Below are positions 1-64,000 of a stretch of DNA of 64,000 bases, in pieces. The notes beneath the pieces were generated by a model, which saw nothing but the letters and a program-made list of their open reading frames with translations, ran no database searches and had not been told where the DNA came from. How positions within the stretch are numbered: the first letter of the stretch is position 1; each line of letters starts with the position of its first letter. Both the position numbers and the translations under genes were made by a program. Source of the stretch: an uncultured Desulfobacter sp. (GTDB lineage Bacteria > Desulfobacterota > Desulfobacteria > Desulfobacterales > Desulfobacteraceae); assembly GCA_963665095.1 (NCBI GenBank), contig OY762069.1, positions 917,583 to 981,582 on the forward strand, in the 5' to 3' direction.

Positions 1-1
1 A

Positions 2-880
2 GACTCTCTCAGCTTGCTTCGGTCGTCCATACCCACTGATATTGAAATTGTTCAAAACATCAACACTGACGCATTGGTAGTTGGTAACCCATCCCTCTTA
101 CAGCAGGTGCTGTTAAATCTTTCAAAGAACGCTGCGGACGCAATGGAAGATGATGGCGGCCGATTAGGAATAACTGTATCCGACGTTGCATTCGATGGAA
201 AGGCTGCATCTGATCACGACCTGTTAGGACCTGGTGACTATGTTCAAATAACCGTATCAGACACTGGGGTCGGCATCCCGCAGGATTCAATCCAATCTGT
301 TTTTGAGCCGTACTATACTACCAAAGGGTTAGGAAAAGGCACGGGCCTGGGGCTTGCTACCGTACACGGAACAGTAAAGAAATACGGTGGGGCGATTCAT
401 GTTGAAAGCCGATTAGGTGAAGGAACGAGTTTTACGGTTCTGTTGCCGGCCACCAAAAAGCGTGAGGCTACTAAACCGTATTTGCCTGAAGCACTGCCGA
501 AAGGCAATGAAAGGATACTGTTTGTGGATGACGAGTTGCCCATTGTGAAAATGTGCAGCCTGCTTCTTGAGCGTTTAGGTTATTCGGTGACAGCAAGAAC
601 CAGCAGCATAGAAGCGTTAGAACTGTTCCAAACGAAACCTGATGATTTCGATCTGGTCATAACTGATATGACGATGCCTGATCTGACCGGAGATAAACTG
701 GCAGTTGAGTTGATGAAGATTCGGCGGGATATTCCGGTGATTCTATGCACCGGCTACAGTAAAAAAATATCCGATGACACCGCCTCAGAAATAGGCATCA
801 AGGCGTTCGCCTATAAACCCATGGCTACGGCAGATTTAGCGAAAGCCATTCGGAAAGTGCTGGATGAAGCTAAAGGATAA
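2..880 (+). CDS. hybrid sensor histidine kinase, C-terminal part (HATPase_c + receiver domain); 5' end outside window
   Basis: Frame is open to the window edge. HATPase boxes (NLSKNAADAM, DTGVGIP, GKGTGLGLA) are followed by a REC domain (ILFVDDE, DLVITDMTMPD, K in AYKP). Confidence 0.85.
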   Translation, partial: DSLSLLRSSIPTDIEIVQNINTDALVVGNPSLLQQVLLNLSKNAADAMEDDGGRLGITVSDVAFDGKAASDHDLLGPGDYVQITVSDTGVGIPQDSIQSVFEPYYTTKGLGKGTGLGLATVHGTVKKYGGAIHVESRLGEGTSFTVLLPATKKREATKPYLPEALPKGNERILFVDDELPIVKMCSLLLERLGYSVTARTSSIEALELFQTKPDDFDLVITDMTMPDLTGDKLAVELMKIRRDIPVILCTGYSKKISDDTASEIGIKAFAYKPMATADLAKAIRKVLDEAKG

Positions 881-985
881 AGTTGCACATAATTATCTTA
901 TTCTTGAGCTTTAAAGTCATTAATTTTATCAACAATACCTGATGAATTGTGAAAGACTTAAAGCGATTACTATAAAATGCCATAT

Positions 986-1061
986 ATCCAATCGGTCAAC
1001 CGGACAACCAACCTTTCCGCTTCGCTACAAGGTTGGTTGCCGGTTACCTCAATCGTTGGCT
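986..1061 (+). repeat. integron attC-like site (attC0)
   Basis: Imperfect inverted repeat: ccaatcggtcaaccggacaaccaacc ... ggttggttgccggttacctcaatcGTTGGC. It ends in a GTTRNNN-type core like the other sites of the array. Confidence 0.55.
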
Positions 1062-1078
1062 TTACAAAAAGGAACTCA

Positions 1079-2437
1079 ATGAAAATTTCAACATTCAATG
1101 ATGATTTAATAGGTTTAAGAAAATTTGCAAATCAACTTGAACGATTTATTAAAATTGAACATCAATATGTTGATGGAGGTCTGGTAATTGGCTTAAGCTC
1201 AAAATTTGGTTCCGGAAAAAGTACATTCTTTCAAATGTGGAAGGCCGCGCTACAAGATAATCAAGACGAAAATAAACCTTTAGTAATTTTTCTTAATGCT
1301 TGGGAAAGCGACTATTATGGTGATCCATTGTTTGCAATTATTTCGTCCCTTGTCGACGGTTTAATAAATGAAGGGGATTCTAATTCAGCCAATAAAATCA
1401 TAGATGCAGTAAAAGATGTAAGCTGGTTTTCCACAGCAATTGGTGGACAAATAGTCAAAAAGATAACCGGGATAGATCCAGTTGCCGCAGGAGATCTCGC
1501 GGAGAAAAAGAAGAAAGGACGAGACAGCAAAGACAATTTATTTTCTGATTCATTTTCGATATACGAAGGCCGAAAAAAAGCAATGCATTCATTAAAAAAG
1601 GCCATAGAAGATTTCGTTGAAAAAAACACCCTTCAAATATTATTTTTAGTTGATGAATTAGATCGCTGTAGACCTGATTATGCTATATCGTACTTGGAAA
1701 CGATTAAACATATTTTTGACATTAAAGGTGCCGTTTTTTTATTGGCTGCAGACCGAAGACATCTTGAAAATTCTGCCAAAACTGCGTTCGGACCTGATCT
1801 TGATTTCGATGAGTATTATCGTAAGTTTATTCACAGAGAAGTCTCTCTTCCACAAATTTCTGATTCAAGTTACAAGTCTATAGCCTCAAAGTACGTTAGA
1901 TATTATCTTGAGGGAAACGGAGCCAGGAAATGCATTATGGCACTTGATAGTAGCCGTATAGACAACATAGTTGAGCTTGTTGGAAGTTTTAAGCTAACTC
2001 CGAGACAGATCCAAGAAATATTCAGAATGCTCGGGCATATATTTGATACAACCGAAGATCATGAAGGCCGTTTGCTTTGGTGTGTTGCAGTTGGTTCGAT
2101 ATTGATGTCAGTTTTAAAACTTGCTGATTCAAAAATTTATAACTTGTTAGGGAGCCAGCAATTAGCCCCCCAAAAGGCGTTAGATTATTTCAAAGTTCAA
2201 TTGAAAGATTCATACGCTGATTGGTGGTTTGAGCTTTGCCTTACTGGAGGAGGATTAAAGTTTAACGAAAACGAAACCCTTGAAACGATAATGAAACAAG
2301 TTGGCTTAATGAATGAAGAAAATGCAGTGGCTGCATCTGGGCATTTGGGGCAATGGTATAGCGGCTGGGGGCATCGATCATCCAATAGATTTAAACAAAT
2401 TTATCAAAAAATTGAACATATAGAGCAATGGAATTAG
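1079..2437 (+). CDS. KAP family P-loop NTPase (single-gene cassette)
   Basis: Walker A is GLSSKFGSGKSTF and Walker B is LFLVDELDRCRP. Start is set at ATG 1079 (AAGGA RBS) because the upstream part of ORF 977.. overlaps attC0. Confidence 0.8.
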   Translation: MKISTFNDDLIGLRKFANQLERFIKIEHQYVDGGLVIGLSSKFGSGKSTFFQMWKAALQDNQDENKPLVIFLNAWESDYYGDPLFAIISSLVDGLINEGDSNSANKIIDAVKDVSWFSTAIGGQIVKKITGIDPVAAGDLAEKKKKGRDSKDNLFSDSFSIYEGRKKAMHSLKKAIEDFVEKNTLQILFLVDELDRCRPDYAISYLETIKHIFDIKGAVFLLAADRRHLENSAKTAFGPDLDFDEYYRKFIHREVSLPQISDSSYKSIASKYVRYYLEGNGARKCIMALDSSRIDNIVELVGSFKLTPRQIQEIFRMLGHIFDTTEDHEGRLLWCVAVGSILMSVLKLADSKIYNLLGSQQLAPQKALDYFKVQLKDSYADWWFELCLTGGGLKFNENETLETIMKQVGLMNEENAVAASGHLGQWYSGWGHRSSNRFKQIYQKIEHIEQWN

Positions 2438-2620
2438 AAGCCAATTAGGATAGGACTCCCCATCATCTGATTCGGGGTCGGGCCAAGCTAATAAGCTGAA
2501 ATTTAAATGAATAGTCTTTAAAAACGCCCTCAAAACTGTCTTAAATGAATGTTTTTGGGGGCAAAATTGACATTTTAAGAGGATTAAAACCCGCTCGAGT
2601 CCTACCAAAAATTAATAATC

Positions 2621-2749
2621 GCCGAACAAGCCAATGAACCCGACCGGGCTTACTGCGCGGCTTTTCGAAGGTGTCTGGTTAATGAAAATTTAAACTTTTA
2701 CCTGGGCTTCTGCGGTTTAAAAGCCCGGCGGGTTATCTATACGTTATGT
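2621..2749 (+). repeat. integron attC site, long type A (attC1)
   Basis: R'' is gccGAAC. The arms ccgaccgggctt / aagcccggcgg are inverted, and R' GTTATGT lies at 2743-2749. The central region (cttactgcgcggc..ggtttaaaagcc) is shared with sites at 7484, 21933, 24493 and 38802. Confidence 0.75.
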
Positions 2750-3165
2750 GCAAAAATCACAAAATGGAAATATTCAAAAAAATAGTAAGAGCTTTTTCAA
2801 TTTTTATTTTGATAACATCTATTTCAGTTTTGTTTGATAATAAGATATGGGAATATAATATTTTGTTTTTCTCAAATCTGATTAATTCAAAATATATTTT
2901 ATTAGCTTTAACGAGTTCCTCAATTATAATATCGTTGGTTTTTCGTTTATATCATGGAATGATTATGTCAACTCACTTGAAGGACTCAGAAGATGCTCAT
3001 AAGATTTCATTTTTTGGAATGACCAATGTGGCTCACTACCCTAGTATATTGAATTCTATAGGGCTAAAAGCACGAAGAGAAATGATCTATTGGAATACAA
3101 CAATTGTCATTTTATTGTTTAGTGCAGCGTTCATCATTGGAAAAGTGTTGGCAGAAATCACATAA
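2746..3165 (+). CDS. small hydrophobic membrane protein, unknown function (cassette)
   Basis: ORF with 3-4 predicted hydrophobic helices. The ATG at 2746 lies inside R'; an alternative start is ATG 2764. Confidence 0.55.
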   Translation: MCKNHKMEIFKKIVRAFSIFILITSISVLFDNKIWEYNILFFSNLINSKYILLALTSSSIIISLVFRLYHGMIMSTHLKDSEDAHKISFFGMTNVAHYPSILNSIGLKARREMIYWNTTIVILLFSAAFIIGKVLAEIT

Positions 3166-3217
3166 CCAATAAGGATTGATGCGACCTGACAAGGTCGCTT
3201 TCAATCCATTGTTCAAG
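3162..3217 (+). repeat. attC-like hairpin (either the attC of the preceding cassette or the terminal hairpin of the IS91-like element)
   Basis: ATAACCAATAAGGATTGA..loop..TCAATCCATTGTTCAAG. The same stem and the trailing GTTCAAGAAGCC recur at 8351-8422, next to the second IS91-like copy. Confidence 0.6.
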
Positions 3218-3467
3218 AAGCCCGGGTTTCATATGGGTAAAGATTGATTGTGGTGCAGGCGGGGTAGGCAAGCACAGGGTGGAAATTGATAAAAAGTGCT
3301 TGCCGGTATGCTTTAACTTTTCAATTTTGAATAATTTTGACGTCGTTCTTTGAAAAACAGGACAGGTTCAGGGTTCGTTTTTCGGCCGCAGGACGTACTC
3401 GTCCCTGACGGTTCAGAAAACCGTTAAAAAACATGTATCCTAAAACCCGTTCCCTTTACGTTGAAGC

Positions 3468-4568
3468 CTATCCGAACCCAAAATCAGGCAACGGTAAGGG
3501 GCGGATATAGTAGATGTGACATCTGAGCTTGAGGCCCGCCCCGCATTCCGGGCAAATTGGCTTTGGCGAAGATTTGGGTGTTTCTATAGGCCGCTGTTCT
3601 TTGAACCCCAGGGTTGACTGGATAAGTGAACGGATTCGTTCAAGCGGGATGGAAGATCCCGGTCCCATGAAGCCATAATATCGGATTTTCATAAATCCTG
3701 TGGGCAGGACATGCTGAAGGAACCTGCGCATAAATTCCATTGTATCAAGGGTCATTTTCCGCAGGCGCCGGCTGCCGGGCTTTTTATAATGGAACATCAC
3801 CTTCTGCTGATCGTAATGGATAATCCGGTAGTCGGAAATCGCCACTTTGAACACATAGGGGGCCAGGTATTTGATACTGTGGTGACTGGAAACGGCCTGG
3901 GAATTTACGTTGAACGGCTTTGACCAGACGTCCGGAGCAATACTTTGAAGTATTCCGGCCGTATTCAGCTGGGTTTTAAGCTTTGCTCTGAACACCTTGG
4001 ACATGGCTTTGACCGGAGCGAAGAAGGCCGGACGGCAGGGATGCCATTTGCCGTCGGTCCGGGAATATGCTCCGCCGGGAACAACATAATGGATGTGCGG
4101 ATGATACTGCATGGTCCGTCCCCAGGTGTGAAGGACTCCAAAAAAGCCGGGCAGATCACCGCCGATGAATTTGCTGTCCCTGGCAAAGGCTTTAAGTGTC
4201 TGTGAGGATGCCGCAAACAGTGCCGCATAGGCCTCCTTCTGGTTGCTTCGAAACAGAGCGCGCAATTGTTCCGGGATGGTAAATGTTATCAGAAAATGAG
4301 GGCCCGGCAGTTGTCGTTCCAGCTGCCGGTCACGCCACTGGCGGGTTTTATGGTACTGGCATATGGGGCAGTGACGGTTTCCACAGGAACGAAAACCGAA
4401 ATGTATCCGGCCGCAGCCGGTACAATCATAGACCACCAGGCCGCAGGCAGACGTCCGGCAGGAAATGATTGCCTTCAAGGCTTTTATGTGATTTTTTGGA
4501 ATGCGGGTTTTATACCGATGGAGGTATTCCCGGGCTGACCGGGCAAAAATGTTTTGAATGGCTCCCAT
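3468..4568 (-). CDS. IS91-family (Y2 HUH, rolling-circle type) transposase
   Basis: N-terminal Zn-binding motifs (CTGCG.., CGNRHCPIC), HUH region HTWGRTMQYHPHIHYVVPGG, and a C-terminal tyrosine region KYLAPYVFKVAIS. Confidence 0.85.
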   Translation of the reverse strand: MGAIQNIFARSAREYLHRYKTRIPKNHIKALKAIISCRTSACGLVVYDCTGCGRIHFGFRSCGNRHCPICQYHKTRQWRDRQLERQLPGPHFLITFTIPEQLRALFRSNQKEAYAALFAASSQTLKAFARDSKFIGGDLPGFFGVLHTWGRTMQYHPHIHYVVPGGAYSRTDGKWHPCRPAFFAPVKAMSKVFRAKLKTQLNTAGILQSIAPDVWSKPFNVNSQAVSSHHSIKYLAPYVFKVAISDYRIIHYDQQKVMFHYKKPGSRRLRKMTLDTMEFMRRFLQHVLPTGFMKIRYYGFMGPGSSIPLERIRSLIQSTLGFKEQRPIETPKSSPKPICPECGAGLKLRCHIYYIRPLPLPDFGFG

Positions 4569-4570
4569 GG

Positions 4571-5440
4571 CTACACCTCCTTCATCAGATCATTGATAAG
4601 TCCGCAGGCGTGTTCATGCCCCTGGGTGGTCAGATGCAGGTAAACCATGGTGGTGGTCAGACTGCTGTGGCCCAGATACTGCTGGATGCGCCGGATGTTG
4701 ACACCTGCTTCGAGCAGATGGGTGGCGTAGCTGTGGCGAAGGGTGTGGATGGTGACCCGTTTTGTGATGGGCAAAGAGGTCAGTGTCTGTCTCAGGGCTC
4801 CCCTGACGGAATTGCTCCTCATGGGTTCTTCTGCTGTTGAGGCTTCTTTGCCGTTGCGTCCAAGTTTTGGAAAGATCAGTTTGGGGTTGCGATGGGTGGC
4901 CCAGTATTCACGCAGAATAAAAAGTGTCTTTTCAGGCAGCGGCACGTATCGGTCCTTTGCGCCTTTGCCCCGATGGACATGGATGAACATGCGCTGGCTG
5001 TCAATGTCCCTGACCTGGAGGCTCAATCCCTCATTGAGCCTGAGACCGCAGGAGTAGACAGTGGTCAGGTAGGCTTTGTTCCAGGGTGTCCGGACAGCAG
5101 TAAGAATGGACTTAACCTCGTTAATACTGAGTACGGATGGTAACCGCTGTTCCCGTTTGGCATTAATCAGGGCAAGCGTATGCCAGTCCCGCTGCAGCAC
5201 ATTGATGAAGAAGAACTTTATGCCGCTGTAGCAGATACGCATGGTGGCGGCAGACCATTGATCAACGTTTTTGCGATGGAGAAAATAATCCTGCAGTTCC
5301 CGCTCGGTGATTTCATCAGGGGTTTTGCCGAAGAAATCGACCAGCATACGGATAGCGCGGGTGTAGTTCTTTTGAGTGGAAGTGCTCATCCCGGCAAGTT
5401 GCAGGGCCCTCATTGATTGTTGATAATAATCGCTCATCAT
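4571..5440 (-). CDS. tyrosine recombinase (XerC/D-like), first gene of the IS91-like element
   Basis: [22 protein letters not shown] and [14 protein letters not shown] motifs. An AAGGAG RBS lies 5 nt before ATG 5440. The longer listed ORF (to 5632) runs into intron RNA. Confidence 0.85.
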
Positions 5441-5572
5441 ACCGTCTCCTTTCATGTGAAGGGTTAATTGGATTGGCGTCCAGATACGATACGATGAAAA
5501 TGACGGGCAATGCAACTTGCCGATTTTATTAATTAGAGTAGTTGTTTGGCTGCCGCGTAGCGGCTTACTTGA

Positions 5573-7483
5573 ATCGGGATAGGACTCCCCATCACTGAGG
5601 AGCCCTCCCACACCACCCGGCATACGGATCACGTACCAAGGCGGTTCGGCTGATTTCGGAAATCAGTTCCCGGGCAGATATAATCCTTTTTTGACAAAAT
5701 ACATTTCAGGCATGGCAATGGCCACCCACTTGATTTTGCTCATGTGCCAGTACTTTTTACGGGCGTTACCGCAAAGCATGGCGTCCCCATGCGAAATACC
5801 AAGTTTTTCCAGGTTACGAACCCTGGTTCCAGGGTTTTTCCATTGTTTCCAGACAAGACTTCTCAGCCGTCGCAGTATCCAGACCTTGAGTTCTTTCAGA
5901 AAATAGAGGGTTTCCGTGAGCCGGAAATAACCCCACCATCCACGAATGTACTGGTTCAAGTCCTGAATCACCTGCCACAGGCTTTTGCCCCGTTTACGGC
6001 TGGTTAATTCCCGGACCTTGTCCTTGAACCGTTTCATGCTCTTGGCGTGAATCCGGATCTTGGACTGCCCACACATTTGAAAATATGTGAATCCTAAGAA
6101 TTTGCTCAGCCAGGGTCTGCTGACAGCACTTTTCTCCTGGTTTACTTTGAGCTTGAGTTTCACCGTCAGAAACCGGGTGATACTCTCCATAACCCTTTCG
6201 GCAGCCTTGCGGCTTTTGCAGAAAATCATAAAATCATCGGCATACCGAACATACCGGTGGCCTCGTTTCTCCAACTCTTTATCCAGTTCATCCAGGACAA
6301 TATTGGACAGCAGCGGAGAAAGAGGACCTCCCTGGGGAGTCCCTTCTTCTGTAGGCACCGTGACGCCCGAGACCAGCACACCAGACCTCAGATATTGTCG
6401 TATTACCTTCAATACGCGCTTATCTTTTATTCTTCTGGCGAGTCTGCTCATCAGGCGGTCGTGCGAAACTCGGTCAAAAAATTTCGACAGGTCCATATCA
6501 ACGACATAGGTATAACCTTCAACCATGTACCTTTTACCCTGCATTACCGCATCGTGTGCGGATCTGCCGGGCCTGAACCCATAACTGTGTTCAGAGAAAA
6601 AGGGGTCCCAGATCTGTTCCAGGACCTGGGATATGGCCTGTTGAATAAACCGGTCAAGCACCGTGGGTATTCCAAGTAAACGGATTCCGCCGTCTGGTTT
6701 GGGGATTTCCTTCCTTTTAACCGGTAGCGGTTTGTGCCTGCCGTTAAGCAGGTCTTGTTTGATTTCATGCCAGTGCTTTGCAAGGTAGCTGCCAAGCTGG
6801 CTGGTTTTCATACCATCCACCCCAGGGGCACCCTTGTTTGCACAGACATGTTTCCATGCCAGGATAATGTTGTTGCGTTCAAGGATCATCTCCATTAACC
6901 GGGCATTGTTTCCCAGACGTTCGGCAATTTGTGACGCTGGAAACAGTTCCATCTGCTGTGGCGATCTGTTCACAAGTACACATCTCCTATTTGTCGTTAT
7001 CATTTACCCGGACCATTCGGCCCGGGCACCGTTCAGGCCTTCACCGGGGTGAGTCCTCCCTGGTTTGCAGGGCTCGTTTCCTCCGCCTACTATGCCTTCT
7101 GCTGACTTCTCCCATGCGGTCAGAGTCGGTTACCCGCCCCTCAGCCGTTACGGCACATGGGAGATCTCCCGGGGTAAACACGTGTCTTTCAGTACGTGAA
7201 TGCCGGATTTACGGACATACCCTGTAATGGATAGAGGACTTCACCTTGTTGTGCAGGCTCGTCCCGGTATGTGCGCCTTATATCCGATTCCTGTACGTCA
7301 TCCCGTACTTTTGCGGTACCTTGCCTCAGCAAGGCGGCTTCCTTCCGAAGCACCGTCACCGGTACCCCGTTGCACTACCACTACACCCTTCGCCTCCATC
7401 CGGCTGGGCCTAAGACTTGCCAAACGCATTGAAATCGTTTACGTTTGACTCACTTTTAAGAACACGTGCCGTGCCCGGCACAC
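5573..7483 (-). mobile_element. group II intron, family 1 (IIC-attC-like), full length, inserted in the bottom strand of attC3
   Basis: The 5' end is GTGTGCC (reverse complement at 7477-7483). The RT ORF sits in domain IV, with domain V/VI-like hairpins at 5580-5650. Flanks reconstruct ..CTTGA|ACAAAAC.., which is TTGT|T on the bottom strand. Confidence 0.8.
5663..7003 (-). CDS. group II intron reverse transcriptase/maturase (no En domain)
   Basis: RT blocks with RYADDFMIF, and the maturase X motif RGWWGYF. Length is 446 aa. Confidence 0.9.
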   Translation of the reverse strand: MITTNRRCVLVNRSPQQMELFPASQIAERLGNNARLMEMILERNNIILAWKHVCANKGAPGVDGMKTSQLGSYLAKHWHEIKQDLLNGRHKPLPVKRKEIPKPDGGIRLLGIPTVLDRFIQQAISQVLEQIWDPFFSEHSYGFRPGRSAHDAVMQGKRYMVEGYTYVVDMDLSKFFDRVSHDRLMSRLARRIKDKRVLKVIRQYLRSGVLVSGVTVPTEEGTPQGGPLSPLLSNIVLDELDKELEKRGHRYVRYADDFMIFCKSRKAAERVMESITRFLTVKLKLKVNQEKSAVSRPWLSKFLGFTYFQMCGQSKIRIHAKSMKRFKDKVRELTSRKRGKSLWQVIQDLNQYIRGWWGYFRLTETLYFLKELKVWILRRLRSLVWKQWKNPGTRVRNLEKLGISHGDAMLCGNARKKYWHMSKIKWVAIAMPEMYFVKKGLYLPGN

Positions 7484-7608
7484 ACAAAACGCTGGAGCGG
7501 GACCAGGCTTACTGCGCGGCCTTTCGGGAGTTCCTGGTTCAGGAAAATTTAAACTTTTGTCGGAGTTTTTGGGGTTTAAAAGCCTGGCCCCTCAGCTCCC
7601 CGTTGTGG
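7484..7608 (+). repeat. integron attC site, long type A (attC3; its R'' is split by intron A and abutted by IS91-like copy 1)
   Basis: ACAAAACgctggagcgggaccaggcttactgcgcgg...ggtttaaaagcctggcccctcagctccccGTTGTGG. Confidence 0.75.
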
Positions 7609-7641
7609 GTTAAAAACCAACGTGATACAGAAAAAGACATA

Positions 7642-7670
7642 TTGAAAATCATGTCACCCGGTGCTATATT
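7642..7670 (+). promoter_or_regulatory. sigma70-like promoter of TA cassette (TTGAAA-17-TATATT), with ATG 6 nt downstream
   Basis: Hexamers lie at 7642-7647 and 7665-7670. There is no RBS before ATG 7677. Confidence 0.5.
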
Positions 7671-7676
7671 GTTGTT

Positions 7677-8045
7677 ATGCGAAAATTAATGACAAAGCAC
7701 TTTGCGAAATGGGCTTCAAAGCAAAAAATACTGATCGATGACTTGGAAACAGCATTGGAAGAAGTCGGTAGTGGAAATTACGAAGCAAATTTGGGCGGAC
7801 ACATTTACAAAAAAAGAATTCGGTTCCCTGGTCAAGGCAAAAGCGGTAGTGGAAGAACGATTGTTTGCTATAAAAAAGGGAGCAGAATTATTTTCATCCA
7901 TGGATTCTCAAAAAATGAAAAATCAAACCTTTCACCCAAAGAGCTATTTGTCTTCAAGGAACTTGCTAAAATTTTACTTTCATTTTCTGAAAGGGAAATT
8001 GATATAGCAGTCCAAAATGGTGATTTAAAAGAGGTGGCAACATGA
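7677..8045 (+). CDS. RelE/ParE-superfamily toxin (HigB-like), TA cassette copy 1
   Basis: Small basic protein (KKRIRFPGQGKSGSGRTIVCY..IFIHGFSKNEKSNL). It overlaps the downstream XRE antitoxin by 4 nt. Confidence 0.75.
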   Translation: MRKLMTKHFAKWASKQKILIDDLETALEEVGSGNYEANLGGHIYKKRIRFPGQGKSGSGRTIVCYKKGSRIIFIHGFSKNEKSNLSPKELFVFKELAKILLSFSEREIDIAVQNGDLKEVAT

Positions 8046-8347
8046 GAAAATCAATTTCAGATTCAATTACCGAAACCGTAAGGGACTTAAATAAAAGTGG
8101 GCTTGTGGATGACATTACTTTAAGAAATATTGAAAAATTATGTCTTCCAGAAGTTAAAGACTATTCCCCCAAAAACATAACCGAAATCCGAAAAAGATTT
8201 AATTTAAGCCAAGCTGCGTTAGCAAGCGTTTTCAATATTAGTACCTCTACTGTACAGAAGTGGGAACAGGGGAATAAAAAACCTACAGGAGCCTCAAGGA
8301 AATTGTTGGATATCATGGAAAGAAAAGGCTTAGAGGCTTTAATATAA
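8042..8347 (+). CDS. XRE-family HTH antitoxin (HigA/NadS-like), copy 1
   Basis: HTH segment LSQAALASVFNISTSTVQKWEQGNKKP. It is translationally coupled to the toxin. Confidence 0.8.
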   Translation: MRKSISDSITETVRDLNKSGLVDDITLRNIEKLCLPEVKDYSPKNITEIRKRFNLSQAALASVFNISTSTVQKWEQGNKKPTGASRKLLDIMERKGLEALI

Positions 8348-8350
8348 CTC

Positions 8351-8417
8351 GCACAACAAAATAAGGATTAGTAACCGTGCTGAGGCACGAAGCTCGGTAC
8401 TAATCCTTTGGTTCAAG
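8351..8417 (+). repeat. attC-like hairpin (attC4, or the terminal hairpin of IS91-like copy 2)
   Basis: cACAACAAAATAAGGATTAGTA..loop..TACTAATCCTTTGGTTCAAG. Confidence 0.6.
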
Positions 8418-8663
8418 AAGCCGCGGGTGTATAGGGGGAAAGGTTACCGGTTTTCTGGATGGGTTAATGATCAGGTCTGATGAAAACTTAAAAAACGGCC
8501 TTTCTTTTGATGTGAAAACCAGAAGTCCGGCCGATTTTCAGTTGTTAAAACCCGGTTCAAAACCTTAGGTATCTGCAATATTGCGCACGAATAGCGCAAC
8601 ATGCCTGGTGATAGATCAGGCTGTTTGTAAAAAAGGCCCAAACCGGGTCAAAAAAATGTGCAG

Positions 8664-9749
8664 TTACCGGGGTTTGCCCCGGGATTCAGGTTTTACAAAG
8701 AAAATGAATTTCAAATCATGTCCGCAATGGCTGCATTTAATGCCGGGGATTGCAGGCTCCCGGATTTCAGTAAAAAGCGCAATAATGTCATGGATGAATG
8801 AGATCAGTTCACGGATTTTTTCAATGGGTAATGCACTGTTGGGATTAAGAAATCCATAATGCCGGATTTTCATAAATCCCTTGGGAAGAACATGTTGCAA
8901 GAACCTTCTGATAAATTCCATGGCATCCAGAGCCATGGTTTTCCATTTTTTCTTTTCACGATCCTTGTACGAAAATTTAATGACACCATTTTCAATGCTT
9001 TTGATGCGGTTATTGGAGATGGCCACCCGGAAAACATATCTTGAAAGATATCGCAGGCAATTTTGTCCCTGCCCCACTGATTGGCTGTCAATCACCCACT
9101 GCTGTTTCCAGACGGCCGGATCAATTTTGTTGAGCAGTCCGGCTTTTTTCATCGCATTCTTGAATTTGGCTTTGAAAATAATCTCCAAGGGTTTTGTGTG
9201 AACAAATAAATCCTGCCTGGAAGCAAGCCATAGGTTTTTACCGGATAAAGCACCACCGGGGATGATCAGATGTAAATGGGGGTGATACTGGAGCATGCCG
9301 CCCCATGTGTGGAGACCGGCCAGGTATCCAATTTGGTCCGATCCGACAAACCGCTTGTCTTGTGCTAATTTTTTCAATGCTTTATTGGTGCATGAAAACA
9401 GGGCGCTGTAGGTTTGTCTTTGATGTGATCTTACAACGTCCCGAAGACCTTGCGGCAGTGTGATCGTTAACAAAAAATAGTGAGTCGGCAGCAATTTTTT
9501 CATTTGCTGAACAAGCCATTGATCTGCTTTACTCTGTTGACAGTTGGGGCAATGGCGGTTGTCGCAGCAGCAGTGGATCAGATGCAGATTTTTGCAGTCG
9601 CTGCATTCATACACCATTGTACCAAAGGAGCCGCTTCGGCACTGAATGATATCCCGGATGGTTTTTTTATGGGCCTTGGGCATTCGATCCCCATAAAGTG
9701 CCATATATTGGGCGCCATACATCTGAAAGATTTTTTGAATGGCGCTCAT
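8664..9749 (-). CDS. IS91-family (Y2 HUH) transposase
   Basis: CDNRHCPNCQ, HTWGGMLQYHPHLHLIIPGG and RYLSRYVFRVAIS. Confidence 0.85.
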   Translation of the reverse strand: MSAIQKIFQMYGAQYMALYGDRMPKAHKKTIRDIIQCRSGSFGTMVYECSDCKNLHLIHCCCDNRHCPNCQQSKADQWLVQQMKKLLPTHYFLLTITLPQGLRDVVRSHQRQTYSALFSCTNKALKKLAQDKRFVGSDQIGYLAGLHTWGGMLQYHPHLHLIIPGGALSGKNLWLASRQDLFVHTKPLEIIFKAKFKNAMKKAGLLNKIDPAVWKQQWVIDSQSVGQGQNCLRYLSRYVFRVAISNNRIKSIENGVIKFSYKDREKKKWKTMALDAMEFIRRFLQHVLPKGFMKIRHYGFLNPNSALPIEKIRELISFIHDIIALFTEIREPAIPGIKCSHCGHDLKFIFFVKPESRGKPR

Positions 9750-10621
9750 GACAACACCCCCTGCATGACTTTGGAAACCCTGTCATTGGAATCAACCCGG
9801 GCCTGTGTGGTCACATGCAGATAAATCATGGTACTTTTAAGGGTTTTATGACCCAATATTTTTTGAACATGCCGTATGGGGATATTGGCTTCGAGCAGAT
9901 GAGTTGCATAGGCATGGCGGAATACATGAGGGTGGACATGTTTTTTAAACTTCATGCGTTTTAAAGTGGATCGTAAAACGCCTTGAACACCACTTTGGCT
10001 CACATGATTTTCGGCATATTGGGCATCTTTACCGCCATTGCGGCCCAGGGCAGGGAAAATCCATTTAGAATTGCGATGGGTTTTATAGTAGTCTCGCAAA
10101 GCCGACAGGGTTATTGGGGGTAAGGGGACGGTCCTGTCCCGGAAACCCTTTCCTCCGTGAATATGCACAAGTCCCCTGTCAGAAAGGATATCCTTGACCT
10201 GAAGCGTTGTTGCTTCCCTCAAACGCAGGCCCATGGAATATAAGGTCAAATAAAATGTATAACTTTGTACGGTGGGAAGGGCATATATAATTTTCCTGAC
10301 TTCCTCCAGGCTCAGAATAGTTGGTAAGGTCTCCTCGCGCTTCCATTGGATTTCGTTGAAAAGGTTCCAGGATCTGACCAGGGTTCTGCTGAAAAAATGT
10401 TGGATGCCGGAATAACTGATACGCAGTGTGGCTGCACTCCAGCCAAGTTCGTTTTGACAGCTAAGCCAATATTGACGCAGCTGTTCTTCGCTGATATCTT
10501 CTAAGGGTTGATTGTAAAACCGCTGCAGCTTTAAAACTGCGCCGGTATAGGATTGAATGCTGCGGTCAGCATATCCTGCTAACTGGAGGTCTTCTTTAAA
10601 ACGTTTGATTAATTTGCTCGT
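9746..10621 (-). CDS. tyrosine recombinase; full-length frame but no ATG/GTG/TTG at the expected start (ACG after an AAGGAAG RBS)
   Basis: The listed ORF (167 aa) starts at an internal TTG. The frame stays open upstream for a further 124 codons that encode the N-terminal core-binding domain (TSKLIKRFKEDLQLAGYADRSIQSY..). C-terminal motifs [15 protein letters not shown] and LGHKTLKSTMIYLH are present. Confidence 0.65.
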   Translation of the reverse strand, partial: TSKLIKRFKEDLQLAGYADRSIQSYTGAVLKLQRFYNQPLEDISEEQLRQYWLSCQNELGWSAATLRISYSGIQHFFSRTLVRSWNLFNEIQWKREETLPTILSLEEVRKIIYALPTVQSYTFYLTLYSMGLRLREATTLQVKDILSDRGLVHIHGGKGFRDRTVPLPPITLSALRDYYKTHRNSKWIFPALGRNGGKDAQYAENHVSQSGVQGVLRSTLKRMKFKKHVHPHVFRHAYATHLLEANIPIRHVQKILGHKTLKSTMIYLHVTTQARVDSNDRVSKVMQGVLS

Positions 10622-10746
10622 GGTATCTTCCTTTCTTCTTTAACCTTGTCGGGCGGAAGATACCGACCTGCAAACCGGTAATTAGAAGATACCATGAGCA
10701 ATGTAATTGAACAATGCTGCGAGGCGGAGCCTGCGCGTAGCGCTTA

Positions 10747-10871
10747 CTTGAACAAGCCGTTGCAGCCGATCCGGGGTTCTAGCGGCTTTTTGAAAGTGCT
10801 CGGTTTTCGAAAATGTTTGGCTTTTACAATCTGCTCGGCACAAGCCCCGGGCGGCTGAACTACACGTTATA
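10747..10871 (+). repeat. integron attC site, long type B (attC5)
   Basis: cTTGAACaagccgttgcagccgatccgggg...ccccgggcggctgaactacacGTTATA. The central region is shared with the site at 18712-18818. Confidence 0.75.
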
Positions 10872-13126
10872 GTGCGACACGATGTTGCATGATTGTATGT
10901 ATAGGAGGTAAATGTAAGACACTGAATATACTCGGTGTATCCCCACCGGTTCCCTAGGTGAGCGTGCTATCGTTGCGCTGATGACGGGGTGCGAAGCCTC
11001 ACCGACAATGTACCGAATCGGGTTTGAATGGCGACAGGAGAACCCCTCCGGAAATCCCATCCGGTTAAGGGCTAGGGTCGGACAATATGGCAAGATTAAT
11101 CGAAGAGCTTTAAGCGCCGTCAGTGAGCGCCTAACCTACTGGGATTAACAGGTTATATGTATACTTCCCTGCGTTTGTATACATGAACAGGATGCAAGTC
11201 TTCTAACTGCTTGCACGGGATCTTAAGTTTCATCGGCGTAGAGGCCTGCCTAAGTTGTCCATTAAGAGCAATCATGTGGAACGTGGAAACGTTGTCACTC
11301 CCCATGTGCAATACATGGAAAGCTAACCGCAAGGCAAGCCTGTGGAGGGGCAGCAGTAAGAATTCGGAAAAAAGCAAACGCCGTTTTGTAATGAAACGGA
11401 TAGAGCATGAAACATGGCTCACGTAAAACCCAAAACCTTCGATTTTGGAGACATGCGTGCAGACGTCCGATTGGTGTTGACTTGCGAGAGAATTTGGAGA
11501 ACCGCTTAAGATGGGAAAGCAAATGACGGCTTCGGCTGGTGCACCTGTCGACTCTGCTAAGAAATGGGCATCCATTGTTTGGAACAAAGCCCGGGCTGAA
11601 GTTAGAAGGCTGCAAATGCGTATCGCAAAGGCTGTAAAGGAAGAAAGATGGGGCAAAGTCAAAGCCCTTCAGTACTTACTTACTCATTCGTTCTACGCCA
11701 AGGCCTTGGCTGTCAAACGAGTGACCTCAAATAAAGGGAAAAAGACTCCAGGCGTAGACGGTGTTTTATGGAAAGGCGCCCGAGCCAAATGGCAGGCTGT
11801 TTTCAGCCTGCAAAGACGAGGTTATAGACCGCAACCGCTAAGGCGGATTTATATCCCCAAAAAAAACGGTAAGAAACGTCCTTTAAGCATTCCAACAATG
11901 CTTTGCAGAGCTATGCAGGCGCTGTTCAAGTTAGCCTTGGCCCCAGTAGCGGAGACCATAGGAGATCGTAATTCTTACGGCTTCCGTGAAGGCCGCAGTT
12001 GTGCAGATGCAATTGCAGCAGCGTTCAATGCACTCTCCAAGCCTAATTCGGCTACATGGATATTGGAAGCGGACATCAAAGGGTGTTATGACAACATCAG
12101 TCAGGAATGGATGTTGGAAAATATCCCCATGGACAAAGTCGTTCTTAAAAAGTGGTTGACGGCAGGGTATGTGGAAGACGGCAAGCTATACCCTTCGCGC
12201 AAAGGAACCCCACAGGGCGGGATTATCAGTCCCACCTTGTCGAATTTAACCCTCGACGGACTGGAAAAAGCCGTTCATGATGCAGTTCCCCGCCGATGCA
12301 GGGTTAATTTTGTTCGATATGCAGATGACTTTATCGTCACAGGCAAGTCCAAACGCCTGCTCGAAGAACAGGTCAAACCCGCAGTCGAAGCGTTTCTAAC
12401 TGAACGTGGTCTATCATTATCTGAAGAAAAGACCATGATCACGCATATAACAGACGGATTTACGTTCCTTGGCCAAACTTTTCGAAAAACCGGAAATGTA
12501 CTGCACATCACCCCGGCAAAAAAGGGAGTTCTCGCCTTTAAAGAAAAGCTCAGTGAACTGATCCATAAACATGCCGGCGGTCCATTGGAACCATTGGTCA
12601 AAAAGTTAAACCAGACCCTCCGGGGTTGGGGAAACTATCACCGGCACGTAGTCTCATCGGAAACATTTTCTCTTATTGATACGTTTGTTTACGAACAGCT
12701 GTGGAGAATGATTAAAAAGCGTCACCGGAAGAAATCCTCAAAATGGTTGAAAAACCGTTACTGGACTGACGGAAAACACAAGTGGATATTCACTGTCAAG
12801 AGCCGAAATAAAAAAGGGCCTTGCAGATATCACGTCATTCACCTAATTTCACTAGGGATAAAACGATATATCAAAATTAAAGCAGATGCAAATCCATATG
12901 ATCCCGAATACAGCTATTATTTCTGGCGTAGACGGAATCAAAAGGAGTCACGGTTACTCCCTACGCTGTCAGCCAGGGAATACCGCCAAACGCAAGCTGC
13001 ATGAGGTAAACAGCCGGGGCGTCCCACAAGGTCGTCCTTTATAAACGCTTGAGCCGTATGACGGGAAACTGTCACGTACGGTTCTTAGGGGGGAAAGGGG
13101 CAGAGATGCCCCTGACCTACCCGATC
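10872..13126 (+). mobile_element. group II intron, family 2a, full length, inserted on the top strand directly after attC5 R'
   Basis: The 5' end is GTGCGACACG. Domain V is GAGCCGTATGACGGGAAACTGTCACGTACGGTTC (13052-13085), followed by a domain VI hairpin, and the 3' end is ..CTACCCGATC. Confidence 0.85.
11511..13004 (+). CDS. group II intron reverse transcriptase/maturase
   Basis: GVDGV, PQGGIISP, VRYADDFIV and LRGWGNYHR motifs. Length is 497 aa. Confidence 0.9.
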   Translation: MGKQMTASAGAPVDSAKKWASIVWNKARAEVRRLQMRIAKAVKEERWGKVKALQYLLTHSFYAKALAVKRVTSNKGKKTPGVDGVLWKGARAKWQAVFSLQRRGYRPQPLRRIYIPKKNGKKRPLSIPTMLCRAMQALFKLALAPVAETIGDRNSYGFREGRSCADAIAAAFNALSKPNSATWILEADIKGCYDNISQEWMLENIPMDKVVLKKWLTAGYVEDGKLYPSRKGTPQGGIISPTLSNLTLDGLEKAVHDAVPRRCRVNFVRYADDFIVTGKSKRLLEEQVKPAVEAFLTERGLSLSEEKTMITHITDGFTFLGQTFRKTGNVLHITPAKKGVLAFKEKLSELIHKHAGGPLEPLVKKLNQTLRGWGNYHRHVVSSETFSLIDTFVYEQLWRMIKKRHRKKSSKWLKNRYWTDGKHKWIFTVKSRNKKGPCRYHVIHLISLGIKRYIKIKADANPYDPEYSYYFWRRRNQKESRLLPTLSAREYRQTQAA

Positions 13127-13159
13127 AATAGATATGTTAAATAAAATTGGAGCAAACAA

Positions 13160-14632
13160 ATGGAAGAGCAAAAAACACATAGGCTGTGGGTTCCTGTTGA
13201 ATTCAGTCAAGAATGGCTTGAGTGTGATACTTCTACGATAGATGATATATCCCCTTCATGGATTGACAGAAGGGAAATCCTTCAAACTAACTCAAAAGAA
13301 TATCAGGAATTTATTACCGAACTCAAACGTGAACATGCAATTGAGACCGGAATTGTAGAACGAATGTACGATCTTGAAAAAGGCATAACTGAGACATTTA
13401 TCAAAAAAGGGTTTGTTGAATCATACATTAGTCATAATGATACAAACGTTCCAGTTCCGAAATTGCTTTCTCATTTATCCGATCATCTTGATGCAGTTGA
13501 TTTTGTCTTTGATGTAGTTAAAGAAAATAGAGATTTAACAATTGGTTTTATAAAAGAACTTCATGCACTCGTAACTCGTAACCAGGAGTATGCCGAAGGA
13601 AGAGACCAATTTGGCAGTAGAACTAAAATAGATCTGAGAAAAGGTGCTTTCAAAATCCTTGAAAATAATCCAACTCGTGAAGATGGAACTAAAATATTAT
13701 ATTGTCCACCTGATCATGTTCAGGCCGAAATGGATAATCTGATTTCTATTTACAATGATGCCGAGAATAAAAACATCCATCCATTAATTTGTGCTACCTG
13801 GTTTCACCATGCATTCACTACAATTCACCCATTTCAAGATGGCAATGGTCGTATTGCAAGACTAATTGCAAGTTTGATTTTGATTAAACATGGCCTTTTT
13901 CCTTTTACAGTTCTAAGAGAAGAGGCCAAAGCTAAATATATTGATGCTCTTGAAAAGGCCGATGCACATGAATTTCAACCTCTAATAGACTATTTTGCCG
14001 AAGTCCAAAAAAGACATATTGAAAAGGCTCTAAATCTAAAAGAGGTTTCAAGCTCATCATTTGATGAAGTAGCAGATATATTTTCAGGCAAGATTGAGAA
14101 TTGGCAAAAGAAAAAGGTTGCTGAGAGAGAGAAACTGCTTGATAAAGCCAGAATAGATGTTTTTAACTTTTGCCTCAAACATTTGAATCAGATTTCTGAT
14201 CAACTTAGCGCCAAACTCAATGGAAATGCGAACATTACTATTCAAAAATGTTCCCCAGATAAGGATGAAAGACAAGATTTTTATTATGGTCAAATAATTA
14301 AATACGCTAAGAAACATGATTACTATTTTAACAGGAATTTTCCAAAGGGTTGGTTAACTTTTAGAGTTGAATTAGCAGAAAATAAAAAATATCAACTTTG
14401 TGTTACTATCCACCACTATGGCTATGAGGATAGCACCTTAGCTATTGGAGCATTTCTTGAATATTTGATACCTCATGAAAGCAATGATCGAATAGACGAA
14501 GCCCTTCCCTTAGAAATTAAACCTCATGTTATTTCCCTGACTGGAGATATAATGACGAAAGAAAAGAACATCGCAGTTTTTATAAAAAATGCAGTTACCT
14601 TAACTATGGCTCAAATTGCAAGTGAACTATAG
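13160..14632 (+). CDS. Fic/DOC family protein (490 aa)
   Basis: Canonical Fic motif HPFQDGNGRIARL, with GGAG RBS upstream. Confidence 0.85.
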   Translation: MEEQKTHRLWVPVEFSQEWLECDTSTIDDISPSWIDRREILQTNSKEYQEFITELKREHAIETGIVERMYDLEKGITETFIKKGFVESYISHNDTNVPVPKLLSHLSDHLDAVDFVFDVVKENRDLTIGFIKELHALVTRNQEYAEGRDQFGSRTKIDLRKGAFKILENNPTREDGTKILYCPPDHVQAEMDNLISIYNDAENKNIHPLICATWFHHAFTTIHPFQDGNGRIARLIASLILIKHGLFPFTVLREEAKAKYIDALEKADAHEFQPLIDYFAEVQKRHIEKALNLKEVSSSSFDEVADIFSGKIENWQKKKVAEREKLLDKARIDVFNFCLKHLNQISDQLSAKLNGNANITIQKCSPDKDERQDFYYGQIIKYAKKHDYYFNRNFPKGWLTFRVELAENKKYQLCVTIHHYGYEDSTLAIGAFLEYLIPHESNDRIDEALPLEIKPHVISLTGDIMTKEKNIAVFIKNAVTLTMAQIASEL

Positions 14633-14659
14633 CGAACTATGAAAAGAAGAGAGCAATAA

Positions 14660-15814
14660 ATGTATAACAAGGTTATGTACGATATCGAGCACTGCCGACG
14701 CGGAGAATTTGGCACCCACTGGGAGCTATGCGACACATGCGGCCACCTTGAAAAAGGATACAACTCCTGCCGAAACCGCCATTGTCCGGGTTGAAACAAT
14801 ATCGCCCGTCACAGATGGGTGACGGCCAGGATCAACGATCTGCTTCCGGTGTCCTATCACCACTGCGTTTTCACATTGCCGGATATCTTCAACCCTTTGT
14901 GCCGGTTCAACCGGCGGGTAATGTATGACCTGTTGTTTGAAAGCGCCTCCCAGACCCTGCTGGAATTCGGGGAGAATCCAAAGCGTCTTGGAGCCAAGAT
15001 CGGGTTCTACGGTATCCTCCACACCTGGGGCGGCAAACTCTGGCTGCATCCCCACATCCATTTCATTGTCACTGCAGGCGGAATAAACACTTATGGGGAA
15101 TGGGTGGAGCCCAAGTACAGCTCAACATTCCTGTTTCCGGTCAAAGCGCTTTCAAATGTATTCAGGGCAAAGTTCCTTAACGGCCTTATTGCAGCCCACG
15201 GTCGAGGACGATTAAACATCCCGGATGAACTGGCTCATTTTTCAAAACCCTGCGCATTCAGGCAATGGCTGTACCATACCGCTCCAAAAGACTGGGTGGT
15301 ATATTCCAAACCACCATTCTCAGGTCCAGCCGAAGTCGTTAAATATATCGGTAGATACACCCATTCAACAGCCATCAGCAACAACAGGATTATATCCGTT
15401 AACAACGAGACTGTGGAGTTCTGGTTTAAAAACACCCGGAATAAATCCAAGTGGGAAACAACTTCTTTACCGGTAATGAGCTTCATTGATCGTTTCCTTT
15501 TGCATGTTCTTCCAAAACACTTTCATCGGATCAGATATTATGGGTTTCTGGCCAACGGGCAGGCAGGGCGAAATATATCGGAAATACGCCAGGCATTGAA
15601 TGACCGGGATACCCCTGATCCTGAACCCCTGAAAGAACAGACGCCTCAATGCCCGGCCTGCGGCAAAGGGAACATGATAACGATCCTGGTGCTGGACGGT
15701 CATGGCAACGTGGTGAAAGACGACTTACCAAAAACCAAGGCCAAGCAAATTCCGGCTAAATCAGGGGAACCATTAAAAGCTTTACTTTGGAAACAATTAC
15801 CGATATCAAAATAG
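14660..15814 (+). pseudogene. IS91-family (Y2 HUH) transposase with one in-frame TGA (14792-14794) at the second Cys of the CPxC zinc motif
   Basis: ATG 14660 and the listed ORF 14819.. are in the same frame. The translation reads ..SCRNRHCPG*NNIARHRW.., against CGNRHCPICQ and CDNRHCPNCQ in the two paralogs. Downstream are HTWGGKLWLHPHIHFIVTAGG and KYIGRYTHSTAIS. Confidence 0.7.
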
Positions 15815-16032
15815 GCAGTTCCCTGTCAGGGACTCGTATCGGCAATCCGCTCCGGTACCAGGTTTTTCGGCTCTTTTTCAAGCCTGACCGGATAAAATAG
15901 AAGGAAGAATCTTAATGCTCACTCAATTTTACCAGGCAAATTTTAAAATCTGTGCTGTTAAATCTAAGTTTGAAAAAAAGGATTCCCCTGCTTTTACCCA
16001 AGAAATCAACTGCGAGGCTTCGACCCGGTTAA

Positions 16033-16120
16033 TGTAACAAAGAGTTGAAGACGGAAAAATACCCGCCGGGTTTTACGTTGTTTTTGGGTTATAATTTTTC
16101 CGCTTAACTCAACGTTGCAC
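16033..16120 (+). repeat. integron attC site (attC6)
   Basis: TGTAACaaagagttgaagacggaaaaa ... tttttccgcttaactcaacGTTGCAC. Confidence 0.7.
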
Positions 16121-16140
16121 TAAAGAACACTATACCTGTA

Positions 16141-16956
16141 TTGCTGAGAACATATATGAATGATTCTGAAATTACTTTTGAATTAAAAGGTTGGAGTGGT
16201 GTTGCAGTTGTCGTAGGTCTTATCATTTTCGGGTTGGTGGGGCATCATTATATGTACAACTACAACCCGGAATTGGAGGAATTGACCCAAGCTTTGCAGT
16301 CGGATGATCCATCAGTGATCGGAAAGGCTTTGTACGAATCAGGTAGGTTTACGATGGGCAAGGGGCATAAGCTCATTCCCTACATTCTGCCTCACCTTAG
16401 CGACGATAGAGATTTGCCTGAAAAGTTGAAACAAAAGATTATTAAAGGGATCCAATCCACATCCGGCAGCATTCCAGGAGTAGAATCAGATTTAGGGGGA
16501 ATTTTTAGCATTGGTTTCACTGCAGCACTAACGCTTCAAAGCTTGGTAATAAAGGATGTGGAAAATAAGCGATGGATCGGCGGTAAATATCGAGCTCTAA
16601 TTGTTGAATATATCCTTGATGAGATTGGGCCATATAGCGATGAATTCATATTAAAAAATGGACTCTGGGCGGTAAATCAAATTCATGATGAGAGGTTGGT
16701 TCCATTTTGGTTTCAATGTCTGGAAATAGAGTCTGAATCCATTCGGTCACCAGCCCTTTCCGGATTATATTACTATATCTACGATAGAAACCATGGTTTA
16801 TTTACATGGCATCCAGAAAAGGAAATCGACGCAAATATGATTGAAAATCTGAAATCTTGCTTATTTGATAATTCTGAGCTTGTGCGCAGATCTGCATCGC
16901 TTGTGACGAATGCGTTAGCTGAGGCCGGTTTGGATGTAATGGGTATAGACAACTAA
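16141..16956 (+). CDS. hypothetical protein with N-terminal TM helix and HEAT/ARM-like repeats (cassette)
   Basis: ORF only. The listed start is TTG, and ATG 16156 is an alternative. The hydrophobic segment is GVAVVVGLIIFGLVG. Confidence 0.5.
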   Translation: MLRTYMNDSEITFELKGWSGVAVVVGLIIFGLVGHHYMYNYNPELEELTQALQSDDPSVIGKALYESGRFTMGKGHKLIPYILPHLSDDRDLPEKLKQKIIKGIQSTSGSIPGVESDLGGIFSIGFTAALTLQSLVIKDVENKRWIGGKYRALIVEYILDEIGPYSDEFILKNGLWAVNQIHDERLVPFWFQCLEIESESIRSPALSGLYYYIYDRNHGLFTWHPEKEIDANMIENLKSCLFDNSELVRRSASLVTNALAEAGLDVMGIDN

Positions 16957-16963
16957 AATAATT

Positions 16964-17025
16964 GCATAACCAGGGCATAAAGGGCAACGGCAAAAAACCG
17001 CCGTGCCTTATGCCTGCCGTTATAG
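16964..17025 (+). repeat. integron attC site (attC7, 62 bp)
   Basis: GCATAACcagggcataaagggcaacggc aaaaaa ccgccgtgccttatgcctgccGTTATAG. Confidence 0.75.
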
Positions 17026-17044
17026 CTAAAATGGAGATCGTGAC

Positions 17045-17899
17045 TTGAATAACAAAGAGATACATGTAGATTTACTGTTTCCGGATCTAAATTGGGATGA
17101 AGTTAAAATACATGTAGCTCAAAAGGCAGGTCAAACCCGTCCAATTGATGTATTCACAAAAAGTTTTGATGAATGGCAAAATAATTGGAATGGAGATTTT
17201 CATTCCAATCACTGCTGGAATAGAAAGTATATATTCTCAATTATTGAAATACCCAATGAGCCTGATCGATGGCTGTTTGGGGGCATTTTTCAGGTTCTCT
17301 CCCACGAACCAGGGACGTCTTCGGATAAAAAAGGCGTATTTTATAAAGTGAAACTGAGCCAATATGGAGACTCTCTTATTGGACGCCTAATAATCCGATG
17401 GATAAAAGATGCGAGGGCGAAAGGTCGTAAGCCTGAAGGTATGCTATCAAGTATGTCTGTGGCAGAAATTTTGCCGGAGTCCTACATAGGAGAGGATTTC
17501 CCTGGTTATGCAAACATAAATCACAATTACGCAATATTAGAAAAATTATGGAATGATTCCAAACCAGATTGGGTAGCAGCATTAATGCACTGCCAAGGAG
17601 TGTATTTAATAACGGACACCAATACTGGTTTACGCTATGTTGGGTCCGCCTATGGTGAAGAAGGTATCTGGTCAAGGTGGGGAACCTATTTTCAGACAGG
17701 GGGTCACGGCAATAATAAATTGTTGAAAAAGCACCTTAGTGGCGAAAATAAGGGGGTTAATTATGCAAGGGAGTATTTCCAAATTAGCCTGTTAGAGCAA
17801 GCGTCTTCGCGTGATAATGAGCAGTATATAATAAAAAGAGAAAGTTATTGGAAAGAAGTCTTGCTTTCTCGTAGCGAGTACGGTCTTAATGACAACTGA
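17045..17899 (+). CDS. GIY-YIG nuclease-domain protein with an uncharacterised ~170-aa N-terminal domain (cassette)
   Basis: GVYLITDTNTGLRYVGSAYG (GIY-YIG) .. R .. ESYWKE. Start is TTG 17045, after GGAG. Confidence 0.7.
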   Translation: MNNKEIHVDLLFPDLNWDEVKIHVAQKAGQTRPIDVFTKSFDEWQNNWNGDFHSNHCWNRKYIFSIIEIPNEPDRWLFGGIFQVLSHEPGTSSDKKGVFYKVKLSQYGDSLIGRLIIRWIKDARAKGRKPEGMLSSMSVAEILPESYIGEDFPGYANINHNYAILEKLWNDSKPDWVAALMHCQGVYLITDTNTGLRYVGSAYGEEGIWSRWGTYFQTGGHGNNKLLKKHLSGENKGVNYAREYFQISLLEQASSRDNEQYIIKRESYWKEVLLSRSEYGLNDN

Positions 17900-17905
17900 T
17901 GAGGC

Positions 17906-18818
17906 TATAACAAAACGCTGCTCGTGCCCAGATAAATCCGAATCGTTGGGATTCCACGGAATAGGAGGATGAAACTCGATATTGTTACCCAGTGGGTGAA
18001 AGTCCCACATGAGCAAAGCATAGCCGGCAGCTCATTAGTGAAATCCACAGGCAAAACTGGTAACGGAAGTCTGATGCTGGATGGAACAAGATTGCAGGCT
18101 CTGTACTGAGCCCCGAAAAATGTATAGTTGTGGTCCACTAGGATAAACCCTGCTTGCAGGGGGAAAGCCGACGCATTGTAGCGTGACGGAAGGCAGCAGA
18201 CTTACAGATGCTATGGCAAGCCTGTAAGTCACCACCGGGGTCTTCGACCAGGGCATGTTCTCAAAGGGGTAGCTCAGGAACTGGGGAGAGCCGGTTGGTT
18301 CCTTGCAGAAACAGAACGGTATCAGGAGTTCCAGCCATGGGCAAAATCCCGGCATCTGTATGGAAACCCTATCCTGCAGATGAGTTCACCACTGGTGAAG
18401 ACACAAACGTTAAAGCAGGGCAATACGCCACGAAAGCCTGGAAGCACTGGCTTGGCCGAAGGCACCGAAACGGTAAACTTAACTTCAAGAAGTTTAGCAG
18501 ACTTCTTAATTGGTACCCATTACCGCGGCCTCGAATTGTTCACAATATCTAAAAGGACCTGCAGGGCAGCAAAGTTATGCGCCGATCAGGGTGTCGCCTG
18601 ATTGGTTGACGGCTCGGTAAAAAGAGCCTGAATCGAGGAACCGTATGAGGGAAATCTTCACGTACGGATCTGTGGGGAGGGCGTCGGGTAACCGATGCCT
18701 TTACCCGGAAGGCCGACCCGGGGTTCTATCGGCTTTTCGAAAGTCCTTGGTTTTCGAAAAACCTTGGCTTTTACAATCTGCTCGGCCAAGCCACGGGCGG
18801 CTGAACTACACGTTATGT
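17906..18818 (+). repeat. integron attC site, long type B (attC8), interrupted by a family 3 intron
   Basis: The 5' part is ctATAACaaaacgctgctc (17906-17923). The 3' part is gccgacccggggttc...ggcggctgaactacacGTTATGT (18712-18818). Confidence 0.7.
17924..18711 (+). mobile_element. group II intron, family 3, ORF-less deletion derivative
   Basis: The 5' ~430 nt and 3' ~250 nt are collinear with the copy at 20167-21932. Domain V is GAACCGTATGAGGGAAATCTTCACGTACGGATC. Only the last ~40 codons of the RT remain (..YATKAWKHWLGRRHRNGKLNFKKFSRLL..). Confidence 0.7.
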
Positions 18819-18885
18819 GGCCTGAGATCATCAACGTAATTGAATACAAAAGCATGTAAGTAAAAATAAATTTATTGGAGGTATC

Positions 18886-19356
18886 ATGAAAAAAAAACTA
18901 ACGGTATTTATTTTGATTCTTTTTACATCAGTAGCATCGGCACAGGATTTTTCATCTCTTTTTCCATTTGAAAAATTTTCGAAGTGGATGAATTCAACTC
19001 CTCTTAAGGGTTATCAGGCGGCTGGTGTAGATGATATGTCTACCGATACATCTGTTTCAGACAGAAAATATCGAGCAATTTTCACTGGTAATCAGGGAAT
19101 GATTAATGTCCAACTCAGTCAAGGAAAATTTTTTGATGATTATAAGCACAGCAACGATTTCAAAAATGTAAAGCCTTTTAATAAAAAAGGATTTGAAACA
19201 GTATACCTCAGCAAGTCCCAAATGCCTATGTCTCTTATTAGGGTAAAAATTCCTAAATACAAAGCGACATTCTCGATTATGGCGTCACCCAAAAAAGATA
19301 AAAAGACAATGGAAACCTTACTTGAACAAATAGAACTTTATAGATATATAAAATAA
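18886..19356 (+). CDS. secreted/periplasmic protein of unknown function (cassette)
   Basis: Signal peptide MKKKLTVFILILFTSVASAQ, and a GGAGG RBS. Confidence 0.65.
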   Translation: MKKKLTVFILILFTSVASAQDFSSLFPFEKFSKWMNSTPLKGYQAAGVDDMSTDTSVSDRKYRAIFTGNQGMINVQLSQGKFFDDYKHSNDFKNVKPFNKKGFETVYLSKSQMPMSLIRVKIPKYKATFSIMASPKKDKKTMETLLEQIELYRYIK

Positions 19357-19424
19357 TTCTCTTATTTTATTATGCAACATCTAAACATATTCTATTATGG
19401 AATTTATAAAAAGAGAACTTCACA

Positions 19425-19483
19425 CATAACCATAAAAATCCAGCGGACGCAAAAAGACGCGCCGCTGATTTTTGGCGTTATCA
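19425..19483 (+). repeat. integron attC site (attC9, 59 bp)
   Basis: CATAACcataaaaatccagcggacgc aaaaa gacgcgccgctgatttttggcGTTATCA. Confidence 0.75.
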
Positions 19484-19501
19484 TTTAAAACCATCTCCAT
19501 C

Positions 19502-19530
19502 TTGACTCGAATACGTCAATGGCGTATTGC
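19502..19530 (+). promoter_or_regulatory. sigma70-like promoter of TA cassette (TTGACT-17-TATTGC), with ATG 6 nt downstream
   Basis: Hexamers lie at 19502-19507 and 19525-19530, and ATG 19537 (MEFIETS..) follows. Confidence 0.4.
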
Positions 19531-19536
19531 TGTATT

Positions 19537-19850
19537 ATGGAATTCATTGAAACATCAATATTTACAAAGCAAGTCCTGAAGCTACTACCTGACTCAAGTT
19601 ATCGAATATTGCAATCTACTTTGATGTTAAATCCAGGTGCAGGGGCAATGATTAAAGGAAGTGGAGGGATTCGCAAAATTCGTTTGAAGTTACCTGGTTC
19701 AGGCAAAGGGGGGCGTTACGGGTGATTTATTATTTCGATCAACCTGAAACGATTTACATGCTATTCATGTACAAGAAAAACGAACAAGAAGATTTAACCC
19801 CTGAACAAGTCAAAATCTTGAAAAAAGCATTAAAGGAGAATTTATTATGA
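19537..19850 (+). pseudogene. RelE/HigB-2-like toxin with a frameshift in a G6 run (~19698-19703)
   Basis: Frame 1 reads MEFIETSIFTKQV..GSGGIRKIRLKLPGSGKGG. After the G-run the sequence continues in another frame as ..RVIYYFDQPETIYMLFMYKKNEQEDLTPEQVKILKKAL.., and it ends in an ATGA overlap with the antitoxin. Confidence 0.65.
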
Positions 19851-20137
19851 GAAACGAAGATTTTGATATGTTGCTTTCGAGCATAAAAGAAGCTGGCGAT
19901 ATAAAAAGCGGAAAAAAGAAACCAAGTAGAGTTTTTGAGATTGACCCCCCTGAAATTAAAATGGTTCGAAAAACTTTGAGTGTTTCACAATCGGAATTTG
20001 CCATGATGATAGGAGTGAGCGTAAGAACGCTTCAAAATTGGGAACAAGGAAGAAGGAAACCCGAAGGTCCTGCAAAAGCCTTGTTACGTATTGCCTCGAA
20101 AAATCCCAGAGCGGTACTTGAGGCCCTTCATGTTTGA
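19847..20137 (+). CDS. XRE-family HTH antitoxin (HigA-2/NadS-like)
   Basis: SQSEFAMMIGVSVRTLQNWEQGRRKPEGPAKALL. Confidence 0.8.
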   Translation: MRNEDFDMLLSSIKEAGDIKSGKKKPSRVFEIDPPEIKMVRKTLSVSQSEFAMMIGVSVRTLQNWEQGRRKPEGPAKALLRIASKNPRAVLEALHV

Positions 20138-20166
20138 TAAAAAATTATGATAACAATACGCTCGTC

Positions 20167-21932
20167 GTGCCCAGATAAATCCGAATCGTTGGGATTCAAC
20201 CGGACAGGAGGATGAAATTCGATAATGTTACCCAGTGGGTGTAAGTCCCACATGAACAAAGCTTAGCCGGCAGTTCATTAGTGAAATCCACAGGCAAAGC
20301 CGGAGACGGAGGTCTGAAGCTGGATGGAACAAGATTGCAGGCTCTGCACTGAGCCCCGAAAAATGTATAGTTGTGGTCCATAAGGATAAACCCTGAAAGT
20401 GCGGGGGGAAAGCCGACGCATTCCAGCGTGACGGAAGGCAGCAGACTTACAGGCGCTATGGCAAGCCTGGGAGTCACCATCGGGGTCTTAGACCAGGGCA
20501 TGTTCTCAAAGGGGTAGCTCGGGAACTGGGGAGGTCCGAATGCCTCCTTTTGCAGAAACGGTAAGGTGGATACCGTCCGGAAGGTAAAACACCTGAGGCA
20601 GCAGGAATCTCTCACTCCTGATGCTTGAAAAAGAAAAGTGGGAGGAAAATAAGGTACCGGGGGAGGATAGTTAATAGCGAACGAGCCTGGGAAGGACATT
20701 CGGAAGTCTTAGCTGATCATAATACTGATGTTCAGGGGGGAATAAAACCCGAACGGCAAGGCGGGGAAGTGGTGCCCGAAGCGACCCGCTGAAGGAAAGG
20801 AGAGGCAGGGTATAACGTTTTTCCGGCAGGAACTATGGGAGACTCCCAGAGGTCACAAACCATATCAACGGACAGCCGGGAAATTGCGTCGCAGACAGCT
20901 ATGAAATCCAAGGGAAACACAAAAGAACGGATAGCCGAACCTCTACCGATACTGGTGCCGGAGTCGTCGCTTGTCCATATCAGGACAATGGCAAAACAGG
21001 ACCTACAGATGACGTTTACATCTCTGGTCCACAAAGTTGACCTGTTCCTGCTGAATAAATCGTTTCGACAGTTGTGTAAAAACAGTGCCACCGGAGTAGA
21101 CAAGGTCACGGTGGACAAGGGACCCCCCAGGGTGGAGTGATTTCGCCGGTACTCAGTAATATATTCCTGCACTATGTGCTGGACGACTGGTTTGCAAAAG
21201 TGGTTCAACCCCGGTTGAAGGGTAAAAGCTTTCTGATCAGGTTTGCCGATGACTTCATCGTCGGACTGCAGCTGGAATCAGATGCCAAAAGATTGTTGGA
21301 AGTTTTGCCAAGGCGGTTCAACCGCTACACTCTTGAACTTCATCCGAAAAAGACACGCCTGATTGCATTCGGAAAACCGGCCCGGAAGGGAAAGCCACAG
21401 GGGACGTTCGATTTCCTCGGGTTCACGTATTACTGGGGCAAAAGCCTTAAAGGCTACTGGGTGATCAAGAAGAAAACCACCCGCAAAAGGCGCAATCGGT
21501 TCATGCGGATGCTGTGGAGCTGGTGCAAGAAGCACAGGCATGACCCTATACGCGGTCAGCAGGAAACCTTGTGCAGCAAGTTGATGGGATTTTATCAATA
21601 TTTCGGAGTACGGAGCAATTTTAAGGTGCTGGAGGAGGTGTACGAATATGCTGCCACAGCCTGGAAACATTGGCTTGGCCAAAGGCATAGGAACGGGATA
21701 TTGAACTACAAAAAGTTCAGCAGACTTCTAACCGGACATCCCCTGCCCAGGCCCCGGATTGTTCACAATATCTGAAAGGCTGCAAGGGCAGCAAAGTTAT
21801 GCGCCAATCGGGGTGTCGCCTGATTGGTCGATGGCCCGGTAAAAGGGCCGGAGTCGAGGAACCGTACGAGGGAAATCTTCACGTACGGGTCTGTGGGGAG
21901 GGCGTCGGGTAACCGATGCCTTTACCCGGAAG
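20167..21932 (+). mobile_element. group II intron, family 3, with a degenerate RT
   Basis: The 5' end is GTGCCCAGATAAATCC.., identical in the copy at 17924. Domain V is GAACCGTACGAGGGAAATCTTCACGTACGGGTC, and the 3' end is ..CCTTTACCCGGAAG. Confidence 0.7.
20835..21775 (+). pseudogene. group II intron RT/maturase remnant (internal deletion + frameshift)
   Basis: The N-terminal piece (..ATGVDKVT..) joins out of frame to PQGGVISPVLSNIFL.., FADDFIV and the C-terminal X region. RT blocks 3-4 are missing. Confidence 0.7.
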
Positions 21933-22074
21933 AGGGGCCAGGCTTACTGCGCGGCCTTTCTAAAGTCCCTGGTTCAGGAAGATTAAACTTTTTATCGGAA
22001 GTTTTGGGGTTTAAAAAGCCTGGCCCCTCAAGTCCTCGTTATGCACCTACAAATCGAAACGAAAGAACATCATT

Positions 22075-22464
22075 GTGAAAATTGAACACATTGCACTTTG
22101 GACCGCAGACCTCGAACGTTCTCGTAGTTTTTACGTTGAATTTTTCGGTGCGAAGTCGAATGAAAAATATGAGAATAAGGAGACGGGTTTTTCTTCATAC
22201 TTTCTGAGTTTTGGTTCGGGGTGTAGATTAGAAATTATGAACATGGCAGATCAAAGTAAATGTGAAGATAGTTTTGAAGAAAAGCATTTTGGGATTTCAC
22301 ACTTTGCCATTTCGGTTGGTTCGAAACAGGATGTTGATGAATTAACATTGTCTTTGGGTGAAAGAGGTTTCACTGTTGCGAGTCATCCTAGAAAAACGGG
22401 TGATGGTTATTATGAATCAGTAGTTCTTGATCCCGACGGTAATAGAATAGAGATAACAGAATAA
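22075..22464 (+). CDS. VOC/glyoxalase-family protein (cassette)
   Basis: KIEHIALWTADLERSRSFYVEFFGA .. HFAISV .. YYESVVLDPDGNRIEIT. Start is GTG. Confidence 0.8.
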   Translation: MKIEHIALWTADLERSRSFYVEFFGAKSNEKYENKETGFSSYFLSFGSGCRLEIMNMADQSKCEDSFEEKHFGISHFAISVGSKQDVDELTLSLGERGFTVASHPRKTGDGYYESVVLDPDGNRIEITE

Positions 22465-22550
22465 AAAACGCGCATGAAGCGCGGCGTTATACGTAAGCAA
22501 AAATTAACTCCGAATTATTCAAAAAAAGAGCAATAAAATGATAAAAAAAA

Positions 22551-22940
22551 ATGAGCAGATGGGGTGTTGGGCCAATTTTCGCTTCGTTATCAATCAGTTA
22601 CGGGTTAATAATGTTATTAATCAGTAAATATTATCAACCTTTGTTTCAATTCTGTTTTATACCGTATTGGTTACTGCGGGTAGTAGGAATTCTATTCATT
22701 ATAATCGGCACATTATTTTTTATCATTTCAGTAAAAGCCGTTATGCAAGCCTACAATTCAGATAAACTTGTCACTAAAGGTGTATATCAGTTTTGTCGCC
22801 ATCCACTATACACATCATGGGGCGTTTTTATTGTTCCTGGAATTGTATTTTTGGCAAATAGTTGGTTAGGGATGACAGCTCCTATATTTATGTATTTTTT
22901 GTTACGGAAATTAGTGACAAAAAAAGAAAATAGACCCTAA
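22551..22940 (+). CDS. isoprenylcysteine carboxyl / phospholipid methyltransferase-like membrane protein, possibly 3'-truncated
   Basis: LVTKGVYQFCRHPLYTSWG motif in a polytopic membrane ORF. The C-terminal EE..FG..Y segment expected in this family is absent. Confidence 0.5.
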   Translation: MSRWGVGPIFASLSISYGLIMLLISKYYQPLFQFCFIPYWLLRVVGILFIIIGTLFFIISVKAVMQAYNSDKLVTKGVYQFCRHPLYTSWGVFIVPGIVFLANSWLGMTAPIFMYFLLRKLVTKKENRP

Positions 22941-23088
22941 CAATGGAGACGCACTTTTAAATATTGCTCAGTCTTTTTGTGAAAGAGGCGAAAACGAAAA
23001 AGCTTGGGAATATCTTAAAAAAGCTCAAAATCTGAATATTGAAATTCATCCTGAGATGTTAAAAGAAATGAAAGCTACTTGCCCAAAC

Positions 23089-23189
23089 AATTAACAATGA
23101 GATCCAACCTGCCTCATAACACGGACCGCCGGGGGCGAGCTCCGGTTCCCTTCGCTGCGTTCGGCGGTCCCTGAACTCCAAGGTTATAT
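23089..23189 (+). repeat. integron attC site (attC12)
   Basis: aaTTAACaatgagatccaac .. ggaccgccg ... cggcggtccctgaactccaagGTTATAT. Confidence 0.55.
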
Positions 23190-23204
23190 TTCAAAGGAGA
23201 AACA

Positions 23205-23717
23205 ATGGCAGTACCAGCAAACAAAGAGGAATTATTAAAAGCAATCCAAACAAATTATAAAAAATTGAAAGATGACCTCATAAGTATCCCTTCAGAATTA
23301 ACTGAAACACAGGAAATGGAAGGGCATGTTAAAAACACCCAAATGAGTATATGTAATTTGATGGCTTATCTTATTGGCTGGGGCAATCTTGTTCTTAAAT
23401 GGCACAAAATTTATTCCGGTGGTTCTATGCCTGATTTACCCGAGACCGGATTCAAAATGAACGAAATGGGAAGATTGGCTCAGAAATTTTATAAAGATTA
23501 CGAGAATGACAATTTTGAGTCTCTTCTCAAGCAATATGATGAAGTTGTATCAAAAATTCTTGATTTAATAGAAAGTCTTGATAACAAGTATCTTTACGAA
23601 ATAGACTGGTATAAAAAGTATCCTTTTGGCAGAATGATTCAATTTAACACTTCCTCGCCGTACGCCAATGCTCGCGCAAGGATACGTAAATGGAAAAAAG
23701 CAAAAGGCATATCATAA
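23205..23717 (+). CDS. ClbS/DfsB-family (DUF1706) four-helix-bundle protein
   Basis: The N-terminus PANKEELLKAIQTNYKKLKDDLISIP and the overall length are typical of the family. Confidence 0.65.
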   Translation: MAVPANKEELLKAIQTNYKKLKDDLISIPSELTETQEMEGHVKNTQMSICNLMAYLIGWGNLVLKWHKIYSGGSMPDLPETGFKMNEMGRLAQKFYKDYENDNFESLLKQYDEVVSKILDLIESLDNKYLYEIDWYKKYPFGRMIQFNTSSPYANARARIRKWKKAKGIS

Positions 23718-23740
23718 AATAAAAGAAAACAAGGATAAAA

Positions 23741-24001
23741 ATGAATAAAACGTGTCAAAGTTGCGGAATGCCAATGAAACGAGACCCAAAATCTGGTGGT
23801 ACTAACGCTGATGGAAGCAAAAATGAAATGTATTGTAGTTATTGCTATCAATCAGGAAAATTTACCCAACCTGATATTACAACACCAGAACAAATGCAGG
23901 ATTTTTGTGTGGAAAAAATGAAAGAAATGGGCTTCCCAAGAATAATTGGTAGGTTTTTCACTCGCAATGTTCCAAAACTTGAAAGATGGAAAGAAAAATA
24001 A
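23741..24001 (+). CDS. zinc-ribbon domain protein
   Basis: CQSCGMPM .. YCSYCY. No attC separates it from the ClbS-like gene, so both sit in the same cassette. Confidence 0.65.
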   Translation: MNKTCQSCGMPMKRDPKSGGTNADGSKNEMYCSYCYQSGKFTQPDITTPEQMQDFCVEKMKEMGFPRIIGRFFTRNVPKLERWKEK

Positions 24002-24004
24002 AAA

Positions 24005-24064
24005 TATAACCAATCGTTTGATAGGGCCGCTCCTATCGTCGCGCCCTTCAACTCCGCGTTAGCC
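24005..24064 (+). repeat. probable integron attC site (attC13)
   Basis: TATAACcaatcg..gataggGCCGCtcctatc..cttcaactccgcGTTAGCC. Arm symmetry is poor. Confidence 0.45.
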
Positions 24065-24102
24065 CCCCAAACACCGAAGTGAACTAAAAAAATGGAAATA
24101 CA

Positions 24103-24498
24103 ATGAAACCAAATGAATTATCACCATGTTTTTGCACAAATGATGTAGATAACTGTCGCCAATTTTATACCAAATATTTTGCGGCAAAAATTATTTTTGA
24201 TTGTGGTTGGTACGTAAATTTAAGCTTTGGAGAAGATGGCCCAACGATCCAGTTCATGCAACCGCAAGAAGATATGCCAACATATGGCGGGACAGGCATC
24301 ACGCTCAATTTTAAAGTCGAAAATGTAGATGCTGAATATAATCGGTTAATTGATGCGGGCTTTCAAATAGCAATGCCTTTGGAAGACCATCCTTGGGGCG
24401 ATAGAGGATTTTCTGTAATTGATCCCATTGGTAATTCTGTTTATATCTATTCAGACAGAGAACCAACAGAAGAGTTTAAGCAATATTATAAGGGCTAA
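24103..24498 (+). CDS. VOC/glyoxalase (bleomycin-resistance-like) family protein (cassette)
   Basis: ..DNCRQFYTKYF .. HPWGDRGFSVIDPIGNSVYIY. Confidence 0.75.
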   Translation: MKPNELSPCFCTNDVDNCRQFYTKYFAAKIIFDCGWYVNLSFGEDGPTIQFMQPQEDMPTYGGTGITLNFKVENVDAEYNRLIDAGFQIAMPLEDHPWGDRGFSVIDPIGNSVYIYSDREPTEEFKQYYKG

Positions 24499-24624
24499 CA
24501 AAGCCGCTGAACCCGACCGGGCTTATCTGCACGGCGTTTTGAAGCTGGTTGGTTAATGAAATTTTGAACTTTTTACTGGAGCTGGTGTGGTTTTAACGCC
24601 CGGCCGGTTAGCTCCCCGTTGGGG
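24493..24624 (+). repeat. integron attC site, long type A (attC14)
   Basis: GGCTAACaaagccgctgaacccgaccgggctt...cgcccggccggttagctccccGTTGGGG. R'' overlaps the stop codon. Confidence 0.75.
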
Positions 24625-25630
24625 GTGCGACACGAGGTCGCATTATTGGCTGTTTGGCGGGCCAGTCGGTCCTGACCAAACCCGGCATTCTCCTGCCGGT
24701 ACCCTATGTGGCATGCGGTTACCGGTGCATCCGGCAACGGTGTGAAGCCCAACCGACAAAGTACCGAATTCCGCAGGTGCGGAAGGGGTGGAAGCCGTGA
24801 GGCGGATACCCTCCTGGAAGCCTCATTCCGGGTGAGGGCAAGGGTTTGAATGATATGGTCAAATTAATTGAATGTTCCGTAAGTACCGTCAGGGAGAACA
24901 AGCTAAAGAGGCTGGTAACCTTGGACCAAAAGGTGAGCGGTCAGGTTGCAGGTTTCTTAGCTGCCTGCACGTAGATGTTGCGCCGCCGGTGCTTAAGGAC
25001 AGGCCTAAGTCATCCATTAATTGGCAATAATGTGGAACGTGGAAAGTCGGCCATGTCCCTATGGATAAGATGATCCTCACCAAATGTCTGGCTGCAGGGT
25101 TTATGGAAAATGGTAAGCTCTTTCCAACAGGTCGGGGGACACCCCAGGGAGGCATTGCCTCCCCGATACTTGCCAACATGGTTCTGGACGGCATTGAAGA
25201 AACTGCTAAATCCGTTGCACCTGTCAGAGACCGGCGTAACGGTAAGGACATCAGTTCTAAAATCAACGTTGTCCGGTACACTGATGACTTCATCGTTACC
25301 GGTGCCACCCGGGAACTTCTTGAAGATAAGGTCAAACCGGCAATAATCAGCTTTCTTTCGGAACGGGATCTTTCCCTGTGATGCCAATCCTTTTGATCCG
25401 GAACACCAACAATACTTCCGGACAAGACGTGTGAAACCTAAGATGATCCCAGTCACAGCTGCCGAGGAAATATGTGATGGAATAACTGTAAATTTCAGTA
25501 TTGGCAAGGGAAAACAGTCGGGCGGCCCCGCAAGGCTTAGTCTTAGAAATGCTTGAGCCGTATGACGGGAAACTGTCATGTACGGTTCTGAGGGGGGAAA
25601 GGAACTGTAAAGTTCCTGACCTACCCGATC
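24625..25630 (+). mobile_element. group II intron, family 2b, degenerate (RT mostly deleted), inserted directly after attC14 R'
   Basis: GTGCGACACGAGGTCGC.. at the 5' end, and domain V GAGCCGTATGACGGGAAACTGTCATGTACGGTTC with ..CTACCCGATC at the 3' end. The uninterrupted paralogous junction GTTGTGG|GTTAAAAACC at 7602-7618 fixes both boundaries. Confidence 0.8.
25061..25381 (+). pseudogene. RT fragment (blocks 4-7 only) of intron family 2b
   Basis: TPQGGIASPILANMVLD .. VRYTDDFIVTG. The N- and C-terminal regions are missing. Confidence 0.75.
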
Positions 25631-25663
25631 GTTAAAAACCAACGGGATGCAAAAAAAGGCATA

Positions 25664-25692
25664 TTGTAAATAGTATCACTCGGTGCTATATT
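25664..25692 (+). promoter_or_regulatory. sigma70-like promoter of duplicated TA cassette (TTGTAA-17-TATATT), with ATG 6 nt downstream
   Basis: Hexamers lie at 25664-25669 and 25687-25692, and the ATG is at 25699. Confidence 0.45.
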
Positions 25693-25698
25693 ATAGTC

Positions 25699-26067
25699 AT
25701 GCGAAAATTAATGACAAAGCACTTTGTGAAATGGGCTTCAAAGCAAAAAATACCAATCAATAATTTAGAAACAGCATTGGAAGAAGTCGGTAGCGGAAAT
25801 TACGAAGCAAATTTGGGTGGTCACATTTACAAAAAAAGAATTCGTTTCCCTGGTCAAGGCAAAAGAGGTAGTGGAAGAACGATTGTTTGCTATGAAAAAG
25901 GAAGTAGAATCATTTTTATCCATGGTTTCTCAAAAAATGAAAAATCAAACCTTTCACCCAAAGAGCTATTTGTCTTCAAGGAACTCGCTAAAATTTTACT
26001 TTCTTTTTCTGAAAGTGAAATTGATATAGCGGTCCAAAATGGTGATTTAAAAGAGGTGGCAACATGA
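25699..26067 (+). CDS. RelE/ParE-superfamily toxin (HigB-like), TA cassette copy 2
   Basis: It differs from the 7677..8045 product at 7 of 122 aa. Confidence 0.75.
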   Translation: MRKLMTKHFVKWASKQKIPINNLETALEEVGSGNYEANLGGHIYKKRIRFPGQGKRGSGRTIVCYEKGSRIIFIHGFSKNEKSNLSPKELFVFKELAKILLSFSESEIDIAVQNGDLKEVAT

Positions 26068-26369
26068 GAAAATCAATTTCAGATTCAATAACGGAAACCG
26101 TAAGGGACTTAAATAAAAGTGGCCTTGTGGATGACATCACTCTAAGAAATATAGAAAAATTATGTCTTCCGGAAGTTAAAGACTATTCCCCAAAAAAAAT
26201 AACCGAAATTAGAAAAAAATTTAATTTAAGCCAAGCCGCATTAGCAAGCGTTTTCAATATTAGCACCTCTACTGTACAGAAATGGGAACAGGGTAATAAA
26301 AAACCTACAGGAGCCTCAAGGAAATTGTTGGATATCATGGAAAGAAAAGGCTTAGAGGCTTTAATATAA
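26064..26369 (+). CDS. XRE-family HTH antitoxin, copy 2
   Basis: It differs from the 8042..8347 product at 2 of 101 aa. Confidence 0.8.
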   Translation: MRKSISDSITETVRDLNKSGLVDDITLRNIEKLCLPEVKDYSPKKITEIRKKFNLSQAALASVFNISTSTVQKWEQGNKKPTGASRKLLDIMERKGLEALI

Positions 26370-26372
26370 ATT

Positions 26373-27126
26373 CGCACAATAGGGGCAGGACTCCCCATTA
26401 CTGAGGAGCCCTCCCACACCATCCGGCATACGGATCTCGTACCAAGGCGGTTCGGCTGGTATGAATAAAATCAGTTGTAGGTTATCCCACCGATTTTATC
26501 GGGTTTTGGGCAAAGTCTTGCTATGGAAATTTCGGCCACTGCCGCATTATTCCCATAAAATCCTTTTACTTACTCACCACAACCATTTACCCAAGCCATT
26601 CGGCCCGGGTACCGTTCAGGCCTTCATCGGGGTGAGGCCTCCGGGTGTACTTCTCCCATGCGGTCAGGACCAGTTACCCGGCCCTCAGCCAATCCGGCAC
26701 ATGGGAGATCTCCCGGGGTAAACACGTGTCTTTCAGTACGTGAATGCCGGATTTACGGACATACCCTGTAATGGATAGAGGACTTCACCTTGTTGTGCAG
26801 GCTCGTCCAGGTATGTGCGCCTTATATCCGATTCCTGTACGTCATCCCGTACCTTCGTGGTACCTTGCCTCAGCAAGGCGGCTTCCTCCCGAAGCACCGT
26901 CACCGGTACCCCGTTGCACTACCACTACACCCTTCGCCTCCATCCGGCTGGGTCTAAGACTTGCCAAAGGCATTGAAATCGTTTACGTTTGACTCACTTT
27001 TAAGAACACGTGCCGTGCCCGGCACACACAAAACGCTTCAGGTCGAAAGACCTTGGTTTCTGAAAAGAATTTAATTCGGGGAAGTCCTTGGTTTTAGTCT
27101 CCGGGCGGCTGAGCTCCCCGTTCTCG
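26373..27126 (+). repeat. integron attC site (attC15), R'' interrupted by an ORF-less family 1 intron
   Basis: cgcaca|[intron]|ACAAAACgcttcaggtcgaaagaccttgg...ccgggcggctgagctccccGTTCTCG. Confidence 0.7.
26379..27027 (-). mobile_element. group II intron, family 1, ORF-less (649 bp)
   Basis: It is collinear with intron A at both ends. Domain IV keeps the RT start codon and the last codons, but ~1.2 kb of ORF is replaced by ~110 nt. The flanks give TTTTGT|TGTGCG on the bottom strand. Confidence 0.75.
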
Positions 27127-28191
27127 GTGCGACACGAGGTCGCATTATTGGCTGTTTGGCGGGCCAGTCGGTCCTGACCAAACCCGGCATTCTCCTGCCG
27201 GTACCATAGGTGGCATGCGGTTCCCGGTGCATCCGGCAACGGTGTGAAGCCCAAACGACAAAGTACCGAATTCCGCAGCTGCGGAAGGGGTGGAAGCCGT
27301 GAGGCGGATACCCTCCTGGAAGCCTCAATCCGGGTGAGGGCAAGGGTTTGGATGATATGGTCAAAGTAGTTGAATGTTCCGTAAGTACCGTCAGGGAGAA
27401 CAAGCTAAAGAGGCTGGTAAGCTTGGACCAAAAGGTGAGCGGTCAGGTTGCAGGTTTCGGAACTGGCTGCACGGAGATGTTGCGCCGCCGGTGCTTAAGG
27501 GCAGACCTAAGTCATCCATAAATTGGCAATAATGCGGAACGTGGAAACCCCGTATCTTCGCCGGGAGTATTCGGCAGGTGAAACCGTAAGGCACACTGAT
27601 GGAGGTGCGGGCGTAAGATCCAGGAAAAAGCGAATGCCGTCTTGTAATGAGATGGATACGGATTGAGGCGTATATCCCCAACATTACCCGGCCCGAAAGG
27701 GAACTGACGTCCTGCGGGTGTGACTACAGACACACCCGGGCAGGTGTTTCTTTGTGAGAGAGTTTGGAGAATCTTTGAGGATGGGAAAGCAAATGACGGC
27801 AATGGCTGGTGCGCCCATCAGCAGCTTTACGCTGTTAAAAGACTGTAGATACGTATCGCAAAGGTTGTTAAAGTAGCACACGGGATATACGCCAGAGGTT
27901 CTTTCAAAAGGATGCATTTTCTTTTGACTCGGAAAAAGAACAGTACTTTCCGAGAGAATGCTCAAGGACATATGCTATGAATTAACTGTAAATTTCATTA
28001 TTGTCAGGGCCGTCTTGAAAATGCAGCCAAATCCCCGGTTTGAAAATGTATGTTCTTAGCTGGTTTTTCTTCTCTTAAAAATCAAATTTAAAAATTTCGT
28101 CTTCTTCATTTTTTTCCTTTCTTTGCCCTCTGCTTTTTTCCGTACATACTGATCTTATTCATGTCTGATTTGAATCGGAGGCAATATGTAG

Positions 28192-28758
28192 ATGGGACTA
28201 CTCAAGAAAAGAAGGTGCCGAAATTGTAGAAGATTATTCGCTCCTAATCCAAGAAATATAGACTCTCAAAAATACTGTTCCAGATCTGAGTGCAGAAAAG
28301 CCAGCAAAAGGTGCAGCCAGAAAAAATGGCTGAACAAGCCTGAAAATCGAAACTACTTTTGTGGGCCTGCCCATGTTGAACGTGTTCAGGAATGGAGAAA
28401 GAAGAATCCCGGATATTGGAAGAAGACCAAAAGCCCAGATACGTTACAAGACTCGATATGTCCCCAACAGGCTGAAAATAAACAGGATTCAACGCAATTC
28501 ATGGACAATGCGTTACAAGATTTCTTACGGGCGCAACCTCCTGTCATTATAGGGTTAATCGCCAACTTTACAGGCAGTGCGTTACAAGATGACATCGCTT
28601 CCACGCTCCTTCGTATGAAAAAATACGGGCAAGACATTTTATGTTCACAACCCCAAAAAGAAGGAGAGCAAAATGATTGCAAAGGCCCCCATTTTACCAT
28701 CCAGGGTTCGAAAAACACCCCAAAGCTTCAGTTGGATCGATCATCGCCTGGTGCGTGA
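28192..28758 (+). CDS. basic Cys-rich protein of unknown function inside IS21 (upstream of istA)
   Basis: ORF only. Contains CRNCRR .. YCSRSEC. Confidence 0.4.
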   Translation: MGLLKKRRCRNCRRLFAPNPRNIDSQKYCSRSECRKASKRCSQKKWLNKPENRNYFCGPAHVERVQEWRKKNPGYWKKTKSPDTLQDSICPQQAENKQDSTQFMDNALQDFLRAQPPVIIGLIANFTGSALQDDIASTLLRMKKYGQDILCSQPQKEGEQNDCKGPHFTIQGSKNTPKLQLDRSSPGA

Positions 28759-29059
28759 ACGGCACATTGACAGGTGTACACACTCCCAGTCCGCCCTATA
28801 TCTGTTTCTGGTGTGTGTGGCCGACAGTCAAGGCATCAGCTACTATGGAGATAAGGCGATCATGGATCGGCTGTGCATGGATTCTGATGGCCTGAAGACA
28901 GCACGTTCCGGGTTAATACAGAATGGGCTGATTGCCTGGCAGAGACCTATTTACCAGGTGCTTGCCCTTGACCCTGCTCCTGGTAAATCAAAACGGCACG
29001 GCTCCATGCTGCGTCTTTCAGATATTCTAAAAGCAGCAGCGGAGGGCAACCATGATTGA
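28673..29059 (+). CDS. hypothetical protein (possible winged-helix) inside IS21, overlapping the istA start
   Basis: Strong RBS AAGGAGAG before ATG 28673. Its stop overlaps istA ATG 29052. Confidence 0.5.
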   Translation: MIAKAPILPSRVRKTPQSFSWIDHRLVRERHIDRCTHSQSALYLFLVCVADSQGISYYGDKAIMDRLCMDSDGLKTARSGLIQNGLIAWQRPIYQVLALDPAPGKSKRHGSMLRLSDILKAAAEGNHD

Positions 29060-29888
29060 TTACGAAACCTATGTTCAAATCAGAAATTACTTTACCCGAG
29101 ACGGCCTGACATACAGCCAGATTGCCAATGCCCTTGATCTGGACCCCAGGACAGTTGCCAGGTGGGCCAACCTGAAAAGGTACCAGCCCAGACAGTCAGC
29201 CCCCAGAGAAAGCAAGCTTGATCCGTATAAGAACGCCATCCTGCATATGCTTGAAAAACATCCCTACAGTTCCCGCCAGATATTTCAACGAATCACCCAG
29301 GATGGTTTTGCCGGGGGCATCACCATTGTTGAGGATTATGTCAGGAAGGTGCGGCCGCCCAAAACAAAGGCGTATTTGAAACTGAGTTTTGCTCCGGGTG
29401 AAGCTGCCCAGGTGGACTGGGGTTCTTATAGTACAGTAAGGGTGGGCAACACGACCCGGCGGTTGAGCTTTTTTGTGATGGTGATGTGCCACAGCCGCAT
29501 GATGTACGTTGAGTTCACGGTCTCCCAGACCATGGAGCATTTTTTAGGCTGCCACCAGAATGCATTTGAGTTTTTTGGAAAGGTGCCGGAAAAGGTCATG
29601 GTGGACAATCTCAAATCCGCTGTTCTAAAAAGACTGCTGGGGAAAGCCCCGGTCTTCAACCCCAGATACCTTGATTTTGCAGATTATTACGGATTTACAA
29701 TTGTTCCCTGTAATGTGCGCAAGGGTAATGAAAAAGGCCGGGTTGAAAATGCTGTGGGCTATGTCAAAAAGAATCTGCTCAACGGTCTTGAAATCCCTGA
29801 TTTTAAGATCATGGAGCCCACCTGCAAACACTGGCTTGATACTGTCGCCAATGTCAGAACCCACGGAGAGACCGGTCAAAAGCCCGCA
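29052..29888 (+). pseudogene. istA: IS21 transposase IstA, N-terminal part (HTH + DDE core), interrupted
   Basis: MIDYETYVQIRNYF..LTYSQIA.. with the catalytic region ..QVDWG.. / ..MVDNLKSAV.. . The frame ends at the insertion (..HGETGQKPA). Confidence 0.85.
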
Positions 29889-30026
29889 TGAGAATGATCA
29901 CAAAAAATCATGGAAAAATTAAAGATAATTTGCAAGATATGCCAGGGATGAGGCAGAAGCTCCCCCGTTTATCTCGCAAATAATCAATGGAACTTCTGCC
30001 CCTATTACCCTAACAGGGCAGGAGAT

Positions 30027-30602
30027 ATGCTATCAGAACTTATTAAAAACAAAAATCTTTTTTTCCATCTTTACGAAATCGATAAAAATACAGCAAAACA
30101 GTACAGACAGTTGCCTTGTCCGCATTGTGGAGGCCCCTTATATTTCAGCAATTACATGCGCAAGCCCCGGGGAGAGCCTGAGGGCGTGCCGGAGGAATTC
30201 TTTATTCAGTTCAGCCTATGTTGTGGAACCGAAGGGTGTCGCAAAAGATTGATGCCGCCGTCCTGCCGTTTTCTGGGGAGAAAAGTCTACTGGTTTGCAG
30301 TTATTCTGTGTGTTTTAACAGACTGGCAAAATACCAATGAAAAAATCACCGTTTATGATTTGTCCATACGAACTGGCATTAGCCGGAACACAATAAACCG
30401 CTGGCTTGCCTTTTTTCAGGATACATTTCCAGTGAGCCGAACCTGGCGAAGGCTTCGGGGGCAGATATCCGCTGGTGTCAGTAACAGCCGTCTGCCGTCA
30501 AGTTTCATCAATTATTGCCGGGCGGTGAAATCCAACGCCGAAAACGCACTTGTATCAAGCCTGATAATCTTATCAGGCGGGTCCAAAATCAGGGCCGGAT
30601 AA
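30027..30602 (+). CDS. zinc-ribbon/HTH accessory protein of the nested element
   Basis: CPHCGG .. CCGTEGC, and ISRNTINRWL (HTH-like). Confidence 0.45.
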   Translation: MLSELIKNKNLFFHLYEIDKNTAKQYRQLPCPHCGGPLYFSNYMRKPRGEPEGVPEEFFIQFSLCCGTEGCRKRLMPPSCRFLGRKVYWFAVILCVLTDWQNTNEKITVYDLSIRTGISRNTINRWLAFFQDTFPVSRTWRRLRGQISAGVSNSRLPSSFINYCRAVKSNAENALVSSLIILSGGSKIRAG

Positions 30603-30708
30603 TCTCGCGCAGAGGATGAACATAGACAAATATATGCAGGCTGTTTTACCACCTGATTTCAGACGTTGATCCGAAATTTTAACCTGAAATTAAAAAGGAG
30701 CCTGATTT

Positions 30709-32154
30709 ATGAGTGGTAAAACACAGCACCCGGCAGACCTGTGGGCATTATTTCGCTTTTCGGTTATCGGCGGTTTACTGGCACGCCCTCCGGCAAAGGG
30801 AGAGTTGCAAAATGAACTGACCCGGCTCGCAGGTCAAATCTATTCTCATCCTGTGACGAACAAACCGACCTGTTTTCATTTTTCCACAATTGAGGCCTGG
30901 TATTACAGGGCAAAAAATTGCCAGGACCCAATTCTGGCTCTGGGCCGTAAAGTTCGTTCAGATATGGGCAAATCCACAGCATTGAATGCTGAATTGATCC
31001 GCCTTCTTGGTGTCCAGTACAACACTTATCCGCAATGGAGCTATCAGCTTCATTGCGACAACCTGGCAGCTGAAATCGCTGAACAGGGCCTGTGTGAGAA
31101 TCCGCCGTCCTATGCAAGTGTGAGAAGGCGTATGGTTGAACGGGGTTGGAGAAAAAAGGCTTCCAAGAACAAAAATCAAACATCCGGACAGAAATCAGCT
31201 TTTAAGCGATTAGAAACGTATGAAGTCCGTAGTTATGAAACCGAAAACATCCATGAATTATGGCATCTGGACTTTCACGAATGCAGCAGGCGCGTGGTGG
31301 ACGAAAAAGGTCAGTGGCATACGCCCAAGGCATTGTGCATTCTTGATGATCGCTCCCGTCTGTGTTGTCATATTCAATGGTATTTGAATGAAACGGCAGA
31401 GGTTTTGATCCACGGCTTGTCCCAGGCGTTTTACAAAAGAGGGCTTCCCAGAGCCTTGATGACAGATAATGGTTCTGCCATGATTGCTCATGAAACCGGC
31501 AACGGACTTAAACGATTGGGCGTCAGTCATGAGACCACGTTGCCATACTCGCCCTATCAAAATGGGAAGCAGGAAGCCTTTTGGGGTACACTTGAAGGCC
31601 GTTTGATCGCCATGCTGAGCCGGATGGATTCTTTGACCCTGGTATATTTAAATCAGGTCTCCCAGGCCTGGATCGAGATGGAATACAACAAGTCAACCCA
31701 TGATGAAATTCATATGTCGCCATTGCAATGCGCCCTTGACGGCAAGGATGTGTCACGTCCTGCACCGGAACCTGAACAGCTTCAATTTTCGTTTACAGCC
31801 TGTGAATCCAGAAAACAGCGTCTGTCCGATGGTACCATCTCTTTGATGGGCATCCGGTTTGAAATCCCTTCACGGTTTAATCATATCCAGCGTCTTCATG
31901 TCTGTTTTTGCTCCTGGGATAAATCGGTTGCCTGGCTGATAGATAAACGAACCGGAAATAAGCTTGCCGCAATTTATCCCCAGGACAAGACAAAGAATGC
32001 TTCAGCAATCCGTCGTATCAAATCCACTCCGGATGAAATTAACCCTGGCCATGAAACCCTGTCCGGATCAGAACCGGCCCTGCTTAAAAAGCTCTTGTCC
32101 GATTATGCAGCAACCGGAATGCCTTGTGCCTACTTGCCAATGGAGGAAAAGTGA
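30709..32154 (+). CDS. DDE transposase, integrase-core (rve) type, TniA/MuA-like
   Basis: D in LWHLDFH, D in LMTDNGS, and E in YQNGKQEAFW. Confidence 0.8.
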   Translation: MSGKTQHPADLWALFRFSVIGGLLARPPAKGELQNELTRLAGQIYSHPVTNKPTCFHFSTIEAWYYRAKNCQDPILALGRKVRSDMGKSTALNAELIRLLGVQYNTYPQWSYQLHCDNLAAEIAEQGLCENPPSYASVRRRMVERGWRKKASKNKNQTSGQKSAFKRLETYEVRSYETENIHELWHLDFHECSRRVVDEKGQWHTPKALCILDDRSRLCCHIQWYLNETAEVLIHGLSQAFYKRGLPRALMTDNGSAMIAHETGNGLKRLGVSHETTLPYSPYQNGKQEAFWGTLEGRLIAMLSRMDSLTLVYLNQVSQAWIEMEYNKSTHDEIHMSPLQCALDGKDVSRPAPEPEQLQFSFTACESRKQRLSDGTISLMGIRFEIPSRFNHIQRLHVCFCSWDKSVAWLIDKRTGNKLAAIYPQDKTKNASAIRRIKSTPDEINPGHETLSGSEPALLKKLLSDYAATGMPCAYLPMEEK

Positions 32155-32978
32155 TGAACAGCAAACGATTATTGGCTTATTATGGATTGAAGTACAATCC
32201 TTTTTTACCAAATATTCCTGTGGACTCATTATGGCATCCACCCCGGATGGAGGCATTTATTACACGCCTTGAAAATATGACCATGAACGGTGGATTTGCA
32301 TTAATCGCCGGTGAACCCGGTCTTGGCAAATCCAAGACACTACAGGCGATTGCCCATCAGCTTGGCAAGCTTGATGAAGTCGTTGTCGGCGTTATGGAGC
32401 GCCCCCAAAGCAGCGTGGCCGATTTCTATCGGGAAATGGGGACACTGTTTGGTGTCAATTTGAGTCCGGCCAACCGTTACGGAGGGTTCAAAGATCTGCG
32501 GCAACGATGGAAAAATCATATTAAAACAACCCTGTTCAGACCCGTCCTGCTCATTGATGAGGCTCAGGAAATGCTTACCGGATGCCTGAATGAGCTTCGG
32601 TTGCTCAACAGTATGGATTTTGACTCCCAGAATTTATTGACCACCATTATCTGTGGTGATACCCGGCTGCCGGAACGGTTCAGAACCAGTGCATTGGTAG
32701 CCCTGGGGAGTCGACTCCGGTTCCGGTTAAAATTGGATCCTTATACCCGGGAAGAATTGTTGGATTATATAGCGCATTGCCTAAATCAGGCCGGAGCTCC
32801 TCAACTCATGACAAAACCTTTAATCACCGCTTTGGTAGAGCACTGTACAGGAAACTTACGGGTCCTCAATAATATGTCGGCAGAACTGCTTGAAGTGGGC
32901 GTTCAAAGAGAGCTGCCGCAACTGGATGAGAAACTTTTCATAGAGCTTTTTTCACTGAAACCGTCGCCAACCAGATAA
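32154..32978 (+). CDS. AAA+ ATPase, TniB/ExeA-like transposition helper
   Basis: Walker A is GEPGLGKSK and Walker B is VLLIDEAQ. Its start overlaps the transposase stop (TGATG). Confidence 0.8.
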   Translation: MNSKRLLAYYGLKYNPFLPNIPVDSLWHPPRMEAFITRLENMTMNGGFALIAGEPGLGKSKTLQAIAHQLGKLDEVVVGVMERPQSSVADFYREMGTLFGVNLSPANRYGGFKDLRQRWKNHIKTTLFRPVLLIDEAQEMLTGCLNELRLLNSMDFDSQNLLTTIICGDTRLPERFRTSALVALGSRLRFRLKLDPYTREELLDYIAHCLNQAGAPQLMTKPLITALVEHCTGNLRVLNNMSAELLEVGVQRELPQLDEKLFIELFSLKPSPTR

Positions 32979-32989
32979 GAGGTATAAAA

Positions 32990-33232
32990 ATGACAATCAA
33001 TGAAACACAACTTGAAAAAACAATGGCTGAAATTGTCGACGAGCTGGGCAATCTGGTCATGGAGTTGATCCTTGTCAGTTTAAAAAAAATAAACTCGGAA
33101 AATCATCTTTTGACAGAATTGCTGGAGATCAAACAAGAGGAACAAAGAGAAAATGAATTTTATGGTTTTGGTGAAACGGAGCCGGGACATCCTGGGGAGG
33201 AAACCCGGCAAGGGATAGCCAAAAGCAGGTAG
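32990..33232 (+). CDS. small acidic hypothetical protein
   Basis: ORF with a GAGG RBS. Its 3' part (YGFGETEPG) is also conserved, as DNA, after the second TniB-like gene at ~47940. Confidence 0.35.
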   Translation: MTINETQLEKTMAEIVDELGNLVMELILVSLKKINSENHLLTELLEIKQEEQRENEFYGFGETEPGHPGEETRQGIAKSR

Positions 33233-33432
33233 CATTGAATAATGCGCCGGGGGAAGCGGGGTTGACCTGCTTCCCCTTTCTGTATTATTCAAGCTTTCCT
33301 GCTCATGCCTTAAAAAACCCAATAAAATCAGTCGGAGCGCAGCGACATCTGCTAATCATTGAAAATACAGTTATGCCTTTCCCTGATTTATCCTGATTGT
33401 CGCTCCATTGATTATCGTGCTTCCTCTCAGCA

Positions 33433-34071
33433 GAGATGTATGCCCTGGAATTGCCCCACCTATACCCTCTGCCGTCAGAACCCTATGATATCGGTGTGGT
33501 AAAGCAGGTACGGGCTTCAAGACAGTACAGGGTAGTCATCGATACAAATGCTTACACAGTACCCGCCCAGCTGGCAGGGGTGGCTTTGACTGCCAAGCTT
33601 TACCCTGATCGGATCTGCTTTTACCATGAAGACAAGTTGGTTGCCCGCCATGTCAGATCCTATGGCCGCAAAAACGACCTTGAAGATCCTGATCACTCTA
33701 AAATCCTTTTGAGCCAGCGCAAAAAGGCCAGAGACCAGGCAATTTATATGCGTTTTTTAAGCCTCTCTGACAAGGCCCGGGAGTATTACAGGCAATTGCA
33801 GAACAGGCGGCTTAACGCCTCCCATCATGTACGGCAAATCGTGGCCTTGAGTGAAATCTACTCCCGGGAACAAGTTGCCATGGCCATTGAAGATGCCTTT
33901 AAGTTCTCTGCATTCTCATGTGAATACATCGCCAACCTCCTTGAGCAGCGGGTTCGGTCTCCCCAGGAGCCCGGAGCCCTGCATGTTACACATAAAGCAG
34001 ATTTACTGAACCTGACAATCCAGGAGCCTGATCTTAATATTTATACCGCCATAGGAGATAAAAATGCCTGA
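33433..34071 (+). pseudogene. istA: IS21 transposase IstA, C-terminal part
   Basis: It continues ..EMYALELPHLYPLPSEPYD.. in frame with 29052..29888 once the nested element is removed. Confidence 0.8.
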
Positions 34072-34798
34072 TCTTGAGAAATGCCTGTCCCACTTAAAAC
34101 TACCTTATATCAGGGAAAACTATGAGTCAGTGGCTACCCTGGCTGCCCAGAAGCAATGGAGCCACGTTCAATATCTATCAGAGCTTGCCAGGCATGAATC
34201 ACTACTGCGCCATGATAAAACCATCCAGCGCCGTATCCGTATGGCCAAGTTCCCGGTAATCAAAACCCTGGACCAGTTCAACTGGTCATGGCCCAGAAAA
34301 ATCAATCAGGCTCAGATCCAGAATCTGTTCAGACTCAAGTTCATTGAAGAAAAGGGTAACATTATCGTGATCGGCCCGGTCGGTGTTGGGAAAACACATA
34401 TTGCGACTGCTTTAGGTTACCAGGCCTGCCTGAAAAACCATACGGTTCTGTTCTCTTCTGCCATTGATATCGTCAACAATCTGGTGGCAGCCCAGAAGGC
34501 GGGTCAGTTAAAGCAGGAACTGAGAAAATACCTCAAGCCAACTTTGTTGATCATGGATGAACTGGGCTACCTGCCCATTGACAAGATTGGGGCAGACCTG
34601 TTGTTCCAAATTATCAGTCAGCGCTATGAGCAAGGAGCCATCATAATAACCACAAACCGGGTGTTCAAAGATTGGCCGGAGATCTTCAACAATGACATGA
34701 CATTAACATCAGCTTTGCTGGACAGGCTTCTTCACCACACCGAGCCTGTGGTCATTGAGGGTAAGAGTTTTAGAATGAAAGATGTGACGGAAGAATAA
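34064..34798 (+). CDS. istB: IS21 helper ATPase IstB
   Basis: Walker A is GPVGVGKTH and Walker B is LLIMDELGY. It overlaps the end of istA. Confidence 0.9.
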   Translation: MPDLEKCLSHLKLPYIRENYESVATLAAQKQWSHVQYLSELARHESLLRHDKTIQRRIRMAKFPVIKTLDQFNWSWPRKINQAQIQNLFRLKFIEEKGNIIVIGPVGVGKTHIATALGYQACLKNHTVLFSSAIDIVNNLVAAQKAGQLKQELRKYLKPTLLIMDELGYLPIDKIGADLLFQIISQRYEQGAIIITTNRVFKDWPEIFNNDMTLTSALLDRLLHHTEPVVIEGKSFRMKDVTEE

Positions 34799-35038
34799 CA
34801 AAGCCGAGGCCGGTCTACATGCATCTGGAGGCCGGCCCTTTAATCGCCTACATTTTTAAACCGGGAGATTTATGACATGTTCACGCCCCGCCTGACAATT
34901 ATTGCTGAAACAACCGGACGGCCCCGCAAGGCTTAGTCTTAGAAATGCTTGAGCCGTATGACGGGAAACTGTCACGTACGGTTCTGAGGGGGCCTGGGGT
35001 AGATAACTACCCCCGGCTACCCGATCCTAAAAACACCA

Positions 35039-35066
35039 TTGACAATAGTATCAATATTAGTATCAT
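35039..35066 (+). promoter_or_regulatory. sigma70-like promoter of hicAB cassette (TTGACA-16-TATCAT) with direct repeat TAGTATCA x2; ATG 6 nt downstream
   Basis: Hexamers lie at 35039-35044 and 35061-35066, and the ATG is at 35073. Confidence 0.5.
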
Positions 35067-35072
35067 ATAGAC

Positions 35073-35333
35073 ATGGGCCAAATAGAAAAGCTATTAAATG
35101 AAATTTCCAATAATCCAGCCAATGTAAAATTTACAGATCTATGCAGGGTCTGTGAACATTATTTTGGAAAGGCTCGTCAATCTGGTAGCAGTCATCGAAT
35201 ATATAAAACCCCGTGGCAAGGTGACCCTCGGGTAAATATTCAGAACAACAAGGGAAAAGCAAAAGCCTATCAAGTTAAGCAAGTGATCAAGGCTATTGAA
35301 AGATTGGAGGTAGGAAGTGACACTACAAAATGA
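35073..35333 (+). CDS. hicA: HicA-family mRNA interferase toxin
   Basis: ..QSGSSHRIYKTPW.. with a typical ~85-aa size. A HicB-type gene follows, overlapping it. Confidence 0.75.
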   Translation: MGQIEKLLNEISNNPANVKFTDLCRVCEHYFGKARQSGSSHRIYKTPWQGDPRVNIQNNKGKAKAYQVKQVIKAIERLEVGSDTTK

Positions 35334-35646
35334 TCATTATACATATAGGGTTACTTGGTCTCCCGAGGACGAAGAATATATCGGCTTATGCGTGGAATTC
35401 CCAAGTTTAAGCTGGCTGGCCAAATCTCCTGAGTCTGCATTAAAAGGTATTCGTAAGACGGTAGAGTCGGTCATTCAAGACATGAAAGACAATGATGAAA
35501 AAATTCCCCAACCAATCGCTTCAAAAAATTATAGTGGTAAATTTATGGTTCGTGTTCCACCCGAAGTTCATAGAAGTTTAGCGATCCAAGCAGCAGAATC
35601 AGGGGTAAGTATAAATAGGCTCGTTAGTTCTCGTCTCAGTCAATAA
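35317..35646 (+). CDS. hicB: HicB-family antitoxin with C-terminal RHH
   Basis: YTYRVTWSPEDEEYIGLCVEFPSLSW .. RVPPEVHRSLAIQAAESGVSINRLV. Confidence 0.8.
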   Translation: MTLQNDHYTYRVTWSPEDEEYIGLCVEFPSLSWLAKSPESALKGIRKTVESVIQDMKDNDEKIPQPIASKNYSGKFMVRVPPEVHRSLAIQAAESGVSINRLVSSRLSQ

Positions 35647-35880
35647 TATTGGCACAATAGGGATAGGACTCCCCATTACTGAGGAGCCCTCCTACACCAC
35701 CCGGCATACGGATCTCGTACCAAGGCGGTTCGGCTGGTATGAATTAAATCAGTTGTAGGTTATCCCACCGATTTTATCGGGTTTTGGGCAAAGTCTTGCT
35801 ATAGAAATTTCGGCCACTGCCGCATTATTCGTAAGCGTTTAAAGGACCCCATCTACAAATCATTAAAATGACATGAGAAG

Positions 35881-36243
35881 ATGAGCCAACTTTTAATGGA
35901 GGCCCATCATATGTCAGAAACAGAGAAGAAAAACCAAAAACTAACCCAGTTCTGGAAGTACCACATTAAACAATGGTCTGAATCGGGTATGTCCCAAAAT
36001 GCATACTGCAGGCAAAATGATTTAAGACCCAATCAATTTACATACTGGAAAATGAAATTCAAAAGCCAGGCACTTGTTCCAGAATTCGTCCAGGTCCCTT
36101 CAACGCAGATCAGCCAGGCGCTAAGCCTTTCTGAACGAAAAGGCTTAGCGTTGAATACAGATAACGGATTTCAGATCGAAATACCGGATGGCTTTTCCCA
36201 AACAACCCTGGCCCAGGTGCTTCAAGTATTGAGGCGGTGCTGA
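35881..36243 (+). CDS. tnpA: IS66 Orf1 (TnpA)
   Basis: ..QFWKYHIKQWSESGMSQNAYCRQNDLRPNQFTYWK.. . The true start may be an internal ATG (MSETEKK). Confidence 0.8.
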   Translation: MSQLLMEAHHMSETEKKNQKLTQFWKYHIKQWSESGMSQNAYCRQNDLRPNQFTYWKMKFKSQALVPEFVQVPSTQISQALSLSERKGLALNTDNGFQIEIPDGFSQTTLAQVLQVLRRC

Positions 36244-36596
36244 TGTTTTCTTCCACCCAGAATTTAAAAATTCATATCGCACTTGGAAACACTGATATGC
36301 GCAAGGCCATTGATGGGCTATCCATACTTGTGAGCGAAAAATTAAATTTGGATCCATTTTCGGGACACATGTTTGTATTCTGTAACCGGAAACGGAATAT
36401 ATTGAAAATCCTGTATTGGGATCGCAATGGATTCTGTCTTTGGCACAAGCGCTTGGAAAAGGATTATTTCCAATGGCCCAAGTCAAAAGAACAGATTTTG
36501 ACCATCGGAGCAAAAGAGCTTTCCTGGCTGATGGACGGACTTTCTATTCGTCAGGAAAAAGCACATAAATCATTAAAATATTCGGCTGTTTTTTGA
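36237..36596 (+). CDS. tnpB: IS66 Orf2 (TnpB)
   Basis: ..DMRKAIDGLSILV..DPFSGHMFVFCNRKRNILKILYWDRNGFCLWHKRLE.. Confidence 0.9.
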   Translation: MLMFSSTQNLKIHIALGNTDMRKAIDGLSILVSEKLNLDPFSGHMFVFCNRKRNILKILYWDRNGFCLWHKRLEKDYFQWPKSKEQILTIGAKELSWLMDGLSIRQEKAHKSLKYSAVF

Positions 36597-36608
36597 TCAT
36601 AAAAACTG

Positions 36609-38234
36609 GTGAAAACCGCGTGGTTATGGTATATACAACGCATGAATAAAGAGGCTTTTGCAGACATAAATGACGTTGAGAAATTAAAAGAAATGATGGC
36701 TTGTTTTGTCAATGATTTTTCAGATAGAGAGCACAATTATAAAGCCGAAATCAAAATTCTCAACGAACAGATTAAAAGCCTTCGGGACCAACTTTTTGGT
36801 AAAAAGACAGAAAAAATCCATAAGGATGACGGTCAACTATCCCTTTTCGATACTTTTGAGCCGGAAACTCCCATATTGGACGAACCCGAAGATATCAGCG
36901 TGCCTGCCCATAATCGAAAGAAGCCAGGGTGCAGGCCTTTGCCTGAAAACCTTCCACGGGTTGAAGTGATCCACGATCTGACCGAGGAAGAAAAAATATG
37001 TGCCTGTGGCTGCATGAAATCCCGTTGCGGCAAAGAAGAATCTGAACAGCTTGAAATTATTCCGGCACAAGTGAGAGTAATCAGAAACATTCGTTATAAA
37101 TACGCTTGCAAAAACTGCGAAGGTGTTGACGATGATGGGCCAACAGTGTCCATTGCCAGAATGCCGGAACAAATGATCCCCAAGAGCATCGCAACCCCAG
37201 GGCTTTTGGCCCATATCCTGACAGCCAAATTTGCAGATGCTTTACCCTTCTACCGGCAGGAAAAACAGTTTAACCGAATTGGAGTAGACATCCACAGGTC
37301 CAATATGTGCAATTGGGCTATGAAAGTGGCCCAGGCCTGTGAGATCCTGCTGGAATATATGAGGGATGAAATCCTTAAAGGCCCAGTGATAAATATTGAC
37401 GAAACAACAGTCCAGGTTCTTAAAGAACCCAAACGGTCAAAATGCTATATGTGGGTGTTCAAAGGAGGGGCACCGGATAATCCCATTATTCTGTTCCAGT
37501 ATCACGCAACTCGATCCGGGGATGTTGCCCGGAATTTTTTGAACGATTATCAAGGTATTGTCCAGACGGATGGCTATGCTGGCTATGACTTTCTTGATCA
37601 TATCGTGGGAATTATTCATATTGCGTGTTGGGTACACGCACGTCGAAAGTTCATGGCTGTGTCCAAAGCTGCCGGAAATAAAAATGGCAACCCGACGGGA
37701 ATCGCAGGCAAAGCCCTGAAGTACATCAGCAAGTTATATAAAATAGAGAAAGAGGCCAAAGAACTTGGTTTGTCTGCTGAGGGACTTTACCGGAAAAGAC
37801 AGGAACTATCCTTGCCTATCCTTGATGAATTTAAAAAATGGTTGGATGCTCAAGTTGAAAAGGTACCGCCCAAAAGTCTTCTTGGTAAAGCCATTAACTA
37901 CACCCTTAATCAATGGCATAGATTGGTTCTGTATACGGCAAGTGGTCTGGTAATGCCGGATAATAATGTAGTCGAAAATGCCATAAGACCCTTTGTGGTG
38001 GGCAGAAAAAATTGGTTGTTTTCATGTACACCTGCGGGCGCCGATGCCAGTGCCTGCATTTACAGCCTGATCGAAACAGCCAAGGCCAATGGACTTGAAC
38101 CTTACTGGTACCTCAAATTTCTCTTTGAAAATTTACCGGAAGCCATGACAGAGGACGAATTCAAAGCCTTGATGCCACAAAACGTAGATAAACATTTGCT
38201 GGAATCCAACTATACAACACCCCGTCAGGCTTAA
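36609..38234 (+). CDS. tnpC: IS66 DDE transposase (TnpC)
   Basis: Leucine-zipper N-terminus, a zinc motif (CACGC..CKNCEG) and an IS66-type catalytic core. The likely start is ATG 36642. Confidence 0.9.
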   Translation: MKTAWLWYIQRMNKEAFADINDVEKLKEMMACFVNDFSDREHNYKAEIKILNEQIKSLRDQLFGKKTEKIHKDDGQLSLFDTFEPETPILDEPEDISVPAHNRKKPGCRPLPENLPRVEVIHDLTEEEKICACGCMKSRCGKEESEQLEIIPAQVRVIRNIRYKYACKNCEGVDDDGPTVSIARMPEQMIPKSIATPGLLAHILTAKFADALPFYRQEKQFNRIGVDIHRSNMCNWAMKVAQACEILLEYMRDEILKGPVINIDETTVQVLKEPKRSKCYMWVFKGGAPDNPIILFQYHATRSGDVARNFLNDYQGIVQTDGYAGYDFLDHIVGIIHIACWVHARRKFMAVSKAAGNKNGNPTGIAGKALKYISKLYKIEKEAKELGLSAEGLYRKRQELSLPILDEFKKWLDAQVEKVPPKSLLGKAINYTLNQWHRLVLYTASGLVMPDNNVVENAIRPFVVGRKNWLFSCTPAGADASACIYSLIETAKANGLEPYWYLKFLFENLPEAMTEDEFKALMPQNVDKHLLESNYTTPRQA

Positions 38235-38940
38235 AAAGGTGCGGTTGATACACCGCTTACCATTATTCCCATAAAATCCTTCTACTTACTCACCACAACC
38301 ATTTACCCAAGCCATTCGGCCCGGGTACCGTTCAGGCCTTCATCGGGGTGAGGCCTCCGGGTGTACTTCTCCCATGCCAGGGAGGCCCGGCTCGTTTCCT
38401 CCGACTACTATGCCCTCTGCTGACTTCTCCCATGCGGTCAGGACCAGTTACCCGGCCCTCAGCCAATCCGGCACATGGGAGATCTCCCGGGGTAAACACG
38501 TGTCTTTCAGTACGTGAATGCCGGATTTACGGACATACCCTGTAATGGATAGAGGACTTCACCTTGTTGTGCAGGCTCGTCCCGGTATGTGCGCCTTATA
38601 TCCGATTCCTGTACGTCACCCCGTACCTTCGTGGTACCTTGCCTCAGCAAGGCGGCTTCCTCCCGAAGCACCGTCACCGATACCCCGTTGCACTACCACT
38701 ACGCCCTTCGCCTCCATCCGGCTGGGCCTAAGACTTGTCAAATGCTTTAAAATTCATTACATTTGACTCACTTTTAAGCTCACGTGCCGTGCCCGGCACA
38801 CACAAATCGCTGGAGAGGGACCAGGCTTACTGCGCGGCCTTTCGGGAGGGCCTGGTTCAGGAAATTTTATCTTTTTATCGGGAGTTTTTGGGTTTAAAAG
38901 CCTGGCCCCTCAGCTCCCCGTTAACTCCCCTAAAAAAAAC

Positions 38941-38969
38941 TTGCTCCCAAATCGGAAACGTCTTATATT
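38941..38969 (+). promoter_or_regulatory. sigma70-like promoter of higBA cassette (TTGCTC-17-TATATT), with ATG 6 nt downstream
   Basis: Hexamers lie at 38941-38946 and 38964-38969, and the ATG is at 38976. Confidence 0.45.
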
Positions 38970-38975
38970 GATTTT

Positions 38976-39269
38976 ATGAGAGTGATCTCCAGAAAAATGA
39001 TAAAAGAATTTTGGGAAATCCATCCTGATGCAGAACAGCAGCTTCGAGCATGGTATACGAAAACCAAATTGGCCAAGTGGAAGTCACCTTCTGATATTAA
39101 AAATGATTACAGAAATGCGAGTTTTGTCGCTAATAATCGTGTGGTTTTTAATATCAAGGGGAATAATTATCGGTTAATTTCGGCTATCAATTACGAGTTC
39201 GGTATTGTTTACATTCGTTTTGTTGGCACTCACAAGGAATATGATAAAATTGATGCAACATTAATATGA
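38976..39269 (+). CDS. higB: HigB-family toxin (mRNA interferase)
   Basis: MRVISRKMIKEFWEIHPDAEQQLRAWY..FNIKGNNYRLISAINYEFGIVYIRFVGTHKEYDKI. Confidence 0.85.
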   Translation: MRVISRKMIKEFWEIHPDAEQQLRAWYTKTKLAKWKSPSDIKNDYRNASFVANNRVVFNIKGNNYRLISAINYEFGIVYIRFVGTHKEYDKIDATLI

Positions 39270-39278
39270 GGGCAAACA

Positions 39279-39650
39279 ATGGAAATAAAACCAATTAAAA
39301 CTGAAAACGACTATCTTAACGCATTAAATGAAATTGAAAAAATAATTGATGCAAAGAAAGACACTCCTGAAGGGGATAAACTCGACATCTTGGTTACGCT
39401 TGTTGAAGCATATGAAGAAAATAACTATCCGATTCTCCCTCCTGATCCGGTAGAGGCAATTATACATCAAATGGAAAGCCAGGGGCTATCACGAAAAGAT
39501 CTTGAGCCTTTAATCGGATCAAGAGCCAGAGTGTCTGAAATTTTAAATAGAAAAAGATCCTTGTCGCTCAACATGATAAGAAAACTGCAAAAAGGACTAG
39601 GGATATCAGCAGAAATACTGGTCACGCCTTATCAACTTGAAGCTTCATGA
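39279..39650 (+). CDS. higA: HigA-family antitoxin (XRE HTH)
   Basis: N-terminal dimerisation region plus an HTH (LSRKDLEPLIGSRARVSEILNRKRSLSLNMIRKL). Confidence 0.85.
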   Translation: MEIKPIKTENDYLNALNEIEKIIDAKKDTPEGDKLDILVTLVEAYEENNYPILPPDPVEAIIHQMESQGLSRKDLEPLIGSRARVSEILNRKRSLSLNMIRKLQKGLGISAEILVTPYQLEAS

Positions 39651-40796
39651 TTTTGAAAAATATGAATTAACACTTAGAAGGTCCCTAATTGTCAATAAAT
39701 AAAATAATCGTGTCGAAATCAAAGGGCTGCCTTTCTTTCTTTACCTTCACGTTCAAGGTGTTCCCTGTTTTTTGAACCCGGTACTGACTTGTATTTCATA
39801 TCCGGAGACAGAAAAATTCTGCACCAAACACTTATTGAGGATCAACCACCGGTGGTCAAAGGGTTGCCATTGAATAATTTCAACGGTCCTTTGCCTGGCA
39901 GCTGCAGCAGTTCCAAATTTGCTGCGTCCTAGAAACTGTAATGTTCCCTTATGCCGTCCTATTCAAAACCGGCCTGGTCATAAAAAATATGCCAGAGTTA
40001 GTTGCGGGATCGGGGGAGGAGCAGAACCTGATCAAAAAAACTATGGGTATAAGAGCCCGGCGGATGTCCAATCAAAACAGTTGGCTGTGGTAATGGCAGA
40101 GTATGGACAGTGAACATGCTCAAAGCATATAGGGTTTGTCCCCTGTATAACCATACCGGCTGCACGAACAATAACGCCAGTTAGGCTCTCGGGATCATCC
40201 GCCGCCTCTTTAGCCGACGGCTAAAAATGCTTTCATATCAAAAACCTTTCTGGTTTTCAGCATATGATAAACGGCCCGGCCAAGTTTGTGGGCCAGGATG
40301 GACAGTGCTTTTCCCTTGCCATGTTTATTGCACAGTTTGTTGTAATATTTTTGCCCGGGTTCATTGCCCTTGAGGAACAGTTGTGCGGCTTGGGAAAAAG
40401 ACCAACGCAAATGTGCATTACCGATTTTCTTCCCGGAAGAACCATATTTTTTGCCGTTGGATTCTTTGGCGCATTTAACAAGCCTGGAGTATGAACCAAA
40501 ATTCTGGACTCTGGGGAATCGACTGATAACATTCTCCCTGTTTTTAGGCCTGTTGGAAATCCGTCCCAAAGTCTCCTGCAAATTATACTGGCTGGCTGTA
40601 TTTTGAGCATGGGTAAAAAGCTCTGCACGTTTTCGCATAAAGTAGTTTCTTCTACGCATTAAATCCCTGGTTGAGCGCATGTGGGAAGGATAGGCGTATG
40701 CGGTAGGTATAATGGACCCCGAAATTTGAACCAGTTGCTAAGGTACATATGAGGTGATAAAAACCCGGTTCAAATTTGTACCGAAAAAGGAGGTCC

Positions 40797-41081
40797 ATGA
40801 GAAAAAATTATACCGGAAAGTTCAAAGCTAAAGTTGTAGTTGATGTGATTCGAGAAAATGAAACTCTTGCGGAGTTGTCATCCAAATACCAGGTTCATCG
40901 AACTATGTTAAACAGATGGAAGAAAGAAGCGATAGAGGGTCTTCCGACGTTGTTTTCATCAGCGAAAAAGAAAAGCCCAAATGATACTCAGAATCTAATA
41001 GACGAATTATATAAGAAAATCGGTCAGCTCGAAGTTGAGAATGACTGGTTAAAAAAAAAGGTTAATACAATCAATCTCTGA
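40797..41081 (+). CDS. IS3 OrfA (HTH)
   Basis: An AAGGAGG RBS precedes ATG 40797. Contains ..KFKAKVVVDVIRENETLAELSSKYQVHRTMLNRWKKE.. Confidence 0.85.
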   Translation: MRKNYTGKFKAKVVVDVIRENETLAELSSKYQVHRTMLNRWKKEAIEGLPTLFSSAKKKSPNDTQNLIDELYKKIGQLEVENDWLKKKVNTINL

Positions 41082-41091
41082 CAGAAGGGGG

Positions 41092-41898
41092 TTGATAGAT
41101 AAACAACATCCTTCCATCAGCATTAACCGGCAGTGTGAACTGCTTCAGGTTTCAAAAGGGGCGTTGTATTACAGGCCGGTAGCCATAAGCCCGTATACAT
41201 TAACCCTTATGGATCTGCTTGATGAGCAGCATACCAAAACCCCCTTTTATGGAAGCCGTAGGCTTACAGCCTGGCTGAACAATATGGGGTATCCGGTAAG
41301 CAGGAAACGAGTACAGCGCCTGATGAAGCTGATGAGAATAGAAGCGATTTACCCAGGACCTAAAACAACAAGGAGGGATGAAAGCCATAAAGTTTACCCC
41401 TATTTGCTGAAAAATGCCGTAATTGACAGGCCAGATCAGGTATGGAGTACAGATATCACATACATTAGAATTGGAAACGGATTTATGTACTTATTGGCGG
41501 TTATGGATTGGTTTAGCAGATATGTCCTTTCATGGCGCCTCAGTAACACCCTTGAGAATACATTTTGTATTGAGGCCCTTGAGGAGGCATTGATTGTATC
41601 GACACCTGAGATTTTCAACACTGACCAGGGTAGTCAGTTCACTTCATTAAAATTTTTGAAGATACTCCAGGCTAAAAACATCAAAATCAGCATGGATTCA
41701 AAGGGCAGAGCCTTGGACAACGTTTTTGTGGAACGGCTGTGGAGAACGATTAAATACGAAGAAGTCTATTTGAAGGACTACAGAACGGTAAGAGAGGCTC
41801 AGCAATCGTTAAAAGCGTTTATCGGGTTTTATAATCGGGAGAGACTTCATTCAGCCCTGGGGTATAAGGTGCCGTTTTCGGTCTATCGAGCGGCTTAA
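41092..41898 (+). CDS. IS3 OrfB (DDE integrase core), normally expressed as an OrfAB frameshift fusion
   Basis: ..VWSTDITYI.. / ..FNTDQGSQFTS.. / ..DNVFVERLWRTIKYE.. Confidence 0.85.
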   Translation: MIDKQHPSISINRQCELLQVSKGALYYRPVAISPYTLTLMDLLDEQHTKTPFYGSRRLTAWLNNMGYPVSRKRVQRLMKLMRIEAIYPGPKTTRRDESHKVYPYLLKNAVIDRPDQVWSTDITYIRIGNGFMYLLAVMDWFSRYVLSWRLSNTLENTFCIEALEEALIVSTPEIFNTDQGSQFTSLKFLKILQAKNIKISMDSKGRALDNVFVERLWRTIKYEEVYLKDYRTVREAQQSLKAFIGFYNRERLHSALGYKVPFSVYRAA

Positions 41899-42555
41899 AG
41901 GAAAGGCCTGATGCCTCCGGCGGCCCTACGGGGTATTGATTTCGCGCTAAGGCGCGAGGATTTAACGCATTAAGGACAAAAACATGGGGGAAGGACAGCA
42001 TACATTAAACGTATACTGCCCCCATGTCTTCGTCGCCAGCCACGGCGCTCAGGTTGCTTCCCAGCATTGCCCTATCCTCCGGGTTGGCGGCGGGAGGATA
42101 ACATAGCGGTATTAAATATCAAGAAAAATATGCCGGAAAAGAGGGTCTTTAACAGGCTGATTCGAAATTAGAAACAGAGAAAATGTAGCTTAAAAAACGT
42201 TAAAATCGGTCTTGACATGGGGTCCACTTCAAGGAATTAATTTGCCCCGGAGCAAAGAGGCTATTTTAAGAGAATCAATCTTGTCATTTTTGCTTTTGCC
42301 GCCATGAATGGCACGCATATACAGCGCATGTCCCAAGATGAAAGGAATTTTTTCTTCAGCACACAAGTCTGCCAGGAGTTTAGGAGATAAGTCTCTCGGG
42401 ATCGCTGAACGCCTTTATTGATAATGATAAGCCTTTTCGGATGTGTCTTTTGTAGTACCCCTCAAATTAAACCGTCTTCTATGTTAAAAACCCTGTCAAA
42501 CTGGGCTTTCTATTATTTTTTTTGATTTGTAAGACCTCACCATATACTATGAAGC

Positions 42556-43194
42556 ATGGCACATTTCCACATCAAGAAGAAAAAAGGAAGACCCTACCTT
42601 TATGTGAGGGAGATCGCTCGGGTAAACGGCAAGCCCAAGGTCATTTCTCAAACCTATATTGGTTCACCGGATCGGGTAGCGGGCCTTGTGAAGGGACAGT
42701 CTCAGGAAATAACAACCTTGAGGGCTGAAGAATTCGGTGCGCTGTGGTTGGCCCAGCAAGCAGATAAAGACTTTGATCTTTGCTCTTTGATTGATGGGAT
42801 TATTCCACCTGCAGATCGAGAAAAAGGACCTACAATAGGGGAATATTTCCTTTATTGTGTCTGGAATCACATGATTGAGACCGCCAGTAAAAACAAATTG
42901 TCGGATTGGTATAAGAGAGCCACGATCCAGCATATACGCCCTGTCGATCTAAACGAACTCTCATGCAAACGATACTGGGACAAATGGGACCGGGTTGATG
43001 AAAAAACCTTAAACGCTATCATATCCAAGTTCTTTGAACGTTTATGGCAGGTCGAAAACCCTTCTTCTGATTGCCTGCTATTTGACACCACTAATTATTA
43101 TACCTTCATGGGAAGCCAAACCGAGTCAAAAATAGCGCGCAGGGGTAAAAACAAGGAAGGGATGATCAGGAGGCGACCGTCAATCTCGTATTGA
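42556..43194 (+). pseudogene. IS1634/IS4-like transposase, N-terminal fragment
   Basis: MAHFHIKKKKGRPYLYVREIARVNGKPKVISQTYIGS.. . It stops after 212 aa without a DDE core. A further transposase-like N-terminal scrap lies on the - strand at 43098-43307. Confidence 0.5.
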
Positions 43195-43468
43195 ATGTTG
43201 GATGCTTTAAACATGGGAATCGACTGTTCATCCCAATTCCGCTTGTTGAGCTTTTTGCTTATTTTTTTCTTGCATTTTGCCAGTTTTTTGCTGATATTTT
43301 TATTCACTCGAAACGTCCTTTCAATTTGGTATATTTCGTTGTGGTAAACTTATTATACCTTTTATTGATAGGCGTTTCGAAGATTTTATCTCATTTTTAT
43401 TGCTTATCTCACGCTTGTTTTGAGATTAAAATGACAGTTTCTTGGAGAAGCCAGGAAAGGAGACAGTA

Positions 43469-44242
43469 ATGAAAGTCACCGTTTGCGAACTACCCAATAA
43501 CTGGATTAATTCTAAATCAGATCAAGAAAAATTCCTATATCATCTTGAATCTGAGAAGACTGAACTGTTGTTATTGCCTGAAATGCCTTTTTCTTCTTGG
43601 CTGGCGGGAAAGAGGCTGCCTGATAAGAAAGCGTGGGAAAAGGCTGTGGCTAATCATAACATTTGGATAGAGAGGCTGGAAGAATTCAATGTACCGGTTA
43701 TAGCCGGATCCCGGCCTGTGATAAAAGAGGGGAGGCCGCTGAATGTCGGATTTGTCTGGACCCGTGAACAAGGGGTAAAAGCGGTTCATGAAAAATATTA
43801 TCTTCCTGATGAAGAGGGGTTCTGGGAATCAAGCTGGTATCACCGGGGCGACGGTCGTTTTGAACTGATTACGATCAACGGCCTGAAAATCGGATTTCTG
43901 ATCTGTACGGAAATCTGGTTTAATCACCATGCACGGGAGTACGGCAAAATGGGGATGCATCTGCTGCTCTGCCCCCGTGCTGTGGGGTCGGTTACAACCG
44001 AGACCTGGCTGGCTGGCGGGCGGGCCGCGGCAAATGTGTCAGGGGCCTATTGCCTCTCTTCAAACTTTAATGGAGCCATTACGCCGGAGATGAATTTCGG
44101 AGGAACCGGATGGATAATAGAACCGGAAGAGGGATTTGTCATGGGCAGGACATCTGAAAAAGAGCCGTTTCTTACCTTGGAAATAGATATCAGTCAAGCT
44201 GAAAAGGCCAAAGTCACATACCCAAGGTATGTTAAAGAGTGA
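43469..44242 (+). CDS. carbon-nitrogen hydrolase (nitrilase superfamily) protein
   Basis: E in LLLPEMPF and the catalytic Cys in GFLICTEIWF. A GGAAAGGAG RBS precedes ATG 43469. Confidence 0.75.
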   Translation: MKVTVCELPNNWINSKSDQEKFLYHLESEKTELLLLPEMPFSSWLAGKRLPDKKAWEKAVANHNIWIERLEEFNVPVIAGSRPVIKEGRPLNVGFVWTREQGVKAVHEKYYLPDEEGFWESSWYHRGDGRFELITINGLKIGFLICTEIWFNHHAREYGKMGMHLLLCPRAVGSVTTETWLAGGRAAANVSGAYCLSSNFNGAITPEMNFGGTGWIIEPEEGFVMGRTSEKEPFLTLEIDISQAEKAKVTYPRYVKE

Positions 44243-44343
44243 TCTGTCCTGTCTTTTGGGGACAATTGATAATTGGGTTCAGCAGGATTCTTTTCATCGA
44301 TGAGTCGGGTACAGTCTGTCCAAAAACTGCAGATCCATATAAT

Positions 44344-44839
44344 ATGAGAATGAATCTATCTGTTATGGAAACTAAATTTTGCACAATTCTAAATGCCCTA
44401 AAAAGCCCTGTAAATGTCGGTATGATTTTAAGAAGTCATGTAGCTTATGGCGGTGCAGAATTTATATTCACCGGTCAGGATCATTCATGGAAATTCAAAA
44501 AAGGGACACAGGTATTTTCCAGAAAGTTAGAAAATCAGTGCAACATTCTTCACATACCTGATCAGTATGACGCCTTGAGATGGTGCAGAAAAAACAATTA
44601 TACGTCTATTGCTGTTGAGATTGCAAAAAAAAGCACATTTTCTGGATGAATTCTCATTTCAACATTGCTCGGCCATCATTGTTGGAAATGAAGAACATGG
44701 CCTTGATACCGGATTTACGGAAAAGTGTGACCATATTGTGACCATAAAGCAAATTGGAAAAGTTGGCAGTTTGAATGTTGCGGTATCAGCTTCGACGGCA
44801 ATGTTTGAATTCAACCGTCATTCCATTAAAGGGTGTTGA
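44344..44839 (+). pseudogene. SpoU/TrmH-family RNA methyltransferase, frameshifted in an A8 run (~44625-44632)
   Basis: The N-terminal part reads ..LKSPVNVGMILRSHVAYGG.. . The C-terminal part, in another frame, reads ..AIIVGNEEHGLD..IKQIGKVGSLNVAVSASTAMFE.. Confidence 0.65.
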
Positions 44840-45302
44840 AATCGATAACGTCTAAATATTACCAATCGCTTGAATCTGAAAGCATTTACGTCTAAAAAGG
44901 CCTCTGTTTAGTTGTAATATTTAATCGCCAAAAAAAAGAAAACACCACCACAGAGGCCTTATGCACGAGAAAAATATCAAGCGACTCATCACAAATCAAT
45001 TGAATAAAAAAAATTCCCGAACTGGAAAAGGATGCCAAAGAAGTCCAAAAAAGAGCTGACAAAACAAATCATGATAGAAGTTGAAGGCAATTATTATTCT
45101 CAGAGCCTGGTGTAGATTCCCGAAATAATCTGAACAAAAACCCGCCAAATTTTTCATATTAAATTGACAAAGTTCCATTTTTCTCAAATTATCCTGTACA
45201 GGTTCTGATCAAAGCATTCTGACAAAAATGAAAAGGGCGAAAAGCTTTGCAGAGCCTCGCCCTTAAGACCGGGATTTATAAAATCCCAAAACAACCATAA
45301 AA

Positions 45303-45749
45303 ATGATAATAAAGGTCAAAGCTGATATCAAGCAAATTTTCAAGCAGGGCAAAAATTTTACATGGCCAAAACCGTCACGATGTCCACATTGCAACGACTC
45401 CAGGCTGTGGGGACACGGCTTTGTACTCTCCTTTTTTGATGGATTTGATCAAGGGGTGTATTTGAAGCGATATCGCTGCCCCTATTGCAAAACCGTATTC
45501 AAATTGAAGCCATATGGTTTTTTCAAGAGGTTCCAGGCCAGTATCTGGCAAATCCTTACCAGCATTATGAGTCGTCTATACACAGACCGGTATCTGCCGG
45601 AACTCTCCTGGAGTCGACAGCATTTTTGGTTTACTGCATTGAAACGAAATATAGCGGCCTACCTGTCCAACAGTTGGGACAAAGGTGTGGTTGCTGGTTT
45701 TATCAAGCTAATCGGTATGGGTAAAATCCCGGTTACCAGTTCAATTTAA
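45303..45749 (+). CDS. zinc-ribbon accessory protein
   Basis: CPHCND .. CPYCKT. Confidence 0.45.
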   Translation: MIIKVKADIKQIFKQGKNFTWPKPSRCPHCNDSRLWGHGFVLSFFDGFDQGVYLKRYRCPYCKTVFKLKPYGFFKRFQASIWQILTSIMSRLYTDRYLPELSWSRQHFWFTALKRNIAAYLSNSWDKGVVAGFIKLIGMGKIPVTSSI

Positions 45750-45852
45750 CCATGGGGCTGGATCAGGTTTAAACCACCCTACCGAAGGCTGTGATTTACC
45801 GAAGGATCATACTGTCATACAAGCCCTTAGAACCAAATTTTAAGGAGGAAGT

Positions 45853-47109
45853 ATGACAGAAAATCAGAAAAAAGAGGTTGCCGTGTTCAGGTTTGGGGTC
45901 ATTTGTGAATTTGTGACCGGAACAAATTTTGATTACGGTGAAAAAGAACGAATTTTACAGCAGAAGTGCGCCCGCAAATGGTCCATCCCGTATTCTGGAA
46001 GGACCAGGCTTTCCAGAAGTACGATTCTGGGATGGGTCCGGCAGTATAACGGTCGAATAGAGTCTCTTTACCCCAAAGACCGTTCAGACCAGGGAAAATC
46101 AAGGGTATTCGATGACGAGACTGCATCTCAACTAATCAAACTCCGGTTAGACCAGCCTGATGCGACAGTCGATACATTGATCTGTTCACTTCAAAAAACT
46201 ACATGCCAGACATACAGTCCATCCAGTGTATACCGTTTTTTACGCGGCCGGGGGCTAATGAACACGGCCCGGCCAGAGGATAGAAGAAAGTTTGAAGCCC
46301 CGCACCCCAATGATATGTGGCAAAGCGACGTCATGCACGGCCCTACAGTCCTGGTTCAGGATAAGCAAAGAAAAACGTACCTGATTGCCATTATGGACGA
46401 TCATTCCAGGCTGGTTACGGCTGCAGGTTTTTATTTATCTGAGAATCTGAAGACCTATCTTATGGTGCTGGAGCAGGCTTTTTTGAGCCGTGGGCTTCCC
46501 CGCAAGCTGTATGTAGATAACGGTCCTGCGTTCAGATCCCATCATTTAAAATATGTAGCAGCGTCTCTGTCCATCGCTTTAATCCATGCAAGGCCATATA
46601 AGCCCCAGGGGAAAGGTAAAATCGAGCGCTGGTTCAGAACGGTTCGGCTTCAGTTTCTGCAAAGATTTACAGGTAAGACCCTGGATGATCTGAATGGGGC
46701 ATTTGAGAAGTGGCTTCATAATGAGTACCATCAGCGTAAACACAGCTCCACAGGCGAATCACCGTTTAAAAGATTTACCTCGGCCATGGAGTGCATCCGT
46801 ACCGCCCCACCGGATCTGAAAGACCACTTCCGCAAAACCGCCCGGCGCAAGGTGGCAAAGGACCGAACCATCACCCTTGACGGCAACATGTTTGAGGCCC
46901 CGGTTGCGCTGATCGGCAGACATGTGGATGTAAAGTACCATGAGGACACCCCTTTGCAGGCTGAAGTTATCTATAAAGCAAAGTCTTATGGCTTGTTAAC
47001 CCCGGTGGACCTTGCTGTGAACTGTCGGGTCAAGCGGCACCGCTGGAACGAAAATGATATCCGGATTATGCCTGAACCCTCAAATTACAAGGGAGGGCAA
47101 CTGTTATGA
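45853..47109 (+). CDS. DDE transposase, integrase-core (rve) type, TniA/MuA-like
   Basis: D in MWQSDVMHG, D in LYVDNGPAF, and E in GKGKIERWF. Confidence 0.8.
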   Translation: MTENQKKEVAVFRFGVICEFVTGTNFDYGEKERILQQKCARKWSIPYSGRTRLSRSTILGWVRQYNGRIESLYPKDRSDQGKSRVFDDETASQLIKLRLDQPDATVDTLICSLQKTTCQTYSPSSVYRFLRGRGLMNTARPEDRRKFEAPHPNDMWQSDVMHGPTVLVQDKQRKTYLIAIMDDHSRLVTAAGFYLSENLKTYLMVLEQAFLSRGLPRKLYVDNGPAFRSHHLKYVAASLSIALIHARPYKPQGKGKIERWFRTVRLQFLQRFTGKTLDDLNGAFEKWLHNEYHQRKHSSTGESPFKRFTSAMECIRTAPPDLKDHFRKTARRKVAKDRTITLDGNMFEAPVALIGRHVDVKYHEDTPLQAEVIYKAKSYGLLTPVDLAVNCRVKRHRWNENDIRIMPEPSNYKGGQLL

Positions 47110-47915
47110 GTGAAATGTATCGTACCTTTTTTGGCTTATATAGGGAGGCCTTCCCGGCGCAGATAGAAATCAATGATATCCTGGTCACCCCGGAGGTCTC
47201 GGGCGTTAAAAATCGGATTGATTATTCCTTAAGACTTGGTTGCAGTGCGGTTATCACAGGGGATGTGGGCAGCGGAAAGTCCACCGCCTTAAGGTATGCC
47301 GCCTCATCCCTACACCCTTCGGAATACAAAGTCTTTTATGTTACGGCCTCAAGCGGTTCCATCATGGAACTTTACCGGCAGATTGTTGAAGAACTGGGCA
47401 TAGAGCGGACATCGACGTCCCGCGCTGTTATGATCTCCATTATTAAAAATGAAATACGTGAATTCGTCCTGGGAAAAAAGATCAAAACCGTTTTGATTAT
47501 AGATGAGGCATCTCTGCTTCGCATGGAAGTCTTTGCCGAACTTCACACCCTGGTTCAATTTGAAAAAGACGCCATGCCCTGGCTGCCTGTGATCCTTGCA
47601 GGTCAGCCGACATTGATAGATAAGCTTCAGTACCGGACGTCAATCCCGTTTGCATCCAGGATTGTGGCTAAAAGCCATCTGGATGGTCTGGATGTGGCTG
47701 GAATGAAAACTTACCTGATCCATCATTTAAAACTATGCGGTGTTGACACCAACTTTTTTTCTGACCAGGCGGTGACTGCGATTCATCAAGGCTCCGGCGG
47801 CCTTTTACGAAAGGCGAATAATCTTGCCAGAGGCTCATTGATTGCTGCTGCGGCAGAAAAATCAATGACGGTATCTGCAGAGCATGTCCGCATTGCTTCA
47901 TCGGAAATTTTTTAA
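47106..47915 (+). CDS. AAA+ ATPase, TniB/ExeA-like
   Basis: Walker A is GDVGSGKST and Walker B is VLIIDEAS. It overlaps the transposase by 4 nt. Confidence 0.8.
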   Translation: MSEMYRTFFGLYREAFPAQIEINDILVTPEVSGVKNRIDYSLRLGCSAVITGDVGSGKSTALRYAASSLHPSEYKVFYVTASSGSIMELYRQIVEELGIERTSTSRAVMISIIKNEIREFVLGKKIKTVLIIDEASLLRMEVFAELHTLVQFEKDAMPWLPVILAGQPTLIDKLQYRTSIPFASRIVAKSHLDGLDVAGMKTYLIHHLKLCGVDTNFFSDQAVTAIHQGSGGLLRKANNLARGSLIAAAAEKSMTVSAEHVRIASSEIF

Positions 47916-48283
47916 GAAAAAACAGCCATAGAGCAGAATATTACGATTTCGGTGAAACGGAGCCGGGCTCTGCTGAGGAGCAACCTGGTAAGGGATAGCC
48001 GGAAGCAGGCAGCATTGAATAATGCGCCAGGGGAAGTGGGGATTACCTGCTTCCCCTTTCTGCTTTATTCAAGCTGTTCTGCCTATGCCTTAAAAACCTA
48101 CTGAGAAGGAGCGCAGCGACTTCTGTAGCTGTCTTAAATAATATGGAAAAGATTTAATCTGTTCAAAATAATTAGAAAATTTAAGTCAGGATAAAATGCG
48201 ACTCAACACTGGATGTTCCTATCGAAGAACTCATCGGGATTCAAGATCAGACATTCTCAGCTGGCATTCGTAGCCTTTCTGAG

Positions 48284-49560
48284 ATGGCATCCTATATTGA
48301 AAGTTTTCATTCAGAAAACTTGTTTCATTTTGATACCTTGAAAAAGTCATATCCGGAAATTGTAGACCCGGAATTGCAGTTTATTGATCAACTGATAGAC
48401 AATCAGATCATCAACAGCTTGATTACACCCGACAGCTATTCCGCCCCGCACAGGGATATTCAGCCATATCAGTTGTTTCGATGGAGCTTTTAAAAATAAT
48501 CAAATACCCAGAGATCAGTTACAGAAAATTTTGCAGCGACAAGTATTTTGGTAGAGAACGAAAGCAAAACCGGCGTTTTGTGAGACTGCCTTTAAAGACT
48601 AAACTTCAGGCTGACCATACTGAATTGTGTCATTTTCGGCGTAGCCTGAATTTCACACAACTAATGAATGTCCTGGTGTATTTTTTCCATCATTTTTATA
48701 AATCTGGTTGTCTTGAAAGCGCGGTTATTCATGGCGTTGATTCTACTGAGTTGCCATCAGAGATCAACTATCCCCTTTGCACAATTAAGATCAAAGGCAA
48801 AAAGGTACGAATCTATTCCGACATGGATTGTGATTGTGGAAAGCGCCGGAAGAAAAGAGATAAGTCGTATTATGTTATTGGCTATCGGCTTCACACCCTG
48901 ACAGCTATCAATCCATTGACTGGCCATAGCTTTCCTTTGGTATCCCTTGTGGGGGCAGCCAATCATCATGACAGCCTGTTTTTAAAACCTTTGATAAAGC
49001 TTGCTCAGGCATTAGGCATTGATATTAAGTTGATAACGGCCGATCAGGCTTATCACGATAGTGACGGTTCTACTCTTAATGACACCGGAGTTTATATTGT
49101 CGCCCCTGCATCAGAGAAAACGAAACTACCTGAAAATGTATTAGAATCACCCTTGAGGGTTACCTGTAATGATTCATGCGAGTTCCCAATGAAGTATTTG
49201 GGGACAACACAGGACGGCCATGAATTTGGCTGCGGTACAACACCAGGTGAGTGTATGTTCGAATCAAGATCCCCCAAATCAAGAGTCCTGGCTTTTGATA
49301 GTGGTTATTTCCAGCCAATGCCGACGTTTCATCAAGGTTCTCAAGAAGCAATCGAGATTCGGAAGAACTGTGAACGTCCTTTCAATTTGATGAAAAAAAG
49401 GGAAGGCTTCGAACAAACAAGGGTAAGAAGCCAGCATGCTGTAGTTGTTCGATCAGCGTTGACAACAATTGTAACCTTGTTGCTTGAAATGGCTGGTACA
49501 AGGCAGAAGCCTCAGAAAAAATATAATAAACAAAGGGAGTTGTTTGCAGCCACAGGATAA
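48284..49560 (+). pseudogene. IS4/IS5-superfamily (DDE_Tnp_1-like) transposase, N-terminus apparently frameshifted
   Basis: Two overlapping ORFs (48284-48493 and 48481-49560). Contains ..LITADQAYHDSDG.. and ..CERPFNLMKKREG.. . The IS ends were not identified. Confidence 0.55.
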
Positions 49561-49772
49561 ATCAAAAAATTCGACATTGAATTTTTCATAAAACCGATAG
49601 CTCGGACAATACCGGTATATCTGAAACCTCACCAAGGCCGTTTCATAAGATGAAAACACGCGGTAAAAATCAAATTCAGATTATACGACGGTAAAAATGA
49701 ACTACTGGATTTTGAAAAAGAAAAAATTCAAACCTGTGAGGCAATTATAACTCCGTTATGATTTAAATAGTG

Positions 49773-50612
49773 TTATTTTTTAAAAAAGGTGCCGGCATGG
49801 CCGGCCAGGGTGGCCATTAACGCTTTTGTGGCATGACCCGGTGTACCATTGCCGATCAGAGTGTCATCTACCTGAACCACCGGGACAATTCCTTTATTTG
49901 TTCCCGTGATGAATACTTCCGATGCTGACAGCAGGGTGGAAAGAGGCAGGGCCTGCTCTAATACGGGAAATTGCACTTTGGCCATGGTCAGAACGGTTTT
50001 ACGGGTAATGCCTTTGAGCACCCCTTTTTCAGGTGTGATCAGCGTGCCGTTTACAAATGCAAACAGGTTGCTGGTCGTCCCTTCAAGAACAACCCCGTCC
50101 CGGGTAGTGTACAAGGCTTCGGCAGCCCCGGCTGCTTTGGCGCGCTTGAGCGCGAGGACTGCCGGAATATAGTTGGTCACCTTGGCATCCGGGATGGCGC
50201 GTTCCTGGGTAAATGTGATCACTTTTATTCCGTTTGTATACCAGTGGGCGGGCAGCGCAGGGATTTCTGTGGCAAGCACAATGAGTCTCGGGTGATCTGC
50301 AGGGCTGAAAAAGTCAGGGCTGGTTCCCCCCGTAATAAGAATGCGAATATTGGCCTCGTCCATGCCGGGATTTTTCTTCAGTACCTCAAGGACAATCTGT
50401 TTTATCTGTACATGGGACCACTCAGGATCAAGACCGATTTTTACAGCAGACGCCAGAAGTCTTTCTATGTGGTCATCCAGACAAAAAGGGGTACCCCCAT
50501 AGGTTCTGATAATATCACAAACCGCATACCCTCTGAGTACGGCAAGGTCATCCACCGGAATAACAGCCTTGTCCCAGTCCACATACTCACCGTCCACATA
50601 AACTGTTTTCAA
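49773..50612 (-). CDS. class IV (branched-chain / D-amino-acid) aminotransferase
   Basis: ..VYVDGEYVDWDKAVIPVDDLAVLRGYAVCD.. / ..EGTTSNLF.. / ..ITGTNKGIVPV.. . The likely start is TTG 50612 (LKTVYVDG). Confidence 0.8.
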   Translation of the reverse strand: MKTVYVDGEYVDWDKAVIPVDDLAVLRGYAVCDIIRTYGGTPFCLDDHIERLLASAVKIGLDPEWSHVQIKQIVLEVLKKNPGMDEANIRILITGGTSPDFFSPADHPRLIVLATEIPALPAHWYTNGIKVITFTQERAIPDAKVTNYIPAVLALKRAKAAGAAEALYTTRDGVVLEGTTSNLFAFVNGTLITPEKGVLKGITRKTVLTMAKVQFPVLEQALPLSTLLSASEVFITGTNKGIVPVVQVDDTLIGNGTPGHATKALMATLAGHAGTFFKK

Positions 50613-50741
50613 AGCAATCCCTCCCAAAATTGAAAAATGCTGCCAGGTATAGTAAAAAGTGATATTTAAAATACGCACCCGCTGTCTGGTTTCAATGGGG
50701 TTGTCAAAATAAAACCGGGCTGCCCGAAAGGAGAATGACTT

Positions 50742-51482
50742 ATGGGACTGATTGCTGGTATTCGATATAACATCCGTGGTACAGCTCTGGCCTTGAAAAC
50801 ACCAGAACTTTTGATTCTGGGGCTTATACGGTTCGCTGTGGTCTTTCTGTTAACCATTTTACTTATCAGTATGGTGCTCTACTGGCACAATGATATTCTG
50901 TCCGCCATCTGGCAGATGCCTGAAAGTCGGTGGCTTGTCTGGTTGTGGCATGTTGTTTCCTGGTTTTTAACCGCATTTCTGGCGGCCTTAGCCATGCTGG
51001 TTTCCTATCTGTTGTCCCAGATTTTTTTCTGCGTGTTTATTATGGATTATATGTCCAGGATCACTGAGCGGATCATGCTGGGAAAAGAGGCCCCCAGTGC
51101 CCATACATCCATATTCGGGTTGTTTTTTCATTTAGTACGACAGGAGATACCCAGGGCTGTTATCCCTGTGGTGATTTCCATTGTCATTATGCTTGTAGGG
51201 CTGCTCACGCCGGTTAGCCTTGTGATTCTGGCTGTTTCATCCATTGCTGCTGCAGTGTTTCTGGCCTGGGACAATACCGACCTTGTACCGGCAAGACGCA
51301 TGCAGCCCTTTAAGGAACGGTTTCAGTTTTTAAAGAAAAATATTTTATTTCATATCGGGTTCGGGCTGTTGTTCCTGGTACCCTGGTTGAATATCCTGTT
51401 TTTGTCCTTTGCCCCGGTGGGCGCCACACTTTATTATTTAGACAGGGAAGGAGGCGGCCAGGGCAGTGGAACTCGTCTGTAA
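50742..51482 (+). CDS. EI24/CysZ-like integral membrane protein
   Basis: Polytopic membrane ORF. The N-terminus GLIAGIRYNIRGTALALKTPEL is typical of the family. Confidence 0.55.
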   Translation: MGLIAGIRYNIRGTALALKTPELLILGLIRFAVVFLLTILLISMVLYWHNDILSAIWQMPESRWLVWLWHVVSWFLTAFLAALAMLVSYLLSQIFFCVFIMDYMSRITERIMLGKEAPSAHTSIFGLFFHLVRQEIPRAVIPVVISIVIMLVGLLTPVSLVILAVSSIAAAVFLAWDNTDLVPARRMQPFKERFQFLKKNILFHIGFGLLFLVPWLNILFLSFAPVGATLYYLDREGGGQGSGTRL

Positions 51483-51858
51483 AAAAGCCGATCCGGAAAC
51501 CGGGACGCGCAGTGATGCCCAGAGCATAGAACTGCCGGAGCCGGTTATTTCCTGCCGCAACTGCCTGTCCTTAATAACAAGACCGATATTTTCACTGAAT
51601 ACGGGCCAGGGCTTTGCCCAGACCTTTGCCAATCCGGCAGGCCATGTTTTTGAAATCGGCTGTTTCAGCAGTGCTGACGGATGCGTGCGGGCATCTGCCC
51701 CATCCAGTGAATTTTCATGGTTCCCAGGATTTGACTGGTCCATTGGCATATGCCGAAATTGCGCAATACAACTGGGCTGGATATTTTTTCCGACCCGGGA
51801 AGGGCAGGGCAGCAGGTTTTATGGCTTAATCCTGGATATGCTGATCTTTCCATCTTAG
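51466..51858 (+). CDS. CULT-domain (bacterial cereblon-like) protein
   Basis: CRNC .. FANPAGHVFE .. W.PGFDW .. CRNCAIQLGWIF (two CxxC pairs plus conserved Trp residues). Confidence 0.6.
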   Translation: MELVCKKADPETGTRSDAQSIELPEPVISCRNCLSLITRPIFSLNTGQGFAQTFANPAGHVFEIGCFSSADGCVRASAPSSEFSWFPGFDWSIGICRNCAIQLGWIFFPTREGQGSRFYGLILDMLIFPS

Positions 51859-51960
51859 GCAGTACACAAAACCGGAAAAGCCAGGTGTTATTTTGGGGTA
51901 ACAGCACAAGGGGCTTTTCCGGTTTCGCATGGCCGTTGTCACCAGGACAGCATCGTCTTT

Positions 51961-53400
51961 TTACATTATTGCTTTATTAAGTGCCAGATGGCACAGGATA
52001 CTTAGAATATAACCCATGGCAATGACAGGGGTCCACTTCAAATGGACGCCAAAGGTATAGGTTCCCCTTGCCGTTCCCATAAGGGCCACGCCAGCAGCTG
52101 ACCCGATTGCCAGCATGCTGCCGCCGGTACCTGCTGTCAGCGTGACCAGCAGCCATTGACCGTGAGACATGGATGGATCCATGGTGAGAACCGCGAACAT
52201 GACTGGAATGTTATCCACAATAGCTGACAGAACGCCCACAAAGCTGTTTGCCCAGGTAGCGCCTAAATCCAGGTACATAAATTTTGAAATCATGGCCAGA
52301 TATCCGAACTGGGCAAGGCCCCCTACGCACAAAATGACCCCGTAGAAAAACAAAAGCGTATCCCATTCGGCTCTGGATATCTTTTTCATAATATCAAAAG
52401 GTATAAACTTGTCCGAAGGGTTACAGTTATGATCCCTGACACCGAGGATGGCATCATATTTGTGGCTGCGGTTTTCATGGCGCTTGATGTGATAGGAAAA
52501 AATCCCAAGATATCCCAGCCCCAGCATCATTCCGGCTGCCGGAGGCAGGTGAAGCGCGTTATGAAAGCTCACAGCTGTCACGATGGTTGCCAGAAACAGC
52601 CCCACAATGACCCAGGCACCGTATTTCATGGAAACAGACTCTTCCAGCGCTTCAGGCACATCCCTGTCAACGAAGAGGCTCATGACCACCGCCGGAACCA
52701 GCCAGTTCACAAGGGAAGGAATAAAGATGGCAAAGAATTCCGAAAAGGCCACCTTGCCTTTCTGCCAGACCATAAGGGTTGTAATATCACCAAAAGGAGA
52801 AAATGCCCCGCCGGCATTGGCGGCCACCACAATATTGATACAGGCAAGGCTGATGAAGCGTTTGTTTTTTCCGCCCACGGCCATGGCCACAGCCCCCATG
52901 AGAAGCGCGGTTGTCAGATTGTCTGCCACAGGCGAGATAACAAATGCCAGCAGGCCGGTAATCCAGAAAATTTTTCTGAGCGAGAAGCCGCGGGAGACCA
53001 GAAAGGCACGCAGCTTTTGAAATACATTTCGCTCCTCCATGGCATTGATATATGTCATGGCAGCCAGCAGAAATAAAAACAGTTCCGCATATTCGACCAG
53101 GCTGTGCTTGATGGCCTCATGGGCCGTATGCGTATCACCAATGCCGTTGTAGGCAAGCGCCACCAGGAACCATATGATACCTGCCGCCAGCAACACCGGT
53201 TTGCTTTTTCTAAGATGGATATTGTTCTCCAGCGGGACCAGTGTATAGGCCGCCACAAAAAAGAGTACGGCAAGACATCCGTAAACCGTGCCGGTAAGTT
53301 CCAGAACTTGTGCATCTGCCGTCTCGGCCAGGGCTGAACCCATGAACGGCAGTATCAGCAATCCAGTTGCCATCAACATACATTTAACTACATCTTTCAT
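51961..53400 (-). CDS. NhaD/ArsB-superfamily Na+/H+ antiporter
   Basis: 479-aa polytopic permease with NhaD-like length and hydrophobic repeat pattern. A LysR/NhaR-like regulator lies divergently upstream. Confidence 0.7.
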   Translation of the reverse strand: MKDVVKCMLMATGLLILPFMGSALAETADAQVLELTGTVYGCLAVLFFVAAYTLVPLENNIHLRKSKPVLLAAGIIWFLVALAYNGIGDTHTAHEAIKHSLVEYAELFLFLLAAMTYINAMEERNVFQKLRAFLVSRGFSLRKIFWITGLLAFVISPVADNLTTALLMGAVAMAVGGKNKRFISLACINIVVAANAGGAFSPFGDITTLMVWQKGKVAFSEFFAIFIPSLVNWLVPAVVMSLFVDRDVPEALEESVSMKYGAWVIVGLFLATIVTAVSFHNALHLPPAAGMMLGLGYLGIFSYHIKRHENRSHKYDAILGVRDHNCNPSDKFIPFDIMKKISRAEWDTLLFFYGVILCVGGLAQFGYLAMISKFMYLDLGATWANSFVGVLSAIVDNIPVMFAVLTMDPSMSHGQWLLVTLTAGTGGSMLAIGSAAGVALMGTARGTYTFGVHLKWTPVIAMGYILSILCHLALNKAIM

Positions 53401-53629
53401 CTATGTAACTCCCTTCTTTTTGTTGTCACCGCATTAGATCCGGATCAAGTAATCTAACAAAGCAGCATCATTTTCACCTCAACACCGTGGACCCTTTTTC
53501 CAGCGTCATGTCAGGGGTCCACCAACTGACAATTTTAGTTGCAAACAAAAAGGAACGATGATAGAGACCCTGAATATTTCGGTCAAATAGATAATATAGT
53601 CGATACCATTCGACAAAAGCGAACGAACT

Positions 53630-54538
53630 ATGGAATGGCTTAATTACCATCATCTTTTTTATTTCTGGACTGTCATGAAAGAGGGCAGTATCACGGCGGC
53701 CAGCAGCAGGCTCAGTCTTGCCCAGTCCACTGTCAGCGCCCAGCTGACCAAATTAGAGGAGTCCTTTGGGGGCAAACTGTTCAACCGGCAGGGACGCAAA
53801 CTTGAGGCCACGGATTTAGGGCAGCTGGTGTTTCAATATGCGGATAAGATATTTTCCCTGGGTCGTGAACTGATGGACCAGATTCACAGCCGGCCTGTGA
53901 TCGGCCCGCTGTCATTACGGGTGGGTATTGTGGATGTGGTGCCGAAACTTGTGGCCAGAAAACTGATTGAACCAGCCCTTAACATGGGGAAAAATATCCG
54001 CCTGGCCTGCCATGAAGGCAAAGAAACAGATCTTCTGGCAGAACTTGCCCTGCATAAACTGGATCTGGTCATTTCGGACGGACTGCCGAAACCCGGCTTA
54101 AGTGTAAAGACATATAACCATTTTTTAGGGGAGTGCGGCATCACCTTTTTTGCGGAAAAGAAACTGGCCCAGGGCCTGTTAAAAACATTTCCCCAGTGTC
54201 TGGATAATGCGCCCATGGTCATGCCCCTGAGCATGTCCATGCTCAGGGGTGCGATAGACCAGTGGTTTGACGCCCTGTCCATTCGACCGGTCATAGTTGC
54301 AGAGTTTGAAGATAATGCGCTGTTAACTGTTTTCGGGCAGGCCGGTGACGGTGTTTTTATGGCCCCCACCATTATAGAATCAGAGGTCGCGACCCAATAC
54401 CAGGTGGATATTATCGGCCGGTGCGACAATATCAAGGAAAGATTTTACGCCATCTCCGTGGAACGGATACTCAAGCATCCGGCAGTTGTCGCCATCACAG
54501 ACACAGCCCGTCATTCGATTTTCCATAGCAGCCTTTAA
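53630..54538 (+). CDS. LysR-family transcriptional regulator (NhaR-like)
   Basis: MEWLNYHHLFYFWTVMKEGSITAASSRLSLAQSTVSAQLTKLEE. Confidence 0.85.
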   Translation: MEWLNYHHLFYFWTVMKEGSITAASSRLSLAQSTVSAQLTKLEESFGGKLFNRQGRKLEATDLGQLVFQYADKIFSLGRELMDQIHSRPVIGPLSLRVGIVDVVPKLVARKLIEPALNMGKNIRLACHEGKETDLLAELALHKLDLVISDGLPKPGLSVKTYNHFLGECGITFFAEKKLAQGLLKTFPQCLDNAPMVMPLSMSMLRGAIDQWFDALSIRPVIVAEFEDNALLTVFGQAGDGVFMAPTIIESEVATQYQVDIIGRCDNIKERFYAISVERILKHPAVVAITDTARHSIFHSSL

Positions 54539-54872
54539 ATAACAGAGGGACGATTAATATTAGACTTATGTTAAATTGTCTGGAACTAATTGATAATTTG
54601 GTAAAAAAACTGTTAATACAACGAACAATTACAACCGAACCTGAATATAGGGCAAAATATTTAGTTAGGGATCAGATAGAACGACAGCCGAAGTTACAAA
54701 CATTTTTTTTGTTTGTGTTCAACTGGGGCTCCTTTACCGGATCCCGTTTTTTTTTGTCCCAAAGCCAGAAACAGCCAGATACTTGAATTACAACAAAATG
54801 ATAAGATTCCTGTTTGAAGACAAGGAGAATGTTCAACTTAACGCTTCAAGTTGATTGGATAAATAGTGGCAC

Positions 54873-57212
54873 ATGCGGAATATGAAAATTTTAGCTTTCC
54901 TTGATGTGGATATGCTTAATCTTGAAGAATTTCACCCGCGGTTTTTAACCAGGGGGACTATTACCTTCGGAGCAGTTCTGATTATGCTTGCCTGGGCTTT
55001 GTTTCTATTTCAGGTGGATAAAAACAAAAATGAACTGCTGGCCGGTCTCGAACGTGAACAAAAAAATCTGGCCGGTGTGCTGGGTGAAAACCTGTTCCAG
55101 ATCCTTGAACAGCGCCACACCATAGAGCTCTTTGCATCCAAGTGGTTTGATGGAACAAAAGAGCCTTCGAAAGATGTCACAGGGTTTCTTTATGGAGAAA
55201 GGACGTTTACCCGAATTGTTCTTTATGATCTGTCCGGCCAGGCCTTTTATGAATCTTCTCCCGGCGGCGGGAACCGGCCGGACAGGGTGAAAAAGCAGAT
55301 TGAAACGATGCTGGCCACAGGCCGGCCGGTCCTTATAATCAAGGAAAGTGATCCATCCAGCATATCCTGGCAGGTACCGTTCCTGTTCCCCATTAGAATT
55401 GGCGCCGGCATAAAGGGCGCTATGCGCCTGGAGTTGGATTTCGGATACTTTCTTAACCTCTTACAAAATATTGATATCGGTAGAACCGGAACGATAATAG
55501 TTCAATATGAGCCGGGTGAAGAGGTGGCCCGATTTGAAAGGGGAGGGCTTGTCGTTGGAGCATCGCCAATAAACAAAATGGTGGCCGGATCAATGACAGG
55601 GGATTCGGGTTTCGGCATTTTCAGACATTCTGATTTTGGAAATTGTTATTTAACATACCTGCACGTTCATGATACCCCTTTTTCTGTGACCATCGGCATC
55701 GGTCAGGAGGAATTTCTTTCCGATTTTAATCAGTATAGAACACGGCTGCTTGGGGTTTTGATCATCCTGACCACCTTAGGCCTTTCAGGCATTGTTCTTT
55801 TGTTTAAGATAATCAAGCGAACCCAGGCGTATATGGAGGCCCTATCCCTTTCCAATCAGAAAAACGAGCAGTTAATACAACAGCTTGAAAAAGAATATAA
55901 GGCATCTGAAAAAGCAGCCTCCCTTGACCCTTTAACCGAATTGTACAACAGAAATTTGTTTGTCTCCCTGGCCGGGAAAAGTCTGCTTCAGGCAAAGCGC
56001 AACAAATTTTCTTATGCCGTGCTCTTTATCGATCTTGACCGGTTTAAAAAGATCAATGATACCCTCGGCCACCATATCGGGGATCTGCTGTTGAAAGAGG
56101 TGAGCAGACGTCTGAAAGAGTGTACCAGGGAATCAGATATTGTTGCCAGATTCGGAGGAGATGAATTTGTTGTAATGCTCACTGAGATGGCCAGGGAACA
56201 GGATATTTCCACGGTGGTAAAAAATATTACGGCCACCCTTTCCAAGCCTTGCCCGGATCTGGACGGCCATCAGATCATCACAAGTCCGAGTATCGGTATT
56301 GCTGTCTATCCCAGAGATGGCGAGGACATTGAAGCGCTTTTGCTCAATGCGGATGCAGCAATGTATAAAGCCAAAAAATCGGGCCGGGGGCAGTACCGCT
56401 TTTTTGATCCCGGACTGAATACTGTATCAGTTGAAAAGTTTGCCCTTGAACAGCGCATGCCTTCAGCCATCATCAGTGGAGAGTTTGTTCTTCACTATCA
56501 GCCTAAAGTGCGTATGCATGATTACCGGGTGGTCGGGCTCGAAGCCCTCATACGTTGGCAGCATCCTGATCATGGCCTGATTTTTCCATTGGATTTTATT
56601 CAGATTGCGGAAGAGACGGGACTGATTACAGATCTTGGGGCCTGGGTCGTGGAGGCTGCCTGCCGGCAGTTGGCCGACTGGCGTGCTTCCGGGTTGGAGC
56701 TTATGCCCATTGCTGTGAATGTGTCTCCCCTTGAACTCAAAGACGGGGAATATGCAGGCCGGTTTCAAAGAATTCTTGAACTGTATGATATCCCGCTTAC
56801 ATATATTGAAATTGAAGTGACTGAAAACGCATTTATTGACGACAGGGAAATAGTCATCACTAACCTCAAGGCGTTGTTTGACAGGGGCGTTAAAATTTTC
56901 CTGGATGATTTTGGTACGGGATTTTCAAGTCTGGATCATATCCGGCTGCTTCCAGTAAATTCGCTTAAAATCGACCGGAGCTTTATCCAGGATATCCGGC
57001 ACAGTTACCATGACAATCCCATTGTATCTTCAACCATTATTCTGGCAAAAAAGCTGAACTTAAGCGTTGTGGCCGAAGGCGTTGAAACCAACGATCAGTT
57101 GGTCAGCCTCAGAGTGGCCGGATGCGAACAGGTTCAGGGGTACCTTTTCAGCCGCCCGGTTCCTGAAACAGAAATCCGCGAATTTCTCATTTCGCCTATA
57201 AGGAGGATATGA
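54873..57212 (+). CDS. membrane-anchored sensor GGDEF-EAL protein
   Basis: Two TM segments flank a periplasmic-type domain. GGDEF is at RFGGDEFVV and EAL at GLEALIRW, and DDFGTGFSS is present. Confidence 0.9.
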   Translation: MRNMKILAFLDVDMLNLEEFHPRFLTRGTITFGAVLIMLAWALFLFQVDKNKNELLAGLEREQKNLAGVLGENLFQILEQRHTIELFASKWFDGTKEPSKDVTGFLYGERTFTRIVLYDLSGQAFYESSPGGGNRPDRVKKQIETMLATGRPVLIIKESDPSSISWQVPFLFPIRIGAGIKGAMRLELDFGYFLNLLQNIDIGRTGTIIVQYEPGEEVARFERGGLVVGASPINKMVAGSMTGDSGFGIFRHSDFGNCYLTYLHVHDTPFSVTIGIGQEEFLSDFNQYRTRLLGVLIILTTLGLSGIVLLFKIIKRTQAYMEALSLSNQKNEQLIQQLEKEYKASEKAASLDPLTELYNRNLFVSLAGKSLLQAKRNKFSYAVLFIDLDRFKKINDTLGHHIGDLLLKEVSRRLKECTRESDIVARFGGDEFVVMLTEMAREQDISTVVKNITATLSKPCPDLDGHQIITSPSIGIAVYPRDGEDIEALLLNADAAMYKAKKSGRGQYRFFDPGLNTVSVEKFALEQRMPSAIISGEFVLHYQPKVRMHDYRVVGLEALIRWQHPDHGLIFPLDFIQIAEETGLITDLGAWVVEAACRQLADWRASGLELMPIAVNVSPLELKDGEYAGRFQRILELYDIPLTYIEIEVTENAFIDDREIVITNLKALFDRGVKIFLDDFGTGFSSLDHIRLLPVNSLKIDRSFIQDIRHSYHDNPIVSSTIILAKKLNLSVVAEGVETNDQLVSLRVAGCEQVQGYLFSRPVPETEIREFLISPIRRI

Positions 57213-57213
57213 A

Positions 57214-58110
57214 ATGAATGTATACGTTACCAGACGCTTGATTGTATTCATCTGTCTTTTATTGTCTTTTTCTTCTGCATTTGCACAACCTTCTTCAGCG
57301 GATCCCTCTTCCGACGTTCTCTATTTTTCATTGATTCCTAAAAAAAACATTGACCAGCAGATTAGGGAATTAGCCCCTTTGATTGATCTTTTAGAAAAAC
57401 AATTGCAAAAATCCATTAAGATTATCCGGCCCCAGTCCTATAATGCTGTCATGGAAGGGATACTCTCCAAAACAATTGATTTCGCCATCCTCGGCCCGGC
57501 CTCCTATGCCAAGGCAAGGGCAAGGGACAGCCGGATAGAGGCGTTTGCATCCTTTTCCAGAAAAAAGGGGTTCATTACCCCCGAAGGAAGCTATTATTAT
57601 TCAGTGCTGTTTACTTTGAAAAAAAACAGATTTAAATCGATTGAGGATTTAAAGCAAAAAAAAATTGCCCTGACAGATCCGGAAAGTACGTCTGGATCTG
57701 TCATACCCAACATGGCATTTTCAAAACATCTCGGTACCTCCCTGAAAGATTTTTTTGAAACCATTGTCTATACAGGGTCTCACGATCGTTCTATTCAATC
57801 AGTCCTGCGCGGGCATGTGGATGCGGCCTTTGTCTCTTCTTCCCGTATTGATGAGGCGGTTGAAAAAAAGGTTCTTGCTCCTGAGCAGGTAGAGATCCTG
57901 TGGCAATCCCAACCCATTCATCACGATCCTTTTGTATTCAGCAGTAAAGTGGACAATTCCTTGAAAAATCAGATAAAAAAAGTCATGTTATCGTCACAGC
58001 CCTGCCTTAACGCCATGTTGGAAAACATGCATATGGCGGGCATTGTGGCGGTTTCTGATGAAAACTATCAGGCAATTCATGAAATTGTTTCCATACAAAA
58101 CCGCCAGTAA
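57214..58110 (+). CDS. PhnD-like (phosphonate/phosphite-type) periplasmic substrate-binding protein
   Basis: Signal peptide, then ..YFSLIPKKN.. / ..DFAILGPASY.. / ..TDPESTSG.. . No ABC permease or ATPase gene is adjacent. Confidence 0.7.
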   Translation: MNVYVTRRLIVFICLLLSFSSAFAQPSSADPSSDVLYFSLIPKKNIDQQIRELAPLIDLLEKQLQKSIKIIRPQSYNAVMEGILSKTIDFAILGPASYAKARARDSRIEAFASFSRKKGFITPEGSYYYSVLFTLKKNRFKSIEDLKQKKIALTDPESTSGSVIPNMAFSKHLGTSLKDFFETIVYTGSHDRSIQSVLRGHVDAAFVSSSRIDEAVEKKVLAPEQVEILWQSQPIHHDPFVFSSKVDNSLKNQIKKVMLSSQPCLNAMLENMHMAGIVAVSDENYQAIHEIVSIQNRQ

Positions 58111-58474
58111 CAATTCAGCTCCAGTTTGACAATCCAGTTTACAGGCAGGCCCTCAAGAGAATATTGTCGGCCTGCAAGGCCAAAGAGAAACCAGGCTTTA
58201 TTTTTTCAGGAGAGCTGGATAACTCAATTGAACTCCTGAATAAAGGTTTTAGCGGTGTGGCCTATAGCATTGATGCCAAGATGCTTGCTGATGCCTATAA
58301 AAACCACTTGAAACTGATCCAGGATGGCTTGAACGAAGTCAAATAGATATAGCGGACAGGATGTACCTTATGTCCGGTAGGATCCCAGTTCAAGCATCCG
58401 GGTGACAGACATGGACTCCGCCAGGACCTTTTTCGTCCAGTCGTAGTCCAGCGGGTCAACGATCAGTGCCCGGA

Positions 58475-60325
58475 ACCCTAATCCACCATCAAAAAAATAA
58501 AAAACCCCGTTGTGCTTGATGGTTCAAGCAGATAGAGTATTTGTGCGAACAAAAAACTATCACCAACGGGGTGCAACAAACTATGCCACAGGGAATCTTA
58601 CCATTCAAGTACGAACAGGAAAAAACTGACGGAGGCTCAACTGCATTGGGTGGGCTGCCGCTTTATCTTGATTTGGCAAAAGTGATTGGGCTGACCAAAT
58701 CGATTCAAAAGCATTTAACCGTAAAGAAGGGCTCCCAGGGCTGGACAGACTCCCAGTTTGTATTGTCTGGTATCCTGTTGAACCTTGCAGGCGGCAACTG
58801 CGTTGACGATCTGAATATTTTAAATGCGGATCATGGATTTTGCAGGATACTACATTCAACTGAGAACTATAAGCTGCCACGCAAAGAGAGGCGTGAGATC
58901 GAACGAAGATGGCGCAAAGAGAAACAGCGATTTGTTCCTTCTGCTTCAGCCATGTTCAGATACCTGAAGGCCTTTCATGATGTCGCCCAAGAGCAGTTAC
59001 GCTCAGAGTCCTCAATCAAAGCTTTCATTCCGGCCTCTAACCGCCACCTTAAAGGTTTCGCGCATATCAACAAAGATATGTGTGATGCCATGAATGGGGC
59101 ACGTCCATGCATAACAGCCACTCTGGATCAGGATGCGACCCTGGTTGAGACAGGCAAACAGGAAGCAAGCTTCTGTTATAAAGGATTCAAGGCTTATCAG
59201 CCCTTCAATACATGGTGGGCTGAACAGAATATGATCCTGCACACTGAATTTCGGGATGGGAATGTTCCGGCAGGACACGAGCAATTAAGAGTTTTCAAAG
59301 AAGCCCTGGCCTGTTTACCCCAGGGAGTCGAAAAAGTCCGGCTCAGATCAGATACCGCCGGCTACCAACATGACCTCTTAAAGTATTGTGATTCAGCAGA
59401 CAACAATCGATTCGGGAGAATTGAATTTGCTGTTGGGTGTGATGTCACTCAATCATTCAAAATTGCCGTAGCCCAAGTTCCTTCCTCTGAATGGAAGCCG
59501 ATCTATAAAGAAATGAACGGTAAAAAAATGAAGACCGGCAGTGAATGGGCAGAAGTCTGCTTTGTCCCCTCAAGAATAGGGAAAAGCAAAAAAGGGCTTG
59601 AGTACCGTTATCTTGCCAAACGTCAGGTGCTTGAACCGGTTCTTCCAGGCATGGAAGACAAACAAATGCAATTGCCGTTTCCGACCATGGAGATGGATGA
59701 GCTCCGGTATAAAGTGTTTGGTATTGTCTCCAATATTCCGGAACAGGATATGTATGGAGAGGACCTTATCCACTGGCTGCACAAAAGATGCGGCAAAAGC
59801 GAGGAGGTTCACTCCATAATGAAAAAGGATCTGGCCGGGGGGACATTGCCTTCGGGTAACTTTGGAGAAAATGCAGCCTGGTGGTGGATGATGATCCTGG
59901 CGCTTAATCTAAACCAGATGTTGAAACGCTTGGCATTCGAGCCCCAAATGATGGGCAGAAGGATGAAAGCCATCCGGTTTTCAATTATCAATATCCCTGG
60001 TCGAATAGTAAAAAGGTCCAGAGAGTTGATCCTTAGGCTATCCAAAGGTCATCCTTGCTTTAACGTTTTAGTAGGAGCCCGAAAACGGATCGCCTTGCTG
60101 GAAGGGCTGTCGTCAGGATAACGGTTCTCAGGAGGTAACTGGATAATTTGTTGGAATTTTGAAAGGAATGGAAGTACAAAGGGGGACGTGCGTCTAAAAT
60201 TCTGTCCGAATTGTAGCGCGGACGCCGGTTATGCCAAAAGCCACGCACGCGGCTGGAAATTTTTTAAGAAAAAGCAAAAAATCCAGCCACGGAATGCCAC
60301 GTAAAAAATTGGCGGTGGATTTGGG
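58475..60325 (+). mobile_element. IS1380-family insertion sequence
   Basis: IRs are ACCCTAATCCACC.. / (rc) CCCAAATCCACC.. . The 4-bp direct repeat CGGA lies at 58471-58474 and 60326-60329. Confidence 0.8.
58583..60121 (+). CDS. IS1380-family DDE transposase
   Basis: MPQGILPFKYEQEKTDGGSTALGGLPLYLDLA.. is a family-typical N-terminus. The listed ORF starts at an upstream TTG (58541). Confidence 0.85.
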   Translation: MPQGILPFKYEQEKTDGGSTALGGLPLYLDLAKVIGLTKSIQKHLTVKKGSQGWTDSQFVLSGILLNLAGGNCVDDLNILNADHGFCRILHSTENYKLPRKERREIERRWRKEKQRFVPSASAMFRYLKAFHDVAQEQLRSESSIKAFIPASNRHLKGFAHINKDMCDAMNGARPCITATLDQDATLVETGKQEASFCYKGFKAYQPFNTWWAEQNMILHTEFRDGNVPAGHEQLRVFKEALACLPQGVEKVRLRSDTAGYQHDLLKYCDSADNNRFGRIEFAVGCDVTQSFKIAVAQVPSSEWKPIYKEMNGKKMKTGSEWAEVCFVPSRIGKSKKGLEYRYLAKRQVLEPVLPGMEDKQMQLPFPTMEMDELRYKVFGIVSNIPEQDMYGEDLIHWLHKRCGKSEEVHSIMKKDLAGGTLPSGNFGENAAWWWMMILALNLNQMLKRLAFEPQMMGRRMKAIRFSIINIPGRIVKRSRELILRLSKGHPCFNVLVGARKRIALLEGLSSG

Positions 60326-60912
60326 CGGAAATGAAACCGTTTTCCCTCAAGAAAAACACCGTGGGAGTCGTCTATATGGAGCTTGGAATTTACCCAGCTG
60401 GGTAGCTTGGATGGCTTTTTCTTCCCCCGCAGGTTCTGTATAAGCTTTTCATGCTTATCCTGGTTGATCACCAGATCCAGCTTAAGGCCGTAAAGACTGA
60501 ACAGTTTTTTGATGTATTTGGACTTGCGGTGGGAGGTGGTGTAGATTCCTATCTGCCAGCCGAGCTTTCGTAACTGCTTGAAAAGATCTACGGTTCCGTA
60601 GCGCAAGGGTTCCATGCGGAACCACCTGTGATGCCATGGCAGGGTCACAGGCTCGGTTGGGATATCCGGTTGCCAGCAGATGAGGGTGTCATCCAGGTCA
60701 AAGGTTATCAACAAAGGTCAACTCCATTTTCTATAATCTTTTCATACCTGATACTAATTATGCCAATTGTGTTAAGAAAATATTAGGACGATATTAGAAA
60801 CATGTTAATTTGACCGGGATAAAATTCAATGATTCTGTTTGGAAAGCCAATCTGAATTGACTCGCGCCCAGGTTTCGCATACATTTATACAAATCAGTTA
60901 CAGGAGGATGAA

Positions 60913-61896
60913 ATGAAAAAAACGAGCATATGCTTGCTGGTTACCCTCATGCTGCTGTTTTGGATCTCTTCGGCTATCGGGAAAACCCGAACCATAAAAC
61001 TTGGAACAATCGCTAAACCTGGATCACCCAACTACATAGCATCTGAGAAATTCAAGCGTCTGGTGGAGGAAAGGTCCGGCCAGACCTGCAAAGTTGAATT
61101 ATTTCACTCAGGTTCCTTTGGCAATGAAGTCCAGATACTCAACTTGCTGCAGACAGGCACCATCCATATAGCAGTGGCCACAACCGGTTCATTTGATAAT
61201 TTTGATCCCATGGTTCGGGTGATTAATTTCCCCTTTTTGTTTAAAGATCATGCCCAGGCATACGAAATCCTGGATGGCCCTATAGGGCAACAGATTCTGA
61301 AAAGCCTGGAGTCCTCCGGGTTCAAGGGACTCTGTTTTTCTGAAAACGGTTTCCGGCACCTGACCAATAACGTAAGGCCAGTCATTCATCCCGATGACCT
61401 GAAAGGCCTTAAAATAAGAGTGATGGTCTCTGAAATTCACAAAGCTGTCTGGAAAGGACTCGGAGCCATTCCTGTTCCCTTGCCATGGCCCATTGACAAG
61501 GAACTTAAGCAGGGGGTTGTTGATGGAGAGGAAAACCCCTTATCAATCATTGAAGTCTATAAATTCTACGAATCTCAGAAATACCTCTCCCTGACCAAGC
61601 ATGTTTATTCACCCCATATTGATGTGGCCTGCCTCTCCTGGTTCAACCAGTTGTCCGGAGAAGAGCAGAACATGATCACTACAGCCATGAAAGATGCTGC
61701 AACATACCAGCGTAAACTATCCAGGGAGCAGAACGCCGAACGTCTCGTTTTTCTAAAAGAAAAGGGCATGCAGATCACCATGGCTGTGGACGTTGACGCT
61801 TTCAGGAAAAAGGCAGCGGCAAAAGAGGTCATTGAGCAGTATTCAGATCCAAAGGTTCGAGCGCTCTTGTTTGACATATTAAAAGCCGTCAAGTAA
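60913..61896 (+). CDS. TRAP transporter substrate-binding protein (DctP family)
   Basis: Signal peptide, then ..GSFGNEVQILNLLQTGTIHIA.. / ..ENGFRHLTNN.. . No dctQM genes are adjacent. Confidence 0.8.
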   Translation: MKKTSICLLVTLMLLFWISSAIGKTRTIKLGTIAKPGSPNYIASEKFKRLVEERSGQTCKVELFHSGSFGNEVQILNLLQTGTIHIAVATTGSFDNFDPMVRVINFPFLFKDHAQAYEILDGPIGQQILKSLESSGFKGLCFSENGFRHLTNNVRPVIHPDDLKGLKIRVMVSEIHKAVWKGLGAIPVPLPWPIDKELKQGVVDGEENPLSIIEVYKFYESQKYLSLTKHVYSPHIDVACLSWFNQLSGEEQNMITTAMKDAATYQRKLSREQNAERLVFLKEKGMQITMAVDVDAFRKKAAAKEVIEQYSDPKVRALLFDILKAVK

Positions 61897-61904
61897 TTTT
61901 TAAA

Positions 61905-61937
61905 GGTGTTCCTCCAAGGCAGAGGAACACCTTTTTT
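61905..61937 (+). terminator. rho-independent terminator (between convergent genes)
   Basis: GGTGTTCCTC caaggca GAGGAACACC, followed by TTTTTT. Confidence 0.8.
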
Positions 61938-61943
61938 AATCTC

Positions 61944-62789
61944 TCAGTACTCTTTGGGTGTCTGGTTCAGCTCTTCCAGAGTGAAAACCGGACCGTCCTT
62001 GCAGACCAGCTCTTTGCCGATATTGCACCGGCCGCACATGCCGATGCCGCATTTCATCCTGTTTTCAAGGGACATGATGATCTGGTCGTCCCGGTAGCCC
62101 AGGCTTTTCAGGGCGGGCTGGGTAAACTTGATCATGATGGGCGGCCCGCACACAATGGCATAACTGTCCGGTCCTGCTTCAGGAATTTTTTGCTCCACAA
62201 TGGCCGGGACAAAACCGGTATTGTATTTCCAGTCCGGGTCATCCGTGCCGTCCACCGTGATGTTCATGTTGATATCGTCTCTTTGTTCCCATTCATAAAG
62301 CTCATCCCGGTACAGCAGCATTCCGGGCGACCTGGCACCGTAGACCACATTGATGTTGCCAAATCTGGATCGGTTGGCAGTATCGAGAAGGAAGACAATG
62401 GATGAGCGCAGCGTGGTAAAGGCAAATCCGCCGCCAATGATGGCAATATTTTTGCCCTCAAGACGTTCCCAGGGAAATCCATTGCCCAAGGGGCCGCGGA
62501 TTCCCATGATGTCACCTGTTTTCATCTTATGAAGGTGGGCGGTTACCTTGCCTGTTTTAAACACAGTGAATTTGACAAAGCCTTGTTCCACTGGTGAAGA
62601 TGCGATGCCTATGGGGATTTCTCCCACACCCGGAATGGACAGTTCTGCAAACTGGCCGGCAGTATAGGCGAAATTTTTTTCATCCTCTGGATCCAGGAAA
62701 ACAAATTTAAAGGTCTTCAAAGATTTATCAACCGTGGCAACCTCAATATCATCAATTCTCACAGGGTAGGGGGTATAGGGATTTCTCAT
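61944..62789 (-). CDS. FAD/NAD(P)-binding oxidoreductase subunit with C-terminal [2Fe-2S] motif (AsrB / sulfhydrogenase gamma-like)
   Basis: Ferredoxin-reductase-type fold, and the cluster motif C..GIGMCGRCN near the C-terminus. Confidence 0.7.
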   Translation of the reverse strand: MRNPYTPYPVRIDDIEVATVDKSLKTFKFVFLDPEDEKNFAYTAGQFAELSIPGVGEIPIGIASSPVEQGFVKFTVFKTGKVTAHLHKMKTGDIMGIRGPLGNGFPWERLEGKNIAIIGGGFAFTTLRSSIVFLLDTANRSRFGNINVVYGARSPGMLLYRDELYEWEQRDDINMNITVDGTDDPDWKYNTGFVPAIVEQKIPEAGPDSYAIVCGPPIMIKFTQPALKSLGYRDDQIIMSLENRMKCGIGMCGRCNIGKELVCKDGPVFTLEELNQTPKEY

Positions 62790-63862
62790 ATTGTTTCTCC
62801 TGCCTTTGCTTCGAGTTGTGGCTCGTATGCATTCATCACATTACCGATGTGGCGGATGTCGATGTTTGCCGGACATTTTTCCACACACCGTCCGCACCCG
62901 ATGCACATGATTCCCATGTCATATTTTTCTTCAAAATATTTGAGCTTGTGCATGAACCGCTGTCTGAACCGGGTCACTTTGTCCTGTCTGGGATTGTGTC
63001 CGGATGCATGTTTGGTGAAAAGTGCGGGCATGCAGGAGTCCCAGTTTCTGATTCTGGCTACGGCTGTGCCATGGGTTTCATCCTGAATGTCAAAACACCA
63101 GCAGGTGGGGCAGACATAGGCGCAGGTGCTGCAGCTGATACATGAAAATGACAAATCTTCCCAGAATGGGGCGTTATACAGCTCAAGCACGGTTTTTTTC
63201 TTAATATTTTCCGTGTTGATGCTGCAGGAGACTGCCTCATGGGCCTTTGTTTTCATCTCCTTTATGGTTTGATCTGCTGCATCCTGATCAGCCAGGTCAT
63301 TAAACCCTGCAGTATCCAGAAAGGCTTTTCCTTTATCTGTAATAACTTTGGCAAGGTAATGGTCTTTGCAGTCCACCAGCAGCACATCCAGATCCTCTTC
63401 TTCAAATGGGCCGGACCCGGCGCTGGTGGAAAAATCAAAGATGGAAGGGGTGTTCACCGCAAGGCCCACAAAGGTGGTTGCCGTATAGGCATCACACCAG
63501 TACGGATCGCGGTACTCGTTGGTGTCGAAATTAAGTTTCACAAGCTGAACCGCTTTGGCATCACAGGGGTGAATGCCGATCACAGCCCGTGGGGAAAGGT
63601 CCTGTTCCGGCGGTGTCAAGATATGATGATCTGTGACAGATTCATCCAGAGAGGTCTCAAGAATCTTTTGGGTTTGCGGGAAAAGAATTGATTTCGGGGA
63701 AAGCGTTGAAAGGGTGTAATCCATGTCAGGATATACATCCGTACCAAGCAACTTGAATATGTGATGACTTTTATCTTTAACTGGGCCGAAAAGATTATAG
63801 TCCTCTCTGGCTTTATCTATTCCGCCGGCCCAGGATGCCTTGTCTATTTTTATTATTTCCAT
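62786..63862 (-). CDS. 4Fe-4S dicluster subunit (AsrA / sulfhydrogenase beta-like)
   Basis: CISCSTCAYVCPTCWC and CIGCGRCVEKCP. It overlaps the downstream FAD subunit gene by 4 nt. Confidence 0.7.
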   Translation of the reverse strand: MEIIKIDKASWAGGIDKAREDYNLFGPVKDKSHHIFKLLGTDVYPDMDYTLSTLSPKSILFPQTQKILETSLDESVTDHHILTPPEQDLSPRAVIGIHPCDAKAVQLVKLNFDTNEYRDPYWCDAYTATTFVGLAVNTPSIFDFSTSAGSGPFEEEDLDVLLVDCKDHYLAKVITDKGKAFLDTAGFNDLADQDAADQTIKEMKTKAHEAVSCSINTENIKKKTVLELYNAPFWEDLSFSCISCSTCAYVCPTCWCFDIQDETHGTAVARIRNWDSCMPALFTKHASGHNPRQDKVTRFRQRFMHKLKYFEEKYDMGIMCIGCGRCVEKCPANIDIRHIGNVMNAYEPQLEAKAGETI

Positions 63863-63913
63863 ACTGATATCCTTAAGAGATTTCGTTGTTTGTATACATA
63901 AAAAGCGGGTCGG

Positions 63914-64000
63914 CTATTTGATATATTCATTGGAATCATCCGGATTAAACGTATCCAGAGGGGGCCGCTTCTCAATATCACAACCTGCTTCCCACCCATA
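63914..64000 (-). CDS. 3' end of an upstream gene (28 codons; rest outside window)
   Basis: Open frame ..YGWEAGCDIEKRPPLDTFNPDDSNEYIK* reaching the window edge. Function not assignable. Confidence 0.35.
   Translation of the reverse strand, partial: YGWEAGCDIEKRPPLDTFNPDDSNEYIK

Follow-up and report, generated by a model that had tools for sequence, protein, structure and literature searches.

Recombinase-carrying IS91-family elements at attC R'' boxes of a Desulfobacter cassette array: hairpin ends of attC-like shape and a proposed structure-guided insertion

In a stretch of 64,000 nucleotides from an uncultured Desulfobacter sp. (contig OY762069.1; hereafter the window), two mobile elements lie within an array of gene cassettes, and each is bounded on one side by a short hairpin reminiscent of an integron recombination site (attC); the questions raised by this locus are whether the hairpins belong to the preceding cassettes or to the elements themselves, and how the elements come to be located where they are. 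The surroundings are those of an integron cassette array, with co-oriented attC following promoterless ORFs; these sites form a family of ~120-nt imperfect palindromes located after ORFs, including those of toxin-antitoxin cassettes. Scanning of the window's ORFs revealed no intI gene (with adjacent attI); either the integrase gene could be located past the left edge, or this could be an integrase-less attC cluster.

Both elements, the only two copies in the window and each of ~2.4 kb, lie on the minus strand. The first-pass annotation had correctly distinguished two of them, at 3168-5570 and 8360-10749; their boundaries are now moved to ~3167-5572 (copy 1) and ~8358-10753 (copy 2), with an uncertainty of 3 nt, because the trinucleotide AAC is common to target and element and the position of the cut cannot be read from the sequence. 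In both copies, as had been described, a gene for a Xer-like tyrosine recombinase is followed by one for an IS91-family HUH-Y2 transposase, the two being separated by a 2-nt gap in copy 1 and overlapping by 4 nt in copy 2. The transposases (copy 1, 366 aa, 3468-4568, minus strand; copy 2, 361 aa, 8664-9749, minus strand) score 360 and 351 bits, respectively, with NCBIfam NF033538 (cutoff 125) and match the Pfam domains Zn_Tnp_IS91 and Y2_Tnp; their HxH residues and both tyrosines are invariant (alignment A1), and they are only 25-28% identical to IS91 and IS1294-like proteins. The recombinase of copy 1 (289 aa, 4571-5440, minus strand) matches Pfam Phage_integrase and Phage_int_SAM_4 and stays below every NCBIfam cutoff (TIGR02249, IntI: 171 bits vs a cutoff of 265), while that of copy 2 (9746-10621, minus strand) is encoded by an intact ORF with ACG where copy 1 has its ATG start. 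The interiors of the two copies are ~47% identical at the DNA level (transposases, 41%) and the ends are almost invariant, which confirms the earlier observation of shared termini despite divergent interiors. The two are diverged members of a recombinase-carrying subgroup of the IS91 family, docked on attC as had been suggested, the box involved being R''. Transposition in this family presumably follows a rolling-circle route, with the HUH-Y2 transposase as the enzyme.

Copy 1 is inserted at or within the AAC of the R'' box ACATAAC (3160-3166, plus strand) belonging to the attC of the cassette ORF 2746-3165, the stop codon of which (TAA, 3163-3165) falls inside the box. The remainder of this attC, a member of the ~120-nt family, is found at 7484-7608 on the plus strand as a displaced AC, the body and R' (GTTGTGG, 7602-7608). 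A group II intron (5573-7483, minus strand; Rfam RF02001 at 7178-7365; RT/maturase with RVT_1 and GIIM at 5663-7003) has inserted after the element at CTTGA|AC, splitting the terminal heptamer, so that the DNA following copy 1 reads CTTGA|AT and is not, as previously read, an attC R''; sister introns occupy other R'' boxes, at CACA|AC. The opposite order of events, with the intron arriving first and the IS then landing where intron and exon meet, was rejected: the IS would then have used a site without the AAC of all other insertions, and the intron occupies the xA|AC position of its sisters. Copy 2 is inserted at the R'' box GCACAAC (8351-8357, plus strand) of a higBA-like cassette (7677-8347), a paralogous cassette having the same R''; the body and R' (GTTATAG, 10866-10872) of the interrupted attC lie at 10754-10872 on the plus strand and belong to the subfamily of 18712-18816. 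An attC covariance model (R1), built from genuine (reconstructed) target sites, detects eight attC in the window, all on the plus strand; one of them, a full-length match at 10747-10872 (27.1 bits, E = 5e-4), begins with the terminal heptamer of copy 2, CTTGAAC, serving as R''. The GAAC which had been assigned to an attC R'' and interpreted as the target tetranucleotide is the tail of the element's own terminal repeat, CTTGAAC, and not simply target.

A metagenome scan for an empty higBA cassette yielded one contig, with the group II intron occupying the same R''; the window cassettes being thus without a direct empty site, a relative in E. coli was used instead. This element sits in an IncC class 1 integron between aadA1 and qacEdelta1, and a nucleotide search found it in one plasmid only, plus a short Shewanella match. 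Its deletion in silico restores the native aadA1-attC-qacEdelta1; the 200-nt empty join is present as a single piece at 100% among the best records and at an identity of at least 99% in 1,552 plasmid records. Insertion occurs without target duplication, as indicated by this exact empty site, by nine copies in the Desulfobacterium sp. chromosome OY764894.2 and by the reconstruction of copy 2, which yields a canonical attC start. The insertion point is the AAC of the attC R'' (inverse core) box, with the element always antisense to the cassettes; after insertion the cassette ORF retains R'' and the remaining attC lies beyond the ter end. A logo derived from 53 insertion sites reads R-Y-M-T-A-A-C, the AAC being invariant and preceded by R-Y-M-T, and ACATAAC of copy 1 fits it; the four bases 5' of the target AAC (e.g. 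GCCT) are only loosely like the ter tetranucleotide CTTG.

For the detection of attC, repeat analysis, an energy-based score with controls and the covariance model were used; a home-made scan demanding pairing directly beside AAC/GTT was too strict and found almost nothing. By the energy-based score, 17 of 51 insertion sites are attC-like, vs 52 of 711 control sites (p = 3.6e-7). Of the 46 attC matches in the loci, 44 run antisense to the IS genes and 17 use the ter heptamer as R'', a count which is partly circular because 15 of these 17 belong to the training set of the model. Fifteen reconstructed target sites fit the attC structure with covariation, as judged by pair counting with the attC pairing entered by hand; RNAalifold predicted no structure on the target-site alignment. 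Insertions are also found outside recognisable attC (e.g. L028 and L029 in OY764894.2, and all Nitrospirota copies), and attC structure may favour insertion rather than being required. The flanks of the Nitrospirota insertions were considered as CRISPR repeats, which was ruled out by the lack of repeat arrays nearby.

On the element strand, the order of features is the ter end (a GTTCAAGTAAGC repeat and a palindrome of 4-5 bp), the recombinase, the transposase, an inverted copy of the repeat (GCTTCTTGAAC) and a two-part hairpin (oriIS); on the plus strand, the left end of both copies accordingly reads AATAAGGATT..stem-loop..AATCC(A/T)TTG(G)TTCAAGAAGCC. The hairpin of copy 1 (3167-3210, minus strand; AAT-GGATTGA-stem/loop-TCAATCC-TTATTG on the element strand) folds with -15.3 kcal/mol (z = -4.9) and scores 78.2 bits with a hairpin covariance model (R2); that of copy 2 (8358-8410, minus strand; GGATTAG..CTAATCC type) folds with -13.5 kcal/mol (z = -2.9), scores 34 bits and is of a type found at other sites in relatives with 73-85% identical transposases. 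The stem covaries, and the layout of the copy 1 hairpin recurs in ~60 further loci from several phyla. The ATAAGGA of the present elements is similar to ATAGGAA, the ori motif of canonical IS91.

The hairpin is the element's own oriIS and not a cassette attC; it is assigned to the element because at least nine near-identical copies carry it to unrelated sites. These copies, in OY764894.2, are 97-100% identical, have unrelated flanks without flank repeat, and have exactly GTTCAAGTAAGCC...hairpin...CCTAAAGG in common; of 79 loci from several phyla, nearly all show these termini, and the empty site of the E. coli relative contains no such hairpin. The earlier preference for a hairpin belonging to the IS end is thus upheld, even though the argument then offered, from the paralogous higBA cassette at 25631, does not stand: CGCACA is directly followed there by the same kind of intron and not by a different attC. 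Nor is the hairpin "exactly like a short attC", as had been stated; when scored with model R1, as the annotation had proposed, it gives ~1 bit at 3160-3217 and no more than 0.8 bit in the region of 8351-8417, vs 24-39 bits for the real attC of the window, and does not fit the attC profile of sequence and structure (R''-L''..L'-R'). It resembles attC in shape alone, by its AAC...GTT frame, spacer and inner stem. Searching the window and the loci with model R2 revealed no hairpin away from an IS, with the exception of tandem or solo units abutting one.

The lineage has a wide distribution, in Desulfobacterota as well as other phyla, and extends to Vibrionaceae; pairs annotated by PGAP as 'site-specific integrase' and 'IS91 family transposase' are found in Shewanella-like, Photobacterium, Salinivibrio, Herpetosiphon, Clostridium and rhizobial plasmids, and a relative of 96% identity occupies a different attC of the same host family.

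At the opposite end, the terIS of copy 1 (5552-5572, minus strand, its last AC displaced to 7484-7485) consists of the palindrome GCCGC-GTA-GCGGC and the terminal repeat TTACTTGA, while that of copy 2 (10733-10753, minus strand) consists of GCGC-GTA-GCGC and TTACTTGAAC; the stem is of 4 bp (GCGC) in the latter vs 5 bp (GCCGC) in the former, the change affecting both arms, so that the palindrome is kept. The right end of both copies on the plus strand is GC(C)GC-GTA-GC(G)GC-TTACTTGAA. Nearly all loci have GTTCAAGTAAGC as their left end, several contigs beginning exactly there. In copy 1 the ori-proximal terminal repeat (3211-3222, minus strand; GGCTTCTTGAAC when read along the element) is complementary to the ter end; that of copy 2 lies at 8411-8422 (minus strand). 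The 12-nt repeat of the ter end and its counterpart within the ori end are complementary to each other and covary between clades, the ori-internal/ter heptamers being CTTGAAC/GTTCAAG, CTTGAAT/ATTCAAG, GTTCAAC/GTTGAAC, GTTCAAT/ATTGAAC and GCCCAAC/GTTGGAC; simulated ori-ter junctions fold with -24 kcal/mol (z = -9.2) for copy 1 and -20.8 kcal/mol (z = -6.95) for copy 2. Since the repeats are complementary and covarying, a circular junction would fold as an attC-shaped stem-loop, and this fold probably explains the target choice.

Head-to-tail hairpin/ter junctions are seen (e.g. L066) and, like the covarying complementarity of ter and ori, point indirectly to circles joined ori to ter; the junctions of tandem or solo hairpin units (..G|TTGAAC..) rule out any cut beyond the trinucleotide and are in keeping with G|TT. 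The crossover falls within the shared AAC, and a target RYMT|AAC, in which case the transferred strand of the element would begin with AAC and end in ...CTTG, best fits the IS91 rules. A cut 3' of AAC (IS91-style, with GAAC as tetranucleotide) was considered and is disfavoured, the tandem and solo units ending in GTTCAAC and the internal sequence being GTTCAAG.

Taken at its most likely, the origin of this arrangement is that recombinase-carrying IS91 elements insert at the AAC of attC R'' by way of a structure-recognised ori-ter circle. The strand released by the transposase as a circle would be the one antisense to the transposase gene, and in this circle the ter repeat would pair with the ori-internal repeat to give a 12-bp stem; this stem and the hairpin together would adopt the shape of a folded attC, with a paired 'R box' (AAC/GTT) separated from an inner stem by an unpaired spacer. 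The folded top strand of attC would present the same geometry around its own AAC and, the geometry being shared, could be recognised and cut like the element's own junction, whereupon the circle would be joined in. We infer the circle, the recognition by structure and the enzyme acting on the target from the ends and insertion sites described above. The recombinase has no role in this model, because canonical IS91 needs the transposase alone; its strict conservation implies, nonetheless, that it matters to the element.

It is possible, if unlikely, that the Xer-like recombinase itself integrates the element at G|TT (equivalent to AA|C), acting on the folded junction and on attC, with the transposase only making the circle. 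In almost every locus with enough upstream sequence, its gene immediately precedes that of the transposase; the protein is 56-76% identical across loci and possesses the catalytic residues R, K, HxxR, H and Y; the best PDB matches are XerA and VchIntIA, to which it is about equally close and closer than to XerD. The boxes of the junction (paired box, spacer, GGATTGA/TCAATCC) are, moreover, similar to the R and L boxes of attC, and the G|TT of the tandem and solo units suits such an exchange. The IntI-specific insert (~34 aa), which reads the extrahelical bases of attC, is however missing, residues 179-207 of the recombinase aligning to 180-242 of VchIntIA, and the recombinase of copy 2 is without a canonical start codon. 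The junctions equally suit an HUH cut 5' of AAC, which would leave the ter tetranucleotides CTTG, GTTC and GTCC known from IS91, and canonical IS91 members integrate by the transposase alone (PMC13181058). A broader and rather doubtful conjecture is that an HUH transposase together with a Xer-like recombinase of single-stranded hairpins might constitute a second, independent attC-type system, or a relative of the ancestor of attC/IntI, or else that the ori hairpin might substitute for attC, the IS and the interrupted cassette both staying mobile.

It is very improbable that the host IntI can use the hairpin as a functional stand-in for attC, with the IS body and the native attC forming a cassette movable by IntI, and just as improbable that the preceding cassette would use a site made of its own R'', the IS hairpin and GTTCAAG. 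Insertion does yield two units of cassette-like layout, and model R1 accepts the hybrid of CTTGAAC and the native attC body as a full-length attC; the hairpin-side hybrid, however, reaches ~1 bit with the same model, its R''/R' pairing being limited to AAC/GTT. A solo hairpin serving as cassette attC is absent from the window and the loci, which argues against frequent use by IntI; an IS body preceded by a foreign attC was not found either, the elements also spread to non-integron sites, and no intI was found among the scanned ORFs of the window. As for the hairpins being attC of the preceding cassettes, after which the IS would land at G|TT, hardly any credence is left to it: each hairpin, on the plus strand, does follow a cassette ORF directly on its 3' side, beginning near ..AAC and ending in GTTCAAG, but it accompanies the element to many unrelated flanks, scores as no attC of the window does (~1 bit vs 24-39 bits), differs from the ~120-nt repeat that is the attC family of this host, is absent from the empty aadA1 site and, save for units abutting an IS, is not found away from the IS in the window and the loci.

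According to the rules established for IS91, insertion causes no duplication, a tetranucleotide lies beside oriIS, and a palindrome and tetranucleotide mark terIS (PMC13181058). Like the canonical members (IS91, IS801, IS1294, IS1294b), the present elements encode an HUH-Y2 transposase with an N-terminal zinc domain, have unlike ends (terIS palindrome and tetranucleotide, subterminal palindrome(s) at oriIS) and use short sequence-specific targets beside oriIS without duplicating them; the ter tetranucleotides agree as well if the cut is 5' of AAC. Unlike them, they add a tyrosine recombinase gene upstream of the transposase, their target always includes AAC and is usually an attC R'' box, they possess a 12-nt terminal inverted repeat the ori copy of which lies inside a conserved two-part hairpin, and the four bases before the target AAC are only loosely like the ter tetranucleotide, agreement with the rule that the two be alike depending on where the cut falls. 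ISfinder also lists ISSod25 and ISAzo26 as IS91 elements with an upstream integrase gene. The identical gene pair and spacing are found in IS91 elements with an upstream 'phage integrase' gene, such as ISShvi3 (ISfinder); in the literature searched, the attC R'' specificity, the fixed orientation in arrays and the ter/ori complementarity of such elements are undescribed, the only trace of a link being a remark on ISShvi3 adjoining an attC (PMC9229058).

The IS1111-attC group (IS110 family) likewise invades integron attC in one orientation (PMC9229058), but with a DEDD transposase, RNA-guided target choice (seekRNA, PMC11187229) and no hairpin ori end. Group IIC-attC introns share the strand-specific targeting of folded attC; in the window, minus-strand introns are inserted at xA|AC of R'', at most 2 nt from the IS insertion point, and one of them used an IS/attC hybrid site, but these are retroelements reading their target by RNA-DNA pairing and a stem-loop. 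In IS200/IS605 elements (IS608), an HUH enzyme acts on single strands with subterminal hairpins, and the cleavage sites are paired to a guide at the foot of the hairpin; this internal-guide pairing matches the covarying heptamers of the present elements, whereas the enzyme is of the Y1 type, transposition is by 'peel and paste' without rolling-circle replication, and there is no recombinase. With attC x IntI recombination, finally, the present elements have in common a folded strand in which a spacer separates a paired AAC/GTT box from another paired box, an exchange at or next to AAC/GTT, and an Xer/IntI-like recombinase; unlike in that system, the hairpin is not an attC by profile, the recombinase is without the IntI insert, and the target site is the R'' of the top strand, not the R' of the bottom strand.

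Two specialised kinds of element, the IS1111-attC insertion sequences and the group IIC-attC introns, invade integron attC; the present IS91 lineage, with its own recombinase, points to a third, the chemistry of which is unrelated to both and which has already reached a clinical class 1 integron (aadA1-qacEdelta1). As the ORF and the attC of a cassette are parted by each insertion, the mobility of cassettes can be frozen or re-wired; IS91-family elements are, moreover, capable of one-ended transposition in which neighbouring genes are taken along, and this could carry cassettes out of integrons. More generally, the covarying complementary ends and the attC-shaped junction provide a testable model of how an HUH transposon may pick a structured single-stranded target, and the same model offers a handle on what the recombinase, present in many members of the IS91 family, may do.

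Both copies of the element lie on the minus strand, copy 1 at about 3167-5572 and copy 2 at about 8358-10753, and in each an IS91-type transposase gene directly follows a tyrosine recombinase gene: in copy 1 the recombinase runs from 5440 to 4571 (289 aa) and the transposase from 4568 to 3468 (366 aa); in copy 2 the recombinase, an open ORF, runs from 10621 to 9746 and the transposase from 9749 to 8664 (361 aa). The gene order proposed in the first-pass annotation (two copies, recombinase then Y2 transposase) is borne out by gene calls and by domain and family models; indeed, both transposases carry Zn_Tnp_IS91 and Y2_Tnp domains and score 360 (copy 1) and 351 bits (copy 2) with the NCBIfam IS91 equivalog model (cutoff 125), while Phage_int_SAM_4 and Phage_integrase domains are found in both upstream proteins, which score under every Xer/IntI cutoff. 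Its description of divergent interiors with conserved ends also holds, the ends being nearly identical despite an overall DNA identity of about 47% (41% for the transposases). In the copy 2 recombinase, ACG (10619-10621) stands at the position of copy 1's ATG start; the ORF is intact, no ATG, GTG or TTG occurs over 130 codons, and the ACG may mean that the gene was recently inactivated, that it starts at a non-canonical codon or that a base was misread in sequencing.

A transposase scan of one genome per species yielded 79 loci of related elements, hosted by Desulfobacterota, Nitrospirota, Omnitrophota, Anaerolineae, spirochaetes and others; the recombinase gene immediately precedes that of the transposase in almost every locus with enough upstream sequence (56-76% identity), and PGAP annotates such integrase and IS91 transposase pairs, which occur on plasmids from Chloroflexota, Vibrionales, Alpha- and Betaproteobacteria and Clostridia. 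The element belongs to the IS91 family, in the subgroup with an upstream integrase gene, a subgroup which ISfinder lists. That the element's recombinase itself carries out the integration is a serious rival explanation, albeit an unlikely one: its catalytic residues are present, and it is about as similar to archaeal XerA as to VchIntIA and less so to XerD, but it is devoid of roughly 34 residues specific to IntI.

The hairpin is the ori end (oriIS) of the element, because it moves with the element among unrelated flanks, keeps the same layout in the loci and occurs only at, or touching, IS ends. In particular, the 7.85-Mb chromosome of Desulfobacterium sp. OY764894.2 contains at least nine copies, 97-100% identical over exactly 2,481 bp, with GTTCAAGTAAGCC... 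at one end and ...GGGCTTCTTGAAC-AAA-GGATTG..stem-loop..CAATCC-TAAAGG at the other; beyond these limits the DNA is unrelated between copies, so that the hairpin does travel with the element. Across the loci, the left end GTTCAAGTAAGC, at which several short contigs exactly begin, hardly varies, nor does the right-hand motif GCTTCTTGAAC. The right-end layout is constant: 3 nt separate CTTGAAC from GGATTGA, a variable stem-loop about 20 or 55 nt long leads to TCAATCC, and after another 5-6 nt comes the flank, usually beginning GTTA. The hairpin stem is 93% paired, with six pairs changed on both sides, a result matched by 0 of 500 shuffles; the copy 2-type hairpin (GGATTAG..CTAATCC) recurs in relatives of the copy 2 lineage (transposases 73-85% identical), the flanks of which differ. 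In the window and the loci, every match to a covariance model of the hairpin is either an IS end or a tandem or solo unit adjoining an IS, and the window has no matches other than those of copies 1 and 2. Of the two readings offered in the first-pass annotation, the one taking the hairpin as an IS end is upheld by the unrelated flanks, the conserved layout and the IS-only occurrence; the other, which assigned it to the preceding cassettes as their attC, is excluded, since it follows the element and not the cassette. The likening of the hairpin to an attC has to be given up: an attC covariance model, trained solely on sites from other genomes, scores real sites of the window at 24-39 bits and both hairpins at about 1 bit, and judged by this profile the hairpin is not an attC, only its shape being in common.

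The empty site of each locus was rebuilt by joining its flanks; the resulting logo reads R-Y-M-T-A-A-C, followed by positions typical of the attC L'' region, and many rebuilt sites are textbook attC interrupted exactly at the R'' box. A crude structural score classes 17 of 51 insertion sites as attC-like, compared with 52 of 711 YAAC sites used as controls (p = 3.6e-7); fifteen rebuilt sites conform to the attC pairing and show covariation in it. Of the 46 attC matches in the loci, 44 are on the opposite strand to the IS genes; in 17 matches the IS terminal heptamer serves as R'', 15 of these being training sequences of the model. Additional attC sites lie close by in about 20 loci, and in 12 of 19 attC-type sites R'' is immediately preceded by the end of a same-strand ORF of 100 codons or more (mirror arrangement, 4 of 19). 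Relatives in Salinivibrio and Photobacterium are likewise found at R'' of attC-type sites, and a 96%-identical relative of copy 1 occupies another attC of the window's family (..ACATAAC^IS^AAGCCGTTGCAGCC.., carets marking junctions or cuts). Insertions outside attC include two OY764894.2 copies and all Nitrospirota copies; those of Nitrospirota MFD01716 (loci L055, L058, L060-L063, L068) share the flank family GTTG(A/T)AAATT..AT..TT.CA..ATGG.AACT just after the ori end. These flanks are not CRISPR, no repeat array being nearby.

A plasmid search with the recombinase as query retrieved an E. coli IncC plasmid, NZ_LT985243.1, which carries a clinical class 1 integron with the order cmlA1-aadA1-(IS91 transposase and integrase, inverted)-qacEdelta1-sul1. 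The element (L080; record positions 10947-13297) lies inside attC_aadA1, between aadA1 and qacEdelta1, with the junctions GTCTAAC^AAATAAGGATAGG..hairpin.. and ..GCGGCTTCGTTCAAC^AATTCGTTCAAGCCGAC. Some of the best records match the 200-nt join obtained by deleting it in one piece and at 100%, and the join is present at 99% identity or more in 1,552 plasmid records, which proves that this relative inserted at R'' of attC_aadA1 with no duplication and that the hairpin is the IS's own. The only other match to the E. coli element in the plasmid collection is one of 254 bp, on a Shewanella plasmid.

In the window, a plus-strand cassette array extends from about 0.9 to 45 kb, with a family of imperfect palindromes of about 120 nt located after its ORFs; the attC model finds eight attC sites, all on the plus strand. 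No intI occurs among the ORFs scanned in the window, of which the right third is ordinary chromosome. The first recognisable cassette (977-2437) encodes a KAP-family P-loop NTPase, and its 5' end is overlapped by an attC-model match (982-1061); further transposase genes lie at or beyond the right edge of the array (45853-47109, 48481-49560 and 58541-60121; IS481-like, IS1182/IS5-like and IS1380). Group II introns are abundant in the array (13 Rfam matches): a minus-strand type (5573-7483, 26378-27033, 35656 onward and about 38384-38800) is inserted in attC R'' boxes at xA^AC, and a plus-strand type (10872 onward, 24627 onward and 27130 onward) begins right after R'. One minus-strand copy lies in an IS/attC hybrid site, and one is without an ORF.

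The rebuilt site of copy 2, CGCACAAC^AAGCCGTTGCAGCC.., is a normal attC start of the window array (compare 2620 and 24495), and the attC model matches 10747-10872 there at full length. The right end of copy 1 reads CTTACTTGA^ATCGGG...; the minus-strand intron at 5573-7483 splits its terminal heptamer at CTTGA^AC, the displaced AC and the attC body being found at 7484-7608. Because sister introns at CGCACA^AT and GGCACA^AT occupy the same xA^AC position of other R'' boxes, the IS, to judge from these junctions, was there before the intron, which went on to use the hybrid site. The window has two copies of a higBA-like (RelE/HTH) toxin-antitoxin cassette (7677-8347 and 25699-26369, about 90% identical); both have the R'' CGCACAAC, where one carries the IS and the other a group II intron, and their attC bodies after R'' differ. 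The earlier argument drawn from this paralogous cassette fails, as it was based on a group II intron junction and not on a different attC; a metagenome contig (L089) with the same cassette also has a group II intron at the same R''. A group IIC-type intron lies 5 nt after the IS ter palindrome in the Mesorhizobium plasmid NZ_CP080530.1 (L086, about 2373-2410), and because of this position such introns apparently also target the IS terminal hairpin as a stem-loop. Functional parallels to the element are provided by the IS1111-attC group and by group IIC-attC introns.

Since the empty site and both junctions all contain AAC, the exchange takes place within or beside it. Tandem or solo hairpin units with ..GG^TTGAAC.. 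junctions, seen at L002, L004, L013, L050, L051 (ori end) and L066 (724-776), are compatible with a cut at ^AAC, A^AC or AA^C but could not arise if the transferred strand were cut 3' of AAC. A cut at ^AAC gives the ter tetranucleotides CTTG, GTTC and GTCC, all known in the IS91 family (PMC13181058), and the ori end would then begin a few bases before ATAAGGA, just as canonical IS91 begins before ATAGGAA; a cut at AA^C would coincide with the IntI crossover position. At L033, L055, L051 and L082, tandem 6-7-nt repeats, composed of the spacer plus GTT (e.g., TTATGGG four times), lie at the ori/target junction; these repeats and the tandem or solo hairpins are likely footprints of repeated events at one site.

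In the full-text literature searched, no description was found of the R'' specificity, of the fixed orientation in cassette arrays or of the covarying ter/ori pairing, the sole related remark found being that ISShvi3 adjoins an attC in a Shewanella integron (PMC9229058). The ori-internal repeat is an inverted copy of the ter repeat (12 bp, one bulge), and the folding energies of simulated ori-ter junctions are -24.0 and -20.8 kcal/mol (z = -9.2 and -6.95). From clade to clade the ori-internal heptamer and the ter heptamer covary, being CTTGAAC and GTTCAAG in the window clade, CTTGAAT and ATTCAAG in L048 and L056, GTTCAAC and GTTGAAC in E. coli and Salinivibrio, GTTCAAT and ATTGAAC in Clostridium, and GCCCAAC and GTTGGAC in Rhizobium (6 of 7 paired); this covariation argues that the two ends pair, as they would in the circles described as IS91 intermediates (PMC13181058). 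In the folded ori-ter junction, AAC/GTT would lie in a paired box, followed by a spacer and the conserved inner stem, a predicted geometry equal to that of the folded attC top strand around its R''; this likeness between junction and attC would explain the preference of the element for attC as a target.

Follow-up and report, generated by a model that had tools for sequence, protein, structure and literature searches.

In a 64,000-nt stretch of a contig from an uncultured Desulfobacter sp. (GCA_963665095.1, OY762069.1; here called the window, with positions counted from its first base), three copies of a group II intron lie at the ends of repeats that resemble the attC recombination sites of integrons, and the question raised by this locus is what kind of intron has settled there and what it recognizes in its target. 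In the standard view, only class C introns target attC and the other group II lineages insert into ordinary sequence sites (Zimmerly and Semper 2015, PMC4424553). Against this view, a chloroplast-like, endonuclease-less clade is found consistently in the R' core of the transcribed strand, and the pairing that would account for the R' site is legible straight from the sequences. It is very probable that the attC R' core, on the top (cassette-sense) strand, is the homing site of this clade of mobile introns.

Intron copies, their boundaries and the cassette array

The string GTGCGACACG is found exactly three times in the window, always on the + strand (10872, 24625 and 27127). An earlier analysis of the letters of this DNA (the sequence-only reading) had placed GTGCG starts on this strand directly after an attC core, and all three sites were confirmed by an exact sequence search, the bases just 5' of the starts being GTTATA, GTTGGGG and GTTCTCG, respectively. 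Shortly 3' of the starts lie Rfam matches to group II domains D1-D4, and matches to domains V and VI are found further 3', with RF02012 scoring 83-91 bits and RF00029 69-72 bits across the three copies. The mobile group II intron is thus present in triplicate, with one intact copy and two decayed ones:

10872..13125, + strand: intron copy 1, 2254 nt, full length and apparently intact, 5' GTGCG, 3' ...CCTACCCGAT; RF02012 at 10931-11072 (83 bits), RF00029 at 13049-13125 (68.7 bits)
13049..13125, + strand: domains V and VI of copy 1, catalytic AGC in GAGCCGTATG..., bulged A at 13119, end ..GAT
13126..13126, + strand: first base (C) of the 3' exon of copy 1, most likely completing the split R' core GTTATA|C
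24625..25629, + strand: intron copy 2, 1005 nt, RT ORF mostly deleted, ribozyme domains kept; RF02012 at 24681-24839 (91 bits), RF00029 at 25553-25629 (72 bits)
27127..35025, + strand: intron copy 3, RT ORF degenerate; RF02012 at 27183-27341, RF00029 at 34949-35025

Only remnants of the RT ORF are left in copies 2 and 3, and copy 3 is interrupted by transposon DNA of about 7 kb (roughly 28010-34905) with rve, AAA_22, Mu-transposase C and IstB genes (Pfam).

The 3' side of the three copies reads ...CTACCCGATC, so the shared 3' end proposed in the sequence-only reading stands as a common sequence, and it is the exact boundary that has to be shifted. The introns most likely end at 13125, 25629 and 35025 (...CCCGAT, not ...GATC), with the next C as exon position +1, because the base after GAT varies, the Rfam model ends there and the first and penultimate intron bases covary. 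Indeed, the base after GAT is C, T, G or A and differs even between copies that are 97-99% identical (T in L001, C in W1 and L042), and the RF00029 alignment spans model positions 1-77 and finishes with 'Au' at 13125. Among relatives, the first base of the intron and the one preceding the final U change together: those with G1 end in ..GAU or ..(G/U)AC (17/17) and those with U or C at this position end in ..GGU (13/13). Domain V of the intron reads GAGCCGUAUG..., domain VI carries its bulged A at 13119 and the 3' end is ..GAU. From the end at 13125 it follows that copy 1 splits the R' 7-mer as GTTATA|C, so that insertion exactly after this 7-mer, as first proposed, applies to copies 2 and 3 but not to copy 1, nor to the clade at large, where the usual division is 5|2 or 6|1. 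The predicted ligated exons of copy 1 would read ...ACACGTTATA|CAATAGAT, and its splice product, written across the junction, ...CTACACGTTATA|CAATAGATATG; a Fic-domain cassette ORF (13160-14632; Pfam Fic) lies downstream.

The target sites and one unoccupied counterpart are the following:

7486..7618, + strand: unoccupied R' end of a paralogous attC and start of a RelE cassette, GTTGTGG|GTTAAAAACC at 7602-7618
10746..10871, + strand: attC-like site 5' of copy 1; nhmmer family match at 10754-10869, hairpin fold, compensatory pairs in the consensus
24493..24624, + strand: attC-like site 5' of copy 2, R' GTTGGGG at 24618-24624
27043..27126, + strand: attC-like site 5' of copy 3, 3' part only, R' GTTCTCG at 27120-27126

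The start of the RelE/antitoxin paralogue at 7602-7618 matches GTTGGGG[intron]...GTTAAAAACC at 24618-25640, and this empty site had been taken as proof of precise insertion. The match between the paralogous junctions is real, but with the favoured 3' boundary it requires a 1-nt indel; the comparison is accurate to about +/-1 nt and the exact site is not proven by it. A search for further copies of this cassette start, made to settle the 1-nt boundary, found none.

The sites belong to a repeat family of about 120 nt, of which nhmmer finds eight copies between 2.6 and 39 kb of the window, every one on the + strand and coming after + strand ORFs. Their AAC...GTT hairpin has compensatory changes in 8 of the 25 pairs of the consensus fold, with extra bases on the 5' arm. 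Judged by an R'' RYYYAAC paired with an R' GTTRRRY, L''/L' boxes, extra bases on one arm and a size of 57-141 nt, the window repeats, 72-132 nt long, are attC sites by architecture, not by a curated attC model. The site of copy 1 comprises in order R'' (..TTGAAC), a spacer, L'' with an extra G on the 5' arm, the stem, L' (GGCTGAAC) and the spacer TACAC, and it closes with the first six R' bases, GTTATA (10866-10871). In the site of copy 2, the stop codon of the ORF at 24103-24498 lies within R'' (GGCTAAC), and an antisense class C intron takes up the 5' part of the third site. Across split sites, the reconstituted R' cores are GTTATA|C, GTTGGG|C and GTTAG|GC. There are 171 occurrences of the motif GTTA[TG]N in the window, counting both strands; nevertheless, all three copies are located at attC 3' ends, in agreement with the earlier placement of the intron on the top strand, sense to the cassettes, at the R' end of attC.

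Genes of the kind found in cassettes (RelE/antitoxin and Fic, each on the + strand) lie between the repeats, in an array heavily broken up by introns and IS elements. The same repeats harbour class C introns on the other strand, inserted at TTGT/T of R'', which is the published IIC-attC site (PMC7923331); three such antisense introns, all on the - strand, form a separate lineage in the window. No integron integrase was found in the 64-kb window or in the fetched loci, and for this reason the window array is at best a CALIN. Two tyrosine recombinases (4571-5632 and 9746-10249) fall below the IntI cutoffs (170 vs 265 bits) and lie beside IS91 transposases. An exact-protein look-up of one window gene, intended to reach its wider context and an IntI, returned no record.

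Scanning for attC sites by arm complementarity, or by constrained folding of all AAC...GTT pairs, gave false matches or low sensitivity, because GC-rich flanks that are not attC are equally stable. Sites of this type were instead assessed by the nhmmer family search, a GTT-anchored position table and a stricter architecture test with controls. In the strict hairpin test, 24 of 61 junctions pass vs 6 of 109 control CGTTAK sites, and all six passing controls resemble unoccupied attCs. When the upstream attC was compared with its own contig (BLAST), more copies appeared in only 5 of 27 loci, since attCs are alike in structure and not in sequence.

Class of the introns and pairing with the R' core

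Two features of copy 1 bear on its class and on its choice of target:

11193..11215, + strand: EBS1 hairpin of copy 1, stem TGCAAG/CTTGCA, 11-nt loop TCTTCTAACTG
11511..13004, + strand: RT/maturase of 497 aa, Pfam RVT_N, RVT_1 and GIIM, YADD present, no endonuclease domain

The RT scores 356 bits against NCBIfam TIGR04416 (cutoff 300). Its best PDB match is the T.el4h RT (6ME0, 547 bits), with residues 10-481 aligned to chain residues 13-485 of 562, vs 131-133 bits for class C RTs (GsI-IIC, 7UIM) and 131-141 bits when class C and LtrA RTs are taken together. No HNH domain was detected in it by Pfam, and the T.el4h alignment ends at 485/562. It is 53% identical to the RT of UHB.I2, placed in CL1 by its authors (PMC7923331), and about 54% identical to RT/maturases of proteobacterial plasmids, of which the one inspected, from an E. 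coli plasmid, has 569 aa. These comparisons suggest that the copies are chloroplast-like introns with a CL1-type RT, a IIB-type ribozyme and no endonuclease, the CL1 label being given by proxy and not from a reference tree. The class C (IIC) framing of the sequence-only reading is contradicted by the PDB scores, by the 639 nt of the 5' ribozyme part of copy 1 and by a 6-nt EBS1, and the phylogenetic classification that it had called for, carried out with PDB scores and a neighbour-joining RT tree, returned a chloroplast-like RT in the clade of UHB.I2, not class C. The separation of this lineage from the antisense introns of the window was upheld, the RT of the latter scoring 481 bits against that of GsI-IIC.

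EBS1 corresponds to positions 4-9 of the 11-nt loop (TCTAAC, 11202-11207), which pair with the exon GTTATA of copy 1 at 5/6 positions. The loop of copy 2, TTTCTTAGCTG, pairs with GTTGGG(G), and that of copy 3, TTTCGGAACTG, stands opposite the exon GTTCTCG; EBS1 differs between these two copies (CTTAGC vs CGGAAC) and so does the exon (GTTGGGG vs GTTCTCG). When loop positions 4-9 were set against the last six exon bases, the mean was 5.4/6 pairs (18 sequences with 6/6 and 23 with 5/6, over half with one mismatch), a value reached by 0 of 5000 shuffles in a permutation test. Compensatory pairs are seen in GCAAAC:GTTTGC (L110), TATAACG:CGTTAT (L128) and the retargeted L103, and the TAAC register moves by one position between the 5|2 and 6|1 classes. 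EBS1 thus appears to pair with the last six exon bases, within (C)GTTRRR, a pairing supported by the compensatory changes among relatives. A candidate EBS2 loop is conserved (UUCCCNGNGUU) and lacks complementarity to the exons, and the best column complementary to exon position +1 in the EBS3 search reaches at most 59% of 30 sequences; no EBS2:IBS2 or EBS3:IBS3 pairing was found with this conserved d2-like loop and column search. Of the two elements that were to be identified against the attC core, EBS1 has therefore been located, at 11202-11207 and facing R', and a convincing EBS3 column has not. The same pairing is at odds with an intron that lies downstream of the folded hairpin, as had been supposed: the intron pairs with R', at the hairpin base, and splits R' in most relatives.

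Distribution of the clade and rival explanations

Among genome relatives with an RT identity of at least 68% and the 5' end on the contig, every one abuts GTTxx(x). An exon-blind scan of metagenomes, whose pattern required the conserved 5' motif of the clade, recovered at least 66 distinct GTT junctions; those among the matches listed share a GC-rich stem, a GSTGAK box and a spacer of 5-6 nt, and C precedes GTT in 54/66 of them. In a neighbour-joining tree built on the first 300 intron nt, one clade has GTT at -5 to -7 in 54 of 66 leaves, vs 4 of 56 outside it, again among the matches listed. The survey for other attC-core junctions that had been proposed was in this way answered by a whole clade. 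Its junctions with GTT 5-7 nt upstream lie behind attC-like arms and its sister clades have other targets; the RT tree, likewise built by neighbour-joining only, recovers the same clade with UHB.I2 included. Within the clade, R' is usually split as 5|2 or 6|1, and the junction sites of many taxa are alike only in their attC-type arms. Among the matches listed, the clade is common in sediment and marine metagenomes. A scan of viral contigs for the clade gave no matches, and a plasmid search returned nothing closer than relatives of about 54% identity, which have other targets, for which reason the clade appears to be absent from sequenced plasmids.

Introns that are 97-99% identical have unlike 3' exons and are followed by unlike genes, such as the Fic gene in the window and a pair of an AAA_15-family ATPase and DUF4276 in L042. 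Because near-identical copies differ in this manner, the sequences point to spread by retrohoming and not by cassette hitchhiking alone. For an intron without any attC specificity to have entered the 5' end of one cassette and been distributed by IntI shuffling alone is highly improbable: its location 3' of the G|TT crossover, from where it would move under IntI together with the cassette that follows, fits such a history, but the exons and genes found 3' of near-identical introns are unrelated, EBS1 covaries with upstream exon bases (among them, in the 5|2 class, the C and the G before the TT of CGTT, the TT being the part that moves with a cassette) and there is no integrase within the window. 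Unlikely as well, if a little less so, is a class C-like lineage for which the attC folded on the top strand would serve as a terminator-like stem-loop, with insertion just after the R' 7-mer. Against it stand the chloroplast-like PDB scores of the RT, the 639-nt 5' part of the ribozyme, a 6-nt EBS1 that pairs with the R' core at the hairpin base rather than downstream of it, and the 5|2 or 6|1 division of the core in the clade; these points outweigh the position of copies 2 and 3 after 7 nt of R', the failure to find EBS2:IBS2 pairing, reminiscent of class C, and the exclusive attC location, which suggests a structural cue.

The identity of the repeats themselves can also be disputed, since no IntI is found in the window, IS91-type elements with hairpin ends are interspersed and the attC assignment comes from architecture and not from a curated model. 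That the targets are some other structured intergenic repeat ending in GTT (REP-like, or a transposon end) has nonetheless very little probability in view of their canonical layout (RYYYAAC, spacer, L'' with the extra bases of the 5' arm, L', spacer, GTTRRRY), lengths of 72-132 nt with a stop codon within R'', cassette-like RelE/antitoxin and Fic genes all on the + strand, class C introns at the published TTGT/T site of the same repeats, the position of UHB.I2, a member of the same clade, at an attC predicted by IntegronFinder (PMC7923331 supplement), and junctions that share only attC-type arms across many taxa.

Proposed mechanism and comparison with known systems

For a clade that homes to the attC R' core, the intron RNA would pair through EBS1 (positions 4-9 of the 11-nt loop) with the six bases at the end of the exon (CGTTRR or GTTRRR, and TTRRRN for copies 2 and 3) and would reverse splice into the top strand, dividing the core as 5|2 or 6|1 or leaving the intron after all 7 nt. 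As the RT has no endonuclease, cDNA synthesis would probably be primed from the nascent strand at a replication fork, by analogy with RmInt1, and the top strand would be the lagging-strand template; the GC skew of the + strand is positive throughout the window. A 6-mer is far too common to explain an exclusive attC location, and some further attC feature is therefore likely to be read, the folded or single-stranded state, the L' arm or protein contacts being candidates. The intron would be co-transcribed with the cassettes and could splice out, keeping expression of the downstream cassette. The integron crossover takes place at G|TT of attC. The intron lies 3' of this point and so forms part of the downstream cassette, as the sequence-only reading had it, and IntI would carry the two together. 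Splicing, mobility, priming and cassette co-transfer are all deduced from the sequences.

There is about an even chance that the attC niche in environmental integrons is divided among at least three group II lineages, with the chloroplast-like clade as an obligate attC-homing one and a second origin of the habit. The lineages in question are class C (R'', bottom strand), a D1D4-6-type (5' arm, top strand) and the chloroplast-like clade (R', top strand), the last of which would read the sole conserved attC sequence by EBS1 and also need attC structure or a single-stranded state. Its sense orientation would allow it both to splice from cassette transcripts and to move with cassettes under IntI, which would make it mobile at two levels. 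If the proposed homing is correct, attC targeting arose at least twice, once outside class C, and nature would offer an intron that leaves cassette expression undisturbed, which the antisense IIC-attC introns do not. Integron annotation would be affected too, with cassette boundaries and sizes inflated by introns of 1-2 kb, and a compact, retargetable recognition of 6 nt plus structure might be of use in targetrons. With this clade it can also be tested directly whether attC top strands occur in single-stranded form in vivo.

The closest solved RT is that of T.el4h, a chloroplast-like IIB1 intron of Thermosynechococcus whose EBS1 is likewise in an 11-nt loop. T.el4h carries an endonuclease domain at its C-terminus and homes to a long site of the ordinary, sequence-specific type, read by EBS1, EBS2 and EBS3, whereas in the window intron the endonuclease domain is missing, pairing by EBS2 or EBS3 is not detectable and the target is a structured recombination site. 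RmInt1 is the model of an endonuclease-less intron that reverse splices into the lagging-strand template and primes from nascent DNA (PMC8914252). It shares the missing endonuclease with the window intron and differs in being class D and in reaching an IS-element target via EBS1, EBS2 and EBS3, so that the likeness is a mechanistic analogy only. According to the summaries in PMC7923331 and PMC4424553, the IIC-attC introns (S.ma.I2 and Ge.s.I1 among them; Quiroga 2008, Leon and Roy 2009) resemble the window clade as attC-specialised group II introns with a core at the hairpin base, an RT without endonuclease and no evident IBS2. In the same summaries they differ by a class C RT, by a ribozyme of small size, by an IBS1 of 3-4 nt at the TTGT/T of R'' and by an antisense position on the bottom strand that does not allow splicing from cassette transcripts; the window copies have instead the top strand, R', sense orientation and a 6-nt IBS1.

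The sequence-only reading had held a sense-strand lineage at attC to be unusual, which is an overstatement in view of two precedents. One, cited in PMC7923331 from Rodriguez-Martinez et al. 2012, is a class C intron of an Enterobacter cloacae integron; it too is on the top strand of attC and in cassette orientation, but from that citation it is a single unusual case of another class. The nearer one is UHB.I2, a IIB1 intron with an endonuclease-less CL1 RT on a soda-lake integron/CALIN contig (Sonbol and Siam 2021, Mob DNA 12:8, PMC7923331). Like the window introns, it lies in cassette orientation directly after an attC, and it is of similar size (2201 nt, 500-aa RT). The attC that IntegronFinder calls at UHB.I2 runs 2 nt past the intron start, giving the 5|2 geometry of the clade, in contrast to the 6|1 or complete 7-nt arrangement of the window copies; it begins with UUGCG and ends in ..GGU like many clade members, the window copies having GUGCG and ..GAU. 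Its RT falls in the clade of the window RT, but as a deep branch and a single case, and its 11-nt loop TGTAGAACGTG (AGAACG) predicts an exon end CGTTCT. For its homologues poor exon conservation was reported, and a role of the top-strand hairpin was only speculated on (PMC7923331). Neither the EBS1:R' pairing nor a clade-wide specificity is described in that paper or in the other literature found. The window introns are new members of a barely described kind, for which UHB.I2 is the one prior description found.

Intron copies and the array that carries them

An exact GTGCGACACG occurs three times in the whole window, at 10872, 24625 and 27127 and on the + strand only, which bears out the claim of the sequence-only reading that three sense copies share a common 5' start. 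Rfam places a match to group II domains D1-D4 (RF02012, 83-91 bits) 55-60 nt 3' of each occurrence, and domains DV/DVI (RF00029, 69-72 bits) at 13049-13125, 25553-25629 and 34949-35025. The copy 1 ORF carries the Pfam domains RVT_N, RVT_1 and GIIM and scores 356 bits against the NCBIfam group II RT/maturase model (cutoff 300).

Introns and target repeats of the window
10872-13125, +: intron copy 1, intact 497-aa ORF at 11511-13004
24625-25629, +: intron copy 2, ORF mostly deleted
27127-35025, +: intron copy 3, ORF decayed, intron split by ~7 kb of transposon genes
5' ends near 7471, 27022 and 38799, -: class C introns at TTGT| in the R'' core, bottom strand; RT ORF 5663-7003
2628-2745, 7486-7604, 10754-10869, 18708-18815, 21928-22041, 24501-24620, 27043-27122 and 38804-38923, +: attC-like repeats (nhmmer)

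The transposon genes inside copy 3 match rve, AAA_22, Mu-transposase C and IstB (Pfam). Their insert (~28010-34905) comprises two rve integrase-core genes, an AAA_22 ATPase, a Mu-transposase C-terminal fragment and IstB, with short inverted matches attattgtcagg / cctgacaattat at its edges; an IS66 transposase follows at 36609-38234.

Directly 5' of each intron copy lies a member of a ~120-nt repeat family, whose eight copies in the window are all on the + strand. Their layout is that of an integron attC: ..AAC, spacer, box with an extra base, long stem, partner box, 5-6 nt spacer and GTTnnnn, the extra bases being on the 5' arm. Compensatory changes occur in 8 of the 25 pairs of the consensus fold, and in the repeat at 24501 the AAC box holds the stop codon of the preceding ORF. 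Between repeats lie + strand ORFs, among them RelE/antitoxin pairs and a Fic protein; genes in the right third of the window are ordinary chromosomal ones (aminotransferase, NhaD antiporter, hydrogenase-type subunits). No integron integrase was found within the window, where the tyrosine recombinases at 4571-5632 and 9746-10249 score below IntI cutoffs and adjoin IS91 transposases; within the window the array is therefore a CALIN, an attC array without integron integrase.

Five of the eight R' cores (the GTTRRRY ends of the repeats) are free of sense-strand intron (2743 GTTATGT, 7602 GTTGTGG, 18812 GTTATGT, 22038 GTTATGC, 38920 GTTAACT), several of them matching the EBS1 loop of copy 1 no worse than the core it occupies; the sense-strand intron does not saturate this array. 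Pairs of an IS91-family transposase and a Xer-like tyrosine recombinase lie at 3468-5632(-), 8664-10249(-) and 14819-15814(+) and recur in unrelated metagenome contigs (L042 7828-9494, L096 1325-3284); the recombinase is not an integron integrase. Hairpins ending GTTCAAG (3164-3217 and 8355-8417) adjoin two of these pairs. Cassette-like genes near these introns include a defence-type KAP NTPase (977-2437, +), defence-type DUF4365 and AAA_15/AAA_21 ATPase with DUF4276 genes at L042 2006-7636, and toxin-antitoxin pairs.

Two further intron lineages occupy the same repeats. Three - strand introns begin GTGTGCCGGGCACGG directly after ...GTTTTGT or ...ATTTGT. Comparison with L042, a related genome whose repeat is intact, puts this site at TTGT|T in the AAC-side core (R''). 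Their RT scores 481 bits against the GsI-IIC RT and is of class C. Group IIC-attC introns are published at TTGT/T, antisense to cassettes (PMC7923331). Judged from site and orientation, the three introns are thus in the canonical IIC-attC arrangement, which identifies + as the top, cassette-sense strand and independently supports the attC identity of the repeats. The third lineage (+, ~17924-18711 and ~20167-21932; Rfam D1D4-6 at 17999-18250 and 20242-20495, DV/DVI at 18636-18710) starts GTGCCCAGATAAATCC directly after R'', spacer and L'' (..tatAACaaaacgctgctc| and ..gatAACaatacgctcgtc|) and ends ..GCCTTTACCCGGAAG before the attC stem, boundaries being ambiguous by 1-2 nt; these flanks place its site inside the attC 5' arm, top strand. 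One of its two copies, copy A, is without ORF. Three intron lineages thus use three different positions of one attC family.

Intron ends and class

The end at ..GATC (13126) proposed by the sequence-only reading is probably one base too long, and five reasons favour a GAU end at 13125. The Rfam DV/DVI consensus ends 'Au', matched by a GAU ending at 13125. In the 30 introns for which both ends were available, the 3' end is ..GAU, ..GAC or ..UAC wherever the first base is G (17/17) and ..GGU wherever it is U or C (13/13); in group II introns the first base interacts with the penultimate one, and these end pairs fit that interaction only when the intron is taken to finish on the 3' U or C. The base that follows is C, T, G or A, differing even between copies of 97-99% identity, and when counted as exon it restores the core (GTTATA|C, GTTGGG|C, GTTAGG|C, GTTAG|GC). 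Finally, UHB.I2, a published soda-lake IIB1 intron, was drawn by Sonbol and Siam with the same ..GU end (PMC7923331).

With this end, copy 1 splits the R' 7-mer 6|1, so that insertion exactly after the 7-mer holds for copies 2 and 3, which follow seven bases, and fails for copy 1; members of the clade most often split the core 5|2 or 6|1. The empty site cited for precise insertion (filled GTTGGGG|CGTTAAAAACC vs paralogue GTTGTGG GTTAAAAACC) then differs by a one-base indel and, the two cassettes being diverged copies, the agreement is good to about +/-1 nt. A class C-like intron, as had been suggested, is contradicted by the RT, whose best solved relative is the chloroplast-like T.el4h RT (547 bits, residues 10-481 vs 13-485 of a 562-aa chain), against only 131-141 bits to LtrA and class C RTs, and by a ribozyme part 5' of the ORF that, at 639 nt, is far larger than that of class C introns. 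Pfam finds no HNH/endonuclease domain in the copy 1 RT. The feature is real and was well observed, with its class, 3' boundary and exact placement corrected.

Recognition of the R' core across the clade

A genome scan with the RT gave 41 loci. Relatives with at least 68% RT identity and a 5' end on the contig all start directly after GTT plus 2-3 bases (for example GTTATG|GTGCG, GTTATC|GTGCG, GTTAG|TTGCG, GTTAT|TCGCG, GTTAGC|GTGCG, GTTAGA|GTGCG), and their hosts include Desulfobacterota, Thiotrichaceae and Aminicenantes; relatives at ~48% use another site, ...CCAA|GTGCG. Metagenome contigs were scanned with GCGACACGNNGTYGC...GTGYGAAGCC, a wholly intron-internal pattern that leaves the result blind to the exon, and at least 120 loci were obtained. 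Adding the earlier loci and the window brings the distinct junctions with GTT 5-7 nt upstream to at least 66. When these are aligned on GTT, the elements in common are a GC-rich stem, a GSTGAK box at -12 to -7, a spacer varying between 5 and 6 nt and, among the matches listed, a C directly before GTT in 54/66; this pattern is the 3' half of attC. Again among the matches listed, a neighbour-joining tree of the first 300 intron bases contains one 66-leaf block with GTT at -5 to -7 in 54 (the other 12 being 4 with GTT 1-2 bases closer, 4 one-base core variants and 4 unrelated), vs only 4/56 leaves outside it. A stricter test, arm complementarity plus AAC at the right place, was passed by 24/61 junctions and 6/109 control CGTTAK sites on the same contigs, among the matches listed; all six passing controls resemble unoccupied attCs of the same arrays.

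The core is read by a hairpin ~320 nt into the intron, with an 11-nt loop containing TAAC and a TGCARG/CYTGCA stem (alignment of 13 introns). Introns after GTTxx have the loop NNNCTAACGTN, whose positions 4-9 pair with CGTTAG, and those after GTTxxx have TCTNNTAACTG, where the same positions pair with GTTANN. These six loop positions thus always stand opposite the final six bases of the exon, a one-base shift of TAAC in the loop corresponding to a one-base shift of the insertion point. Loop and exon also change together:

Compensatory EBS1 (loop) and exon changes at relative loci
L110: GCAAAC with GTTTGC
L002, L063, L083: CATAAC with GTTATG
L109: GCTAAC with GTTAGC
L128: TATAACG with CGTTAT
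L103, ~529, -: retargeted, loop TCGTTGCA fitting the non-attC exon ..TGCAATGA|

Another attC-clade member, L145 (~815, -), sits at the non-attC site ..CAACGGTA| with its EBS1 loop changed to match (TTCCGTTG); from their loops, L103 and L145 look like natural retargeting within the clade. Copies 2 and 3 are nearly identical and differ in EBS1 (CTTAGC vs CGGAAC) as in exon (GTTGGGG vs GTTCTCG). Over 42 distinct intron-exon pairs, EBS1:IBS1 pairing averages 5.4/6 (18 perfect, 23 with one mismatch), vs 3.4/6 when exons are shuffled among introns, and 0/5000 shuffles reach 5.4; inside the 6|1 class the result is also 0/5000, and the 5|2 class varies very little. Copy 1 EBS1, TCTAAC (11202-11207), makes 5/6 pairs with GTTATA. 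No EBS2:IBS2 pairing was found in the 13-intron alignment, where the candidate loop is conserved as UUCCCNGNGUU, and a column search of 30 introns found none complementary to exon +1. Since GTTA[TG]N occurs 171 times in the window and all three copies lie at attC ends, something beyond EBS1 presumably contributes, candidates being the L' arm, protein contacts and the attC in its folded or single-stranded state.

Spread and published precedents

The attC crossover point is G|TT, and the introns lie 3' of it, so the earlier proposal that each forms the 5' part of the downstream cassette is upheld. Every element needed for splicing is present in copy 1 and, given its sense orientation, co-transcription with cassettes and splicing would be possible. 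Near-identical introns precede unrelated 3' exons and genes, which argues for retrohoming as a route of spread besides any cassette shuffling. Priming would be expected from nascent DNA at the fork, since the RT lacks an endonuclease, by analogy with the likewise endonuclease-less RmInt1; GC skew is positive on the + strand throughout the window, weakly fitting a top strand that is the lagging-strand template.

Targeting of attC has been described as a class C property, every other lineage using homing (Zimmerly and Semper, PMC4424553). The one IIB1 intron reported by Sonbol and Siam 2021 (PMC7923331), UHB.I2, has an endonuclease-less CL1 RT and lies in cassette orientation directly after attC; the same paper notes a pair of class E fragments in a Halorhodospira CALIN and cites an E. 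cloacae class C intron in the top strand. In the supplement, UHB.I2 starts TTGCGACATG, ends ..CCCGGT and is overlapped by its predicted attC by 2 nt, the 5|2 geometry of the window clade, and the exon end predicted from its 11-nt loop TGTAGAACGTG is CGTTCT. In a neighbour-joining tree of RTs, that of UHB.I2, 53% identical to the window RT, branches basally in the attC-associated clade; sister branches use other targets and include a 569-aa RT/maturase of an E. coli plasmid. The sense-strand lineage is thus less unusual than first thought, UHB.I2 being the one published precedent, and the clade itself and its EBS1:R' pairing were not found described in a search of literature outside the subscription journals. 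For UHB.I2, exon conservation among database homologues was poor and a role of the top-strand hairpin was only speculated (PMC7923331); what appears new here is the large size and wide distribution of the clade, and a rule of recognition that can be read from the sequences.
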